Shown here piece after piece: positions 1 to 36,367 of a stretch of DNA of 36,367 bases. Source of the DNA: Alphaproteobacteria bacterium (GTDB lineage Bacteria > Pseudomonadota > Alphaproteobacteria > Rs-D84); contig JAFOXU010000018.1 in NCBI GenBank assembly GCA_017425725.1, forward strand, positions 1 through 36,367. The letters run 5' to 3'. The notes beneath the pieces are model-generated. The model saw only the letters and a list, made by a program, of their open reading frames with translations. It was not told the origin of the DNA and made no database searches. Both the position numbers and the translations under genes were made by a program. Positions within the stretch are counted from its first letter, which is position 1. Each line of letters begins with the position of its first letter.

Positions 1-141
1 AACCAACTGGCAAATACCAAACGTTCAAATCTGTTCCAAACCCAGCGCAAACTTGTGCGTTTAATGTCGCAACCCAATCAAATATGATGCTGCTCAAACC
101 TGTGCCACCAACGTACCAGTCTTGTATTGTGACAGTTTGTG
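1..141 (+). repeat. Terminal direct repeat, copy 1 (identical to 36227-36367)
   Basis: Base-by-base reading: aaccaactggcaaatacc...gacagtttgtg is present at both window ends. It lies inside a coding frame. Confidence 0.95.
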
Positions 142-559
142 TTGGCAAACCAAAGTCAGTTACAAATATCTGTTGTGCATTATCTTGGCCGTTAACCATG
201 ATTATTTGATGGTTTGCGTATGTCCAACGCCACTCAGACGTTGAATATCCGCTTTTATATGCAACCTGTGTATATTTGTTAGAACTTCTCTGAAATATGT
301 ATAATTCGCCATCGGTTGCGACAATAATCATATCGTATTCTTCCAACGGTACGATTGTCTTGATTGGTTGTGCAAATACTATTTCGTCATCGTTTGTATC
401 ATATAATGGCACCTTAAAGTACCCTTTGCGACTTTCTAACAGGTTTTGCTTGATCACATAGTTTTTACATGCCAACAAATGACCTGCACCTTTGTCTAAT
501 AACGGTGCTTCGCTTGACCAACCAACCTGATAAAGTGGTAAAGTAATTCTGTCTGACAT
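1..559 (-). CDS. 5-prime part (first 186 codons) of a 538-aa virion structural protein that continues at 36226..35169 across the circular junction
   Basis: ATG at 559-557 shares its A with the TAA stop of the upstream gene (TAATG). The frame (MSDRITLPLYQVGW...) stays open to base 1. It runs in frame into ...GLSSIIFDWVATLNAQ, the start of the ORF listed at 35169..36323. 559+1058 = 1617 nt = 539 codons. Confidence 0.8.
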   Translation of the reverse strand, partial: MSDRITLPLYQVGWSSEAPLLDKGAGHLLACKNYVIKQNLLESRKGYFKVPLYDTNDDEIVFAQPIKTIVPLEEYDMIIVATDGELYIFQRSSNKYTQVAYKSGYSTSEWRWTYANHQIIMVNGQDNAQQIFVTDFGLPTQTVTIQDWYVGGTGLSSIIFDWVATLNAQVCAGFGTDLNVWYLPVG

Positions 560-1434
560 TATCTAATATCCCAATTTCCGTCTGAATAATTGCTTACATT
601 CCTTAATGCACCACCTGCCAAATCAATATGTTGTGGTGCTTGTCCACGTGCTTCATAATCACGTAATGTGGACAGGTATTCTTGTTCGATTTCACCCCAA
701 TTACCCACGTCTTTGTCTTTCAGATAACGATACGCTGTTCCAAGTATAAGTATTTCTTCTGGAATAATCGTTGTATCGGTGCTGTTATCAAACTTTGCTT
801 TACGTGTACCGTTTGACGCGATTACTGGCAATTCGGTGTAATACAAAAACTGTATTTCGGTTTCTGGTGCTAAACCCGGAAAGATATAAATAGACTTGTC
901 ACGGATTGTAAATAAACCAGTTGTTCCAACCTGTACACTTGATGCTTTCATAACCATCCACTGATGCATATTTAATGCTTGCATTGGCAATCTTTGATCC
1001 ATGTTGACCATTGTCGCCGTGTCAATACCTGCACAATCGTCTGCTAATTCTTTAAATGGATATTGATTCCAATCGCCCTCACATTTCCATCGCCGACCAT
1101 CAGATGCAGCACCTGTCTGTCCAGGTTTTAAACCCAATGTTGCTGGATCAACAGTGGATGTTCCAGCAACTACTACCTTGTATCTGTATTTACCGCTGAA
1201 TATCACGGTGTTAAGTGCATATGCTGTCCTTTTTGCCCACTCGGCATATGTTGTAAAACTGCATTCGCGTAATAAATCTGATAAACTGTTTTTAAGAATG
1301 ATGTCGTTAATCAATTCATTCATTATGCGGATGTTTTCCTGCACAATAAGATCGGTTGTCGCAAATGGATTTGGAACGTTTTTATATAATCCTTCACGCG
1401 ACAATACCACGTCTAACATTTCTTTTACTGTCAT
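559..1434 (-). CDS. Virion structural protein, 291 aa. Its position after capsid/decoration suggests a head-tail adaptor or tail-tubular-A-like role.
   Basis: Long ORF with AAGGA SD upstream of the ATG and translational coupling to the next gene. Function is inferred from position only. Confidence 0.7.
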   Translation of the reverse strand: MTVKEMLDVVLSREGLYKNVPNPFATTDLIVQENIRIMNELINDIILKNSLSDLLRECSFTTYAEWAKRTAYALNTVIFSGKYRYKVVVAGTSTVDPATLGLKPGQTGAASDGRRWKCEGDWNQYPFKELADDCAGIDTATMVNMDQRLPMQALNMHQWMVMKASSVQVGTTGLFTIRDKSIYIFPGLAPETEIQFLYYTELPVIASNGTRKAKFDNSTDTTIIPEEILILGTAYRYLKDKDVGNWGEIEQEYLSTLRDYEARGQAPQHIDLAGGALRNVSNYSDGNWDIR

Positions 1435-1451
1435 TTTCTGTCCTTACAAAT

Positions 1452-1505
1452 AAAAAAAGCCCTATAAATAACGGCACTTTTGCTTTCATGCAGTTGTTTA
1501 TAGGG
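1452..1505 (-). terminator. Putative intrinsic terminator/attenuator between the decoration gene and the 291-aa gene
   Basis: 9-bp stem ccctataaa (1460-1468) / tttataggg (1497-1505). A run of seven A follows on the plus strand (U-tract on the minus RNA). The loop is long at 28 nt. Confidence 0.4.
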
Positions 1506-1577
1506 TGTTTGTTCACTAAAATCTTTTTTGCCCATTTTTATACAGAACGGGCAAACTGTTTTTTCTGTCTTAACAGA

Positions 1578-1895
1578 TTAAGATGCTGCTATTGTGTAAG
1601 CAATGAACGCAGGTGTTACACCTGGAACAATACCTTCTGCAATAACATAGATACCTGCACCTGCTGGGCAAGCAGCCAATGATTTGCATTTCAAATAACC
1701 GGCAGCGGACGAACCTTTCAATTCGCCTGCTGGTGTGACATATACTGTACCGGCAGAAATGCTGGAAGATCCAGTGTTAACTGCAAATACTGCAATTCCA
1801 TCACGGAAGCAATCATGTTGACCTGGTTTTGCACCGTATGCTGCCAATTCTTCGGCAACAACTGGTTCTGTTAAGTTAATAGTTGTAAAAGCCAT
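1578..1895 (-). CDS. Head decoration-like protein (DUF2190-like small Gly/Ala-rich protein next to the capsid gene)
   Basis: 105 aa with a strong AAGGAG SD, immediately downstream of the major capsid gene. Size and composition fit decoration proteins. Confidence 0.6.
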   Translation of the reverse strand: MAFTTINLTEPVVAEELAAYGAKPGQHDCFRDGIAVFAVNTGSSSISAGTVYVTPAGELKGSSAAGYLKCKSLAACPAGAGIYVIAEGIVPGVTPAFIAYTIAAS

Positions 1896-1929
1896 TTTAA
1901 ACTCCTTAAATTCAATATTTGGTTAATAT

Positions 1930-1949
1930 AACCCCGATTACTCGGGGTT
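1930..1949 (-). terminator. Stem-loop just after the major capsid gene (partial terminator or mRNA-stabilising hairpin)
   Basis: aaccccg (1930-1936) / cggggtt (1943-1949) with a 6-nt loop, 5 nt after the capsid stop. No clean U-tract on the minus strand. Confidence 0.4.
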
Positions 1950-1954
1950 GTTTA

Positions 1955-2923
1955 TTAAGAACCTACAACTACACCTTGGAATGCACGGCCAGATGTGGTC
2001 ATGTTACCAGCCCACAACCATGCTTCGCTGTAAAGGTCTTGGTTGATTGAATTTACGCGTTCTTTCTTCGCTGGGTTACGGCGAACGTGTGGACGCAAAT
2101 ATATGAAGTCTGTGTTCAATACATATGCGTGGTTCGCTGGGATTTTACCAGACATAGAAGCAGCGGCGATACCTTGATCACAGAACATTGGCAAACCGTT
2201 GATAGCCAATTCCATGAATCCGCCTTTGCCTTCTGTTGAAACAAAACGTTGTTGTGCAACCAATGCTTTGTAGTAGTTTGTGTACCATGCATTGTCAACA
2301 AAGACTGCTTTTGGTGCATCTGCATTACGTGTTGTTCCCAAGATAGCGTCATTCAATTTTTCGATAACGTTATCAGATGCAAATGTGCATGTGCCTTTGT
2401 AGTTTCTCCACCAAGCATTGTCAGCAGCAGAAGCATCGATTCCACCAACAGTACCACTGGATGGTGTATCAGATACTAAATAACGCAAACCGCCAATTTG
2501 CAAAGCGTCAGAACCGTCAGAATAAACGTCTTCTGCCAAACCATTTTGCAATGTTTTTGCACCGTTTTTGATTTTTGCAGCAATCAAGTCAATCATACGT
2601 GATTTACCTTCGTTTGCCATCAATTCAGATCCAGTTACAACCATAGTAACTGCAACTTTTTTACGTGCAAAAGATGCTGCTGTTGCGAATTTCTTGGATT
2701 CCAAATCCCATGCTTGTGCGCCGTCATAACGGTTGTAAGCACCATTTTCTGCAAATTCCAAGTTTTGTAAGATTTCGACACCGCCATCTTCTGTTTTGAC
2801 GTTGCCTGCTTTTTTCAAGAAAGTCAACAATTTGCTGTTGGCTGTATAGTTGTCTTTCAGAACATCTGTATAATTATCAATAGATGTAGAATACAGATTT
2901 CCAAAGTTTGGATTTCCTGCCAT
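1955..2923 (-). CDS. Major capsid protein (HK97-fold type inferred)
   Basis: 322 aa with an AAGGA SD. It is followed by a hairpin and a decoration-like gene and lies downstream of terminase. Length and sequence character fit phage major capsid proteins. No profile search was run. Confidence 0.7.
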   Translation of the reverse strand: MAGNPNFGNLYSTSIDNYTDVLKDNYTANSKLLTFLKKAGNVKTEDGGVEILQNLEFAENGAYNRYDGAQAWDLESKKFATAASFARKKVAVTMVVTGSELMANEGKSRMIDLIAAKIKNGAKTLQNGLAEDVYSDGSDALQIGGLRYLVSDTPSSGTVGGIDASAADNAWWRNYKGTCTFASDNVIEKLNDAILGTTRNADAPKAVFVDNAWYTNYYKALVAQQRFVSTEGKGGFMELAINGLPMFCDQGIAAASMSGKIPANHAYVLNTDFIYLRPHVRRNPAKKERVNSINQDLYSEAWLWAGNMTTSGRAFQGVVVGS

Positions 2924-3024
2924 TTTATATCCTTTTTGTAAAAAATCCTGTTAATCGATACCCTTCCGGGCGTTTTTACTTTTCGGATATACTTTGTTTC
3001 ACGCTATATACCATACGTGTTTGT

Positions 3025-3450
3025 TTATTGATTAAGTGTTTGTTTTTCAAAATGTAATTTAATACGGTTGTTTTTCCATTCGTCTTTTGTCATTGACCAT
3101 ATTGCCAATGATTTGGGAGTTTGACGCAAGGTTCCAGTGTTTATAAACCCTACGCCTTTCACGAATCTCTGTGCCTGGGCATTATCTTCTTCAATGTACG
3201 TATTTACGATACTGCCCATGCTAAATAATGTTGACATCACGATAAATATTATCTCTGGATTACATACAAACTTGTCCAGTATTACGTGATCATAGTTGAT
3301 TGTGTCGCCATGCACTGTAATCAGGCCGTAATATCTATCATCTTCGTATATTATCTGACACTGTGGATCAAACACAATATGTGGTAAATATTTACGCATA
3401 ATGCTTGCCGCCTGAAAAAATGCAGGTGCGTCACTACCAACTAATATCAT
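3025..3450 (-). CDS. GNAT-family N-acetyltransferase-like protein (moron between terminase and capsid genes)
   Basis: 141 aa. The C-terminal block EEDNAQAQRFVKGVGFINTG resembles the GNAT acetyl-CoA-binding helix/strand (N..A..ly.k.GF...G). It overlaps the terminase stop by 17 nt. Confidence 0.5.
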   Translation of the reverse strand: MILVGSDAPAFFQAASIMRKYLPHIVFDPQCQIIYEDDRYYGLITVHGDTINYDHVILDKFVCNPEIIFIVMSTLFSMGSIVNTYIEEDNAQAQRFVKGVGFINTGTLRQTPKSLAIWSMTKDEWKNNRIKLHFEKQTLNQ

Positions 3451-4906
3451 TGCTCTTAACCCTTACTGTTAAATCGTCATCATCGACTAATTGCATACGA
3501 TTTGCTTCAAGCCCTTTCTTAATATCGGCTGAAACATTTTCTTGCATACGTTCACGTTTTTCTGCTTCCGTCAACACACGCTTTTCATCACGGTCTTTGT
3601 AAATGCTCTGGCACAAATACAAGAACGCCTTGCCACCATGTGAATATTCGTCATGGACAATGTTCTTTGTGTCTAACACACCGTCTTTGTAATCATAACG
3701 CATATTCATAATGCATTCGATACCGCGTACCAAGTCCTTGTCAATATCGATAATTGGTATCATAGACCTTGCAATATCGATTTGTTCTTGTTCGCGTATG
3801 CGTTGCAGTGTTATGCAATTAAAACCAATCTCGCGCATTCTGGCAACTCTGGTATTACCGTATGCCCATTCTGTGTTAACACCGTCATGTGGAAAGAATA
3901 CTGTGTCATATTTGTATTCTTTGCTTTTTAACTGGTCAACCCAATAAGGCAATGCTTTCATGGTATCTTCCATGTAATTGATGACTTTAACCCGTCCATC
4001 AATCCATTGGTAAAACCAGATTGCAGTTGCGTCTGTATGCCCTATATCCCATGCTGTATAAACGGGATAGCGGTTGTCATACTGAATACTCTGCTTTGTA
4101 GCATTAGGATATTTAGCAAATTCAACCGCTAACACACTGCCTCGCGCCTCTTCGCCAAATTCCCCATACAAAAATCGTGTCTGCTCGTGCGCCGGCAATT
4201 CCTTCAAACTGTCGATATAATCATCTGGTAAGTATTCCAGATTATCCAAAGGATTAAGGCGTACGTTCGCATATATCTTTTTATCCAACTGTTTTTCTGG
4301 ATCAAGTGGCGATTGAAACAAGAAATGTTCTTTGTACGTCCAGTGTCCTTTGTGTGGTGGATTCTCAATTACGATTTCCATCAACTTTAAATCGCGATCA
4401 TATTTCCAGTGTTTTACTTTCTGCGCTAAACGTGTGCGCAACTTCTGTAATGCCTCATAATTAACTTCTGATGCTTCGTCAATCAGTATTGTGGCATATT
4501 CAGTACCCAATAACTTTTCAACTTCTTGTTCGTTTCCTATGGCTCTAAAATGGATTTCTGAACCATTTGGCAATGTAAATATGTTGGTACTGTTATTCAT
4601 ACCACCATTACACCAATGCTCATAAAGCCTTGGATAATATAAACGCAATAACTTTGGCATTGTATCCAGTATTATCGCATTACGCACCGCAGTAAAAGTA
4701 TCACGCGCAATCAAATGCCGTGATCCTGGATAATAAACTGCTCTTTTTAATAATTTCCTACACCCACGAAACGTCTTACTTGAACGCGAACCACCATAAA
4801 GCAATAATCTGCGTACATCGTTATTGTGCTTAAAGCAATTATCAAACTTTTCTATGCGTTCATCTCTGTCTGCTATCTGTTCGGGGGTTAATATGATATT
4901 GCTCAT
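3434..4906 (-). CDS. terL: Terminase large subunit
   Basis: 490 aa. Walker A-like LLYGGSRSSKT and Walker B-like TILIDEASE. The C-terminal nuclease-like half carries acidic motifs (WDIGHTDATA..., FPHDG). ATGA overlap with the upstream small-terminase-like gene. Confidence 0.9.
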   Translation of the reverse strand: MSNIILTPEQIADRDERIEKFDNCFKHNNDVRRLLLYGGSRSSKTFRGCRKLLKRAVYYPGSRHLIARDTFTAVRNAIILDTMPKLLRLYYPRLYEHWCNGGMNNSTNIFTLPNGSEIHFRAIGNEQEVEKLLGTEYATILIDEASEVNYEALQKLRTRLAQKVKHWKYDRDLKLMEIVIENPPHKGHWTYKEHFLFQSPLDPEKQLDKKIYANVRLNPLDNLEYLPDDYIDSLKELPAHEQTRFLYGEFGEEARGSVLAVEFAKYPNATKQSIQYDNRYPVYTAWDIGHTDATAIWFYQWIDGRVKVINYMEDTMKALPYWVDQLKSKEYKYDTVFFPHDGVNTEWAYGNTRVARMREIGFNCITLQRIREQEQIDIARSMIPIIDIDKDLVRGIECIMNMRYDYKDGVLDTKNIVHDEYSHGGKAFLYLCQSIYKDRDEKRVLTEAEKRERMQENVSADIKKGLEANRMQLVDDDDLTVRVKSNDISW

Positions 4907-5262
4907 ATCTCATCATCCCCCGGTTCAACAACAAACTGAAATCCGCCAAGCATAGTTGCTTTTTTATCACTCTTTGCAGATTCAAGTACCAATTTTGCAG
5001 ATTCTTTATCGCCTTTTAATGCTTTATTGGCATGTACGGCCATAATAAGTTCTGCAACGGTTGCTTCTTTTACAGGCACTGCACCATAATCATAATCAGA
5101 AACGTCTGTAACCTGCTGTTCTAATACCATACGCGCAATTTCGGCTATCTCACGTTTCTTGCGCCGTGCTTCCCCAGATGCAATACCACCAGCAATGGCA
5201 ATTTCTCTTTGCTCTGTCTTTGTTCGCTGATTCATTGGGATAAGGTTTTGTTCATTTGCCAT
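4903..5262 (-). CDS. Terminase small subunit-like protein
   Basis: 119 aa, translationally coupled (ATGA) to terL. The basic N-terminal motif GGIASGEARRKKR is typical of small DNA-binding proteins that precede terL. Confidence 0.55.
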   Translation of the reverse strand: MANEQNLIPMNQRTKTEQREIAIAGGIASGEARRKKREIAEIARMVLEQQVTDVSDYDYGAVPVKEATVAELIMAVHANKALKGDKESAKLVLESAKSDKKATMLGGFQFVVEPGDDEI

Positions 5263-5282
5263 AACCCTACCTCTTGGTTAAA

Positions 5283-6386
5283 CTAATCGTCTAAACCCAT
5301 CGCACGTAATGCGTCTTTTACCGAACGTTCTGCATATCTTTGTGATTGCTTGTTCATGTTTTCTGGTGTAAATTCTTCGATTTTATCAATCTCTTCGTTA
5401 TTTACCGGATTGCTTGCCTTTGGCGCAACAACCTTTGCCATCTTCTTTTCAGCAATATTTTCTATAACTGGTGCAGGTTCTGTCGCTTTTGGTGTTCTTA
5501 CCATGTGTTCAAACAATTCTGCCGCACGATTGATAATTGTAATGTCTGATGAATTTGGATCTGCTTGACGTTCCATCTGTATCTGACGTATGAATTTATC
5601 TGATAATGCAGGATCATCAACCAACGCTTTAATACCTGGTGTGTTTTCTACATAATCAGCAATCGCGTTTTGTACGTCTGTGTCAACTTGTTCCGGTTGA
5701 ACGTATTTTGCTTGTCTTGCTTCGTATTTTGCCTGCGCAGCCGATGCATAATAGTTTTCAGGTATATCGCGTGGTTTCATATCGCTTTTAGTATCAATGC
5801 CATATGTACGTGCAATTTCATTGATAACTGCAACTGGATCTTCAAATCTGATAAGTCCACCAGCAATCATTTGTCTTGCTGTCAATGTTGGTTTATCGTT
5901 TAATGATTGAACTATGTCAATGCAGTTACGGATAACTTCGCTTTCTGGTATGTTACTTGCCTGTGCAACTTCGGAAATATAACCTTGTACTGGTTCTATT
6001 GTCTTGCGGAACATCTTTGCGTTGTGTTCTGCTTCATTTGCACGCAAGTAATTACGTTCATTTTCTGCGGAAAGACGGACAAATTCATCTTTTGTTTCTT
6101 TGTCTGCACTTTCCCAGTGACTTTTAACAAAATCGCCCTTTAATTGTTTTGGTGCCGCAATGCTTTCTTCTGTTGGTGTTTCGTCTGCCTTGGCTTCTTC
6201 TTTTGGCTCATCGGCAACTTTTTCAGGTTCGGTTTCAGTTTCCACTGGTTTATCTTCCACTGGTGCTTCTTCAACCGGTTCTGTTTCAACAGGTTTTTCT
6301 TCTACAACCGCTTCTTCTGTGGCTGTCCTTTCTTCTGCATCAAAAGCAGATGCGACTACATCGCTGATTTTGTCTTCCATGCTCAT
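5283..6386 (-). CDS. Acidic, Glu/Pro-repeat-containing protein, scaffold-like (function uncertain)
   Basis: 367 aa. N-terminal low-complexity EEKPVETEPVEEAPVEDKPVETETEPEK, then a helical region. It lies in the head module upstream of the terminase genes. Confidence 0.6.
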   Translation of the reverse strand: MSMEDKISDVVASAFDAEERTATEEAVVEEKPVETEPVEEAPVEDKPVETETEPEKVADEPKEEAKADETPTEESIAAPKQLKGDFVKSHWESADKETKDEFVRLSAENERNYLRANEAEHNAKMFRKTIEPVQGYISEVAQASNIPESEVIRNCIDIVQSLNDKPTLTARQMIAGGLIRFEDPVAVINEIARTYGIDTKSDMKPRDIPENYYASAAQAKYEARQAKYVQPEQVDTDVQNAIADYVENTPGIKALVDDPALSDKFIRQIQMERQADPNSSDITIINRAAELFEHMVRTPKATEPAPVIENIAEKKMAKVVAPKASNPVNNEEIDKIEEFTPENMNKQSQRYAERSVKDALRAMGLDD

Positions 6387-6406
6387 ACCCCTTTGGTGTT
6401 TGTTTT

Positions 6407-6979
6407 TTATTTGTCTTCTAACGCATCAACGCGCTTAACAACGCTGTCCAACTTTTCTGCAAACATAGACAGTGCTGATAAAATCTTATCTTCCTTGCTG
6501 ATTTCTGGCTTTTCTTCTTCTTTTTCTATAACAATGCCATCAATCGCATTTAACTTTTCAATATCTTCCAGATTTAATTTCAACGAAAAATCTGATATAA
6601 GTGGCCAATATTCTGGATGGCTTTCTGGTAATCTAATTAGGTTTTTGTTGTGTTCTATACGATCACGAAAGTTTTGAATTAACATCATTTCTTCGCGACT
6701 GTATTCATTGCGGTGCAAAGGTTGATGTTTTTCAAAGTCTTTCCATGTTTTTGCGTAACGAACCTGATGTGCCATTGTGACTTCTACGTCCATCCAATCG
6801 GCACGCCCTGTGTCACTGTTGTTAATCAACATAAATGGCAACAGAATGTAATTGTCTTTTTCGTTTTGATATATTGCACGCCAATAAAACTGTGGATGTA
6901 AATCGGTTTCGCCACGGATACGTATATCGTCTGAATCATAATGTTGTTTGTCTGACATAGTTGCTCTAATCCTCGTCAT
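6407..6979 (-). CDS. Hypothetical protein (190 aa; alternative ATG at 6958 gives 183 aa)
   Basis: Long ORF on the late strand. The ATG at 6958 has a GAGGA upstream and avoids overlap with the preceding gene. No recognisable motifs. Confidence 0.6.
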   Translation of the reverse strand: MTRIRATMSDKQHYDSDDIRIRGETDLHPQFYWRAIYQNEKDNYILLPFMLINNSDTGRADWMDVEVTMAHQVRYAKTWKDFEKHQPLHRNEYSREEMMLIQNFRDRIEHNKNLIRLPESHPEYWPLISDFSLKLNLEDIEKLNAIDGIVIEKEEEKPEISKEDKILSALSMFAEKLDSVVKRVDALEDK

Positions 6980-7259
6980 ATTTTAAAAGCAGTCTTTCGG
7001 CTGCTTGTTGTTTTAACTTTTCCGGTATCTTTCTGCCGTGCAGGCGCATGGCAAATCTAAACTTACCGGTTAAATTCTGCTTGATGTCGGCTTTTTCTAC
7101 GGATGCTTTAACAATACGATCAACTTCTTCATCGCGTCCGCGTGCTTGCCCTTGTTTAATGTATTCGTTGTGCAACATTAAATCTTCAACGGTCACGTCT
7201 TCGGGCAGTAATTGTTGGTTTGTTTCAAAACAGAACTCTTGTAATTCTTGATCTGTCAT
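6966..7259 (-). CDS. Hypothetical protein, 97 aa
   Basis: ORF coupled by ATGA overlap to the GroES-like gene. Charged, helical character. Confidence 0.55.
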   Translation of the reverse strand: MTDQELQEFCFETNQQLLPEDVTVEDLMLHNEYIKQGQARGRDEEVDRIVKASVEKADIKQNLTGKFRFAMRLHGRKIPEKLKQQAAERLLLKYDED

Positions 7260-7480
7260 TCACGTACCATCAATACGTTTTCGTCAAATATAAACGTAAT
7301 GCCTTCGCCAACGTATGCGGTCTTTTTTATATACCCAACAATATCGCCGACCTTATAATCTTTTCCGCACTTATCGCCTTTTGCGATCACTTTGGCAAAT
7401 GTTAAATCAGATACGTCAAATGCATCAGTATCTGGCAATGGTTCAATCTGAACCAAATCTTTCAATACTTTATATTGCAT
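7256..7480 (-). CDS. GroES/Cpn10-like co-chaperonin, shortened (74 aa)
   Basis: KVLKDLVQIE resembles GroES RPLHDRVIVK. KVGDIV is identical to GroES KVGDIV. C-terminal ENVLMV resembles SDILAIV. The mobile-loop region is much reduced. AAAGGA SD. It overlaps the GroEL-like stop by 11 nt. Confidence 0.5.
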   Translation of the reverse strand: MQYKVLKDLVQIEPLPDTDAFDVSDLTFAKVIAKGDKCGKDYKVGDIVGYIKKTAYVGEGITFIFDENVLMVRE

Positions 7481-8747
7481 AGTGTGTCCTTTTGATTAAA
7501 ATCGCTTGCTCTACTGCGGTCTTATACGTTTGTAAAACCAAGTTAATCGGTTCTATAACGTTTGCCGACACATTCTTAACGTTTACGGCTTTGCGTATTA
7601 CATGCCATACTTTATGCTTTGTTGGGCTAAACGCTTCTAATGCCTGTCCTGCGCCCGGAACATATCCGTCATATGCTTGAATCACGGCTAATATCGCGTC
7701 TTCCAAACGGTCTTTTAATTCAACCATCTGTGCGGACGTTTCTGCACCAACATAAATCTTTGCAATCTTGCTCTCTAAACGTGCCAATCTTTCTTTGCAC
7801 CATGCTTTTTCGGCACCTGATAATGTCTTTTCTTCGTTCTTGATTGCTTCCACTAATTGCTTTGTTTCCGCGTTGGCACTGTATTCAAATGTCGCCATAC
7901 GCTTTGTAACATGAACCTTTGTAATAAGCGGTGCTATGATCGATAAATCAGCCGTTAAATCTGCACGCTTTGCACCAATAAGGCTTGGTGTTATGTTACA
8001 GAATTGACCAACACCGTTAATGTGGTTTTGAACCAATGATGCTAATGCCTGTTCATCGCATTGACCAATACAGATAAATGGTCTGCCTGCTTTCATGGCC
8101 TCGCTTGCCACCGGCGCAATGTCAGACAAAGTCAGATATTCTTTTACCAACACCACCGGATTAACCATTTCCACACCGGTCTTGGTGTTTACAAATGCCT
8201 GATTGGAATATCCTGCGTCTAAAACATAGCCCTTAATCTGTTCGGCTGTAATACCATCTTGTTCGCGTTCTTCAACAATGTAATGACCGTCTTTTCCATT
8301 ACGCGCAACAACTTCTGCTACGGCATGTGATATTTTCTTGTCGCCGTTTGATGACACCATCGCCAAATTAAACAATGTGTCATAGTTTATTTTGGTCTTG
8401 GCTATGTTTTTCAAAAACTTTTCTAATTCGCCTTCCAAAGATTGCAATACATACAAATCTTTCAGATCATAATCAATCAAATGTGCTAATAATACTGCTA
8501 CGGACGTTGTGCCATCGCCAACTTCACGAACTTGACGTTTGCATACCTGACGTACAAAATTCGCGCCTGCGCTTTGATCTGTCAAAGATTGTGATACTTT
8601 GTATCCGTCTTTGGTTAATATCGTTTCGGCTTTATTGGTATTTGGATTATTTGTTGTGATCGAAACCAATTTACCATTTGGGCCTAATGTTGAACCAATA
8701 ATTTTAACCGCACGTTTAATTTGTGCTTTGATTCTTATATTGCTCAT
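7470..8747 (-). CDS. GroEL/Cpn60-family chaperonin homologue, compact (425 aa versus about 548)
   Basis: These blocks match GroEL in order:
- TLGPNGK (TLGPKGR)
- TKDGYKV (TKDGVSV)
- GDGTTS (GDGTTT)
- VSSNGD (ISANSD)
- DAGYSNQAFVN (DRGYLSPYFIN)
- KAGRPFICIG (KAGKPLLIIA)
- KIYVGAETSAQMVELKDRLEDAI ([22 protein letters not shown])
- PGAGQAL (AGGGVAL). Confidence 0.85.
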   Translation of the reverse strand: MSNIRIKAQIKRAVKIIGSTLGPNGKLVSITTNNPNTNKAETILTKDGYKVSQSLTDQSAGANFVRQVCKRQVREVGDGTTSVAVLLAHLIDYDLKDLYVLQSLEGELEKFLKNIAKTKINYDTLFNLAMVSSNGDKKISHAVAEVVARNGKDGHYIVEEREQDGITAEQIKGYVLDAGYSNQAFVNTKTGVEMVNPVVLVKEYLTLSDIAPVASEAMKAGRPFICIGQCDEQALASLVQNHINGVGQFCNITPSLIGAKRADLTADLSIIAPLITKVHVTKRMATFEYSANAETKQLVEAIKNEEKTLSGAEKAWCKERLARLESKIAKIYVGAETSAQMVELKDRLEDAILAVIQAYDGYVPGAGQALEAFSPTKHKVWHVIRKAVNVKNVSANVIEPINLVLQTYKTAVEQAILIKRTHYAI

Positions 8748-8770
8748 AATAACACCTTTGTCTTCTTGGT

Positions 8771-8808
8771 GGGGTGACCCGGGTTATAGAGCATCATCCA
8801 GTCACCCC
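8771..8808 (-). promoter_or_regulatory. Hairpin in the leader of the GroEL-like gene
   Basis: Perfect 8-bp stem ggggtgac / gtcacccc with a 22-nt loop, 24-61 nt upstream of the ATG at 8747. No U-tract follows. Confidence 0.4.
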
Positions 8809-8886
8809 GAACTTGGTGGGCCAATATTCAACCTCAGAAGGGAAAGGAGAAATGAAAAAGTGTTCAGGTTTTTTTTATTGGCCCAT

Positions 8887-8916
8887 AAAAAAATACCACC
8901 AATAAAATCGGCGGTA
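8887..8916 (-). terminator. Intrinsic terminator (minus strand), second of a tandem pair
   Basis: The minus RNA taccgccgattttattggtggta forms a 7-bp stem. It includes one G-U pair that would be an A-C mismatch on the plus RNA. It is followed directly by seven U. Confidence 0.6.
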
Positions 8917-8957
8917 TAAAATTCGGGTACCGTAGGAGGCATCCCCCAGCACCCGAA
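8915..8957 (-). terminator. Intrinsic terminator / long hairpin (minus strand), first of a tandem pair, just across attP from int
   Basis: Outer stem ttcgggt / acccgaa (8922-8928 / 8951-8957). Inner pairs need G-U wobbles that exist only in the minus-strand RNA. UUUUAUA follows the hairpin. Confidence 0.55.
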
Positions 8958-9109
8958 ACTCTTGACAACCCTGTTATTTTAAGAAAAAGTACTTTTTCTC
9001 TTTTTTGTATACTATTGCTAGTATATGAAATAGTATAGTCATTATTGCAATTTTTTCAACATAAAAAAATATCCGAATCAAAAAAAGCCCAGAAATCTCA
9101 CATTCGCAC

Positions 9110-9121
9110 AAAATCTGCACA
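9110..9121 (+). repeat. Arm-type repeat AAAATCTGCACA (P-arm side)
   Basis: Exact 12-mer shared with 9319-9330 and 9330-9341. A degenerate copy, aaatctcaca, lies at 9093-9102. Confidence 0.6.
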
Positions 9122-9163
9122 AATTTTATAAAAAATCCCTATATTCTGCGACAAACCACGCGA

Positions 9164-9208
9164 CTACGGATCAGAAGGTTGAGGGTTCGAATCCTTCTGG
9201 GCGCGCCA
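9164..9208 (+). other. 3-prime fragment of a tRNA gene (anticodon-loop-like CTACGGA to CCA end), not a complete tRNA; probable att core
   Basis: T-arm GAGGG-TTCGAAT-CCTTC, acceptor 3-prime strand TGGGCGC, discriminator G, then CCA. The matching 5-prime acceptor strand GCGCCCA and a D-arm are absent upstream. ACG sits at the anticodon position, suggesting an Arg tRNA (inference). Confidence 0.7.
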
Positions 9209-9214
9209 CGATTT

Positions 9215-9237
9215 ACCGCAGATTTCTGCGGTTTTTT
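9215..9237 (+). terminator. Intrinsic terminator directly after the tRNA fragment (phage-supplied terminator for the reconstituted tRNA)
   Basis: accgcaga/tctgcggt stem followed by six T, 7 nt after the CCA end. Confidence 0.7.
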
Positions 9238-9318
9238 AATGTTTTTACTGTGGCAACCTGTATCCGTATTTTTCGCTTTTTTTGTCAAAAAATGGGTGTT
9301 TTTAGGGGTATTTTACAT

Positions 9319-9341
9319 AAAATCTGCACAAAATCTGCACA
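9319..9341 (+). repeat. Two tandem arm-type repeats AAAATCTGCACA (11-bp register) on the int-proximal arm
   Basis: Read directly as ataaaatctgcacaaaatctgcacag. A degenerate copy, tttctgcaca, lies at 9389-9398. Confidence 0.6.
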
Positions 9342-9401
9342 GTATAACTCATTGTTATTACTTAATTTGTGTATTTTTGGGTAAATATTTTCTGCACAAA
9401 A

Positions 9402-10418
9402 CTATTTATCAAACAATGCAGTTAATGCTGCTTGCGATTCATTATTGACCAAGTGTGCATACTTGGTTGTGATCGATATATCACTGTGTCCTAAAACGTT
9501 CTGTACCACACGCAGGTTTCCTGTCTTTCGCAATAGCCATGTGGCTGTCGTGTGGCGTAATGTATGAAAATTTCTGTATGGCACCTTTGCCCTTTCAAAT
9601 GCAGCATGCCATGCCATTTTTATATCACGTATCTTATGTCCTTTGTACGTAAACACGTATTCGTGATCACGTGGCAAAGATAATAATAATTGCTTTAACT
9701 GTGCAACCATTGGTACAGAATGCGGATTGCCGTCTTTGCCCATGTAAATAATCTGGTTGTTATCCCAATCTATCTGATCCCATTTAAGCGACAATATACG
9801 ACCACGTCTTAAACCGGTATAAACAGCCGTCAGTATAATCGGCTTTAAATGTTCCGCAGACGCATCGATAACTTTCTGCAATTCATCCCAGTCTTTGAAA
9901 TACTTAATGTTTTCTTTTGGTTCTTTTAATCGGAAAGACAATATCTTGAAATCAGGTATGCGACAATCCCATCTGTTCTTTGCCCTGGTGCAGATTGCCG
10001 ACAATAAACATAAATATCTGTTGGCTGTCGCATTTGATCTACCAGCATTGGTAAACGTGGTCATCAAATGGTTAACATCGTTCTTTGTAATCTGTGATAA
10101 TAATATATCCCCGTCAATGATAGTTAACAGCCGTCTTAACTTGCTAAACACATCAACGGAATAAGATAAATTCTGCCCATATTCTGTCCACCACTTTGCA
10201 CATGCAGAATCAAGTGTGATTTCGTGTGTGACGGCTGGGGAATTACGTATAGCGTTTATGCGTTTAATGCAGTATTCTTGTGCGCGTTCGATGTCTGTTT
10301 CGCCACTAGATTCGCGAATGATAACTCTGCGTCCTTCAACAACGAACGAGATATACGCGTGCCAGATTTCGCCACGTTTGTATAATCTGTATGGTGCATT
10401 TGTGTTATTGTTTGCCAT
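9402..10418 (-). CDS. int: Tyrosine recombinase / phage integrase
   Basis: 338 aa. The C-terminal catalytic block is HTLRHTTATWLLRKTGNLRVVQNVLGHSDISITTKYAHL (R..H..R...H..Y pattern). The N-terminal arm-binding-like motif is YKRGEIWHAYISF. It lies next to attP. Confidence 0.92.
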   Translation of the reverse strand: MANNNTNAPYRLYKRGEIWHAYISFVVEGRRVIIRESSGETDIERAQEYCIKRINAIRNSPAVTHEITLDSACAKWWTEYGQNLSYSVDVFSKLRRLLTIIDGDILLSQITKNDVNHLMTTFTNAGRSNATANRYLCLLSAICTRAKNRWDCRIPDFKILSFRLKEPKENIKYFKDWDELQKVIDASAEHLKPIILTAVYTGLRRGRILSLKWDQIDWDNNQIIYMGKDGNPHSVPMVAQLKQLLLSLPRDHEYVFTYKGHKIRDIKMAWHAAFERAKVPYRNFHTLRHTTATWLLRKTGNLRVVQNVLGHSDISITTKYAHLVNNESQAALTALFDK

Positions 10419-10576
10419 CTATCAAGATCCTCTTTTCTGAAACGCACACCCTTTCCGTATGGCTTTTCTGGTATTCTACCTGCTTCAACTTCCTGTATAA
10501 AGACTTTTAACGACATTTGCCCAGTTTGTTCGCGTAAATACTTTATGGCTGCGTTCTGTGTATATAGTTTATTCAT
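10256..10576 (-). CDS. xis: Excisionase-like / MerR-type HTH DNA-binding protein
   Basis: The first 55 aa look like Xis-family HTH (IKYLREQTG...GVRFRKEDLDRW). AAAGGA SD. The last 54 codons overlap int in another frame. Confidence 0.55.
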   Translation of the reverse strand: MNKLYTQNAAIKYLREQTGQMSLKVFIQEVEAGRIPEKPYGKGVRFRKEDLDRWQTITQMHHTDYTNVAKSGTRISRSLLKDAELSFANLVAKQTSNAHKNTALNA

Positions 10577-10603
10577 GTTCGTTTCCTTTACTTTTGTTTT
10601 TTC

Positions 10604-10792
10604 TTAACTATGTTTCTTAAAGTATTTTGCTATTTTGTCTGATACGATTTGTATTTCCCAGAATAAAAAATATATATCTAATTCTTTTCTTCCAATCCAC
10701 TTATCATACCAAAAACCAAAGCGGCAAGATTTCCACCAGACAGATATGTCTAGCCACCAGTAGCATTTTTTTGTTTCCCAATGCGTTCTCAT
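10604..10792 (-). CDS. Hypothetical Trp-rich small protein, 62 aa
   Basis: ATGA coupling to the upstream gene. Unusual W/F/Y-rich composition. No homology recognised. Confidence 0.4.
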   Translation of the reverse strand: MRTHWETKKCYWWLDISVWWKSCRFGFWYDKWIGRKELDIYFLFWEIQIVSDKIAKYFKKHS

Positions 10793-11151
10793 TTTACTTC
10801 TCCTATTTCTGTAATTGCTTTTTTTGCTCTATCAACCATATCTTTGCCATAAGTCAAATCATTTGCAATTTCATTTAAGGCATTGAAAGCAATATAAAAT
10901 CTTTCTTTAATAGCAAAAGGTGGCTGGTTGGTTTCTGGTTTGTATTTACTTAAATCCATGGTAATTTCAAAGCCAATTTGTAATGTTTTGTTATCGTAAA
11001 AACCTAATTTCCAACCTTTTTCAGTATATTCTTTTAATAACTTTGACATATCTGCTTCGTCATCAACGGTTATGGTTGTGCGTTCATATACTTTTATTGT
11101 TTTTTTGCCACGAATATAATTACTTTTTTGTGTGTCTTGGTGTATTATCAT
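10789..11151 (-). CDS. Hypothetical protein, 120 aa
   Basis: Strong AAGGAG SD (the same 20-nt initiation region as the PAPS-reductase-like gene). Ordinary amino-acid composition. Confidence 0.65.
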   Translation of the reverse strand: MIIHQDTQKSNYIRGKKTIKVYERTTITVDDEADMSKLLKEYTEKGWKLGFYDNKTLQIGFEITMDLSKYKPETNQPPFAIKERFYIAFNALNEIANDLTYGKDMVDRAKKAITEIGEVK

Positions 11152-11164
11152 CTCTGTTTCTCCT

Positions 11165-11938
11165 TTATTGTTGTCCTAGTGTGCAGAATATACCGCATTC
11201 AACATAGCACGATTTTGGTTTTCTGCCCACTGCATTTTCTGGTAATTCGTCTAAAAAGATATGTCTTGGTTCATTGCCTGCACCTAAATCAACCAGACGG
11301 CAACCCAATCTGCGTGATTGTTCTGCTCTCTGCTTGAATATTTCAGGGAAGTGTTTGCGAACCATTTGCCAATACCACACTGAGCCAGATTTTACACAGC
11401 CAATGCAGTTTGCATTTGGAAATTCAAACTTGGTGTATATCTCTGGCAATTTTATACCTGCCATTTCCAATTCGTTGAAACAGCGGTGTTTATCCCACCC
11501 AGCATCTATCAGCGGACAAATCAGTTTGTATCCCTTGTTCTTTGGTGCAGAATTAAATCTATCCTGTCGTTGTTTTTCTTCCACTGTATAGCCCATAACA
11601 ATCGCATCTGTATCTTTATTAAAGCCGTTGTCGTTTTCCCATTGTGAGCGTGCATTTTGCTTTAATTCCAGTGTGCAAGGTGCGAAGTGTGGTGTGGACA
11701 TAACTCCGTATTCATCAAACACCTTTGTAATATCGCAGTGCTTAAAACAGGGATTAGTAGCACTTTCAATTTTGATACCAAGCCACTTTTCACAATCTTC
11801 CAAGAACCGTTTATTGTCTTCGTGTTCGTTTATAACAGGGTTATTTACAACACGGATATTCTCTCTGCCATATTTTTCAATGGTTAGTTTCGTGGCACAG
11901 GCACTCGCTGCACCGCAAGAAAACCAACACACTATCAT
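11165..11938 (-). CDS. PAPS-reductase-family / adenine-nucleotide alpha-hydrolase-like protein
   Basis: 257 aa. N-terminal PP-loop-like VCWFSCGAASACAT. Central APCTLELK...DAIVMGYTVEE. C-terminal NCIGCVKSG cysteine pair. This order is typical of the PAPS_reduct fold. Confidence 0.6.
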   Translation of the reverse strand: MIVCWFSCGAASACATKLTIEKYGRENIRVVNNPVINEHEDNKRFLEDCEKWLGIKIESATNPCFKHCDITKVFDEYGVMSTPHFAPCTLELKQNARSQWENDNGFNKDTDAIVMGYTVEEKQRQDRFNSAPKNKGYKLICPLIDAGWDKHRCFNELEMAGIKLPEIYTKFEFPNANCIGCVKSGSVWYWQMVRKHFPEIFKQRAEQSRRLGCRLVDLGAGNEPRHIFLDELPENAVGRKPKSCYVECGIFCTLGQQ

Positions 11939-12042
11939 CTCTGTTTCTCCTTAAATTGAATAACCAACTGTAATTGTTTTTCGAACGGAATTAAAAGTTG
12001 TCCGTCTTTCTTCCTTTCTGGTTCTGTCATTGTTCTCATCAT
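11935..12042 (-). CDS. Small ORF, 35 aa (MMRTMTEPERKKDGQLLIPFEKQLQLVIQFKEKQR)
   Basis: AGGAG SD 5-6 nt upstream. The stop overlaps the next ATG (ATGA). Below the length cutoff of the ORF track. Confidence 0.4.
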   Translation of the reverse strand: MMRTMTEPERKKDGQLLIPFEKQLQLVIQFKEKQR

Positions 12043-12043
12043 A

Positions 12044-12106
12044 TTAGTTCTCCTTATCTATCATTAACCAACAGATAACCATCAATCCAAATAATACCCA
12101 AAACAT
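12044..12106 (-). CDS. Micro-ORF, 20 aa hydrophobic peptide (MFWVLFGLMVICWLMIDKEN)
   Basis: GGGAGG SD 6 nt upstream of the ATG. It ends 1 nt before the next ATG. One predicted TM segment. Confidence 0.3.
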   Translation of the reverse strand: MFWVLFGLMVICWLMIDKEN

Positions 12107-12126
12107 TTTTAACCCTCCCTTGTTGT

Positions 12127-12615
12127 TTATTTCACTGCCAGATTTTCCTTGTTAACCAGATATGCACCATCGATTGTACGTCCTGCTTTCAACGCTTCCT
12201 TAATCGCAACCTTGTCTGGTGCGGTTGTGGAATTGGTGCGCATAAACTCTGGGTTGTTAAAGTCAGGCGATACCCACACGCTACTGCTTGTACGTGTGCC
12301 GACTGTGAATGTACCTGCGGTTATCTTTTTTTTGCCTGATCGGGTAAGCATAGACATTATGTACTGCTCTAAACGTAATAATGCCTTGCTTTCCCTTTCG
12401 GCTTTTTCGGACAACCGATTGCTTTCTGCACGTAATGCATCAATTTCAGATTGCTTACGCGCACGTATCTTGCATAATGATTCCAGGCCGTTTGTAATTG
12501 TATCTGTACGGGCCTGCATAAGATTATCCAGGGCTGTCTGGTCTGGTTCTTCTTCGCCATACAATAACTCGCTGATGGCGTTATCTAATAATTCGATCTC
12601 TTCATACAATTTCAT
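12127..12615 (-). CDS. Siphovirus Gp157-family protein
   Basis: Begins MKLYEEIELL... with a central coiled coil and C-terminal ...KEALKAGRTIDGAYLVNKENLAVK, the pattern typical of Gp157 family members. GGAGG SD. ATG at 12615 is preferred over the track start. Confidence 0.65.
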   Translation of the reverse strand: MKLYEEIELLDNAISELLYGEEEPDQTALDNLMQARTDTITNGLESLCKIRARKQSEIDALRAESNRLSEKAERESKALLRLEQYIMSMLTRSGKKKITAGTFTVGTRTSSSVWVSPDFNNPEFMRTNSTTAPDKVAIKEALKAGRTIDGAYLVNKENLAVK

Positions 12616-12616
12616 C

Positions 12617-13405
12617 CTATGCCTCCATTTGTAAATCATTCAAAATTTCGGCTTTACGTGCAGATGCCAACGGTATCAATTCATTGATATTCGGATTACC
12701 TTTCTGACTGTTAAGTATTTCTGAAATGTTGGCCAATGTGGTGCAACGTTCCATTTCGCCACGGAAAGCATTAACCGACATCCAATCGTCTGGACGCGCT
12801 GTCGCAGGTGCAACAAATGGAATTTCATCGCCAACCAGGTCTTCTATTTGTTTATCGGCTTTCTTTGGTGTTGGTTTTTCTGTTTTAAGCGGTGTTTTTG
12901 TGCCAAAGGTATAAACTGTCTTTCCTTTGCCGTTCACGATTTCCAGCGCGATTATTTCGCGGTTATCGTTGTATTCAATCTTTGATACAGAAAACTTTTC
13001 ATTACATGTATATTTTTGGCCAAATTGTTTTATTTCAACATAATCAGATGAAATCCAAATAAATGGCGCAGTATATAATTCACGACCAATTCCCCATTTA
13101 AACCCGGCGCGTTTGAAAGCGTCTGATGCTTCGCCTTTCTTTTCGTTGCCTTCGCCGTCTTCACGTGATTCAATACCGCAATCTTGTTTCCAAACCCATT
13201 GACCCTTGGTTTGTTCCCAAACACCAATCTTGCAATACATATTTCCTTTGATTTCTTCGTATTCACACTGCCAATTATTCGCACCAAACTCTTCATCCAA
13301 CACGTCCATGTCGGTACGTGCGGTTTTATATAACAATGCAACCAGGCCATTTTGCTTAACCTGTTTTACTTTAACTTCGATCTCGTTCGCTTTAAGTAAT
13401 CTCAT
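12617..13405 (-). CDS. Rad52/Sak-family single-strand annealing protein
   Basis: MDVLDEEFGANNWQCEYEE..., then KKGEASDAFKRAGFKWGIGRELY, matches the Rad52/22 and Sak signature (fG..gW..., A.K.A...fG.G..LY). Confidence 0.75.
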   Translation of the reverse strand: MRLLKANEIEVKVKQVKQNGLVALLYKTARTDMDVLDEEFGANNWQCEYEEIKGNMYCKIGVWEQTKGQWVWKQDCGIESREDGEGNEKKGEASDAFKRAGFKWGIGRELYTAPFIWISSDYVEIKQFGQKYTCNEKFSVSKIEYNDNREIIALEIVNGKGKTVYTFGTKTPLKTEKPTPKKADKQIEDLVGDEIPFVAPATARPDDWMSVNAFRGEMERCTTLANISEILNSQKGNPNINELIPLASARKAEILNDLQMEA

Positions 13406-13406
13406 T

Positions 13407-13538
13407 TTATTCCCCTTTGTTTTGCTCTAATATCGTTTGTAAAAAGTTTTTTATTGCAGTTGCAGACACTTTTGGGTTTTCTGTTATGCCGTCTACAACA
13501 ACCTCTATTGCAGTCCTGTAAATAAGTTCTTTGGTCAT
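13407..13538 (-). CDS. Small ORF, 43 aa
   Basis: ATG at 13538. It fills the gap between two genes and ends 1 nt before the annealase ATG. Weak SD. Confidence 0.35.
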   Translation of the reverse strand: MTKELIYRTAIEVVVDGITENPKVSATAIKNFLQTILEQNKGE

Positions 13539-13539
13539 C

Positions 13540-13644
13540 TTACGCGTCCTTTGTTAAGTTGCTGATGCCGTATATGCACCCACCTATGATGAGTGCATAA
13601 CCTAAACTGTGTACTATTGCGTAAACTATTTGTGCTGTTGTCAT
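13540..13644 (-). CDS. Small ORF, 34 aa, one TM segment (MTTAQIVYAIVHSLGYALIIGGCIYGISNLTKDA)
   Basis: AGGAGG SD 5 nt upstream. It ends 1 nt before the next ATG. Confidence 0.4.
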   Translation of the reverse strand: MTTAQIVYAIVHSLGYALIIGGCIYGISNLTKDA

Positions 13645-13657
13645 TTGTGCCTCCTAC

Positions 13658-13984
13658 TTATGCGTTTAATACGTTTGTTTTATATTCACTGCGTTCCAGA
13701 TCGTATAATGAATATGTTTTGTCGTCATATTCGTATTCGCATACCTGATCACAGAACCAACCGTTTGGATTTTTTGTCATTTCACTCATTAAATGGTATT
13801 GGCCACAGTTTTCGCATTGGCGCATATTGTCATCAAACCAATCAGTAACCAGACCGCGTAATTCTTCGGCTGTTGTGGTTTCGTTTGAACCGTCTTCTAC
13901 ATATTGGATACAAGAATCCAATTCTTCTGTTGTTGGGAATCTGAAAATCAATTTTTTGATTTCGTTTGCAATAATTTTATTCAT
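13658..13984 (-). CDS. Hypothetical protein with Cys-rich zinc-ribbon-like motif, 108 aa (first gene of the leftward early operon)
   Basis: ATG at 13984 with AGGAGG SD, preferred over the track start at 14068, which would cover the promoter. CENCGQ...CDQVC motif. Confidence 0.65.
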   Translation of the reverse strand: MNKIIANEIKKLIFRFPTTEELDSCIQYVEDGSNETTTAEELRGLVTDWFDDNMRQCENCGQYHLMSEMTKNPNGWFCDQVCEYEYDDKTYSLYDLERSEYKTNVLNA

Positions 13985-14035
13985 TTTATGCCTCCTATAT
14001 TGCGAAAGATTATCTTTTTTTATCTTTCGTTGTCT

Positions 14036-14064
14036 ATTATAAGATATTCTTATATTATTGTCAA
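14036..14064 (-). promoter_or_regulatory. PL-like early-left promoter, consensus TTGACA-17-TATAAT
   Basis: The minus strand reads TTGACAataatataagaatatctTATAAT. The spacer holds the operator TAAGA-N3-TCTTA. Confidence 0.7.
14040..14052. promoter_or_regulatory. Operator copy 1 (TAAGA-TAT-TCTTA) inside the PL spacer
   Basis: 13-bp inverted repeat. The identical 14-mer ataagatattctta recurs at 14073-14086. Confidence 0.55.
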
Positions 14065-14073
14065 GCACAAATA

Positions 14074-14086
14074 TAAGATATTCTTA
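14074..14086. promoter_or_regulatory. Operator copy 2 (TAAGA-TAT-TCTTA) upstream of PL
   Basis: Exact repeat of the PL operator, 34 bp centre to centre. Confidence 0.5.
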
Positions 14087-14147
14087 AAAAATATTGCAAT
14101 TTATAAAAAATGCTGTTAATAATAAAAATGAGTTATCGCATATCCGA

Positions 14148-14173
14148 TAAAAAAACCGCCCAATCGGGCGGTT
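14148..14173 (-). terminator. Intrinsic terminator ending the repressor operon
   Basis: aaccgccc/gggcggtt 8-bp stem with a 4-nt loop, followed on the minus RNA by seven to eight U. It lies 20 nt after the 78-aa gene stop. Confidence 0.75.
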
Positions 14174-14192
14174 ATATTTTAAAACCTATCCA

Positions 14193-14429
14193 TTACTTTT
14201 TCTTTGATTTTTCTGGATCTAAAACATGGTTTGTGCAATCTAAAATTAAAACAACAAGTGGCAATAATATAAATATTAAAGCCCAGATTCCTAAAATACC
14301 AACGAAAAACGATATAAAACCGTCTAATCCAAAGAAAAACATAGCAATGAAGCCCATAATTATTGCGATAGACAACACTTTGGGTAAAACATCAAATGCG
14401 TCTTTAATATCATCAATAAAATCTTTCAC
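14193..14429 (-). CDS. Small integral membrane protein co-transcribed with the repressor (candidate superinfection-exclusion/Rex-like function)
   Basis: 78 aa with two to three hydrophobic segments. GTG start 1 nt after the repressor stop, with an AAAGGA SD inside the repressor 3-prime end. Confidence 0.6.
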   Translation of the reverse strand: MKDFIDDIKDAFDVLPKVLSIAIIMGFIAMFFFGLDGFISFFVGILGIWALIFILLPLVVLILDCTNHVLDPEKSKKK

Positions 14430-14430
14430 G

Positions 14431-14865
14431 CTATTTTCCTTTTATACCTGATTGAAACGCTTGCATAACAGAAAGCAACTCTTTTATCTTTCCTGCGTCT
14501 GTTATATTCTGCTGGTAAAAATGGTCAACCAATGCAGCCCTTTGTTCTGGTGTTATTTCATAACCGTTTTTTTCAAAAAACTCTTTCACAATGTCCGCAA
14601 TCATTAAAACATCAGACGTATTAACGCTTTTTTTAATATTAACAGACGGTTTTTCTGGGTTCCCAGCAACATATGCAACAAAAGATTCTGTATTATACCC
14701 TAAAAATTCAGCCGCCTTTAAGATTTCAGATGTTTGAAATTCGCGTAGTTCTGGATGATTCAATGTCACATTAAGTTTTGATTGGGTAATACCAATTGCT
14801 TCGGCAAACTCCGTCTGCGTTTTACCTAATTCATTTAATCTAATTTTTATAAAGTCGTATTTCAT
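14431..14865 (-). CDS. XRE-family HTH repressor (CI-like), no S24 peptidase domain recognised
   Basis: The N-terminal segment IRLNELGKTQTEFAEAIGITQSKLNVTLN is a classic XRE HTH. The gene is divergent from the consensus promoter PR. Confidence 0.8.
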   Translation of the reverse strand: MKYDFIKIRLNELGKTQTEFAEAIGITQSKLNVTLNHPELREFQTSEILKAAEFLGYNTESFVAYVAGNPEKPSVNIKKSVNTSDVLMIADIVKEFFEKNGYEITPEQRAALVDHFYQQNITDAGKIKELLSVMQAFQSGIKGK

Positions 14866-14871
14866 ATTTTT

Positions 14872-14899
14872 ATTATACTTGCTTGCTTTTTTTATTCAA
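14872..14899 (-). promoter_or_regulatory. PRM-like promoter (TTGAAT-16-TATAAT) giving a leaderless repressor mRNA
   Basis: The -10 TATAAT ends 6 nt before the repressor ATG. No SD exists upstream of that ATG. Confidence 0.45.
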
Positions 14900-14923
14900 T
14901 TTCGATTTTCTTATATTTTTTTA

Positions 14924-14952
14924 TTGACAATCTTATAAGATTATCTTATAAT
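14924..14952 (+). promoter_or_regulatory. PR-like early-right promoter, consensus TTGACA-17-TATAAT
   Basis: TTGACAatcttataagattatctTATAAT. The spacer is nearly the same as in PL. Confidence 0.7.
14936..14948. promoter_or_regulatory. Operator copy 3 (TAAGA-TTA-TCTTA) inside the PR spacer
   Basis: Same half-sites as the PL operators. It overlaps a second perfect palindrome, atcttataagat (14930-14941). Confidence 0.55.
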
Positions 14953-14976
14953 GCTATACAAGAAAGGGGACACAGT

Positions 14977-15102
14977 ATGTTGCAAAAGATTTCAAAATCG
15001 CAGAAATTAAATACAAATGCTTTTGTAGCATATACCAAAACTTTCACAAAGTTTTTAGCCGTAGGTATTTATTATACCACGGCTTTTTTGCTTGTCAACT
15101 AG
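14977..15102 (+). CDS. Possible 41-aa leader ORF after PR (no HTH, hydrophobic C-terminus)
   Basis: ATG 25 nt after the -10 element, with a GAAAGGGGA SD. The sequence MLQKISKSQKLNTNAFVAYTKTFTKFLAVGIYYTTAFLLVN does not look Cro-like. Confidence 0.3.
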   Translation: MLQKISKSQKLNTNAFVAYTKTFTKFLAVGIYYTTAFLLVN

Positions 15103-15115
15103 GGCAAGTAAAAAC

Positions 15116-15162
15116 GGGATCACGGAAAAATCTCCTTCCTATTCTTGTAACATCGTGATCCC
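15116..15162 (+). promoter_or_regulatory. Leader hairpin 1 (9-bp perfect stem gggatcacg / cgtgatccc, 29-nt loop)
   Basis: Read directly. No U-tract follows, so it is not a simple terminator. Confidence 0.45.
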
Positions 15163-15178
15163 AACAAAAGTTTCCGAT

Positions 15179-15204
15179 GGGGTGGCCATCCAATCCTCCA
15201 CCCC
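15179..15204 (+). promoter_or_regulatory. Leader hairpin 2 (ggggtgg / ccacccc, 12-nt loop containing ccaatcc)
   Basis: Read directly. The loop motif ccaatcc is complementary to GGATTGG copies at 15220 and 15240. Confidence 0.4.
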
Positions 15205-15249
15205 AAAGGATTAAGAAAGGGATTGGAAAGGGAAACGAAGGATTGGATA

Positions 15250-15915
15250 ATGAAACTTTTTATAGATACAAATTGGTATGATATGATTCAAGATTTACCA
15301 CAAGAAAAGCAAATCGAAATTATGCGTGCTGTTTTTGCTTTTCCTAATGGCGATTCTGATACACATATTTGGAAAAAAGTTATTAAACCACAACTAGAAC
15401 AATCCGCAAAATTATATAAAGAAAAATATGAAAGATTTGCTGAAAATCGTAAAAAAAGATGGCAACAGAAATCTGAACAGATATCTGATCAGAAATCTGA
15501 ACAGATTTCGAACAGATATCAAAATGTAAATGTAAAAGATAATAATAATACTAGGAAAGAATCTAGTAAAGAATCCACTACGCGTGCGCATAATGCACTT
15601 GAAGTATTTGGTAATTCTTTCAAGGCAACTGATGCTGTTGTTGATATATTTGACCGTCCTGATGGAACTACACGCGAAGGCATCCGTATTAAAAATCCAC
15701 GCCTTATGGCTTTCGTTCGCCAAAGATTTGATAGTAACGTTTTATCAAAAGTGTCCGATTGGGCTATTGATCACAACCAACGTGGTCACACTTACAACGC
15801 TACATCATTACTGAAATTGCTTTGCAAATTCCAAAGCAATGTTGAACCCACAATCAACTTTAACAGTGTTCAGGCGGAATATCTAACGTTTGAATACAAA
15901 CAACCGCAAAAGTAG
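15250..15915 (+). CDS. Early protein, putative replication organiser/initiator (function inferred)
   Basis: ATG at 15250 with an AAGGA SD, preferred over the TTG at 15223. First substantial gene of the PR operon. It contains iteron-like repeats. No helicase, primase or polymerase gene is present elsewhere. Confidence 0.6.
   Translation: MKLFIDTNWYDMIQDLPQEKQIEIMRAVFAFPNGDSDTHIWKKVIKPQLEQSAKLYKEKYERFAENRKKRWQQKSEQISDQKSEQISNRYQNVNVKDNNNTRKESSKESTTRAHNALEVFGNSFKATDAVVDIFDRPDGTTREGIRIKNPRLMAFVRQRFDSNVLSKVSDWAIDHNQRGHTYNATSLLKLLCKFQSNVEPTINFNSVQAEYLTFEYKQPQK
15466..15517 (+). repeat. Iteron-like direct repeats inside the replication-organiser gene
   Basis: The 17-mer cagaaatctgaacagat occurs at 15466 and 15490 (24-bp register, encoding KSEQIS twice). 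GAACAGAT occurs at 15475, 15499 and 15510. Each unit contains the inverted repeat atctg-aa-cagat. Confidence 0.6.
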
Positions 15916-15925
15916 GAGGCATACT

Positions 15926-16177
15926 ATGAAACTGAGAGTATATTCAACATCTGGCCCAGCATGGCAACCAGTCAAAAACGGCAAACCATACAACAAATTT
16001 GTCGGCACAATCCAATTTTCTGACGTTGAACGCGTAATGTTTGGTAAACGCTACAACGCGACAGTGTCTGGCGACACACGTGAACAAGTGATAGAAAAAC
16101 TTGATAAATACTATATCGGCGAAATCGTTGATATTAACCCAGAAAAATTACATGGACTTATGGGGGGTGACCAATGA
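15926..16177 (+). CDS. Hypothetical protein, 83 aa
   Basis: ATG at 15926 with an AGGAGG SD. ATGA coupling to the next gene. Confidence 0.6.
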   Translation: MKLRVYSTSGPAWQPVKNGKPYNKFVGTIQFSDVERVMFGKRYNATVSGDTREQVIEKLDKYYIGEIVDINPEKLHGLMGGDQ

Positions 16178-16407
16178 AATACAGACCAGCGGACACCGTC
16201 CATATCGAAACCACATACAACACACTACGCCACAGTATCTTAACTGCCCTGGAACGTGATACCGGCAACTTTGATATTGTGGATGAAATACTGCGTGTTT
16301 TGTCTATACGCGTTAATAAACGAAATAACGCGTCTGTGTGGGCAAATAATTTTCGTGGCACAACTACACCAATAAAACACATAATGCGTGTCACGACACG
16401 AATTTAA
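16174..16407 (+). CDS. Hypothetical protein, 77 aa
   Basis: G-rich SD and ATGA overlap with the previous gene. Confidence 0.55.
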   Translation: MKYRPADTVHIETTYNTLRHSILTALERDTGNFDIVDEILRVLSIRVNKRNNASVWANNFRGTTTPIKHIMRVTTRI

Positions 16408-16420
16408 GGGGGTAATTACG

Positions 16421-16843
16421 ATGTTTTTTAAATCAACTACACCTTATCGTGAAATACAGAACTGGATAACGGTTCAACTGCCTGCGGTATATCAATCTGC
16501 CAAGAACGGAATTGATATTGAAATCAAACCACATCACAACAAACGCAGCAATCAACAAAATCGGTTTTTAATGGCCATTATGGTTGCGCTGGTGCGGTTC
16601 TGTAATGAAACAGGATATATACCTGCCGGGCTTTGCCGTTGGGTTATTCGACCAACCGTCTTGAAAGAATACTGGAAAGGCAGATACGGTATAACCATAA
16701 CCCAAAACATGGACACTGTCGCGTTTGGTCGCTTTATCGACTTTATCCAGCGCACACTGGTCGAAGAAACATCTGGCGAATGGGAAGTTTTAACCCCAGA
16801 TTCCGCATATATCCAATCACTTTTAGCCGAAGGGGGATTTTGA
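16421..16843 (+). CDS. NinB/Orf-family recombination mediator-like protein
   Basis: HHNKRSNQQNRFLMAIM resembles lambda NinB ERNRSLDQNRKLWACL. ITQNMDTVAFGRFIDFIQ resembles STSRMRVGEFAELLELIQ. ATG at 16421 with an AAGGGGG SD. Confidence 0.55.
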   Translation: MFFKSTTPYREIQNWITVQLPAVYQSAKNGIDIEIKPHHNKRSNQQNRFLMAIMVALVRFCNETGYIPAGLCRWVIRPTVLKEYWKGRYGITITQNMDTVAFGRFIDFIQRTLVEETSGEWEVLTPDSAYIQSLLAEGGF

Positions 16844-17544
16844 TGCTAGACGAATACATAAATCGTATTATCAATGCCGATTGCCTTGACATCTTAAAAC
16901 AGTTGCCAGACAAGTGTGTTGATTTGGTGCTTACTGACCCACCTTATGGCGGTGGTGGAAAAGAAAAAGCATTTGCAGACGGCGATAATCGCTTTGGTGG
17001 CAGGTTTGATAAATATAAAGCACAAGAAATAAAATGCGTCAGAACTGGCGGTAATTGGAACCATAAATACGAAGATATTCAAAAAATAACTGATTGGGAC
17101 TACGCACCTTCACAGGAAGTATTTGATCATATTTTTCGTGTTTCAAAAAATCAAATTATCTGGGGGGGGAATTACTTCGATTTACCGCCAACACGGTGTT
17201 TTAACGTATGGAAAAAATTAACAATATCGGAAAATTTCACAATGGCAATGGCAGAGTACGCATGGACAAGTTTTAATGATAACGCAAAAGTATGGGAATT
17301 TGCACCACAAGATTCCGAACGCTTTCATAAAACACAAAAACCGCTTGGCTTGATAATGAAACAGATTGAACTGTATTCCAAACCTGGCGATTTAATCCTT
17401 GATTGTTTTTCTGGTTCCGGTACTACCGCAGTCGCTTGTCACAAATTAGGCAGGCGGTTTATTTGTGTCGAATTAAACCCTTATTATTACGAAAAATCAG
17501 TCGAACGGCTGGAACAAGAACAACGCCAACAGACATTGTTTTAG
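16843..17544 (+). CDS. DNA methyltransferase 1 (beta-class, DPPY motif; probably N6-adenine)
   Basis: Starts at an ATG overlapping the NinB-like stop (TGATG). Motif IV is LTDPPYG near the N-terminus. TQKP and motif I DCFSGSGTT lie near the C-terminus. Confidence 0.85.
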   Translation: MLDEYINRIINADCLDILKQLPDKCVDLVLTDPPYGGGGKEKAFADGDNRFGGRFDKYKAQEIKCVRTGGNWNHKYEDIQKITDWDYAPSQEVFDHIFRVSKNQIIWGGNYFDLPPTRCFNVWKKLTISENFTMAMAEYAWTSFNDNAKVWEFAPQDSERFHKTQKPLGLIMKQIELYSKPGDLILDCFSGSGTTAVACHKLGRRFICVELNPYYYEKSVERLEQEQRQQTLF

Positions 17545-17554
17545 GAGGTACAAA

Positions 17555-17737
17555 ATGACCAAACAAAAAGAATATTTTGATAAAGAATACCTAGATCTTC
17601 TTTTTAATTCTTTTTATGGCCCGAACAGCGCATTAAGAGCCATTATACGTGAAGACCTTAAACAAATACACAAACATCGCCATTTGCGTAACCCAAAGCC
17701 AAAAACATATGGCCCAACACAAAGGAAACGCGCATGA
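17555..17737 (+). CDS. Hypothetical basic protein, 60 aa
   Basis: AGGAGG SD and ATGA coupling to the VRR-NUC gene. Confidence 0.55.
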   Translation: MTKQKEYFDKEYLDLLFNSFYGPNSALRAIIREDLKQIHKHRHLRNPKPKTYGPTQRKRA

Positions 17738-18087
17738 CACAGACCGAACATTCCTTACAAAAGCAAATTGTCCAATTATTTCGCACGATGGGATTCAAAG
17801 TATTTGTGCTTGATGCCGTCACTGGTGTTGGATACTTCCGCCAAGACGATAAAAAACGCTTTGCTTTTCTGGCTGATCTGAAAGCACGCGGTTATACCAA
17901 GGGTCAACCTGACCTTTGTGTTGTCCGCAACAAAGTATGGTTTATCGAACTTAAAAAGACACCGAAATCAAAGATTGGTGCTGAACAACTGGATATGCAG
18001 GACTGGCTTCACGAACATGGCCACAATGCTGCAATTATCAGCAGTATTGAAGAAGCCATGCGGATAGCAAACAACCCACTAAATTAA
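17734..18087 (+). CDS. VRR-NUC domain nuclease
   Basis: GQPDLCVV...WFIELKK...Q...L...G matches the VRR-NUC catalytic core (PD...E.K). Confidence 0.75.
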   Translation: MTQTEHSLQKQIVQLFRTMGFKVFVLDAVTGVGYFRQDDKKRFAFLADLKARGYTKGQPDLCVVRNKVWFIELKKTPKSKIGAEQLDMQDWLHEHGHNAAIISSIEEAMRIANNPLN

Positions 18088-18099
18088 CAGGAGGCATAA

Positions 18100-18771
18100 A
18101 TGATAGACCAATATATAAACAAAATTATAAATGCTGATTGTTTGGACATATTAAAGCAGTTGCCAGATAAGTGTGTTGATTTGGTGCTTACTGACCCACC
18201 GTATGGGATTGGTTATGATAAAAAAGCCACTAGATATAATGGAACGTTTCAAGGAAACGGGTTGGCTAGACGTGGCGTTTATAAAGAATGTGATTGGGAT
18301 AAAAAAACGCCAGACAAAGAAGTGTTTGATGAAATTTTAAGAATTAGCAAAACACAAATTATATTTGGTGGAAATTATTTTGCAAATATGTTGCCAAATA
18401 GTAAACATTGGATTGTTTGGGATAAACAAACAAATGGAGATTGGGCAGATTGCGAACTTGCTTGGACATCGTTTGGTAAACCTGTAAAAAAATATGAATA
18501 TCTGTGGAATGGTATGTTGCAAGAAAATATGAAAGAAAAAGAAATACGCATACACCCAACGCAAAAGCCAGTTGGTTTATTTATGAAAATCTTACAAGAT
18601 TACAGCAAAGAAAACGACCTTGTCCTTGATTGTTTCAGCGGCTCAGGCACAACAGCAGTTGCCTGCCACAAACTCAAACGCAGGTTTATCTGTATTGAAA
18701 AAGACCCTGAATACTGGAAAGCCAGTTGCGAACGATTAGAACAGGCACAACGCCAACAAACACTATTTTAA
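18100..18771 (+). CDS. DNA methyltransferase 2 (paralogue of MTase 1 with a different central region)
   Basis: The same N-terminal INADCLDILKQLPDKCVDLVLTDPPYG and C-terminal LDCFSGSGTTAVACHKL.RRFIC...ERLEQ.QRQQTLF as MTase 1. The middle 110-130 aa diverge. Confidence 0.85.
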   Translation: MIDQYINKIINADCLDILKQLPDKCVDLVLTDPPYGIGYDKKATRYNGTFQGNGLARRGVYKECDWDKKTPDKEVFDEILRISKTQIIFGGNYFANMLPNSKHWIVWDKQTNGDWADCELAWTSFGKPVKKYEYLWNGMLQENMKEKEIRIHPTQKPVGLFMKILQDYSKENDLVLDCFSGSGTTAVACHKLKRRFICIEKDPEYWKASCERLEQAQRQQTLF

Positions 18772-18795
18772 CACATACACACAAAAGGACAGGAA

Positions 18796-18990
18796 ATGGA
18801 ACTTAATAAATGTTTTTACTGCAAACAAACGCCAACAATCGTTAGATTGCCGGGCGACCTGTTTTACGTGCAATGTACGTGTGACAAACATGGGTTATAT
18901 GATTACCTTGGCGCAACAAAAAATCTTGCGATTGACGCATGGAATCGTGGCAACTATTCACGATCACAGTATAACAAAGGGGGGGAATAA
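18796..18990 (+). CDS. Lar-family restriction-alleviation-like protein
   Basis: 64 aa. CFYC...YVQC.C...AIDAWNRG matches the Lar pattern (CPFCG...y.v.C..C...Ai.aWNrR). Confidence 0.55.
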   Translation: MELNKCFYCKQTPTIVRLPGDLFYVQCTCDKHGLYDYLGATKNLAIDAWNRGNYSRSQYNKGGE

Positions 18991-19424
18991 TGCGAAAGAA
19001 ACAAACAAAATATCCCGAACTTGACCGCTGGTTTAACGAAGGTCTTTTTGTCCGCCGCCAATTCAACGGTCAATCGTTTTCAGTGGCACAGCAACTATGG
19101 TACGTAAACCACCTGCGTGATCGCTATTTAACAAACGATGGTGTTGGTTGTATCTGGGATTTTGGAAAGGTCGGTGGTGGTTCTGACGTTCCATTTATCG
19201 AAAGGTTTGGCTGGATGCGCGCAAAGATTCTTGACGGGTTCAAACATGTTCCAAATGCCGATTTGCGTGACGTTATGTGTGCAATGATTTTGTGTGAACA
19301 AAAACCGTTGCCGTCTGCACATGAAATCGCACGTTGGTCGGGCTTTGCTTGGGAACAGTTTAAATACGATTTTGCCCGTGGTTTATTTGAAATGAACAAA
19401 GCAAAGGTGGGAATGCATGTATAA
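18990..19424 (+). CDS. Hypothetical protein, 144 aa (candidate late regulator by position only)
   Basis: Purine-rich SD and TAATG coupling. No motif recognised. Confidence 0.6.
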   Translation: MRKKQTKYPELDRWFNEGLFVRRQFNGQSFSVAQQLWYVNHLRDRYLTNDGVGCIWDFGKVGGGSDVPFIERFGWMRAKILDGFKHVPNADLRDVMCAMILCEQKPLPSAHEIARWSGFAWEQFKYDFARGLFEMNKAKVGMHV

Positions 19425-19683
19425 ATACGATCTAAAAAACAATCCGGATATCGCACGGGAACGGCACAACGCACAAAACCGTGAATGGTATCGTAAACAC
19501 CGCGAACAAAAAATGGAATATCAACGACAATACAGACAAAGGAAGAAAAAACAATACAGACCCTTAACAGAAATAGATTTGAAATGGTCTTTAATGACCG
19601 GCAAATCAATCCCTGTTGTTGAAATCAACGGAAAATATTACGTAGATATAGAACGAGATATAAAAGGATTAACAAATGATTAA
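19417..19683 (+). CDS. Hypothetical basic protein, 88 aa
   Basis: AAAGGTGGG SD. Arg/Lys/Gln-rich N-terminal half. Confidence 0.55.
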   Translation: MYKYDLKNNPDIARERHNAQNREWYRKHREQKMEYQRQYRQRKKKQYRPLTEIDLKWSLMTGKSIPVVEINGKYYVDIERDIKGLTND

Positions 19684-19837
19684 ACCAATCGACCTTACAC
19701 GCAAACGCAGTTTTGGATACATTAACTGGTATTCTGACCGCACCGAAGAAAGACCTGGTGTCGAAGTGCTTGAAAAAAAGATTAACGAAATAATTGAAGC
19801 AATTAACTATCTGTTAACAAGAAAGGATAAGAAATGA
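19676..19837 (+). CDS. Small ORF, 53 aa
   Basis: AAGGA SD. It overlaps both neighbours by a few nt. Below the track cutoff. Confidence 0.4.
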   Translation: MIKPIDLTRKRSFGYINWYSDRTEERPGVEVLEKKINEIIEAINYLLTRKDKK

Positions 19838-20007
19838 CAAAAACAACTGAAAATATACTAATTGCTATAATAGAAATAGTTACAGGAATTATAACTATTG
19901 CTATTTTTGCTGCTTTTATATGGTTCCGCGCATGGCAGGCAGATTATAATTTTCGCTGCTTTACTGCCAATGATCCTGCGACATGTGCAACCATTAAAAA
20001 CAAATAA
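19834..20007 (+). CDS. Small membrane protein, 57 aa, last gene of the rightward operon
   Basis: AAGGA SD. One TM segment (ILIAIIEIVTGIITIAIFAAFIW). A strong terminator follows directly. Confidence 0.45.
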   Translation: MTKTTENILIAIIEIVTGIITIAIFAAFIWFRAWQADYNFRCFTANDPATCATIKNK

Positions 20008-20010
20008 AAA

Positions 20011-20040
20011 AACCACCCTTTCGGGTGGTTGCACTTTTTT
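20011..20040. terminator. Bidirectional intrinsic terminator between the convergent early-right and late transcription units
   Basis: aaccaccc-tttc-gggtggtt stem-loop flanked by an A-run on one side and a T-run on the other. Confidence 0.8.
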
Positions 20041-20128
20041 AACACATTATCATAACAAAGCGGAGAACCTCTTTGTTACATCCATCATTTTAAAATACGT
20101 TTTGCCTTTCTGCAAGCAGATTATATTC

Positions 20129-20515
20129 CTATGGCTTGAACACACGATTAAACGATGCTGGTGCATAAATAGACAAATGGCACCACGTTTTCGTGTATTC
20201 TGGTGATTCCATCCACAAACCGCATTCTACTAACTTGTTCGGATTTGCTTTTAACCATGCTTTCAATTTACCGTCTGCGTCTGCTATGTCCACTGCTGCA
20301 CCATACAAATGCGATGAACCCATTGCGGACGGATTTATACGCTTCTGGTCTGCCAGTGATCGCAGGCACGATGATGCATTGCGCGGTGGTGTAAAGCCCA
20401 ATTTGTTTAACTTATTGCAAAGATCTTTCAAATTACGCATTGTTACCGCATCAACTTCGCTTTCTTTCCATTTATGTTGACCGGCGTTTAATAATTCTTG
20501 AACCGTGAACTTCAC
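20129..20515 (-). CDS. Endolysin, peptidase M15 (VanY / L-alanyl-D-glutamate peptidase-like)
   Basis: 128 aa. SCLRS...SSHLYGAAVDIAD...WCHLS gives the H-x-D...H zinc-ligand pattern of M15 peptidases. GTG start with an AAAGGGGA SD. Confidence 0.75.
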   Translation of the reverse strand: MKFTVQELLNAGQHKWKESEVDAVTMRNLKDLCNKLNKLGFTPPRNASSCLRSLADQKRINPSAMGSSHLYGAAVDIADADGKLKAWLKANPNKLVECGLWMESPEYTKTWCHLSIYAPASFNRVFKP

Positions 20516-20533
20516 TTTAATCCCCTTTGGTTA

Positions 20534-20558
20534 TAAAAAAATACCGCCGTGGCGGTAT
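20534..20558 (-). terminator. Intrinsic terminator immediately upstream of the endolysin gene
   Basis: ataccgc/gcggtat stem followed on the minus RNA by seven U. It lies between the 60-aa gene and the endolysin gene. Confidence 0.65.
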
Positions 20559-20578
20559 CTCTTCCTGATTTGTTATCT

Positions 20579-20761
20579 TTAATAACATTGTTCTTCTGCA
20601 TATTCTCTGGTTGCACCAGTTAACAGAATATTATCAATACAATTTTGTTCTACATGTGAATCAACAGCAGACATCCAGGCAATAAACGCAAACTCAGCAC
20701 CATAAGCCAACACAAACGGTGCAACTGCAAATAATAAAATCTTTCCGATCAATCTTTTCAT
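20579..20761 (-). CDS. Small secreted/membrane protein, 60 aa
   Basis: N-terminal signal-like segment KILLFAVAPFVLAYG and a second hydrophobic stretch. ATGA coupling to the upstream gene. Confidence 0.5.
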   Translation of the reverse strand: MKRLIGKILLFAVAPFVLAYGAEFAFIAWMSAVDSHVEQNCIDNILLTGATREYAEEQCY

Positions 20762-21267
20762 TTATTGAACCTTGGATCAAATGCACCTGCTGTCGTTCCT
20801 TCATATGGAAAAACTTGACTGACAGGCACACCTGGATTATTTAACGCCATTATAACTGCGTTTATATTGTTTTGCAAGTCCTTTTTGCTGTCTGCTGCTA
20901 TTTTCTTGTCACTCCATCCTTGAAAGTACTTTTTCTTGATTCTATCAAATCGTTCTTTTTCTTCGCCTAAACGTAAAGCATATTCGGCTGCTTCTGGGCC
21001 AAGTTGTGCAGCATTATACATACCACGGCTATGATAAAAATTATCTAATTTTGTGCCATCAAAGCCCTTTGCACCCAATGGTATATTTTCTCGGTTGTAC
21101 TGATTAACCGCGTCTGACACATAATTCATTGCAATATATTCATCGGCTAATCTTTTTATAACTTTGGCTTTATTTGCCATTTGTTTAAATACATTTGGTC
21201 TTTCTGTGTTTTCTCTGGCTCTGACTAATGCATCTGCCAGTTTTTGTGTTATTTCTTCGTTTTCCAT
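20758..21267 (-). CDS. Serum-amyloid-A-like domain protein, 169 aa
   Basis: DNFYHSRGMYNAAQLGPEAAEYA against vertebrate SAA [23 protein letters not shown] gives 10 of 19 identities plus conservative changes. A downstream acidic/Ala block resembles SAA EDSLADQAAN. Confidence 0.45.
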   Translation of the reverse strand: MENEEITQKLADALVRARENTERPNVFKQMANKAKVIKRLADEYIAMNYVSDAVNQYNRENIPLGAKGFDGTKLDNFYHSRGMYNAAQLGPEAAEYALRLGEEKERFDRIKKKYFQGWSDKKIAADSKKDLQNNINAVIMALNNPGVPVSQVFPYEGTTAGAFDPRFNK

Positions 21268-21268
21268 C

Positions 21269-21589
21269 TTAAAACACCTTTCTTCTGATTATGAAAAATA
21301 TTGCCAGGCAAAGCGCAACGAACAACCCGGCGGAAGACAAACGCCAATAATCCGTTTCCGCTTTGCATTTGGCAATTTCTACTGCGTGCGCTTGCTCTGC
21401 TGAAAGCAACCCTGCACGACAGGTTTTTAACGCTTCTTTTGCTTTGTTAATGTCTGGGTTCTTACCCAAATCAACCAATGCACAATCGACCAACTGTACA
21501 TGTTCGTCAACAATGTGACTGGTCGCTGTTTTGTGCATACACCCACTTAACAAAAACGTCAAAATTAACAAAACTGTAAAATGTTTCAT
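21269..21589 (-). CDS. Lipoprotein with C-terminal TM anchor (unimolecular-spanin-like architecture)
   Basis: Lipobox LLSGC at residues 13-17 after a signal peptide. C-terminal TM segment GLFVALCLAIFFII followed by RRK. Confidence 0.5.
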   Translation of the reverse strand: MKHFTVLLILTFLLSGCMHKTATSHIVDEHVQLVDCALVDLGKNPDINKAKEALKTCRAGLLSAEQAHAVEIAKCKAETDYWRLSSAGLFVALCLAIFFIIRRKVF

Positions 21590-21608
21590 ACTGTCTTCCT
21601 TTGGTTTT

Positions 21609-22505
21609 TTATCTTGTTCTTTGATTTAATGTTGCCGTCTGTGCTTTTCCTATAACCATTTGTGGTATCGTAGTTATCTTAATATCTGGTATTATCTGGT
21701 AACCTTTATCTTTTGTTGCAATACAGCGCAAATTTACTTCACCAAATCCCGACATTGCTGTATGGTTGTAAAATCTTTCTGCAAAGTTCGCATTGTAATC
21801 GATTGTGCGTCCTTTCTGATAAGATGGTGTTTCAATACACTGACGGTTTTTAAGCACAACATCACCATTTTTGTCTATATGCATAACTGGTGCAGAATAA
21901 TCAACCAATGCGTTGTGTTTATGGCCCAGCCATAACAAATCTGCATTGATACCCTTTGCCAATGCACCAAAATCTAACATGCCCTTGGTTGCTGGTGCAG
22001 AACCACCACATCCATGGTGTGCATAAATATCATAATGTGTTTCGCGTCTATTTGATGGTTCTTTGAATGTAAAACGCAAGAAATTCGCATAGTTCCCATA
22101 CAATATTTTATGTTCTTGGCCCATATTCAACATCGTGGTTATCATTTCCAACACGTCCAGGCCGTTGTATTTCATAATGCTTTCTTCGTGGTTACCACGA
22201 CCAATAAACAAGATGTTCTTCTGGTATGGCTTCAAAAACTCAAATGCTTCGTTTAACTTAACGTTTAACTGGTTATCAGTATTGGTAATATGATGGGCAG
22301 TTGCTCGCTTTCTGTCGCCAAGTATAATCATATCAAAAAAATCGCCATTGATTAAAATATACCGCCCATCTTTCAAACAGAAATCAAGATGTTTTTTAAG
22401 CGTTTCGCGATCACAATCCGGGCTATCAAAATGTACATCGCTGAATAATGCTAACTTTATTATTTTACCTGTTTTTGCTGTCGTGATCCAACTAAACGCT
22501 TTCAT
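21609..22505 (-). CDS. Calcineurin-like metallophosphoesterase
   Basis: All five motifs occur in order: DVH, GDFFD, GNHE, HHG, GHKH. The ATG at 22505 with a GGAGGA SD is preferred over the track start. Confidence 0.8.
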   Translation of the reverse strand: MKAFSWITTAKTGKIIKLALFSDVHFDSPDCDRETLKKHLDFCLKDGRYILINGDFFDMIILGDRKRATAHHITNTDNQLNVKLNEAFEFLKPYQKNILFIGRGNHEESIMKYNGLDVLEMITTMLNMGQEHKILYGNYANFLRFTFKEPSNRRETHYDIYAHHGCGGSAPATKGMLDFGALAKGINADLLWLGHKHNALVDYSAPVMHIDKNGDVVLKNRQCIETPSYQKGRTIDYNANFAERFYNHTAMSGFGEVNLRCIATKDKGYQIIPDIKITTIPQMVIGKAQTATLNQRTR

Positions 22506-22528
22506 ATTATTTATCCTCCATATTTTGA

Positions 22529-22870
22529 TTATCTTGCTTTTGTGCAACTATTTTGCATAATGCACCATGTACATGGGTTCATCTTGTACGATTCCCAGTT
22601 TTCAAGTGTTTTTCTGCAAAATTCTCTATCCGCGACTCTTATGTCATACCATTGGATTGCATATGACACGCGGTCAAACTTTCTCTCTTCCCATTGGCAC
22701 GGCTTTAAATTGCTTTTGATCTCGTTAATAACCTTGTGTGCCGGAAATATGTTTTGTATTGTTGTGTGAAAATGTGGTGGTATTTTGCTTTGTGGAAAAT
22801 AATGTTCTCTGCTAAATCTGCCCTTTGGTATTGGTAATCCTGATAAAAAACAAATATGTTCCTGCTTCAT
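22529..22870 (-). CDS. HNH endonuclease
   Basis: C..SG...REHYFPQS...N.FPAHKVINEIKSN fits the HNH core. ATG at 22870 with a GGGGGA SD. Confidence 0.65.
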   Translation of the reverse strand: MKQEHICFLSGLPIPKGRFSREHYFPQSKIPPHFHTTIQNIFPAHKVINEIKSNLKPCQWEERKFDRVSYAIQWYDIRVADREFCRKTLENWESYKMNPCTWCIMQNSCTKAR

Positions 22871-22871
22871 G

Positions 22872-23132
22872 TTATTCCCCCAATTTTGCACCGTATTCTT
22901 TGTCGCCCAATTTAACGGACACTTTCTTGTTTTCGCGCCATACTTCGAATGCCCAAAGTGTTACCCCGGTTATGCATCCGCAACACCCGACAATCGCTGC
23001 TGGCCATGTATGTATGTCGCCAACCCCCATATACAAACGCCATACCAGGTTCACGATGATTGATAAAAATCCAACCACGCGTGCATATGAATATTCGTTA
23101 TTTGCGTCTTTTAACCACACGATGTTTGCCAT
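22872..23132 (-). CDS. Holin-like protein with two TM segments, 86 aa
   Basis: TM1 is VVGFLSIIVNLVWRLYMGV and TM2 is WPAAIVGCCGCITGVTLWAF. The C-terminus is charged. Confidence 0.45.
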   Translation of the reverse strand: MANIVWLKDANNEYSYARVVGFLSIIVNLVWRLYMGVGDIHTWPAAIVGCCGCITGVTLWAFEVWRENKKVSVKLGDKEYGAKLGE

Positions 23133-23388
23133 GTTTTTTGTCCTTTTCTTCTTGCCATTTACTTACGCGTTCACAGATATATGAATTACCACCGCGTTTA
23201 CGGTATTCGTCATATAAACTCATGATTGTTTGATCATCATCAGGGTTTGATTGAATGTTCTGCATAATTTCTACACGGCGCAGACGCATGTGCATGCCAT
23301 CCCTGTGTTCTTTGATAATCTGTAAAATAAATAAAACTGTTGGCGCGACAACTGATGATATAAGCGCAACACTTACTGAATCTGACAT
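23098..23388 (-). CDS. Membrane-anchored protein, 96 aa (N-terminal TM, basic C-terminus); possible holin/antiholin partner
   Basis: AGGAGG SD. TM segment VALISSVVAPTVLFILQII. First gene after a terminator. Confidence 0.55.
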   Translation of the reverse strand: MSDSVSVALISSVVAPTVLFILQIIKEHRDGMHMRLRRVEIMQNIQSNPDDDQTIMSLYDEYRKRGGNSYICERVSKWQEEKDKKHGKHRVVKRRK

Positions 23389-23403
23389 TTGTTCCTCCTA
23401 ATT

Positions 23404-23431
23404 AAAAACCGGCCTTATAAAGACCGGTTTT
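23404..23431 (-). terminator. Intrinsic terminator ending the tail-fibre operon
   Basis: aaaaccgg.c...g.ccggtttt hairpin, followed on the minus RNA by UUUUUAAUU. It lies 10 nt after the 66-aa gene stop. Confidence 0.6.
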
Positions 23432-23440
23432 CCTGACGGC

Positions 23441-23641
23441 TTATTTTTTACCGCCTTTCTTTTTTCCACCGCATGGCATTTTGGCCTCCTTTTTTAGCAG
23501 TTTGTTAAGTGTTCGAAAAATTATGTTTTCCTTGAACGTGTTTCGTTCTTCAAATTCAGCACGTTTGCCGATATTAAAGTTCGATATTGGGCGGATATAG
23601 CCCATCGAGCGACTAAAAGTTTCACATTTTTGTCTTGGCAT
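23441..23641 (-). CDS. Stand-alone NrdD C-terminal (glycyl-radical) domain-like peptide, 66 aa
   Basis: SRSMGYIRPISNFNIGKRAEFEERNTF against E. coli NrdD TRRVCGYLGSPDARPFNAGKQEEVKRRVKH. The R..GY, FN.GK, E and R positions are conserved. Confidence 0.55.
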   Translation of the reverse strand: MPRQKCETFSRSMGYIRPISNFNIGKRAEFEERNTFKENIIFRTLNKLLKKEAKMPCGGKKKGGKK

Positions 23642-23651
23642 ATTATTCTCC

Positions 23652-24002
23652 TTAGTCTGTTATTGGGTCGGTTGGATAAGGATAGCGTTCCTTAATTTCT
23701 TCAACCTTTGCATCACGTTCGGCAATTAACTCCGCAATTTCTGCGGTAATTTCTTCCGTTTGTTCCGCATCACGCAGACGGCTGATATGCGAAGTGATTG
23801 GGTCAACTTCCGCCTGATAAGCCCTTGCACGTGCTTCTTTCTGCTCTTCCTTTGTTGGTGCTGGTACAGGTGGCACTTCTTTGATTTCGTATCTGCGTTC
23901 ACCAATTACATCAATAAATGCGTTATTAGCATTACACCAAATTGCTGCTGCTGGCGGATATAGACCTTCAAAGATTTGACCGATGTAAAATTCTTCTTTC
24001 AT
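23652..24002 (-). CDS. Tail-fibre assembly/chaperone-like protein, 116 aa
   Basis: Directly downstream of two fibre genes. Pro-rich linker followed by a charged helix. Same architecture as the 118-aa gene at 34032. Confidence 0.45.
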   Translation of the reverse strand: MKEEFYIGQIFEGLYPPAAAIWCNANNAFIDVIGERRYEIKEVPPVPAPTKEEQKEARARAYQAEVDPITSHISRLRDAEQTEEITAEIAELIAERDAKVEEIKERYPYPTDPITD

Positions 24003-24032
24003 AATTTTTCCTTTTTGTTAATTGTTAGTTTT

Positions 24033-25109
24033 TTATGCTGCTATACCTTTAACTTCCCACCAAACATCCATATTCGCACTCGCTGAATTAAATTGCCCTA
24101 ACCGAACTTGTGTTGTTGTTCCTGCATTGGCACTAACAGTGCTATTTGCACCAAAAGTTCCAGAAGAATTAACTTGGTTGCTTCCTGCTTGCGCAATATA
24201 ATCAGTATTTGCCATAACTACTGGTAAAGTTATAAGACCCTTAGAATTATGTGCTATTTGTATTTTCTTCTGTCCTTGCTCGACCCAGCCATCACTATAT
24301 TTTCTGTACCACGTATAGTTATTTCCAGCAGTTGGGTCTTGTTTTTCGACAATATGTGCAAATGTAGCATTACTTCCGTCCAAATCAACCTTGTTGTTAA
24401 ACAAACTTGCATTCAACCCAGCGGTGTTTTCCAGTGCTGTCTGTGTAAAGTTGCCTACGTAGAAATACAGATACTGTTCTGTGGCACGCTGTTGAACTGG
24501 TGCGTCGTCTTGATATGCCGAAGACTGTAACGAAGCGTTTAATTTACTTGGCCCTGTACCAACCCAGCTTCCACCACCGAGTCCAGCACTATTTGATACT
24601 GTTCTTTGTATTGCCCCTTCTGTATATATTTTTTGTGAATCATTTAACCAAGAAAAAATAGACGCATTTCCACTCGTAATATTCGGCAAACTTTCTGGCA
24701 CGTACTTCCCAACACTATCTCTTAAACCAACAAATCCATACTTTGTTCTTGGTAACTTAAAGCGTTGATTCACTGTGTCAATGATGTAATACCACGCCAT
24801 ACCTGTCGCGTTGTATATACTTACAACATTGCTTTCTTGTGAATCTGGGCAAATCTTGTGTCCATCGTCTGCAAGATAAAACTGCACTGTAATACCAGAT
24901 ATTGTTTCACTCGATAAACTCTTTCCGCTGATGTCGGATTCCAAGTGGTCGTATGCTGCTTCATACACGCCACCGTCTTGCCAAGAAAACGTATCGGCAC
25001 GAAGCCAAGATACATCATTAAGCAAGTGGTCAGCCCACTTATGGTCGAACAAATCAGGATGATAATTTATATGTCCTGCAATTACTTTATTCCCTTGTCT
25101 TATACTCAT
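24033..25109 (-). CDS. Tail fibre / receptor-binding protein 2, 358 aa
   Basis: The C-terminal module NNYTWYRKYSDGWVEQG...VWWEVKGIAA is homologous to the C-terminus of the 937-aa fibre. Confidence 0.7.
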   Translation of the reverse strand: MSIRQGNKVIAGHINYHPDLFDHKWADHLLNDVSWLRADTFSWQDGGVYEAAYDHLESDISGKSLSSETISGITVQFYLADDGHKICPDSQESNVVSIYNATGMAWYYIIDTVNQRFKLPRTKYGFVGLRDSVGKYVPESLPNITSGNASIFSWLNDSQKIYTEGAIQRTVSNSAGLGGGSWVGTGPSKLNASLQSSAYQDDAPVQQRATEQYLYFYVGNFTQTALENTAGLNASLFNNKVDLDGSNATFAHIVEKQDPTAGNNYTWYRKYSDGWVEQGQKKIQIAHNSKGLITLPVVMANTDYIAQAGSNQVNSSGTFGANSTVSANAGTTTQVRLGQFNSASANMDVWWEVKGIAA

Positions 25110-25120
25110 AATTTACTCCC

Positions 25121-27934
25121 TTATGCCGCCATACCTTTAACTTCCCAAACAGATGTTAATGCGTATAAATTGTTTGCACCATAACCTGTCACGTACGTTG
25201 TTCCTGTTGTTGTGCGTGTTCCGAATTTTATCCAATTCACATTTTGGTCTGTATTTCCATATACATGTCCATTTATATAATATTTAGAATTGGCCATTGT
25301 GACAGGAAAGTTTATTGCAGCACTAGACGATGACCCAGAAACCTTTCCGCCTTGTTCAATCCAACCGTCTGCGTACTTGCGATACCAAGTATAGTTGTTA
25401 GCGCTTGTCGGTTCTTGAAATTCTATTACTTGATGTCCTTTCTGCACAAACAGGTTGTTGCACTGGCTTTGTGTATATGCCTGATATGCCGTGGCTTCTT
25501 GGTCGTCTGTGATATAGCACACCCAATCAGGATGGTTTGTCGCTACATCTTGAGTTGTGTATTCTGCCAATGTGCCAACCCAATCATAAACAGGGTTTGT
25601 TGCACCAATAGCAGTATTTGCATTTATAGTTGCAACTGCTTGAAGTTGGTTGCTTCCATTTTTTGTAATAGTGCTGTTATCAATATCAACCGAACCACCA
25701 CCACCTGCATCCAAAGCAATCGTATCGCCACTGGCTTGGTTCAATGTGAACGAACCCTTGGTTACGCCACCTTGTGTGATAGTAATTGTAGGGTTATTTA
25801 CAGTTGGTATTGTTGGTGTTCCGCTCAAATCAGAATATGCGCCAGTAGAAGCAACCGTTGCCAGAGAGCAGGCTGTGGCCGTTCCGTCTGATGCAACATA
25901 TATAGGCTGTGTTGAAGAACCAACCGCTGTGGATGGTGTATGCTTTACAGCATTATTATTAAAGAAATCTCTACGAACCGCACAACTTGCGTGTGAAGAA
26001 GTTGCTGGAATAAGTAATAATTTAGAAGTTCCATTAGCAATCATTAAAAGGTTATTCTGCGGTGCGGTGGGGTCGCTTCCTGCACCAGCTAAAAACCCTG
26101 TCCAGCCATCGCTCGTTTGTATTGCTGAAAACTTTGCAATATTAACGTCGCTATCGTCTGTAAATTCTATTGAATTAAAATGATTTGATGAAGGATTTGT
26201 TCCTTTGTGTAAATTATCGCCTTTTAAGGTTAAAGCTGTTAAACTTGCACTAACAGAATCTGTGTTTTCAAATGTCTTTGCACCAGTAATAGTTTCTGTG
26301 CCTGTTTTATGAACTACATCAGTATTGTTTGCAGGTGTATAACCAAGTGCTGTTGTCACATCGCCCGAAGTAATTCCTGTGATATATCCTGCACCATTAG
26401 TTAAGTCGTTTGTGTCTGTTGGCACGCTTATATTTGCCGTCACAGCCGAACTAGCATTCGCAGTAAATGTTGCTACGTTTGTGCCATTCTTTTGTATTGT
26501 TAAAGTAGCGTCATTGACCGTTGGTATTGTTGGTTTGTTAAACAAATCGTCATAATCGCCTGTGGTGGCTACCGTGGCTAAATCGCCCGGTTGAACTGCT
26601 GTATCTGCTAATGCACCTTGTGCTGATGTTGCATAGGATGTGCTTGCTGTGTATGCTGCACTACCTAAACCATAAACAGCCACGTCTGCACTTGTTCCAT
26701 TTGTATTTACAGATATTGTTCCGTTTGTTGAACCTGTGGAAACACTACGAACACCACTATTTGTGAAATTTGTTCCGGTTAGTGTTATACCATCGCTACC
26801 AGTATATGTTGTATCTGTTGCAGATATAGTTGTTCCACTGATTGTGATATTGCTACCTGCTGTCAATGCGTCTTGCTTAGCGTTCCATGTTGTAATATCG
26901 CTTGATGTTACAAACTTATTTGTGCTTGTGCTATCGTCAACCAAATCAGCATCCAACATGTTGTTTACTGTGATTTCTGTTTGTAAACCAGACACCAAAT
27001 CAGCAACACTGAAACGAATTGTTGAACCGTCTTGCAATGTTAATACAACTTCTTTGGTTGCGCTATCGTATGATCCGCTTACAACAACAGATTCTAATGG
27101 CAAATCAATCGTTTGTGCTGTGCCGATATTATTACCATCCTGATCTTTTAATTGCAATGTCACAACGTATGTTGAACTGTTAATTGTCATTGAAACATTG
27201 GCTGTATATTTTGTTGAATCGGGCAATGCATTAACATCTGCCGCTGTTGTTGGAACAGTAATGTTTATCGTCTTATTGCTTGTTGCATTTGCTGTAAAAC
27301 TATCAACCGTTGTGCCATTTTTCTGAATTGTTAGTGTTGCATCTCCGATTGTTGGTTTGTTAATTAAATCTGTGTAAGATCCAGATGTTGCAACTGTCGC
27401 TAAATCTGCTATGTTTGCTTTAAGATCCAACGCACTCTGTGTTGCTGTGCTGATTGGCTTATCTAAATCACTTGTGTTATCTACATTACCTAAACCAACC
27501 TGTGTTTTTGTCACTTGGTGCGGATTGTTTGTATCGGCAATATGATTATCCATTGTGCCTTTATTATCTGTAATCTGGTCTTGCAAACCATCGTCAGCAT
27601 CGGCACGTAATTGTGCTTCGGCATCAACTGCATCTGTTATGTATTGTGTTAAATCTGTTTGGTCTGTTATATCGCCGACAATGTCACCCCAATGTGCGAT
27701 CACGTCACTTACATACGGCAAATCGTTCCAGTATGTAACACCGTCACCGGCTTTAACACGGTGTGTATCTGCTTCTATACCAAATTCCCCACGTTGCAAT
27801 AATGGGTTTTTGTCTGCCCATACTGCTGCATCAAAAAATGGGTTTCTTAATCTGCGATAACGTCTGCTTGGGCCTTGTACAGAACCAAAGCGTGTCATCG
27901 GCTTTTCTTCATAACTATTATGCTTTTGTGCCAT
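25121..27934 (-). CDS. Long tail fibre, 937 aa (ATG at 27934; the track's GTG at 27946 would add 4 aa)
   Basis: N-terminal NP.LQRGEFGIEADTHRVKAGDGVTYWNDLPY fibre-anchor motif. Three internal ATVA(T/S)(T/S)G.Y.DL...PTI repeats. C-terminal YTWYRKYADGWIEQGG module. Confidence 0.85.
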   Translation of the reverse strand: MAQKHNSYEEKPMTRFGSVQGPSRRYRRLRNPFFDAAVWADKNPLLQRGEFGIEADTHRVKAGDGVTYWNDLPYVSDVIAHWGDIVGDITDQTDLTQYITDAVDAEAQLRADADDGLQDQITDNKGTMDNHIADTNNPHQVTKTQVGLGNVDNTSDLDKPISTATQSALDLKANIADLATVATSGSYTDLINKPTIGDATLTIQKNGTTVDSFTANATSNKTINITVPTTAADVNALPDSTKYTANVSMTINSSTYVVTLQLKDQDGNNIGTAQTIDLPLESVVVSGSYDSATKEVVLTLQDGSTIRFSVADLVSGLQTEITVNNMLDADLVDDSTSTNKFVTSSDITTWNAKQDALTAGSNITISGTTISATDTTYTGSDGITLTGTNFTNSGVRSVSTGSTNGTISVNTNGTSADVAVYGLGSAAYTASTSYATSAQGALADTAVQPGDLATVATTGDYDDLFNKPTIPTVNDATLTIQKNGTNVATFTANASSAVTANISVPTDTNDLTNGAGYITGITSGDVTTALGYTPANNTDVVHKTGTETITGAKTFENTDSVSASLTALTLKGDNLHKGTNPSSNHFNSIEFTDDSDVNIAKFSAIQTSDGWTGFLAGAGSDPTAPQNNLLMIANGTSKLLLIPATSSHASCAVRRDFFNNNAVKHTPSTAVGSSTQPIYVASDGTATACSLATVASTGAYSDLSGTPTIPTVNNPTITITQGGVTKGSFTLNQASGDTIALDAGGGGSVDIDNSTITKNGSNQLQAVATINANTAIGATNPVYDWVGTLAEYTTQDVATNHPDWVCYITDDQEATAYQAYTQSQCNNLFVQKGHQVIEFQEPTSANNYTWYRKYADGWIEQGGKVSGSSSSAAINFPVTMANSKYYINGHVYGNTDQNVNWIKFGTRTTTGTTYVTGYGANNLYALTSVWEVKGMAA

Positions 27935-27935
27935 T

Positions 27936-28490
27936 TTACAACTCACTGTTTATCCATGCGTCAATATCGTCATCGTCAACGTCAATATCAACGGGTTCCG
28001 TTTCTTCATCTGGTTCGTACCTCTGTGCATGTTCAATTTCTTGCCAACACATCTCGGCTAATATTCCCCAGTACTTATGCTCTATGTCTTTTTGGTGTTT
28101 GTTTTTAAAATTCTGTAAAACTTGCCTGATCACACTATCTATGTACGGCAAATCTAAATATCCCTTTAATTCCCACAGGGTGCGCATTAACGATAATCGC
28201 AATACCACAACCATATCTTGCATATCGGACTGGCTGTGTTGCTCTCTGTATGCTTTTTTACGCAAATAACGTGCCAATATCTCGTCTAAAACGTCATTTT
28301 GCACTTTGTCTGCGTTTGTGTCGTTAAAATGTAGTAGCGATAATTGTAGCGATATAACGATATCGCTAATTGGTCGCAACTGTTCTTCGCCTTTGCGCCA
28401 GAAACGAAAAACACGCCGTAAATTACTGTCAGGCGTGTCTTTGTGAACCGCTATATCGTCCACATCCTGCGTTTTTATAATGAAAGTCAT
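27936..28490 (-). CDS. Hypothetical protein with strongly acidic C-terminal tail, 184 aa
   Basis: ORF coupled to its neighbours. The C-terminus is EPDEETEPVDIDVDDDDIDAW. Confidence 0.6.
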   Translation of the reverse strand: MTFIIKTQDVDDIAVHKDTPDSNLRRVFRFWRKGEEQLRPISDIVISLQLSLLHFNDTNADKVQNDVLDEILARYLRKKAYREQHSQSDMQDMVVVLRLSLMRTLWELKGYLDLPYIDSVIRQVLQNFKNKHQKDIEHKYWGILAEMCWQEIEHAQRYEPDEETEPVDIDVDDDDIDAWINSEL

Positions 28491-28795
28491 TTTTTACGCT
28501 TTGTTTCTTTTTTAATTGCCTTGTCTATGTGTTCTTGAACCACTGCTGGCTCAACTTTTTCTTTGATTTCCACATCATATGCACCGCTGTCTGCTTCTAA
28601 TCCGTACGGCTTTATTTTGCCATCTGCACGTGATTCCTGTGCGTCCTTGGTGTCGATACTGTCCACGACTTTAACCTTGGCCTGTATCTTGATGTGTCCA
28701 TCTTCGGCATATTCGCGTTTTTGTTCTTCTTCTATGCTCATGGCAACCGGCTTGACAGGCACGTCATAAACCTGCGTTTTTAATTTAACTTCCAT
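28487..28795 (-). CDS. Hypothetical charged protein, 102 aa
   Basis: ORF with ATGA-type overlap to the next gene, in the structural block. Confidence 0.55.
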   Translation of the reverse strand: MEVKLKTQVYDVPVKPVAMSIEEEQKREYAEDGHIKIQAKVKVVDSIDTKDAQESRADGKIKPYGLEADSGAYDVEIKEKVEPAVVQEHIDKAIKKETKRKK

Positions 28796-28818
28796 CGTTG
28801 TCTTCCTTTGGGTTAGTT

Positions 28819-30441
28819 TTATCTTTTTTGTAATGCGTCAAATATGCGCAAAATCGCATTAGTATTGCTTTCTGGCAATTTGCTTGCAATTTGTCCTAAC
28901 TTAAACGCAACTTCGCCTGATGCTCTTGGCGAAAACGCTGTTAACATTAACGGACTCATTGGATTTGCATTTAACGCTTTTGCGCCAAACGCTGCTGCAC
29001 CTGCACCTAATGCACGTACTGGATCTCTTGGTATCCATTGTTGTACTTGTTGACCTGCCACGGCATCCAATATCTTGCCACCAGATACCGCATCCAATAA
29101 TTTACCTAATTCTTGCTTACCGCCTTGTGCTGCCGCTACTGATTGACGTGTAATACCCTGAATCTTACGTAATTCTGTTGTTGGGTCTTTACTTGTTAAT
29201 GCACCCTTGACCGCATCAATAATCTTGCTTGATTTTGAAAAGTCACGTAATGCATCGGCATATTCTGGAACTGCTTCAACCATTGTGTCTTTCAATGCAT
29301 TTTGAATTGGCTTCAAGATACGCACTGCATTCTTTTCGCCCGATCTAGACAATGGTTCAATAATACCGTCTATTGCTTTCTTGGCTTCCATTGCATTGTT
29401 AAAAGTCCAACCACCACTGTATTTAACATTGGTCATTAAACGGTCAACTTTGTTTAATGCATCTGCCGCAACATCGTCAACACCTGCTGTAACCCCAGAT
29501 ATTTCACTTGTGGCATTTTTAAATGCGTCTTTGATTGCTGTTTCTGGTATTTTGAAATTACCGTCTTTTGGCAATGCTTTTTTAAATGCTTCACTACGCG
29601 ATCTTTCTAATGAACGTACTGCATTATCAACATCATCTACCACGTCATACACACCTGATTTGCCACGCATTGCATCTTTAAACACTTCGCTGTTACGTGT
29701 TCCTGCTTCATATGCACGTTTTAATGATTCCCCACCGGCACCACTGGTTTGTCCAACGATATGTGCTAAACCTTTACCTGCTTGTTTAACACCTTCTGCG
29801 ACCACAGGTATTGAACCACCAATAATCGCACCAGTTTTTCCTTGTTTTAATGCGTTTACTAAACGGTTTTCAAAACCGCCTTCGCCTTCACCAAAACCGT
29901 ATGCTGCGCCATATCCTGCACCTTGCAATGCGCCTTGTGCAATCTTTGATCCTAAACTTGCACCCTTTGCCACTGGCAACATACGTGATACCGGGTTTGC
30001 AATTGCACCAACCACATTATATGCAGTGCTTTTATATGGGTTATCTTTCACATATTGCTTTTGTTCTGCACGTATCTGTTCTACTGGTGTTCCTGTTAAT
30101 GCGCTTTCTATTTCATCGCCTGCGCCAAAAAACAAACCGTTACCAAATGCACGTAAACCGCCTTGTACTTGTTTCAAACCTTCTGTGGTTTCTGCTGCTT
30201 TTTTGGAACGCTCACTTGCTTCGTTAAAGGCCTGTTGTTGTGCTGCAAAACTGCCGTCTTTTTCAGATTCTAACATACGCGACAATTCGTCTTGGTTCGG
30301 TGTGCGAACTGCAACAATCTGGTCAAACGAAGAACCATTATCTGTTAAATATTTCTGGATAACTTCTTTTGGTGCGCCATTGTTACGCATAATTTCAGCG
30401 TTATAACGCAAAATTCCAACAGGTCTTTTATTGTTCATCAT
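28819..30441 (-). CDS. Internal virion / ejection-like protein, 540 aa
   Basis: Ala/Gly-rich with hydrophobic Gly-zipper segments (GAGYGAAYGFGEGEGGF, TGAIIGGSIPVV). Third gene after the portal, as in podovirus internal-protein sets. Confidence 0.6.
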   Translation of the reverse strand: MMNNKRPVGILRYNAEIMRNNGAPKEVIQKYLTDNGSSFDQIVAVRTPNQDELSRMLESEKDGSFAAQQQAFNEASERSKKAAETTEGLKQVQGGLRAFGNGLFFGAGDEIESALTGTPVEQIRAEQKQYVKDNPYKSTAYNVVGAIANPVSRMLPVAKGASLGSKIAQGALQGAGYGAAYGFGEGEGGFENRLVNALKQGKTGAIIGGSIPVVAEGVKQAGKGLAHIVGQTSGAGGESLKRAYEAGTRNSEVFKDAMRGKSGVYDVVDDVDNAVRSLERSRSEAFKKALPKDGNFKIPETAIKDAFKNATSEISGVTAGVDDVAADALNKVDRLMTNVKYSGGWTFNNAMEAKKAIDGIIEPLSRSGEKNAVRILKPIQNALKDTMVEAVPEYADALRDFSKSSKIIDAVKGALTSKDPTTELRKIQGITRQSVAAAQGGKQELGKLLDAVSGGKILDAVAGQQVQQWIPRDPVRALGAGAAAFGAKALNANPMSPLMLTAFSPRASGEVAFKLGQIASKLPESNTNAILRIFDALQKR

Positions 30442-31271
30442 TATATTGTTCCTTTCATAAATGCGTCTGCTGCACTTGATTCTTGTTTAATTGTTTTTCC
30501 GCTTTTTCTGGCTAAATCATCCAAAGCGTTTTCAACCAATGTCCAACGTGTTTGTGGATCAAGATATGGCGATAAACCCATTGATTTAAAGAATCTTTCG
30601 CCTTCGGCTTCGGTCATTTGCGCGCCATAAATCTTTTTCAACTGATCTTGCACATACTGCTTTGCTTTACCTTCAAATTCGTTGTATGCTTGTGATGATT
30701 CTGTATTCATAGTATCAGACAACCATTTGCCAGATTCTGTTGCCCATCTGCCAGATTTATCGTTCAAATCTTTTAATTCTTGAATCTTTTCTGGTTCAAA
30801 ACGATATGCTGCATCTGTTCCTGCATTTGGATCATTAACTTTGATATAATCTTGTGCAACTTGGTCGCTTATCGCTTGCTTTGTGGCTTCTGCTTCTAAT
30901 TGTGCCGCTTTCAAAGCATTTTCACGGTCTTGCATTTCTGCTTCACGTGCGCTTGCTAATCTGTCGCCATATGCACCACCAAAACCTTGTGATAACGAAG
31001 ATAAACCAACCGCCCATGGATTGATTACATCAACACCATATGCACCTTTGAAACTTGGTGCGTCTGACACACCTGCCAACGCATTTGCTAATGTTTCCAT
31101 GCGACTTTTTTTCAACGTTGGCGTACGCAAAGCATTTACAACGGCTTGCAATTTATCTGGATCGTATTGTGTGCTTTGAACTGTGCGTTGCGTTTTTGTA
31201 ACTGGCACAACCTGTTGTGGCAACGCCATTGGATAACCTAATGCCTGTAAAACTTGATTATTGTCTGCCAT
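30441..31271 (-). CDS. Internal virion-like protein, 276 aa
   Basis: Coupled (1-nt overlap) to the 540-aa gene. Gln/Ala-rich. Confidence 0.55.
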   Translation of the reverse strand: MADNNQVLQALGYPMALPQQVVPVTKTQRTVQSTQYDPDKLQAVVNALRTPTLKKSRMETLANALAGVSDAPSFKGAYGVDVINPWAVGLSSLSQGFGGAYGDRLASAREAEMQDRENALKAAQLEAEATKQAISDQVAQDYIKVNDPNAGTDAAYRFEPEKIQELKDLNDKSGRWATESGKWLSDTMNTESSQAYNEFEGKAKQYVQDQLKKIYGAQMTEAEGERFFKSMGLSPYLDPQTRWTLVENALDDLARKSGKTIKQESSAADAFMKGTI

Positions 31272-31284
31272 TATTTACTCCCTA

Positions 31285-32016
31285 TTATTTAGTCAATGCA
31301 TCGCCGGCTGCTGCACCTGCTGCTGTTCCAACGCCTGGTGCAATTAGCGTTCCAATCGCTGCACCGCCAATTTTTCCTACTGCACCCAACAAACCGCTTG
31401 TCAGTGCGTTTTTGCTTGCCTGTTCTTGTTTCCATGCTTCAACTTGGCTGTTGTACAACTTGTCATATGTATCGCTTAACCCTGCGCCTGCTTGTCCTGC
31501 AACCATGCTTGGATCGATAACTTGACCACCTGCCATGCCTGCTTGACCCAAGATATTGCTTTGGTATTGCTGACCTTGCAATAATGCTTCGTTGGACAGC
31601 GATGACAATGTGCGGTTCTGTGTGTCATAGATATTTTCCATCGCACTGTTCCATGCGCTTGAACCCAATGGCAAACCACGGTTAGTCAATGAACTTTCCG
31701 CACGTTGTACCTGTCTGTCCATTTGTGGCTGTAAATACGCCATTTGTGCATTGTAATACGCGTTGGCTGCTTCTGTTGGATCGCCGGTATAGTTTGCCAA
31801 TGCTCTTTTTTGAACGTCTAATGCCGCCAAACTGTTATCAGACAAACTTTTATTTACGGTTAATTGACCCGTGGTTGGATCAATCGATACCGAATACCCA
31901 CCCAATGGGCTTGATACGTTTGCATATTGCTGAATACCTGCGGCCTTATTGATACGGTTTTGTTCCGCTATCGCCGCATTTTGATCATATGTTGGTGCTG
32001 ATGAACTGCTTCCCAT
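31285..32016 (-). CDS. Internal virion-like protein, 243 aa
   Basis: Immediately downstream of the portal. Gln/Asn/Ala-rich with a Gly/Ala-rich hydrophobic C-terminus. Confidence 0.55.
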   Translation of the reverse strand: MGSSSSAPTYDQNAAIAEQNRINKAAGIQQYANVSSPLGGYSVSIDPTTGQLTVNKSLSDNSLAALDVQKRALANYTGDPTEAANAYYNAQMAYLQPQMDRQVQRAESSLTNRGLPLGSSAWNSAMENIYDTQNRTLSSLSNEALLQGQQYQSNILGQAGMAGGQVIDPSMVAGQAGAGLSDTYDKLYNSQVEAWKQEQASKNALTSGLLGAVGKIGGAAIGTLIAPGVGTAAGAAAGDALTK

Positions 32017-32028
32017 GTTAATTACTCC

Positions 32029-34026
32029 TTAATTTAAACTGCCCAAGTTAGTGTCAACAGAAGCATCCGGATGTAATGCACCATACAACGCCAATTCGAT
32101 TTCTGCATCCAATTCGCGTTCTTTGCGGTCTGCATCCTGTTTCATAATGCTGACTTTTGCTTTGTTGATTTCTGTGTCACTTACAATCTTTGCGATTTCT
32201 GCATCTGCACGCTTGTTTTCCAACGCAACGGCTGTTGCATCCTTTTCGCGTGTGTTCTGTAATTCTACGGCTGATTTCTGCGCTTCTAAATCCAGTTTCT
32301 TTGCGTCTAACTGCAATTTGGCTTGTTCGTTCTGTGCCTTGATCATATCTGGTGTTGGTTGTTGTGGTTGTGCCATACGCTGTTGATATGCTGCTATCGC
32401 ATTATCAATCGCTTCTTCCATTTGCTGTTCCACAAATGCACCAACCTTGTATCCACGGATCATTGACATAATTGCAGGTTTTGCAATTATCGCCATTTCT
32501 GGTATCTGTTGAACCATGCCTGATACTGCTTGAAGTTGATTGAAAACATTTGTCCATAACTCACTGATATTAGCCTTATAATCGCTATCGTAATAAGAAC
32601 GAACGTCTTCCAACGATATTGTCAAACGTGTATTTTTCAGCGATTCTGTCTTTAACAATTCTAATGCCTGCATAACCAATGGCATTGATTGTTCGCTGTA
32701 TTCGATTGTGGAATATGTCAACAATGATAATGTTTCAAATGTCTGGCATATAATGTCGCATGCAATACGGATTGTGTCTTGAACGAAATAAATCGCGTCT
32801 TTTTGGTCGTCTTGCAAACGCATTGTTCCAAACGAACCTTTCAAACGATTTGTACCATATGCTTCTTGTGCTTTTGTTTCGCCTTCTAACACATCGTATA
32901 TGCCCAAACCTTTCTGTATGTCGCTGATATATTCGTCACGTACAACTTTCAAAGATTCCAATGCCTTAACAATATTGTCTTGTGGCAACATCCAAATCGA
33001 AGATTCAATGCCTTTGCCTTCCAACTTTTCAACGTTTTTAAGACCAATCAATGAATTGTCGTTATCTGCATCAAACAATTTACCGAAATCTGCGATAGAC
33101 GCATCATAACCACCAGCAACACGCAAAGAATCTTTGATGCGTGTGATTTTTTGGTTGATTTTATCAACGGCTTTATACTGTTCGATATATTGTGCATGAC
33201 GTGATACTGGAATCGTGCTGTCTGTAAATTCGTCATAAGATAATGGTTTTGCACACGGAAATTCAATGTCATATGGATAATCGTATGTTGCTAATATCTT
33301 TTTATATGATGGGTGGAATATATAAACCTTGCGATCCCATTTATCCCATATTTCATACACGGATATTGTCTTGTCATCACGGTCTTTTTCGTCTATAAGA
33401 CCTGCTTTTTCCAATTCGTCCAATTCTTCATCAGATACAGATTCCGGCAATCTGATGTTTTTGAATTGCCTACGTACATCTTCTTCGGTCATACGTAATC
33501 TACGTGCAACCCAACCGCAATCATCCCAATGTTTTGATTTTTGCCATATAAAATCGTCATGATCTACGTAATCAAATGTAATATCTTCTTTTAACAAGCC
33601 TTCCTGTGTGTAATAAGGCGCATAAGATACCCAAATGATACCAAAGTTGCTTAATTCAGCGTCTAACTTTGCATATGACAAAGCCCTCTTAAACTGAGGG
33701 CTTTCTGTTAACTTCGCTGTGGTTCTTTCCAAGATCATGGATGCCACTCTTGCAACCTGATCGTCATCACGGTTTGTCCGGTCAACCTGAACCTTTGGAA
33801 TAAACGGTAATATGAACGGTAAACGCACTGACACGTTGCGGTAAAGCAAGTTATATCCCTTGCATTCATCGTCAAGACGTGCTTTCTTATTTTCAGTGCT
33901 AGTAAATGCTTGGTTGCGATAACGGCGTGTTATATCGCGGGCGGATTTACGCCATTTCTTGTAAATTGGATTGCTGTATGCAATTTCCAACTGTTTCTGC
34001 CAATAATCTTGTTTTTTATCTGCCAT
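32029..34026 (-). CDS. Portal (head-to-tail connector) protein, 665 aa
   Basis: Size fits a portal. The N-terminal W..R..RYRNQ...YNLLYRNVSVRLPFILPFIPKVQV pattern is typical of portal families. There is a long C-terminal coiled coil (barrel-like). No profile search was run. Confidence 0.6.
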   Translation of the reverse strand: MADKKQDYWQKQLEIAYSNPIYKKWRKSARDITRRYRNQAFTSTENKKARLDDECKGYNLLYRNVSVRLPFILPFIPKVQVDRTNRDDDQVARVASMILERTTAKLTESPQFKRALSYAKLDAELSNFGIIWVSYAPYYTQEGLLKEDITFDYVDHDDFIWQKSKHWDDCGWVARRLRMTEEDVRRQFKNIRLPESVSDEELDELEKAGLIDEKDRDDKTISVYEIWDKWDRKVYIFHPSYKKILATYDYPYDIEFPCAKPLSYDEFTDSTIPVSRHAQYIEQYKAVDKINQKITRIKDSLRVAGGYDASIADFGKLFDADNDNSLIGLKNVEKLEGKGIESSIWMLPQDNIVKALESLKVVRDEYISDIQKGLGIYDVLEGETKAQEAYGTNRLKGSFGTMRLQDDQKDAIYFVQDTIRIACDIICQTFETLSLLTYSTIEYSEQSMPLVMQALELLKTESLKNTRLTISLEDVRSYYDSDYKANISELWTNVFNQLQAVSGMVQQIPEMAIIAKPAIMSMIRGYKVGAFVEQQMEEAIDNAIAAYQQRMAQPQQPTPDMIKAQNEQAKLQLDAKKLDLEAQKSAVELQNTREKDATAVALENKRADAEIAKIVSDTEINKAKVSIMKQDADRKERELDAEIELALYGALHPDASVDTNLGSLN

Positions 34027-34031
34027 TGGTC

Positions 34032-34388
34032 TTACCCTTCAAGTTGATTTATCTCGTCACGAATCTTTTGTCTTGTTATGTGAAGTTCTGCAATATCATA
34101 AGGCAATGCAATGCCTGCTAATTGATATTCACTGCATTTGATAATTTTGTAATCTGTGCCATCTAATGCTAATTTTAATTCTTCAATTTTGCGTTTTTTT
34201 ATTTCTTCTGGTGTTGGTTCTGGTTCAACTGGTGCATGTCCTGCTACATACCAAAGACAATTATATGCCCGTTCTACATCCATCAATGTCATACCAATTT
34301 CGATATAGTATGCTTCGTCACAACCAACCCCGACTTGAACTTCATATGTATCTGGATTGATAATTTTTGCGTATCTTGTTTCTGACAT
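34032..34388 (-). CDS. Tail-fibre assembly/chaperone-like protein, 118 aa
   Basis: Follows the 249-aa fibre. PEPTPEEIKKRKIEELKLALDGTDYKIIKCSEYQ...R fits the XkdW/Tfa-like pattern. Confidence 0.45.
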   Translation of the reverse strand: MSETRYAKIINPDTYEVQVGVGCDEAYYIEIGMTLMDVERAYNCLWYVAGHAPVEPEPTPEEIKKRKIEELKLALDGTDYKIIKCSEYQLAGIALPYDIAELHITRQKIRDEINQLEG

Positions 34389-34404
34389 GTTTTTATCCTT
34401 TTGA

Positions 34405-35154
34405 TTATGCTGTTCTGCGCCATACGTTTACGACATATGCAGGTGGTTGAACTGTTGTGCTGTTTCCGTATATGGTGGAAGAACCTGCACCATTCACAGA
34501 TACGTTATATTTTGCAATATTGTATGCTGCGTCACCACCGCCGGTATATGACAAACCACTGACTCTCGAAGCAGATACCGCACCAGTTCCTGTAACGTTA
34601 CCGTCATGTCCTGCAATTCCATTTAAGGCACCTGTTAAAGCCGGCAACCCTGCTGCAATGGTTGTATTTCCGTTTGTACCATCGCCTGTCCACAATGCTT
34701 TATCACTAGAAACCAAAGCCCATGTTCCAAATAACGCAGCCATTGGGCAACTATTCTGCGTACCGATATATACACTGCCAACCGGATATATTGTTTTTAA
34801 AATATCTATAACAAATGCTGTGGTCGCAACTTTTGTTGAATTATCACTGGTGGCCTGTGTGGTTGCATTAACTGTACCAGTAAATGTTAAATTACGTGCA
34901 GAATATGCATTTAATTCACTATCTACATAACCCTTTGTTGCAGCGTCACCACTAACTGTTGGTGTAGCAACATTAGTTAATTTGTGTGAACCCATAGAAA
35001 TATCTGCTGTTGGTGCATTTGATCCGTCTAAATCTAATCTGTTGTTTACCGCAGATGTCAGTGCGTCAAAGTTTCCTTGTACGTGTACGCTGCTTGCTTT
35101 GATTTGATTTTGCTGATCTTGGATAATATTATAAGGCAAAGATAAGTTACTCAT
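34405..35154 (-). CDS. Short tail fibre / tail-collar-domain protein, 249 aa
   Basis: N-terminal GSHKLTNVATPTVSGDAATKGYVD fibre motif. Collar-like IYPVGSVYIGTQNSCPMAALFGTWALV. C-terminal TTVQPPAYVVNVWRR. Confidence 0.75.
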   Translation of the reverse strand: MSNLSLPYNIIQDQQNQIKASSVHVQGNFDALTSAVNNRLDLDGSNAPTADISMGSHKLTNVATPTVSGDAATKGYVDSELNAYSARNLTFTGTVNATTQATSDNSTKVATTAFVIDILKTIYPVGSVYIGTQNSCPMAALFGTWALVSSDKALWTGDGTNGNTTIAAGLPALTGALNGIAGHDGNVTGTGAVSASRVSGLSYTGGGDAAYNIAKYNVSVNGAGSSTIYGNSTTVQPPAYVVNVWRRTA

Positions 35155-35168
35155 TTTTCTTCCTTTGA

Positions 35169-36367
35169 TTAAATTGCTGTCTTGCTTATATTAAATAACA
35201 ACATCAAATCAACCATTTGATGCTGTATTCCTTTTACGTTTGCTGTGATACGAACGCTAAAATTATGTCCTAACCCAGACGCAGAATAAGTATCTACAAA
35301 CGCTGTTTTATCACCATAACCGCCAGTCCAATATTCTGTATCCCAATATGCAGTGCCTGGCGTTGGATCGTTTGGTGTTACCTTGTCAGACCAATAAAAA
35401 CCTGTATCTGCTATTGACCCAGGAACCCCCGAAGTATCAACCCAGTTGTAATAAGACTGGTTTTCAAAATCTTTGTATGTTTCAAATCCTAAATTGATTT
35501 TTTCCGATGCAGAATGTCTTACTTGCAACATATTAAGACGTTTAAGGAAATCTGACCCACAATTATTATAACTTGTCCAAACTTCAAGTGGAATAAAGTT
35601 ATTGTCAGTTTCAGACATTCCGTATTGGTATATACCGTCTTCCATGCCAAACAATAAACTTCCGTTTAATATGCACATAGTATATGAATTTATACCGCTA
35701 AACTGTGACCATTTACCGCTTGTTATATTCATTACGGCTTGGACAAATGTGTTTCCGCCTTGTGGTATATTAAACAGAACAAAATCTTCACTTGGTACCA
35801 CTAATCCCATAAAACCGAATAAAGTTCCAAACTTCGTGGCTTGGTCTAATACCCATGTGTTGATTCTTTGGCTGAATATAAACTGTTCGTTTTGGTTTTC
35901 GCCATTTGCAAAGATACTGTGGGCGGATATGAAACCTTTGTTGGTCATTATGATTAAATCCCCAGACCAGTTAATAAATGGTGTCTTACCCAGCGGATAA
36001 CCTGTCTGATAAATACCATTAAACATTATATTGTCTGGATCATCTAAATCATTACCGCTATAAACAATCGCTTCGCCCTGTGTGGTCAAAAACCCAATAT
36101 AAGAATTAAGATTCATTCCACTATCGCGCGATATATTAAATGCCGCGATAATCTTGCCACCTTTTTTTGGTGTTCCACTAGATGCAGCAATATCGAACGA
36201 TTTCATATCGTTGATACCCTGGACATAACCAACTGGCAAATACCAAACGTTCAAATCTGTTCCAAACCCAGCGCAAACTTGTGCGTTTAATGTCGCAACC
36301 CAATCAAATATGATGCTGCTCAAACCTGTGCCACCAACGTACCAGTCTTGTATTGTGACAGTTTGTG
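35169..36367 (-). CDS. 3-prime part of the 538-aa structural protein begun at 559 (beta-rich, possibly tail tubular/nozzle-like)
   Basis: The frame is open through the terminal repeat. It joins 1..559 in frame on the circular map. The Met at 36323 used by the ORF track is internal. Confidence 0.8.
   Translation of the reverse strand, partial: QTVTIQDWYVGGTGLSSIIFDWVATLNAQVCAGFGTDLNVWYLPVGYVQGINDMKSFDIAASSGTPKKGGKIIAAFNISRDSGMNLNSYIGFLTTQGEAIVYSGNDLDDPDNIMFNGIYQTGYPLGKTPFINWSGDLIIMTNKGFISAHSIFANGENQNEQFIFSQRINTWVLDQATKFGTLFGFMGLVVPSEDFVLFNIPQGGNTFVQAVMNITSGKWSQFSGINSYTMCILNGSLLFGMEDGIYQYGMSETDNNFIPLEVWTSYNNCGSDFLKRLNMLQVRHSASEKINLGFETYKDFENQSYYNWVDTSGVPGSIADTGFYWSDKVTPNDPTPGTAYWDTEYWTGGYGDKTAFVDTYSASGLGHNFSVRITANVKGIQHQMVDLMLLFNISKTAI
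36227..36367 (+). repeat. Terminal direct repeat, copy 2 (identical to 1-141)
   Basis: Same 141 bases as 1-141. 141 equals a common maximum assembler k-mer, so this is most simply a circular-contig overlap. Confidence 0.95.

Follow-up and report, generated by a model that had tools for sequence, protein, structure and literature searches.

A compact Cpn60 gene and an overlapping Cpn10-like gene in a 36-kb temperate phage of gut Alphaproteobacteria

Gene layout and phage setting

We analysed two overlapping genes in the window, the term used here for the whole 36,367-nt stretch of DNA. Both were present where a sequence-only reading of this DNA had placed them (Table 1), and both products are labelled 'hypothetical protein' in public records. 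In the window sequence the genes share 11 nt, the ATG of the 74-aa gene occupying positions 7480-7478 and the stop codon (TAA) of the Cpn60 gene positions 7472-7470. The 3' end of the Cpn60 gene contains a Shine-Dalgarno sequence, AAGGA (7491-7487), whose AGGA stands 6 nt 5' of the 74-aa ATG. The identical 11-nt overlap and AAGGA recurred in 13 of the 13 related loci examined (L003-L014), which at the level of sequence supports the earlier proposal that the pair is translationally coupled.

Table 1. Features of the chaperonin-like locus, in window coordinates
Feature	Position	Strand	Remark
Cpn60/GroEL-family gene, 425 aa	7470..8747	minus	compact group I chaperonin
Cpn10/GroES-like gene, 74 aa, putative lid	7256..7480	minus	divergent
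Cpn60/74-aa coupling junction	7470..7491	minus	basis: sequence reading
ATGA overlap, 74-aa stop/next ORF start	7256..7259	minus	basis: sequence reading
Conserved next ORF, 97 aa	6966-7259		start overlaps 74-aa gene stop

The ATGA overlap carries the coupling onward in the direction of the terminase and head genes. L003, L004 and the window share the gene order Cpn60-74/75-97/98-190/191-361/367-119/121-TerL. No Pfam or PHROG match was obtained for the co-transcribed 97-, 190- and 367-aa ORFs, and an Rfam search of the 650 nt upstream of the Cpn60 gene returned nothing above noise.

The temperate-phage context described in the earlier reading was borne out by the gene content of the window, which encodes an integrase, Erf, the terminase large subunit, a major head protein (322 aa, 1955-2923), a portal, tail proteins and an amidase-like protein (35169-36323). 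The phage that carries the pair is 36 kb long and temperate and belongs to gut Alphaproteobacteria. As had also been claimed, the pair stands ahead of the head genes, opening a conserved block that leads into the terminase and major head genes, a placement ahead of TerL and the major head protein that is itself conserved. A blastn search of the locus against phage genomes gave no match.

A reduced Cpn60

The 425-aa protein matched the Pfam Cpn60 profile with which the sequence-only reading had proposed to check it (PF00118, Cpn60_TCP1) at 72.1 bits against a cut-off of 34.3, over residues 15-369. It also matched PHROG 5725, 'chaperonin groEL' (E 1e-55), and a GroEL alignment in hhalign (probability 100, E 8e-43). 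The NCBIfam GroEL equivalogs (TIGR02348/PRK12849) were missed, at 128-132 bits against cut-offs of 352-582, so the protein is a divergent family member and not a canonical GroEL. In the AlphaFold2 (AF2) model (pLDDT 89.6, pTM 0.77) the equatorial, intermediate and apical domains were all confident. The best Foldseek matches to the PDB were all group I subunits (GroEL/Cpn60/Hsp60), with TMq up to 0.85, and the model superposed best on GroES-bound GroEL conformers (TM 0.82-0.85). The GroEL hallmark blocks noticed earlier are in place: GDGTT(S) at residues 77-82, LEDAIL at 348-353, in which D350 aligns with GroEL D398, and 'LIGAKRAD' as the equivalent of GFGDRRK. A match to CCT-gamma ('LQTYKTAVE') had raised a group II or chimeric origin, which we rejected because it covered only 26 residues at E 0.02 and the whole-protein profile and fold matches were group I. 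Together these results support a genuine but reduced Cpn60.

Mapping onto E. coli GroEL by MAFFT L-INS-i and hhalign upheld the estimate that the protein is about 120 residues (~22%) shorter. In GroEL numbering, the deleted segments are 3-12, 62-65, 110-119, 298-318, 424-444, 461-486 and 522-548, of which 298-318 is apical, 424-444 and 461-486 are C-terminal equatorial and 522-548 is the tail. The earlier reading was right to place losses both downstream of the GFGDRRK equivalent and within the C-terminal equatorial segment; it overlooked the 10-residue loss at 110-119. The GGM tail is absent, as had been noted, the protein ending at the equivalent of GroEL residue 521; several other viral GroELs lack it too. 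The default MAFFT alignment placed the C-terminal 'VIEP...' helix on GroEL 446-470; we dropped this for GroEL 487-517 because hhalign favoured the latter (E 0.003 versus 0.27), CCT-gamma matched the same helix and L-INS-i agreed. Other viral GroELs, of 482, 490 and 494 aa, carry partial versions of these deletions, which makes the 425-aa family the end of a reduction series.

The catalytic ATP site is intact as judged from its residues. T30, L31, G32, P33, K51, D52, G53, D87, G88, T89, T90 and D398 are unchanged and mostly invariant across 21 Cpn60 family members. Elsewhere in the site T91 is always Ser, G414-G415-G416 reads G-A/G-G and D495 is replaced by Glu. The adenine-contacting 479-481 loop is the only ATP-site element deleted, and the R197-E386 inter-subunit salt bridge is lost; given these two losses, the ATPase cycle and allostery could differ or be impaired.

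We considered the GroEL ring-ring contacts K105, A108, A109, E434, R452, E461, S463 and V464. Four of these (E434, E461, S463 and V464) are deleted, and the positions equivalent to A108, A109 and R452 vary among Cpn60 family members. Since most ring-joining elements are gone and the remaining contacts are not conserved in the family, any ring is probably single, and the contact losses argue against a double ring of the GroEL type. The protein could instead be a decayed GroEL that neither forms rings nor cycles ATP and is kept as a monomeric holdase, scaffold or decoy, in keeping with the loss of ~22% of the polypeptide, including part of the equatorial domain, the 479-481 loop, R197-E386 and the C-terminal tail. 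We regard such decay as very unlikely. The catalytic and nucleotide residues are essentially invariant in a family that has diverged down to 46% identity, the model is highly confident in all three domains, the stem-loop and last equatorial helix that build the intra-ring contacts are retained, and the lid gene is co-retained under purifying selection.

The apical groove that binds the GroES loop is also altered, with L234, L237 and Y203 all replaced by Ala. All 21 family members have this Ala at positions 203 and 237, and 19 of them have it at 234.

A divergent Cpn10-like protein

The KVGDIV motif reported in the sequence-only reading lies at residues 43-48 of the 74-aa protein. The Cpn10 profile search also proposed there gave no match, an outcome which that reading had listed as refuting its idea and which counts against it in part: PF00166 matched neither this protein nor any of 31 family members with the E limit relaxed to 10, and homology emerged only through profile-profile and fold comparison. 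Direct searches of Pfam, PHROGs and NCBIfam, and searches of PDB sequences with phmmer and the family profile, brought no Cpn10 match, and tblastn against phage genomes was equally uninformative. The only matches, to a K+ channel, a snake lectin and an RNA ligase, were dismissed as chance.

In hhalign, the 74-aa family alone reached only 20-60% probability against Cpn10. The family matched a bridge set at 99.1% (E 3.8e-19), the bridge set matched Cpn10 at 96.5% (E 7.5e-10), and family plus bridge matched Cpn10 over the full length at 94.6% (E 6.9e-8), a reversed decoy giving E 0.5. The Cpn10 alignment used comprised four cellular GroES sequences entered by hand and further members that were tool-derived and PF00166-positive; the match to it includes the N-terminal strand and the KVGD motif. 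One member of the bridge set, P0182, matches Pfam Cpn10 over its full length (E 0.004). In locus L033, a 482-aa viral GroEL is followed by a bona fide Cpn10 of 118 aa (Cpn10 HMM, 1e-11), which also matched the 74-aa family HMM, at 15.7 bits and E 3.9e-5 in a search of a few dozen ORFs. These comparisons support remote homology of the 74-aa protein to Cpn10.

Of the five AF2 models built for the 74-aa protein, only one reached a confident score (pLDDT 80), the other four being near 50. The top 24 PDB matches of the confident model in Foldseek were all Cpn10, Hsp10, GroES or gp31, with TMq 0.63-0.76 and probability 1.00 at modest E-values (1e-3 to 1e-1). The model thus supports a GroES beta-barrel (Cpn10) fold. 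The protein might instead be an unrelated small beta-barrel morphogenesis protein whose likeness to GroES is convergent or a modelling artefact: it has no direct Cpn10 profile match, four of its five models are poor, and GroES-like barrels are common, occurring also in alcohol-dehydrogenase-type enzymes, which appeared lower in the fold list. We find this distinctly unlikely, as the top fold matches are exclusively Cpn10 or gp31, the profile chain is significant at every step against the decoy, P0182 links the bridge set to Pfam Cpn10, the alignment takes in the full length with the N-terminal strand and KVGD, and the gene obligately adjoins a Cpn60.

The mobile loop is shortened, as had been described, by ~9 residues relative to E. 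coli GroES, and reads PDTDAFDVSDLTF. It lacks the canonical Gly followed by three hydrophobics (G-[IVL]3), through which GroES loops dock on apical helices H and I of Cpn60; F21, S24 and D25 are invariant in the loops of the family. The roof hairpin is also absent. The family comprises 57 clusters at 73-93% identity. Median dN/dS was ~0.10, with variable sites distributed over the three codon positions as 34/22/67. The small overlapping ORF is therefore a real gene, as the earlier reading had it, and is under strong purifying selection by these codon statistics.

In all 13 of the 13 related loci examined, the 74-aa gene lies directly downstream of the compact Cpn60. Its nearest relatives outside the family are on contigs without Cpn60, directly after what by eye is a TerL-like ORF, a position that again ties the small protein to head morphogenesis. 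Such contigs would also suit a scheme in which the two proteins are not partners, the 74-aa protein acting like gp31 to hijack host GroEL and the 425-aa protein serving, in the manner of the EL, OBP and AR9 chaperonins, as a lidless holdase or foldase for a late protein such as the lysin. Phages that rely on host GroEL typically show a GroES-only arrangement, the phage chaperonins characterised to date dispense with a co-chaperonin (PMC9598537, PMC7185714), and an amidase-like gene is also in the window. However, the genes are linked and coupled through an overlap conserved in every related locus examined, the groove residues have changed in concert (L234A, L237A, Y203A), and related viral loci contain GroEL>GroES operons whose Cpn10 is recognisable. 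In addition, the non-canonical loop of the 74-aa protein makes a fit to a standard host GroEL unlikely. We therefore judge the absence of a pair unlikely.

A probable reduced chaperonin system and its known relatives

The explanation that we favour, and consider probable, is that the two genes form a phage-borne, strongly reduced group I chaperonin system consisting of a Cpn60 and its cognate Cpn10-type lid. The 425-aa protein would be an ATP-driven Cpn60, most likely assembling into a GroEL-type ring that is probably single. The 74-aa protein would be its lid, made in step with it through translational coupling, and its short, aromatic-containing loop is presumably co-adapted to the altered groove (L234, L237 and Y203 to Ala); the two proteins would physically pair. 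Transcribed at the start of the morphogenesis block, the pair may fold at least one phage late protein, for which the 322-aa major head protein is the obvious candidate, and may make the phage independent of host GroEL/ES or add to it. The function as a 'self-contained capsid-folding module' is suggested by gene position only.

A further-reaching version, offered tentatively and in our view somewhat short of probable, is that this is the smallest natural group I chaperonin system: a 425-aa single-ring cage with a 74-aa roofless lid, self-sufficient and folding the phage head protein. The cage would have dispensed with the ring-ring interface, apical residues 298-318 and the C-terminal tail, and the lid would dock through its short aromatic loop into the remodelled apical groove. 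If true, this would show which elements of GroEL/ES are dispensable for encapsulated folding. If active, the pair is a GroEL/ES minimised by nature, each subunit being ~22% smaller and the lid shorter by about one quarter. It would then provide a natural test of three points long under debate: whether productive folding needs a double ring and inter-ring allostery, how important the GGM tail is and how much of the mobile loop and roof encapsulation requires. Such a pair could also find use in protein expression as a compact, orthogonal folding module. The pair extends virus-encoded full chaperonin systems from large phages (>60-70 kb) to small temperate phages of uncultured gut Alphaproteobacteria (Candidatus Enterousia and relatives).

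The premise that a phage-encoded pair is in itself new did not survive comparison with earlier records. GroEL homologues occur in 222 phage records of INPHARED, some of them from phages of 60-100 kb, and in Flavobacterium phage elemoE a gene annotated as GroEL precedes one for GroES. GroEL>GroES and GroES>GroEL operons and GroES proteins without a roof hairpin are common in viromes, and 23% of viral GroES also deviate in the mobile-loop motif (Marine et al. 2017, PMC5649160). That certain phages encode both homologues is also stated by Bracher et al. 2020 (PMC7185714). What is new here is the degree of reduction, the setting in a 36-kb temperate phage and the predicted single-ring architecture. 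The pair is the smallest phage chaperonin pair among those compared here.

The closest known arrangements are the viral GroEL>GroES operons (PMC5649160; elemoE; L033-L038), in which a Cpn60 is followed by an abutting or overlapping Cpn10, as here. Phage elemoE (vB_FspP_elemoE) encodes a 520-aa GroEL and an 83-aa GroES, and the IMG/VR loci L033-L038 a 482-aa GroEL and a 118-aa Cpn10. Their Cpn60s belong to the same family as the 425-aa protein, at 24-31% identity, and have likewise lost the GGM tail; the elemoE GroES also lacks the roof hairpin, like the 74-aa protein. The L033 GroEL has partial losses in the same segments (301-319, 428-439 and 466-474). In contrast, the 425-aa protein is 57-95 residues shorter than these GroELs, with the extra loss of 110-119 and much larger losses in 424-486, and their lids are clear PF00166 members whereas the 74-aa lid does not reach the Pfam Cpn10 threshold. 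Genomes of >70 kb were inferred for such operons by Marine et al. 2017 (PMC5649160), compared with the 36-kb temperate phage here.

Compared with E. coli GroEL, the 425-aa protein has the same three-domain subunit fold (TM 0.76-0.82; 1aon_A, 5opx_A) and shares D52, D87, T89-T91, D398 and the GGG-type loop (with T91 as Ser), at only ~21-24% identity. E. coli GroES is a partner of the Cpn10 fold with a KVGDIV strand, as in the 74-aa protein, and the E. coli gene order is the reverse of the EL-then-ES order here.

Like the 425-aa protein, Pseudomonas phage EL gp146, OBP gp246 and Bacillus phage AR9 gp228 are phage-encoded GroEL homologues. The OBP and AR9 chaperonins are single-ring heptamers and that of EL dissociates into single rings (PMC9598537, PMC7185714), the state also predicted for the 425-aa protein, and the OBP chaperonin is likewise without the R197-E386 pair (PMC9598537). 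These three chaperonins do not depend on a lid, and the substrate used to test them was endolysin and not a capsid protein (PMC9598537). The AR9 monomer is 61.4 kDa (PMC9598537) and has 562 aa in BFVD. Unlike the present system, with its 425 aa and coupled lid gene, all three are full-length proteins of jumbo phages with no adjacent co-chaperonin gene.

T4 gp31 and RB49 CocO, phage substitutes for GroES that work with host GroEL, have a roofless Cpn10 fold, as does the model of the 74-aa protein (TMq 0.75 to gp31, 1g31_A). Both take part in head morphogenesis (PMC5649160). T4 gp31 is longer (111 aa), has a longer mobile loop and partners host GroEL, whereas here a short loop is combined with a phage Cpn60 encoded directly upstream.

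The chaperonin gene pair and its phage setting

A GroEL-like ORF paired with a GroES-like ORF had been observed in the sequence-only reading, and the observation was borne out. The 425-aa and 74-aa ORFs share 11 nt. Inside the 425-aa gene, 6 nt ahead of the 74-aa ATG, lies an AAGGA Shine-Dalgarno sequence, and the stop codon of the 74-aa ORF is in turn overlapped by the start codon of the ORF that follows (ATGA). NCBI holds the exact proteins, from an Alphaproteobacteria MAG, as MBQ1996904.1 and MBQ1996903.1, both named 'hypothetical protein'. The window is the genome of a temperate phage, in which tail proteins and an amidase-like protein are also encoded.

Positions of features in the window and, in E. 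coli GroEL numbering, of segments missing from the compact Cpn60
Feature	Position	Strand	Remark
Compact Cpn60 gene	7470-8747	-	425-aa ORF, ATG start
Cpn10-like gene	7256-7480	-	74-aa ORF, after the 425-aa ORF
97-aa ORF	6966-7259	-	
190-aa ORF	6407-6979	-	
367-aa ORF	5283-6386	-	
Terminase large subunit	3434-4906		
Major head protein	1955-2923		
Portal	32029-34026		
Tyrosine integrase	9402-10418	-	
PAPS reductase-like gene	11165-11938	-	
Erf-type annealing protein	12617-13405		
Promoter-like site	9059-9032	-	
Terminator-like hairpin	8917-8893	-	
tRNA-like 3' part	9147-9208	+	
Direct repeats	~9335-9320, ~9120-9105		
Last equatorial helix of Cpn60	7473-7550	-	residues 396-421
Deletion	GroEL 3-12		N-terminus
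Deletion	GroEL 62-65		
Deletion	GroEL 110-119		equatorial, adjoining A108/A109 ring contact
Deletion	GroEL 298-318		apical
Deletions	GroEL 424-444, 461-486		C-terminal equatorial
Deletion	GroEL 522-548		tail, GGM repeats included

Three ORFs of 97, 190 and 367 aa lie between the pair and the terminase genes (5283-7259); their order and size are conserved in the related phages L003 and L004, and none matched Pfam or PHROG. Overlaps of stop and start codons couple the 97- and 190-aa ORFs to the pair, and these two ORFs could belong to its module as well. A gene resembling phosphoadenosine phosphosulfate (PAPS) reductase (PHROG 424, E 2e-40) adjoins the Erf-type annealing gene in the early or recombination region.

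Upstream of the Cpn60 gene there is a promoter-like site (TTGAAA-16-TATACT, 10/12) and then, about 145 nt 5' of the start codon, a strong terminator-like hairpin bearing a T-run. Such an arrangement is reminiscent of a late promoter with a transcript needing antitermination; the region had no family match in Rfam. Between integrase and Cpn60 gene, about 60 nt resemble a tRNA gene's 3' portion, with T-arm (GGTTCGAATCC), acceptor strand and CCA; the 5' half is absent, and ARAGORN found no complete tRNA there. This stretch probably represents the attP core of a phage that integrates at a tRNA gene, and the direct repeats 'GTGCAGATTTTGTGC' on either side of it could be arm-type integrase sites.

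Identity and reduction of the 425-aa protein

The 425-aa protein is a genuine, reduced Cpn60. It passed the proposed PF00118 (Cpn60_TCP1) profile check at 72.1 bits against a cut-off of 34.3 and matched PHROG 5725 'chaperonin groEL' (1e-55), while reaching only ~130 bits with NCBIfam GroEL models (cut-offs 350-580). Its top PDB sequence matches were GroELs (E 1e-32 to 1e-20), and the family profile aligned residues 5-372 to GroEL 15-421 (100% probability, E 8e-43). The AlphaFold2 model was confident (pLDDT 89.6, pTM 0.77), and its best structural matches were all group I chaperonin subunits, with TM-scores of 0.82-0.85 for GroES-bound and ~0.55 for apo conformers.

Deletions were mapped by MAFFT L-INS-i alignment with E. 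coli GroEL (548 aa, entered by hand; 61-65% identity to retrieved GroELs), the C-terminus being backed by profile alignments. About 120 residues are absent, in agreement with the shortfall and missing GGM tail read earlier. The stem-loop exceeds that of GroEL by 5 residues. The last equatorial helix, 'VIEPINLVLQTYKTAVEQAILIKR', is retained on GroEL 487-517 (E 0.003) and also matches the homologous CCT-gamma helix; an alternative placement was dropped (E 0.27). The helix resembles eukaryotic CCT-gamma ('GIWEPLAVKLQTYKTAVETAVLLLR', E 0.02) more closely than GroEL and, like that CCT-gamma sequence ('WEP'), has Glu at the position of D495. Outside the helix the protein is clearly group I.

We surveyed functional residues in 21 family members, diverged to 46% identity. 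The catalytic core of the ATP site is intact and near-invariant (T30, L31, G32, P33, K51, D52, G53, D87, G88, T89, T90, T91, D398 and the G414-G416 loop), with Ser at T91 and Glu at D495; the adenine-contacting 479-481 loop is absent. The ring-ring contacts E434, E461, S463 and V464 are all deleted, the A108, A109 and R452 equivalents vary, and the inter-subunit salt bridge R197-E386 is missing (Ala/Ser and Thr/Ser). In the apical groove Y199, F204, L259, V263 and N265 are retained, while Y203, L234 and L237 are replaced by Ala, invariantly at 203 and 237 and in 19/21 members at 234.

The 74-aa gene as a divergent Cpn10

The 74-aa ORF is a real gene, encoding a very divergent Cpn10. It is under strong purifying selection (median dN/dS ~0.10; pS 0.67 versus pN 0.14; variable sites by codon position 34/22/67), and lies directly 3' of the compact Cpn60 gene, with the identical 11-nt overlap, in 13/13 related loci examined. 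Its family comprises 57 protein clusters at 73-93% identity. The proposed Cpn10 profile check gave no hit: direct searches of Pfam, PHROGs, NCBIfam and PDB sequences yielded no match, nor did Pfam searches with all 31 family members or tblastn against phage genomes, and kinship emerged through a profile chain and the modelled fold. When 1.84 billion representatives were scanned in full with HMMER, only four small relatives outside the family came up (E 2e-7 to 2e-4), with GroES-like N-termini ('MKPIRDNVIVKP'); one of the four matches Pfam Cpn10 (E 0.004). The family profile matched this bridge (99.1%, E 3.8e-19), the bridge matched an enlarged Cpn10 alignment (96.5%, E 7.5e-10), and both together matched Cpn10 over the full length (94.6%, E 6.9e-8); a reversed-sequence decoy gave E 0.5, and the family without the bridge reached only 20-60% probability. 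The AF2 model (pLDDT 80; confident in only 1/5 models) is an all-beta barrel whose best 24 PDB matches were solely Cpn10/Hsp10/GroES or T4 gp31 (TMq 0.63-0.76). As had been read, KVGDIV falls on KVGDIV of GroES and the mobile loop is shortened, by ~9 residues; it has no Gly-hydrophobic-triplet motif, and the roof hairpin is absent from the alignment.

The nearest outside relatives, P0180 (88 aa) and P0182 (80 aa), are GroES-like genes on short metagenomic contigs (L052 399-665, L053 740-982, L054 809-1051). They lie directly 3' not of a Cpn60 but of an ORF resembling terminase large subunit (translation judged by eye), which had no GroEL match; this would be a GroES-only arrangement within a head-morphogenesis module.

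Reduction series, proposed mechanism and known phage chaperonins

The compact Cpn60 family is tight, comprising 56 clusters (418-441 aa, 46-92% identity) on contigs of ~30-38 kb; below it is a gap, with ordinary GroELs next at ~30% identity. Six contigs in IMG/VR are members of the family. Some members lie on 140-275 kb contigs, indicating integrated prophages. The genome records with a member of the family came from a Candidatus Enterousia MAG, from uncultured Alphaproteobacteria or proteobacteria, and from a single Christensenellaceae MAG that is probably mis-binned. Other retrieved viral GroEL loci had complete lengths of 482-553 aa, with Cpn10 upstream or downstream, and BFVD viral chaperonin models 511-609 aa. 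In viral GroELs of 482, 490 and 494 aa the same segments are affected by smaller deletions (~301-319, 428-439, 464-486 and tail); thus, the 425-aa family marks the far end of a graded reduction and is not a lone oddity.

A distinct viral lineage (L033, L034, L036, L038 and L051 in IMG/VR) has a 482-aa GroEL with a subset of these deletions (301-319, 428-439, 466-474 and the tail), followed by a 118-aa Cpn10 weakly matching the 74-aa family HMM; it may be an evolutionary intermediate toward the compact pair. In the crAss-like phage cr108_1 (L001), a 494-aa GroEL gene overlaps the downstream ORF of a 92-aa 'hypothetical protein' (4421-4699), which matched neither Pfam Cpn10 nor HMMs built here and may be another unrecognised divergent co-chaperonin.

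Most likely the two genes form a cognate Cpn60/Cpn10 system, translationally coupled and expressed where the morphogenesis block begins. The Cpn60 would retain the requirements for ATP binding and hydrolysis and the ring-building parts (stem-loop, last equatorial helix, three-domain fold). Because most ring-joining elements are lost, the likeliest assembly is a single heptameric ring. Its putative lid is roofless and short-looped, and the Ala replacements, made in concert in the apical groove, suggest that the docking site has been remodelled to suit this lid specifically. That the pair consistently precedes the terminase and major head genes suggests a head protein as substrate, as does the terminase-like ORF directly preceding the lid's nearest outside relatives. 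Single-ring, lid-dependent folding activity, if shown, would raise the pair's significance.

The sequence-only reading took phage GroELs to be confined to jumbo phages and unpaired with a co-chaperonin. This is wrong, since INPHARED holds 222 phage records with GroEL homologues, including Flavobacterium (60-kb), Cellulophaga (73-kb) and crAss-like (~100-kb) phages; phage elemoE has an annotated GroEL, then GroES; viromes commonly contain operons of both orders, GroEL>GroES and GroES>GroEL (Marine et al. 2017, PMC5649160); and some phages have both homologues (Bracher et al. 2020, PMC7185714). The earlier interpretation is supported in part: a reduced Cpn60 with a coupled, divergent Cpn10 holds up, the novelty premise does not. 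Some viral GroES also lack the roof hairpin and many have a deviant mobile loop, and GroEL carriers had inferred genomes >70 kb (Marine et al. 2017, PMC5649160). The chaperonins of EL, OBP and AR9 are full-length and lid-independent, those of OBP and AR9 being single-ring (PMC9598537). Our literature search found no publication on a ~425-aa Cpn60 or 74-aa Cpn10; what is new here is the most reduced phage chaperonin pair among those compared, in an unusually small temperate phage.

Follow-up and report, generated by a model that had tools for sequence, protein, structure and literature searches.

A stand-alone phage gene related to the glycyl-radical subunit of split class III ribonucleotide reductases from gut Alphaproteobacteria

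A 66-aa open reading frame (ORF) on the minus strand (23441..23641) of a 36,367-nt stretch of DNA from an Alphaproteobacteria bacterium (GCA_017425725.1 JAFOXU010000018.1:1-36367; hereafter, the window) is homologous to the C-terminus of NrdD, the anaerobic (class III) ribonucleotide reductase (RNR), and probably encodes the phage version of a separate glycyl-radical subunit that would be activated by NrdG, dock into the host NrdD and sustain the dNTP supply. This assignment draws on the ORF list, matches to Pfam, NCBIfam and PHROG families, the distribution of homologues and dN/dS ratios; judging from protein sequence comparison, an autonomous radical-carrying part for class III RNR appears to be the best reading of function. 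The analysis brings together two linked candidates in class III RNR, namely, a natural split of NrdD in gut lineages, including one cultured species, and phage genes that encode the radical peptide only.

The window represents the genome of a temperate phage in circularly permuted form, with genes for the large terminase, the major head protein, an integrase (9402-10418), Erf, Gam, two DNA methyltransferases, tail fibres and a lysis region. A tblastn search detected neither an NrdD barrel, for which a host NrdD large chain served as the query, nor NrdG anywhere in the window, and no Rfam family and no tRNA were found within it; among GenBank phages, there is no DNA nearly identical to the window. 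The G+C content of the window is 0.39, compared with 0.36-0.43 for the host loci.

The sequence, as read, places the ATG of the 66-aa gene at 23641 and its TAA stop codon at 23441-23443; the product is MPRQKCETFSRSMGYIRPISNFNIGKRAEFEERNTFKENIIFRTLNKLLKKEAKMPCGGKKKGGKK. The Shine-Dalgarno sequence of the gene, AAGGAG (23648..23653, minus strand), overlaps the TAA stop codon of the upstream 116-aa gene (23652..24002, minus strand), and the gap between the two genes is 10 nt, an arrangement consistent with translational coupling; stop-start coupling of this pair is often seen at the loci of other phages. An intrinsic-terminator-like hairpin with a 13-bp stem followed by a U-rich run (23404..23432, minus strand; RNA fold of -19.5 kcal/mol, z=-3.7) begins 9 nt past the stop codon of the 66-aa gene; a simple terminator scan, which reported no terminator-like site on the minus strand, overlooked this hairpin. 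No sigma-70-like promoter was detected on the minus strand between 22800 and 24300, the sigma-70 consensus being possibly different from that of the host.

The gene order around the 66-aa ORF is that of a late structural region. The 116-aa gene, which is located nearly always immediately 5' of the radical-peptide gene (synteny in 24 phage loci), has no Pfam or PHROG match, and a role in tail-fibre assembly is suggested for it from position only. Upstream of this gene and in the same direction are two tail-fibre genes coding for proteins of 358 aa and 941 aa (24033..27946, minus strand), with PHROG tail-fibre matches for the 941-aa protein; homologues of these genes flank the radical-peptide gene in other phages. 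The block that follows the terminator (20129..23388, minus strand), recognized as the lysis region from its ORFs, a Peptidase_M15_3 match at 5.5e-4 and phrog_7339, encodes membrane proteins of 96 and 86 aa, a 120-aa protein, a 312-aa metallophosphoesterase, a 106-aa lipoprotein-like protein, a 169-aa protein and a Peptidase_M15-like protein. The original prediction placed the 66-aa gene at the end of the tail-fibre operon, just before a terminator and in a moron-like position, and this is indeed where it lies, as the last gene of the tail-fibre block, between the tail-fibre and lysis genes.

Small genes of this kind, which the same prediction proposed to seek in other phages, do occur beyond the phage in the window. 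In 23 phage loci (5 contigs identified by exact protein look-up and 18 from IMG/VR), the radical-peptide gene is always stand-alone, with no gene for the large, barrel-containing NrdD chain and no nrdG in these loci. Immediately upstream of it, there are nearly always tail-fibre genes or a homologue of the 116-aa gene, and on its 3' side there is either a second fibre module or lysis genes. Three related phage loci, L123, L124 and L126, encode a 116-aa neighbour that is 74-82% identical to the one in the window but lack the radical-peptide gene; in L123, a lysis cassette of holin-like, lysozyme and spanin-like genes comes immediately after the fibre-associated gene. The existence of relatives without the gene indicates that it is accessory cargo, a putative moron or auxiliary metabolic gene, at the junction of the tail-fibre and lysis modules.

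The same context raises the question of whether the peptide could have been exapted for fibre assembly or be packaged into the virion via its Lys-rich tail. Tight linkage with the 116-aa fibre-associated gene, often by stop-start coupling, is seen in about 20 phage loci and, like the basic C-terminus, is compatible with such a function; however, the three relatives that share the fibre-associated gene do without the peptide, the conservation pattern is exactly that of the core of the host RNR subunit, and distant stand-alone copies occur in other phage contexts, next to lysozyme, terminase and methyltransferase genes. A virion or tail-fibre role accordingly seems improbable to us, and we continue with the peptide as a putative RNR component.

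The distant copies come from a broader survey. Sequence search identified 291 homologues among 5.8 billion proteins, and the best 120 of these 291 are all 51-89 aa long. An exhaustive HMM search against 1.84 billion cluster representatives yielded 3,658 proteins with E<=1e-3, of which 143 reached E<=1e-10; all of the best 150 of the 3,658 matches are within the range of 47-114 aa, and the total presumably includes fused NrdDs lower in the ranking. All five distant clusters that were sampled come from phage-like contigs, none beside a barrel gene, with phage lysozyme, the small terminase subunit, a cell-wall hydrolase, methyltransferases and a metallophosphoesterase among the neighbours. A tblastn search of the peptide against 50,697 phage records produced only two weak matches, one to a fused NrdD of an unannotated faecal phage and the other to a 144-aa coding sequence of the archaeal virus ANMV-1. 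The latter (AJP62049.1, annotated as 'anaerobic ribonucleoside triphosphate reductase') also consists of the NrdD C-terminal region alone, ends in ...CEMYSRIVGYLRPVNQWNKGKLQEFKMRKEF and shows 48% identity to the phage peptide over 33 residues but, unlike the phage peptide, keeps the CxxC...CxxC zinc ribbon.

The resemblance of the peptide to the C-terminus of NrdD, first noticed by inspection, is confirmed by profile searches. Residues 4-36 match positions 531-562 of the 562 positions in Pfam PF13597 (E=2e-5), with a score of 23.9 bits that falls below the family gathering threshold of 26.2 bits, and the NCBIfam model TIGR02487 matches over positions 549-579 of 581 (E=1.1e-5), where the score is 24.3 bits against a threshold of 326. 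The segment SRSMGYIRPISNFNIGKRAEFEER corresponds to the C-terminal R-x-x-G-Y and N-x-G-K...E...R motifs of NrdD, so that the radical-glycine motif and the block that follows it are both retained, as originally proposed. When the family profile is used, residues 5-36 align with residues 610-642 of Thermotoga maritima NrdD (4COI), and Gly14 pairs with the Gly of the RxxGY motif (residue 621 of 4COI, counted in the alignment). T. maritima NrdD was the only match of the family profile in the PDB, with E=0.75, which by itself is not significant, and the search of the PDB with the single 66-aa sequence gave no match.

The absence of the catalytic barrel could likewise be confirmed, given that the PF13597 match is limited to positions 531-562 and the tblastn search of the window was negative. 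The peptide lacks the ten-stranded alpha/beta barrel with the catalytic Cys finger loop as well as the zinc ribbon CxxC...CxxC, and there is a single Cys (C6) before Gly14. Fused NrdDs, such as those of T. maritima (4COI), T4 and E. coli, share the pattern SR-x-M-G-Y-x-R-P ... F-N-x-G-K ... E ... E-R with the phage peptide but, unlike it, also contain the ATP-cone, the barrel, the Cys loop and the zinc ribbon. On the other side, the peptide extends for 28 residues past the end of the NrdD profile. AlphaFold2 with the family alignment produced a low-confidence model (pLDDT 58) of a hairpin with Gly14 at the tip and two helices.

The conserved radical-domain core comprises residues 3-38, RQKCETFSRSMGYIRPISNFNIGKRAEFEERNTFKE (23528..23635, minus strand), as delineated by identity with host subunits, hhalign and shared invariant positions. 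The predicted glycyl-radical site, Gly14 within SRSMGY, is encoded by the GGC codon at 23600..23602 (minus strand); this residue is invariant in 121 of 121 phage-type sequences and in 60 of 60 distinct host sequences, and the alignment equates it with the Gly of the NrdD RxxGY motif, the established radical carrier of NrdD (G681 in E. coli, G580 in T4). The complete set of positions that are invariant in the 121 sequences consists of Gly14, R17, P18, F22, G25, E29, E32, R33, F36 and L49; L49 is the second Leu of the conserved KLLKK.

To gauge selection, dN/dS was estimated for the 33-codon core in 25 loci. The median over the 88 pairs with an estimable dS is about 0.06, with saturated synonymous sites and few non-synonymous differences. 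Thus, the 66-aa ORF is a real gene that evolves under strong purifying selection. These values bear directly on the notion that the ORF is a non-functional remnant of a full-length phage nrdD or a captured fragment of the host nrdD region. The match does cover just the last 32 or so positions of the NrdD profile, and its 23.9 bits stay short of the 26.2-bit gathering threshold; yet the ORF has its own ribosome-binding site and start codon, hundreds of homologues are equally small, no NrdD-like sequence is present upstream, and the dN/dS of about 0.06 with saturated dS effectively refutes this possibility, which we consider extremely improbable.

The closest relatives that we found for the phage peptide are small proteins encoded in the class III RNR operons of the hosts. 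A scan with the family patterns that covered one genome per species for 185,579 species identified 224 relatives, almost all in metagenome-assembled genomes (MAGs) of gut or rumen Alphaproteobacteria (Ca. Enterousia, 'Rickettsiales', UBA). The nrdD gene is split in 78 of the 78 nrdD-bearing loci (order Rs-D84, Ca. Enterousia) and fused in none: in each, the large ORF ends ahead of the radical motif, which is found in a separate small ORF just 5' of nrdG. In locus L006, for example, the 686-aa large ORF (7894-9954) closes with the zinc ribbon, ...CPKHGYLPGRHDFCPKCDAE...CDNHE*, the small ORF MNPQTQQRTKCETFSRSMGYIRPISNFNIGKRAEFEERNTFTEANSLTAGARHCELMKRAA (9977-10165) begins 23 nt further on and is directly followed by the gene for a 234-aa radical-SAM activase (10181-10885). 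The zinc ribbon of the host enzyme is thereby retained on the large chain (CPKHG...CPKCD). Of the 562 positions of PF13597, the host large chain, which also has the ATP-cone, covers 1-529, the host small protein covers 529-562 and the phage peptide covers 531-562.

Each host small ORF has its own ATG behind a purine-rich spacer, and in most loci its frame differs from that of the large ORF; the different frames and separate start codons exclude read-through, recoding or frameshift fusion of the two ORFs as well as assembly error. Trans-splicing by a split intein was ruled out by inspection, neither piece having an extension of intein size. The same split was observed in Sutterellaceae, another phylum-level group, where a 675-aa NrdD, a 57-aa peptide that starts 2 nt after the NrdD stop codon and NrdG are encoded next to each other on chromosomal contigs that reach 2 Mb (loci L120-L122). 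Members with the split include Ca. Aphodousia, Sutterella sp. and the cultured Parasutterella secunda, in which the 60-aa small protein (WP_289580348.1) is automatically annotated in RefSeq as 'anaerobic ribonucleoside-triphosphate reductase'. In the openly accessible full-text literature, we found neither a class III RNR with the radical domain encoded by a separate gene nor a phage gene for the NrdD radical domain alone or an NrdD spare part.

The assignment of the phage gene to these hosts relies on the binning of MAGs and on sequence similarity. In one Ca. Enterousia MAG, a phage-type copy (L008) co-occurs with a split nrdD operon (L046), provided that the binning is correct; the L008 copy is shortened, 44 aa, and is on a phage-like contig.

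A profile-profile comparison, which the original prediction had named as a check on NrdD homology, strongly links the phage family to the host radical subunits: hhalign of the phage family (A1) against the host small subunits (A2) gave a probability of 99.9%, E=1e-33 and 72% identity over 47 columns. Within residues 3-38, the peptide from the window is 94% identical to the L006 subunit, and the core identity to the small subunits of split operons spans 72-94%. Column-by-column comparison with 114 distinct phage sequences showed that the invariant elements of the host core (R, C, E, F, SR, MG, RP, FN, GK, E, F, ER, F, E) are all conserved in the phage set. The phage peptide (66 aa) and the host small subunit (about 60 aa) are also of about the same size; the gene locations differ, with the host subunit encoded between nrdD-large and nrdG and the phage gene between the tail-fibre and lysis genes.

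At the nucleotide level, phage and host genes are far apart. Their identity is 0.70-0.76, with about 50% of the third codon positions matching, and therefore, recent acquisition of the phage copy can be discounted. Among themselves, host cores show an identity of 0.83-0.92, against at most 0.78 with any phage core, which rules out recent gene conversion between phages and hosts, a scenario considered for L006-type hosts that share KRAEFEERNTF with the phage. The same values bear on the idea that the gene is an integration-site duplicate, such that attP of a phage integrating at the 3' end of the host nrdD would contain a substitute for this end. The identity of up to 94% between the core and the host gene product would be expected under this scenario; however, the gene belongs to the late operon, at a distance of 13 kb from the integrase (9402-10418), and its C-terminus is unlike that of the host, and with the nucleotide identity of 0.70-0.76 and about half of the third positions matching, there is no block of identity for site-specific recombination. 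We therefore rule out this scenario, by position and nucleotide divergence, as having next to no probability. Comparison of the sequences leads us to describe the phage gene best as a diverged paralogue of a regular, detachable host subunit.

The divergence is concentrated, and systematic, in the C-terminal part, starting after ...TF(K/T)E. All 60 distinct host sequences end in N-x-L-(T/S)-x-G-x-R-H-x-(E/D)-L-(L/M)-K-K-A-A, whereas the phage C-terminus follows the pattern N-(I/V)-I-F-x-x-(I/L)-x-K-L-L-K-K, with or without E-x-K-M-P-C-G-K-K-K-G-G-K-K, and does not conform to the Rs-D84 signature. In other words, in place of the host tail ...GxRHxELLKKAA, the phage peptide has ...NIIFRTLNKLLKK with or without KMPCGKKKGGKK. 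The phage-specific segment in the window, delimited by comparison of host and phage columns, comprises residues 39-52, NIIFRTLNKLLKKE (23486..23527, minus strand), and is predicted, with low confidence, to be helical. Hence, all constrained positions of the radical core are retained in the phage protein, in combination with a distinct C-terminal module.

Because the host GxRH...LLKKAA signature is replaced by a different helix and a Lys-rich tail, the phage peptide may not be a simple equivalent of the host subunit, and the systematic difference of the C-terminal third may reflect a modulatory or inhibitory role. The peptide would then compete for the large NrdD chain or act as a decoy for NrdG, changing or blocking RNR activity, and such a modulator could serve host takeover, the timing of late replication shut-off or the exclusion of other phages. 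The loss of the host-invariant G44, R46, H47 and terminal AA (numbering from eight residues before SRxMG), the conservation of the core that is needed for binding and the placement in a late operon with no detected promoter of its own all point in this direction; indeed, a role in dNTP supply fits less well with a gene at the end of the late structural operon for which no sigma-70-like promoter of its own was found. Conversely, Gly14 and the entire radical motif are invariant in the 121 sequences, although a Gly-to-Ala replacement would make a better poison, phages generally benefit from more rather than fewer dNTPs, and phage spare parts such as T4 Y06I activate their target enzyme. On balance, we view a modulator or inhibitor as unlikely, albeit less so than the other alternatives, and favour a phage-encoded radical subunit that supports the host enzyme; a small share of the probability goes to functions beyond those considered here.

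Such a subunit would dock into the large NrdD chain of the host, where it would take the position of the host subunit; docking is suggested by the conservation of all of the approximately 20 constrained core positions, which extend beyond the local motif required by an activase. Host NrdG would abstract the C-alpha hydrogen of Gly14, and the resulting glycyl radical would make the thiyl radical for nucleotide reduction. Oxygen destroys glycyl radical enzymes at the radical glycine. In the split enzyme, damage by oxygen or by other radicals would hit the small peptide alone, a component of RNR that could be viewed as consumable, and extra copies supplied by the phage or prophage would keep the host RNR armed. 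The dNTP supply would thereby be sustained for a replicating 36-kb phage in a host with a genome of less than 1 Mb. The host group is strictly fermentative, with genomes under 1 Mb (PMC12306168), so that repeated replication of a 36-kb phage should depend on de novo dNTP synthesis.

The closest functional parallels are two autonomous glycyl-radical proteins that serve pyruvate formate-lyase, namely, E. coli GrcA (YfiD) and phage T4 Y06I (PMC13450708). Like the phage peptide, both are small and stand-alone and combine a radical motif with the lack of a catalytic barrel, and Y06I provides a phage-borne precedent; the presumed common logic is the provision of a fresh radical part for an oxygen-sensitive glycyl radical enzyme. 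The proposal that the peptide mirrors GrcA, however, holds only in part. GrcA and Y06I are homologous to pyruvate formate-lyase (PF01228), whereas the phage peptide is homologous to NrdD, shows no match to PF01228 (the Gly_radical domain of the pyruvate formate-lyase and GrcA type) even at E<=10 and has no GrcA model among its NCBIfam matches. Furthermore, GrcA, with 127 aa and a disordered N-terminus, rescues a fused enzyme after cleavage by oxygen, whereas the host enzyme here is split by design in all 78 loci. Given that the host NrdD natively consists of two pieces, the phage gene is a paralogue of a host subunit rather than a GrcA-like copy derived from a fused enzyme.

Splits of RNR catalytic chains have been described in the other classes, namely, NrdJa/NrdJb of class II in Pseudomonas aeruginosa and NrdA-a/NrdA-b of class I in Aeromonas phage Aeh1 (PMC3267527; PMC3653736), and phage nrdD genes interrupted by introns, inteins and endonucleases are known as well (PMC3653736). 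In those cases likewise, two polypeptides assemble into the active catalytic component of RNR, but the split does not set the radical-bearing residue apart as a mini-subunit, and the split of Aeh1 NrdA was caused by insertion of a homing endonuclease.

A more general proposal, possible in our estimation but falling somewhat short of probable, is that the split class III RNRs of many gut bacteria (Rs-D84, Sutterellaceae and probably others) are two-component enzymes with a disposable radical peptide of about 60 aa, and that phages of these hosts, along with many other phages of anaerobes, encode their own variant, the altered C-terminus of which would out-compete the host subunit or escape the control exerted on it and so re-arm or re-program the enzyme. 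A review of June 2026 lists the formate lyases as the sole class of glycyl radical enzymes with identified spare parts and treats the existence of such parts in other classes as yet to be determined (PMC13450708). If the general proposal is correct, this would be the first exchangeable radical subunit or spare part beyond the formate lyases, and a novel category of viral metabolic genes, supplying a cofactor-like peptide alone, would be established. Should the peptide prove to be activated by NrdG and exchangeable, it would represent a cheap means of RNR repair in strict anaerobes with tiny genomes and would add a new, minimal variety to the viral auxiliary metabolic genes, and the two-piece system would allow the radical domain to be labelled, mutated or swapped apart from the barrel. 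The question of spare parts, which is explicitly open in the review (PMC13450708), thus becomes testable in a cultured organism. There are also consequences for annotation: these peptides currently appear as 'hypothetical protein' or are mislabelled as the full 'anaerobic ribonucleoside-triphosphate reductase', and RNR surveys that filter by length will count the host large chains as truncated.

The Lys/Gly-rich tail of the peptide, correctly noted in the original prediction, was compared with loci L087, L089 and L095. The 3' part of the gene (23441..23491, minus strand) contains an internal AAGGAGG (23485-23491) that sits 5 nt ahead of the ATG (23477-23479) of a mini-ORF, MPCGGKKKGGKK, which in the window is fused in frame to the radical-peptide gene as its Lys/Gly tail. 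In L087 and L089, the A-run ahead of this part differs by 1 nt, so that the radical-peptide gene stops at ...KKLLKKGA* and the unit SD-ATG-MPCGKKKGGKK-TAA is a separate, out-of-frame mini-ORF; in L095, the mini-ORF and the hairpin are located about 4 kb from the radical-peptide gene. These arrangements indicate that the Lys/Gly tail is a separable cassette that is in frame by chance in this phage. The codons of the mini-ORF vary synonymously, and a GC hairpin is found within about 10 nt downstream in nearly all homologous loci.

The cellular nrdD gene is itself split in the lineage to which the host belongs: in all 78 of the 78 loci from Rs-D84 Alphaproteobacteria (L006-L085, e.g. L006:7894-10885), it consists of two pieces, encoding a chain of ~680 aa and a radical peptide of ~60 aa, upstream of the activase gene nrdG. 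The nrdD gene of Sutterellaceae is likewise split (Parasutterella secunda, Ca. Aphodousia and Sutterella sp.; L120-L122, 2971-5972). In public records, the small radical-peptide ORFs of split nrdD are mostly unnamed or labeled 'hypothetical protein'. A Ca. Enterousia MAG includes, by binning, a contig with a phage-type copy that is shortened to 44 aa (L008:10001-10132); this copy has RA after the Gly motif as opposed to the otherwise invariant RP, and may be decaying. The archaeal virus ANMV-1 encodes a 144-aa protein (AJP62049.1; L115:2686-3120, KP703175.1) that is annotated as a full anaerobic RNR and contains only the NrdD zinc ribbon and the glycyl-radical loop.

In several related phages (L001-L004, L086 and L093, about 10260-12700), the radical-peptide gene is flanked by two complete tail-fibre modules, each comprising a large fibre gene and a ~140-170-aa Mtd_N-like protein that shares a C-terminal block with the fibres of the window; this arrangement suggests duplication or exchange of fibre modules around the radical-peptide gene. 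In L005, a related locus, a resolvase/invertase gene lies immediately downstream.

A conserved MPCGKKKGGKK cassette forms the 3' end of the radical-peptide gene in the window (23441-23491, minus strand) and also occurs in L087:10140-10195, L089, and L095 near 6060. In the window and the other phages, its order is AAGGAG, 5-7 nt, and ATG CCx TGY GGx (AAR)n GGx GGx AAR AAR TAA, with a GC-rich hairpin ~10 nt or less 3' of the stop codon. Most phages have the cassette as an in-frame fusion with the radical-peptide gene. L087 and L089 have it as an ORF of its own in a different frame, and in L095, it is located apart from the radical-peptide gene. An in-frame A_AAA_AAG heptamer is present 5' of the window's cassette. 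Candidate roles are a micropeptide or translation-coupled terminator control ahead of the lysis genes.

The lysis region of the window encodes a metallophosphoesterase of 312 aa (21609-22547, minus strand; PHROG 'DNA repair exonuclease') that is 74-87% conserved in other phages bearing the radical peptide (L089, L090, L100 and L102). A Metallophos gene is also found two genes away from a distant stand-alone radical-peptide gene in L109 (L109/L110). The association between the two may be a recurrent one.

Elsewhere, the window encodes a 425-aa GroEL/Cpn60-like protein (7470-8747, minus strand; Pfam Cpn60_TCP1, 5e-20; phrog_5725, 1e-55), shorter than cellular GroEL, and, close to Erf and Gam, carries a gene of PAPS-reductase-like type (11165-11938, minus strand). 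Two DNA methyltransferase genes of one PHROG (16633-17544 and 18100-18771, both plus strand) are separated by ~550 bp, and an endonuclease/resolvase-like gene sits in this gap.
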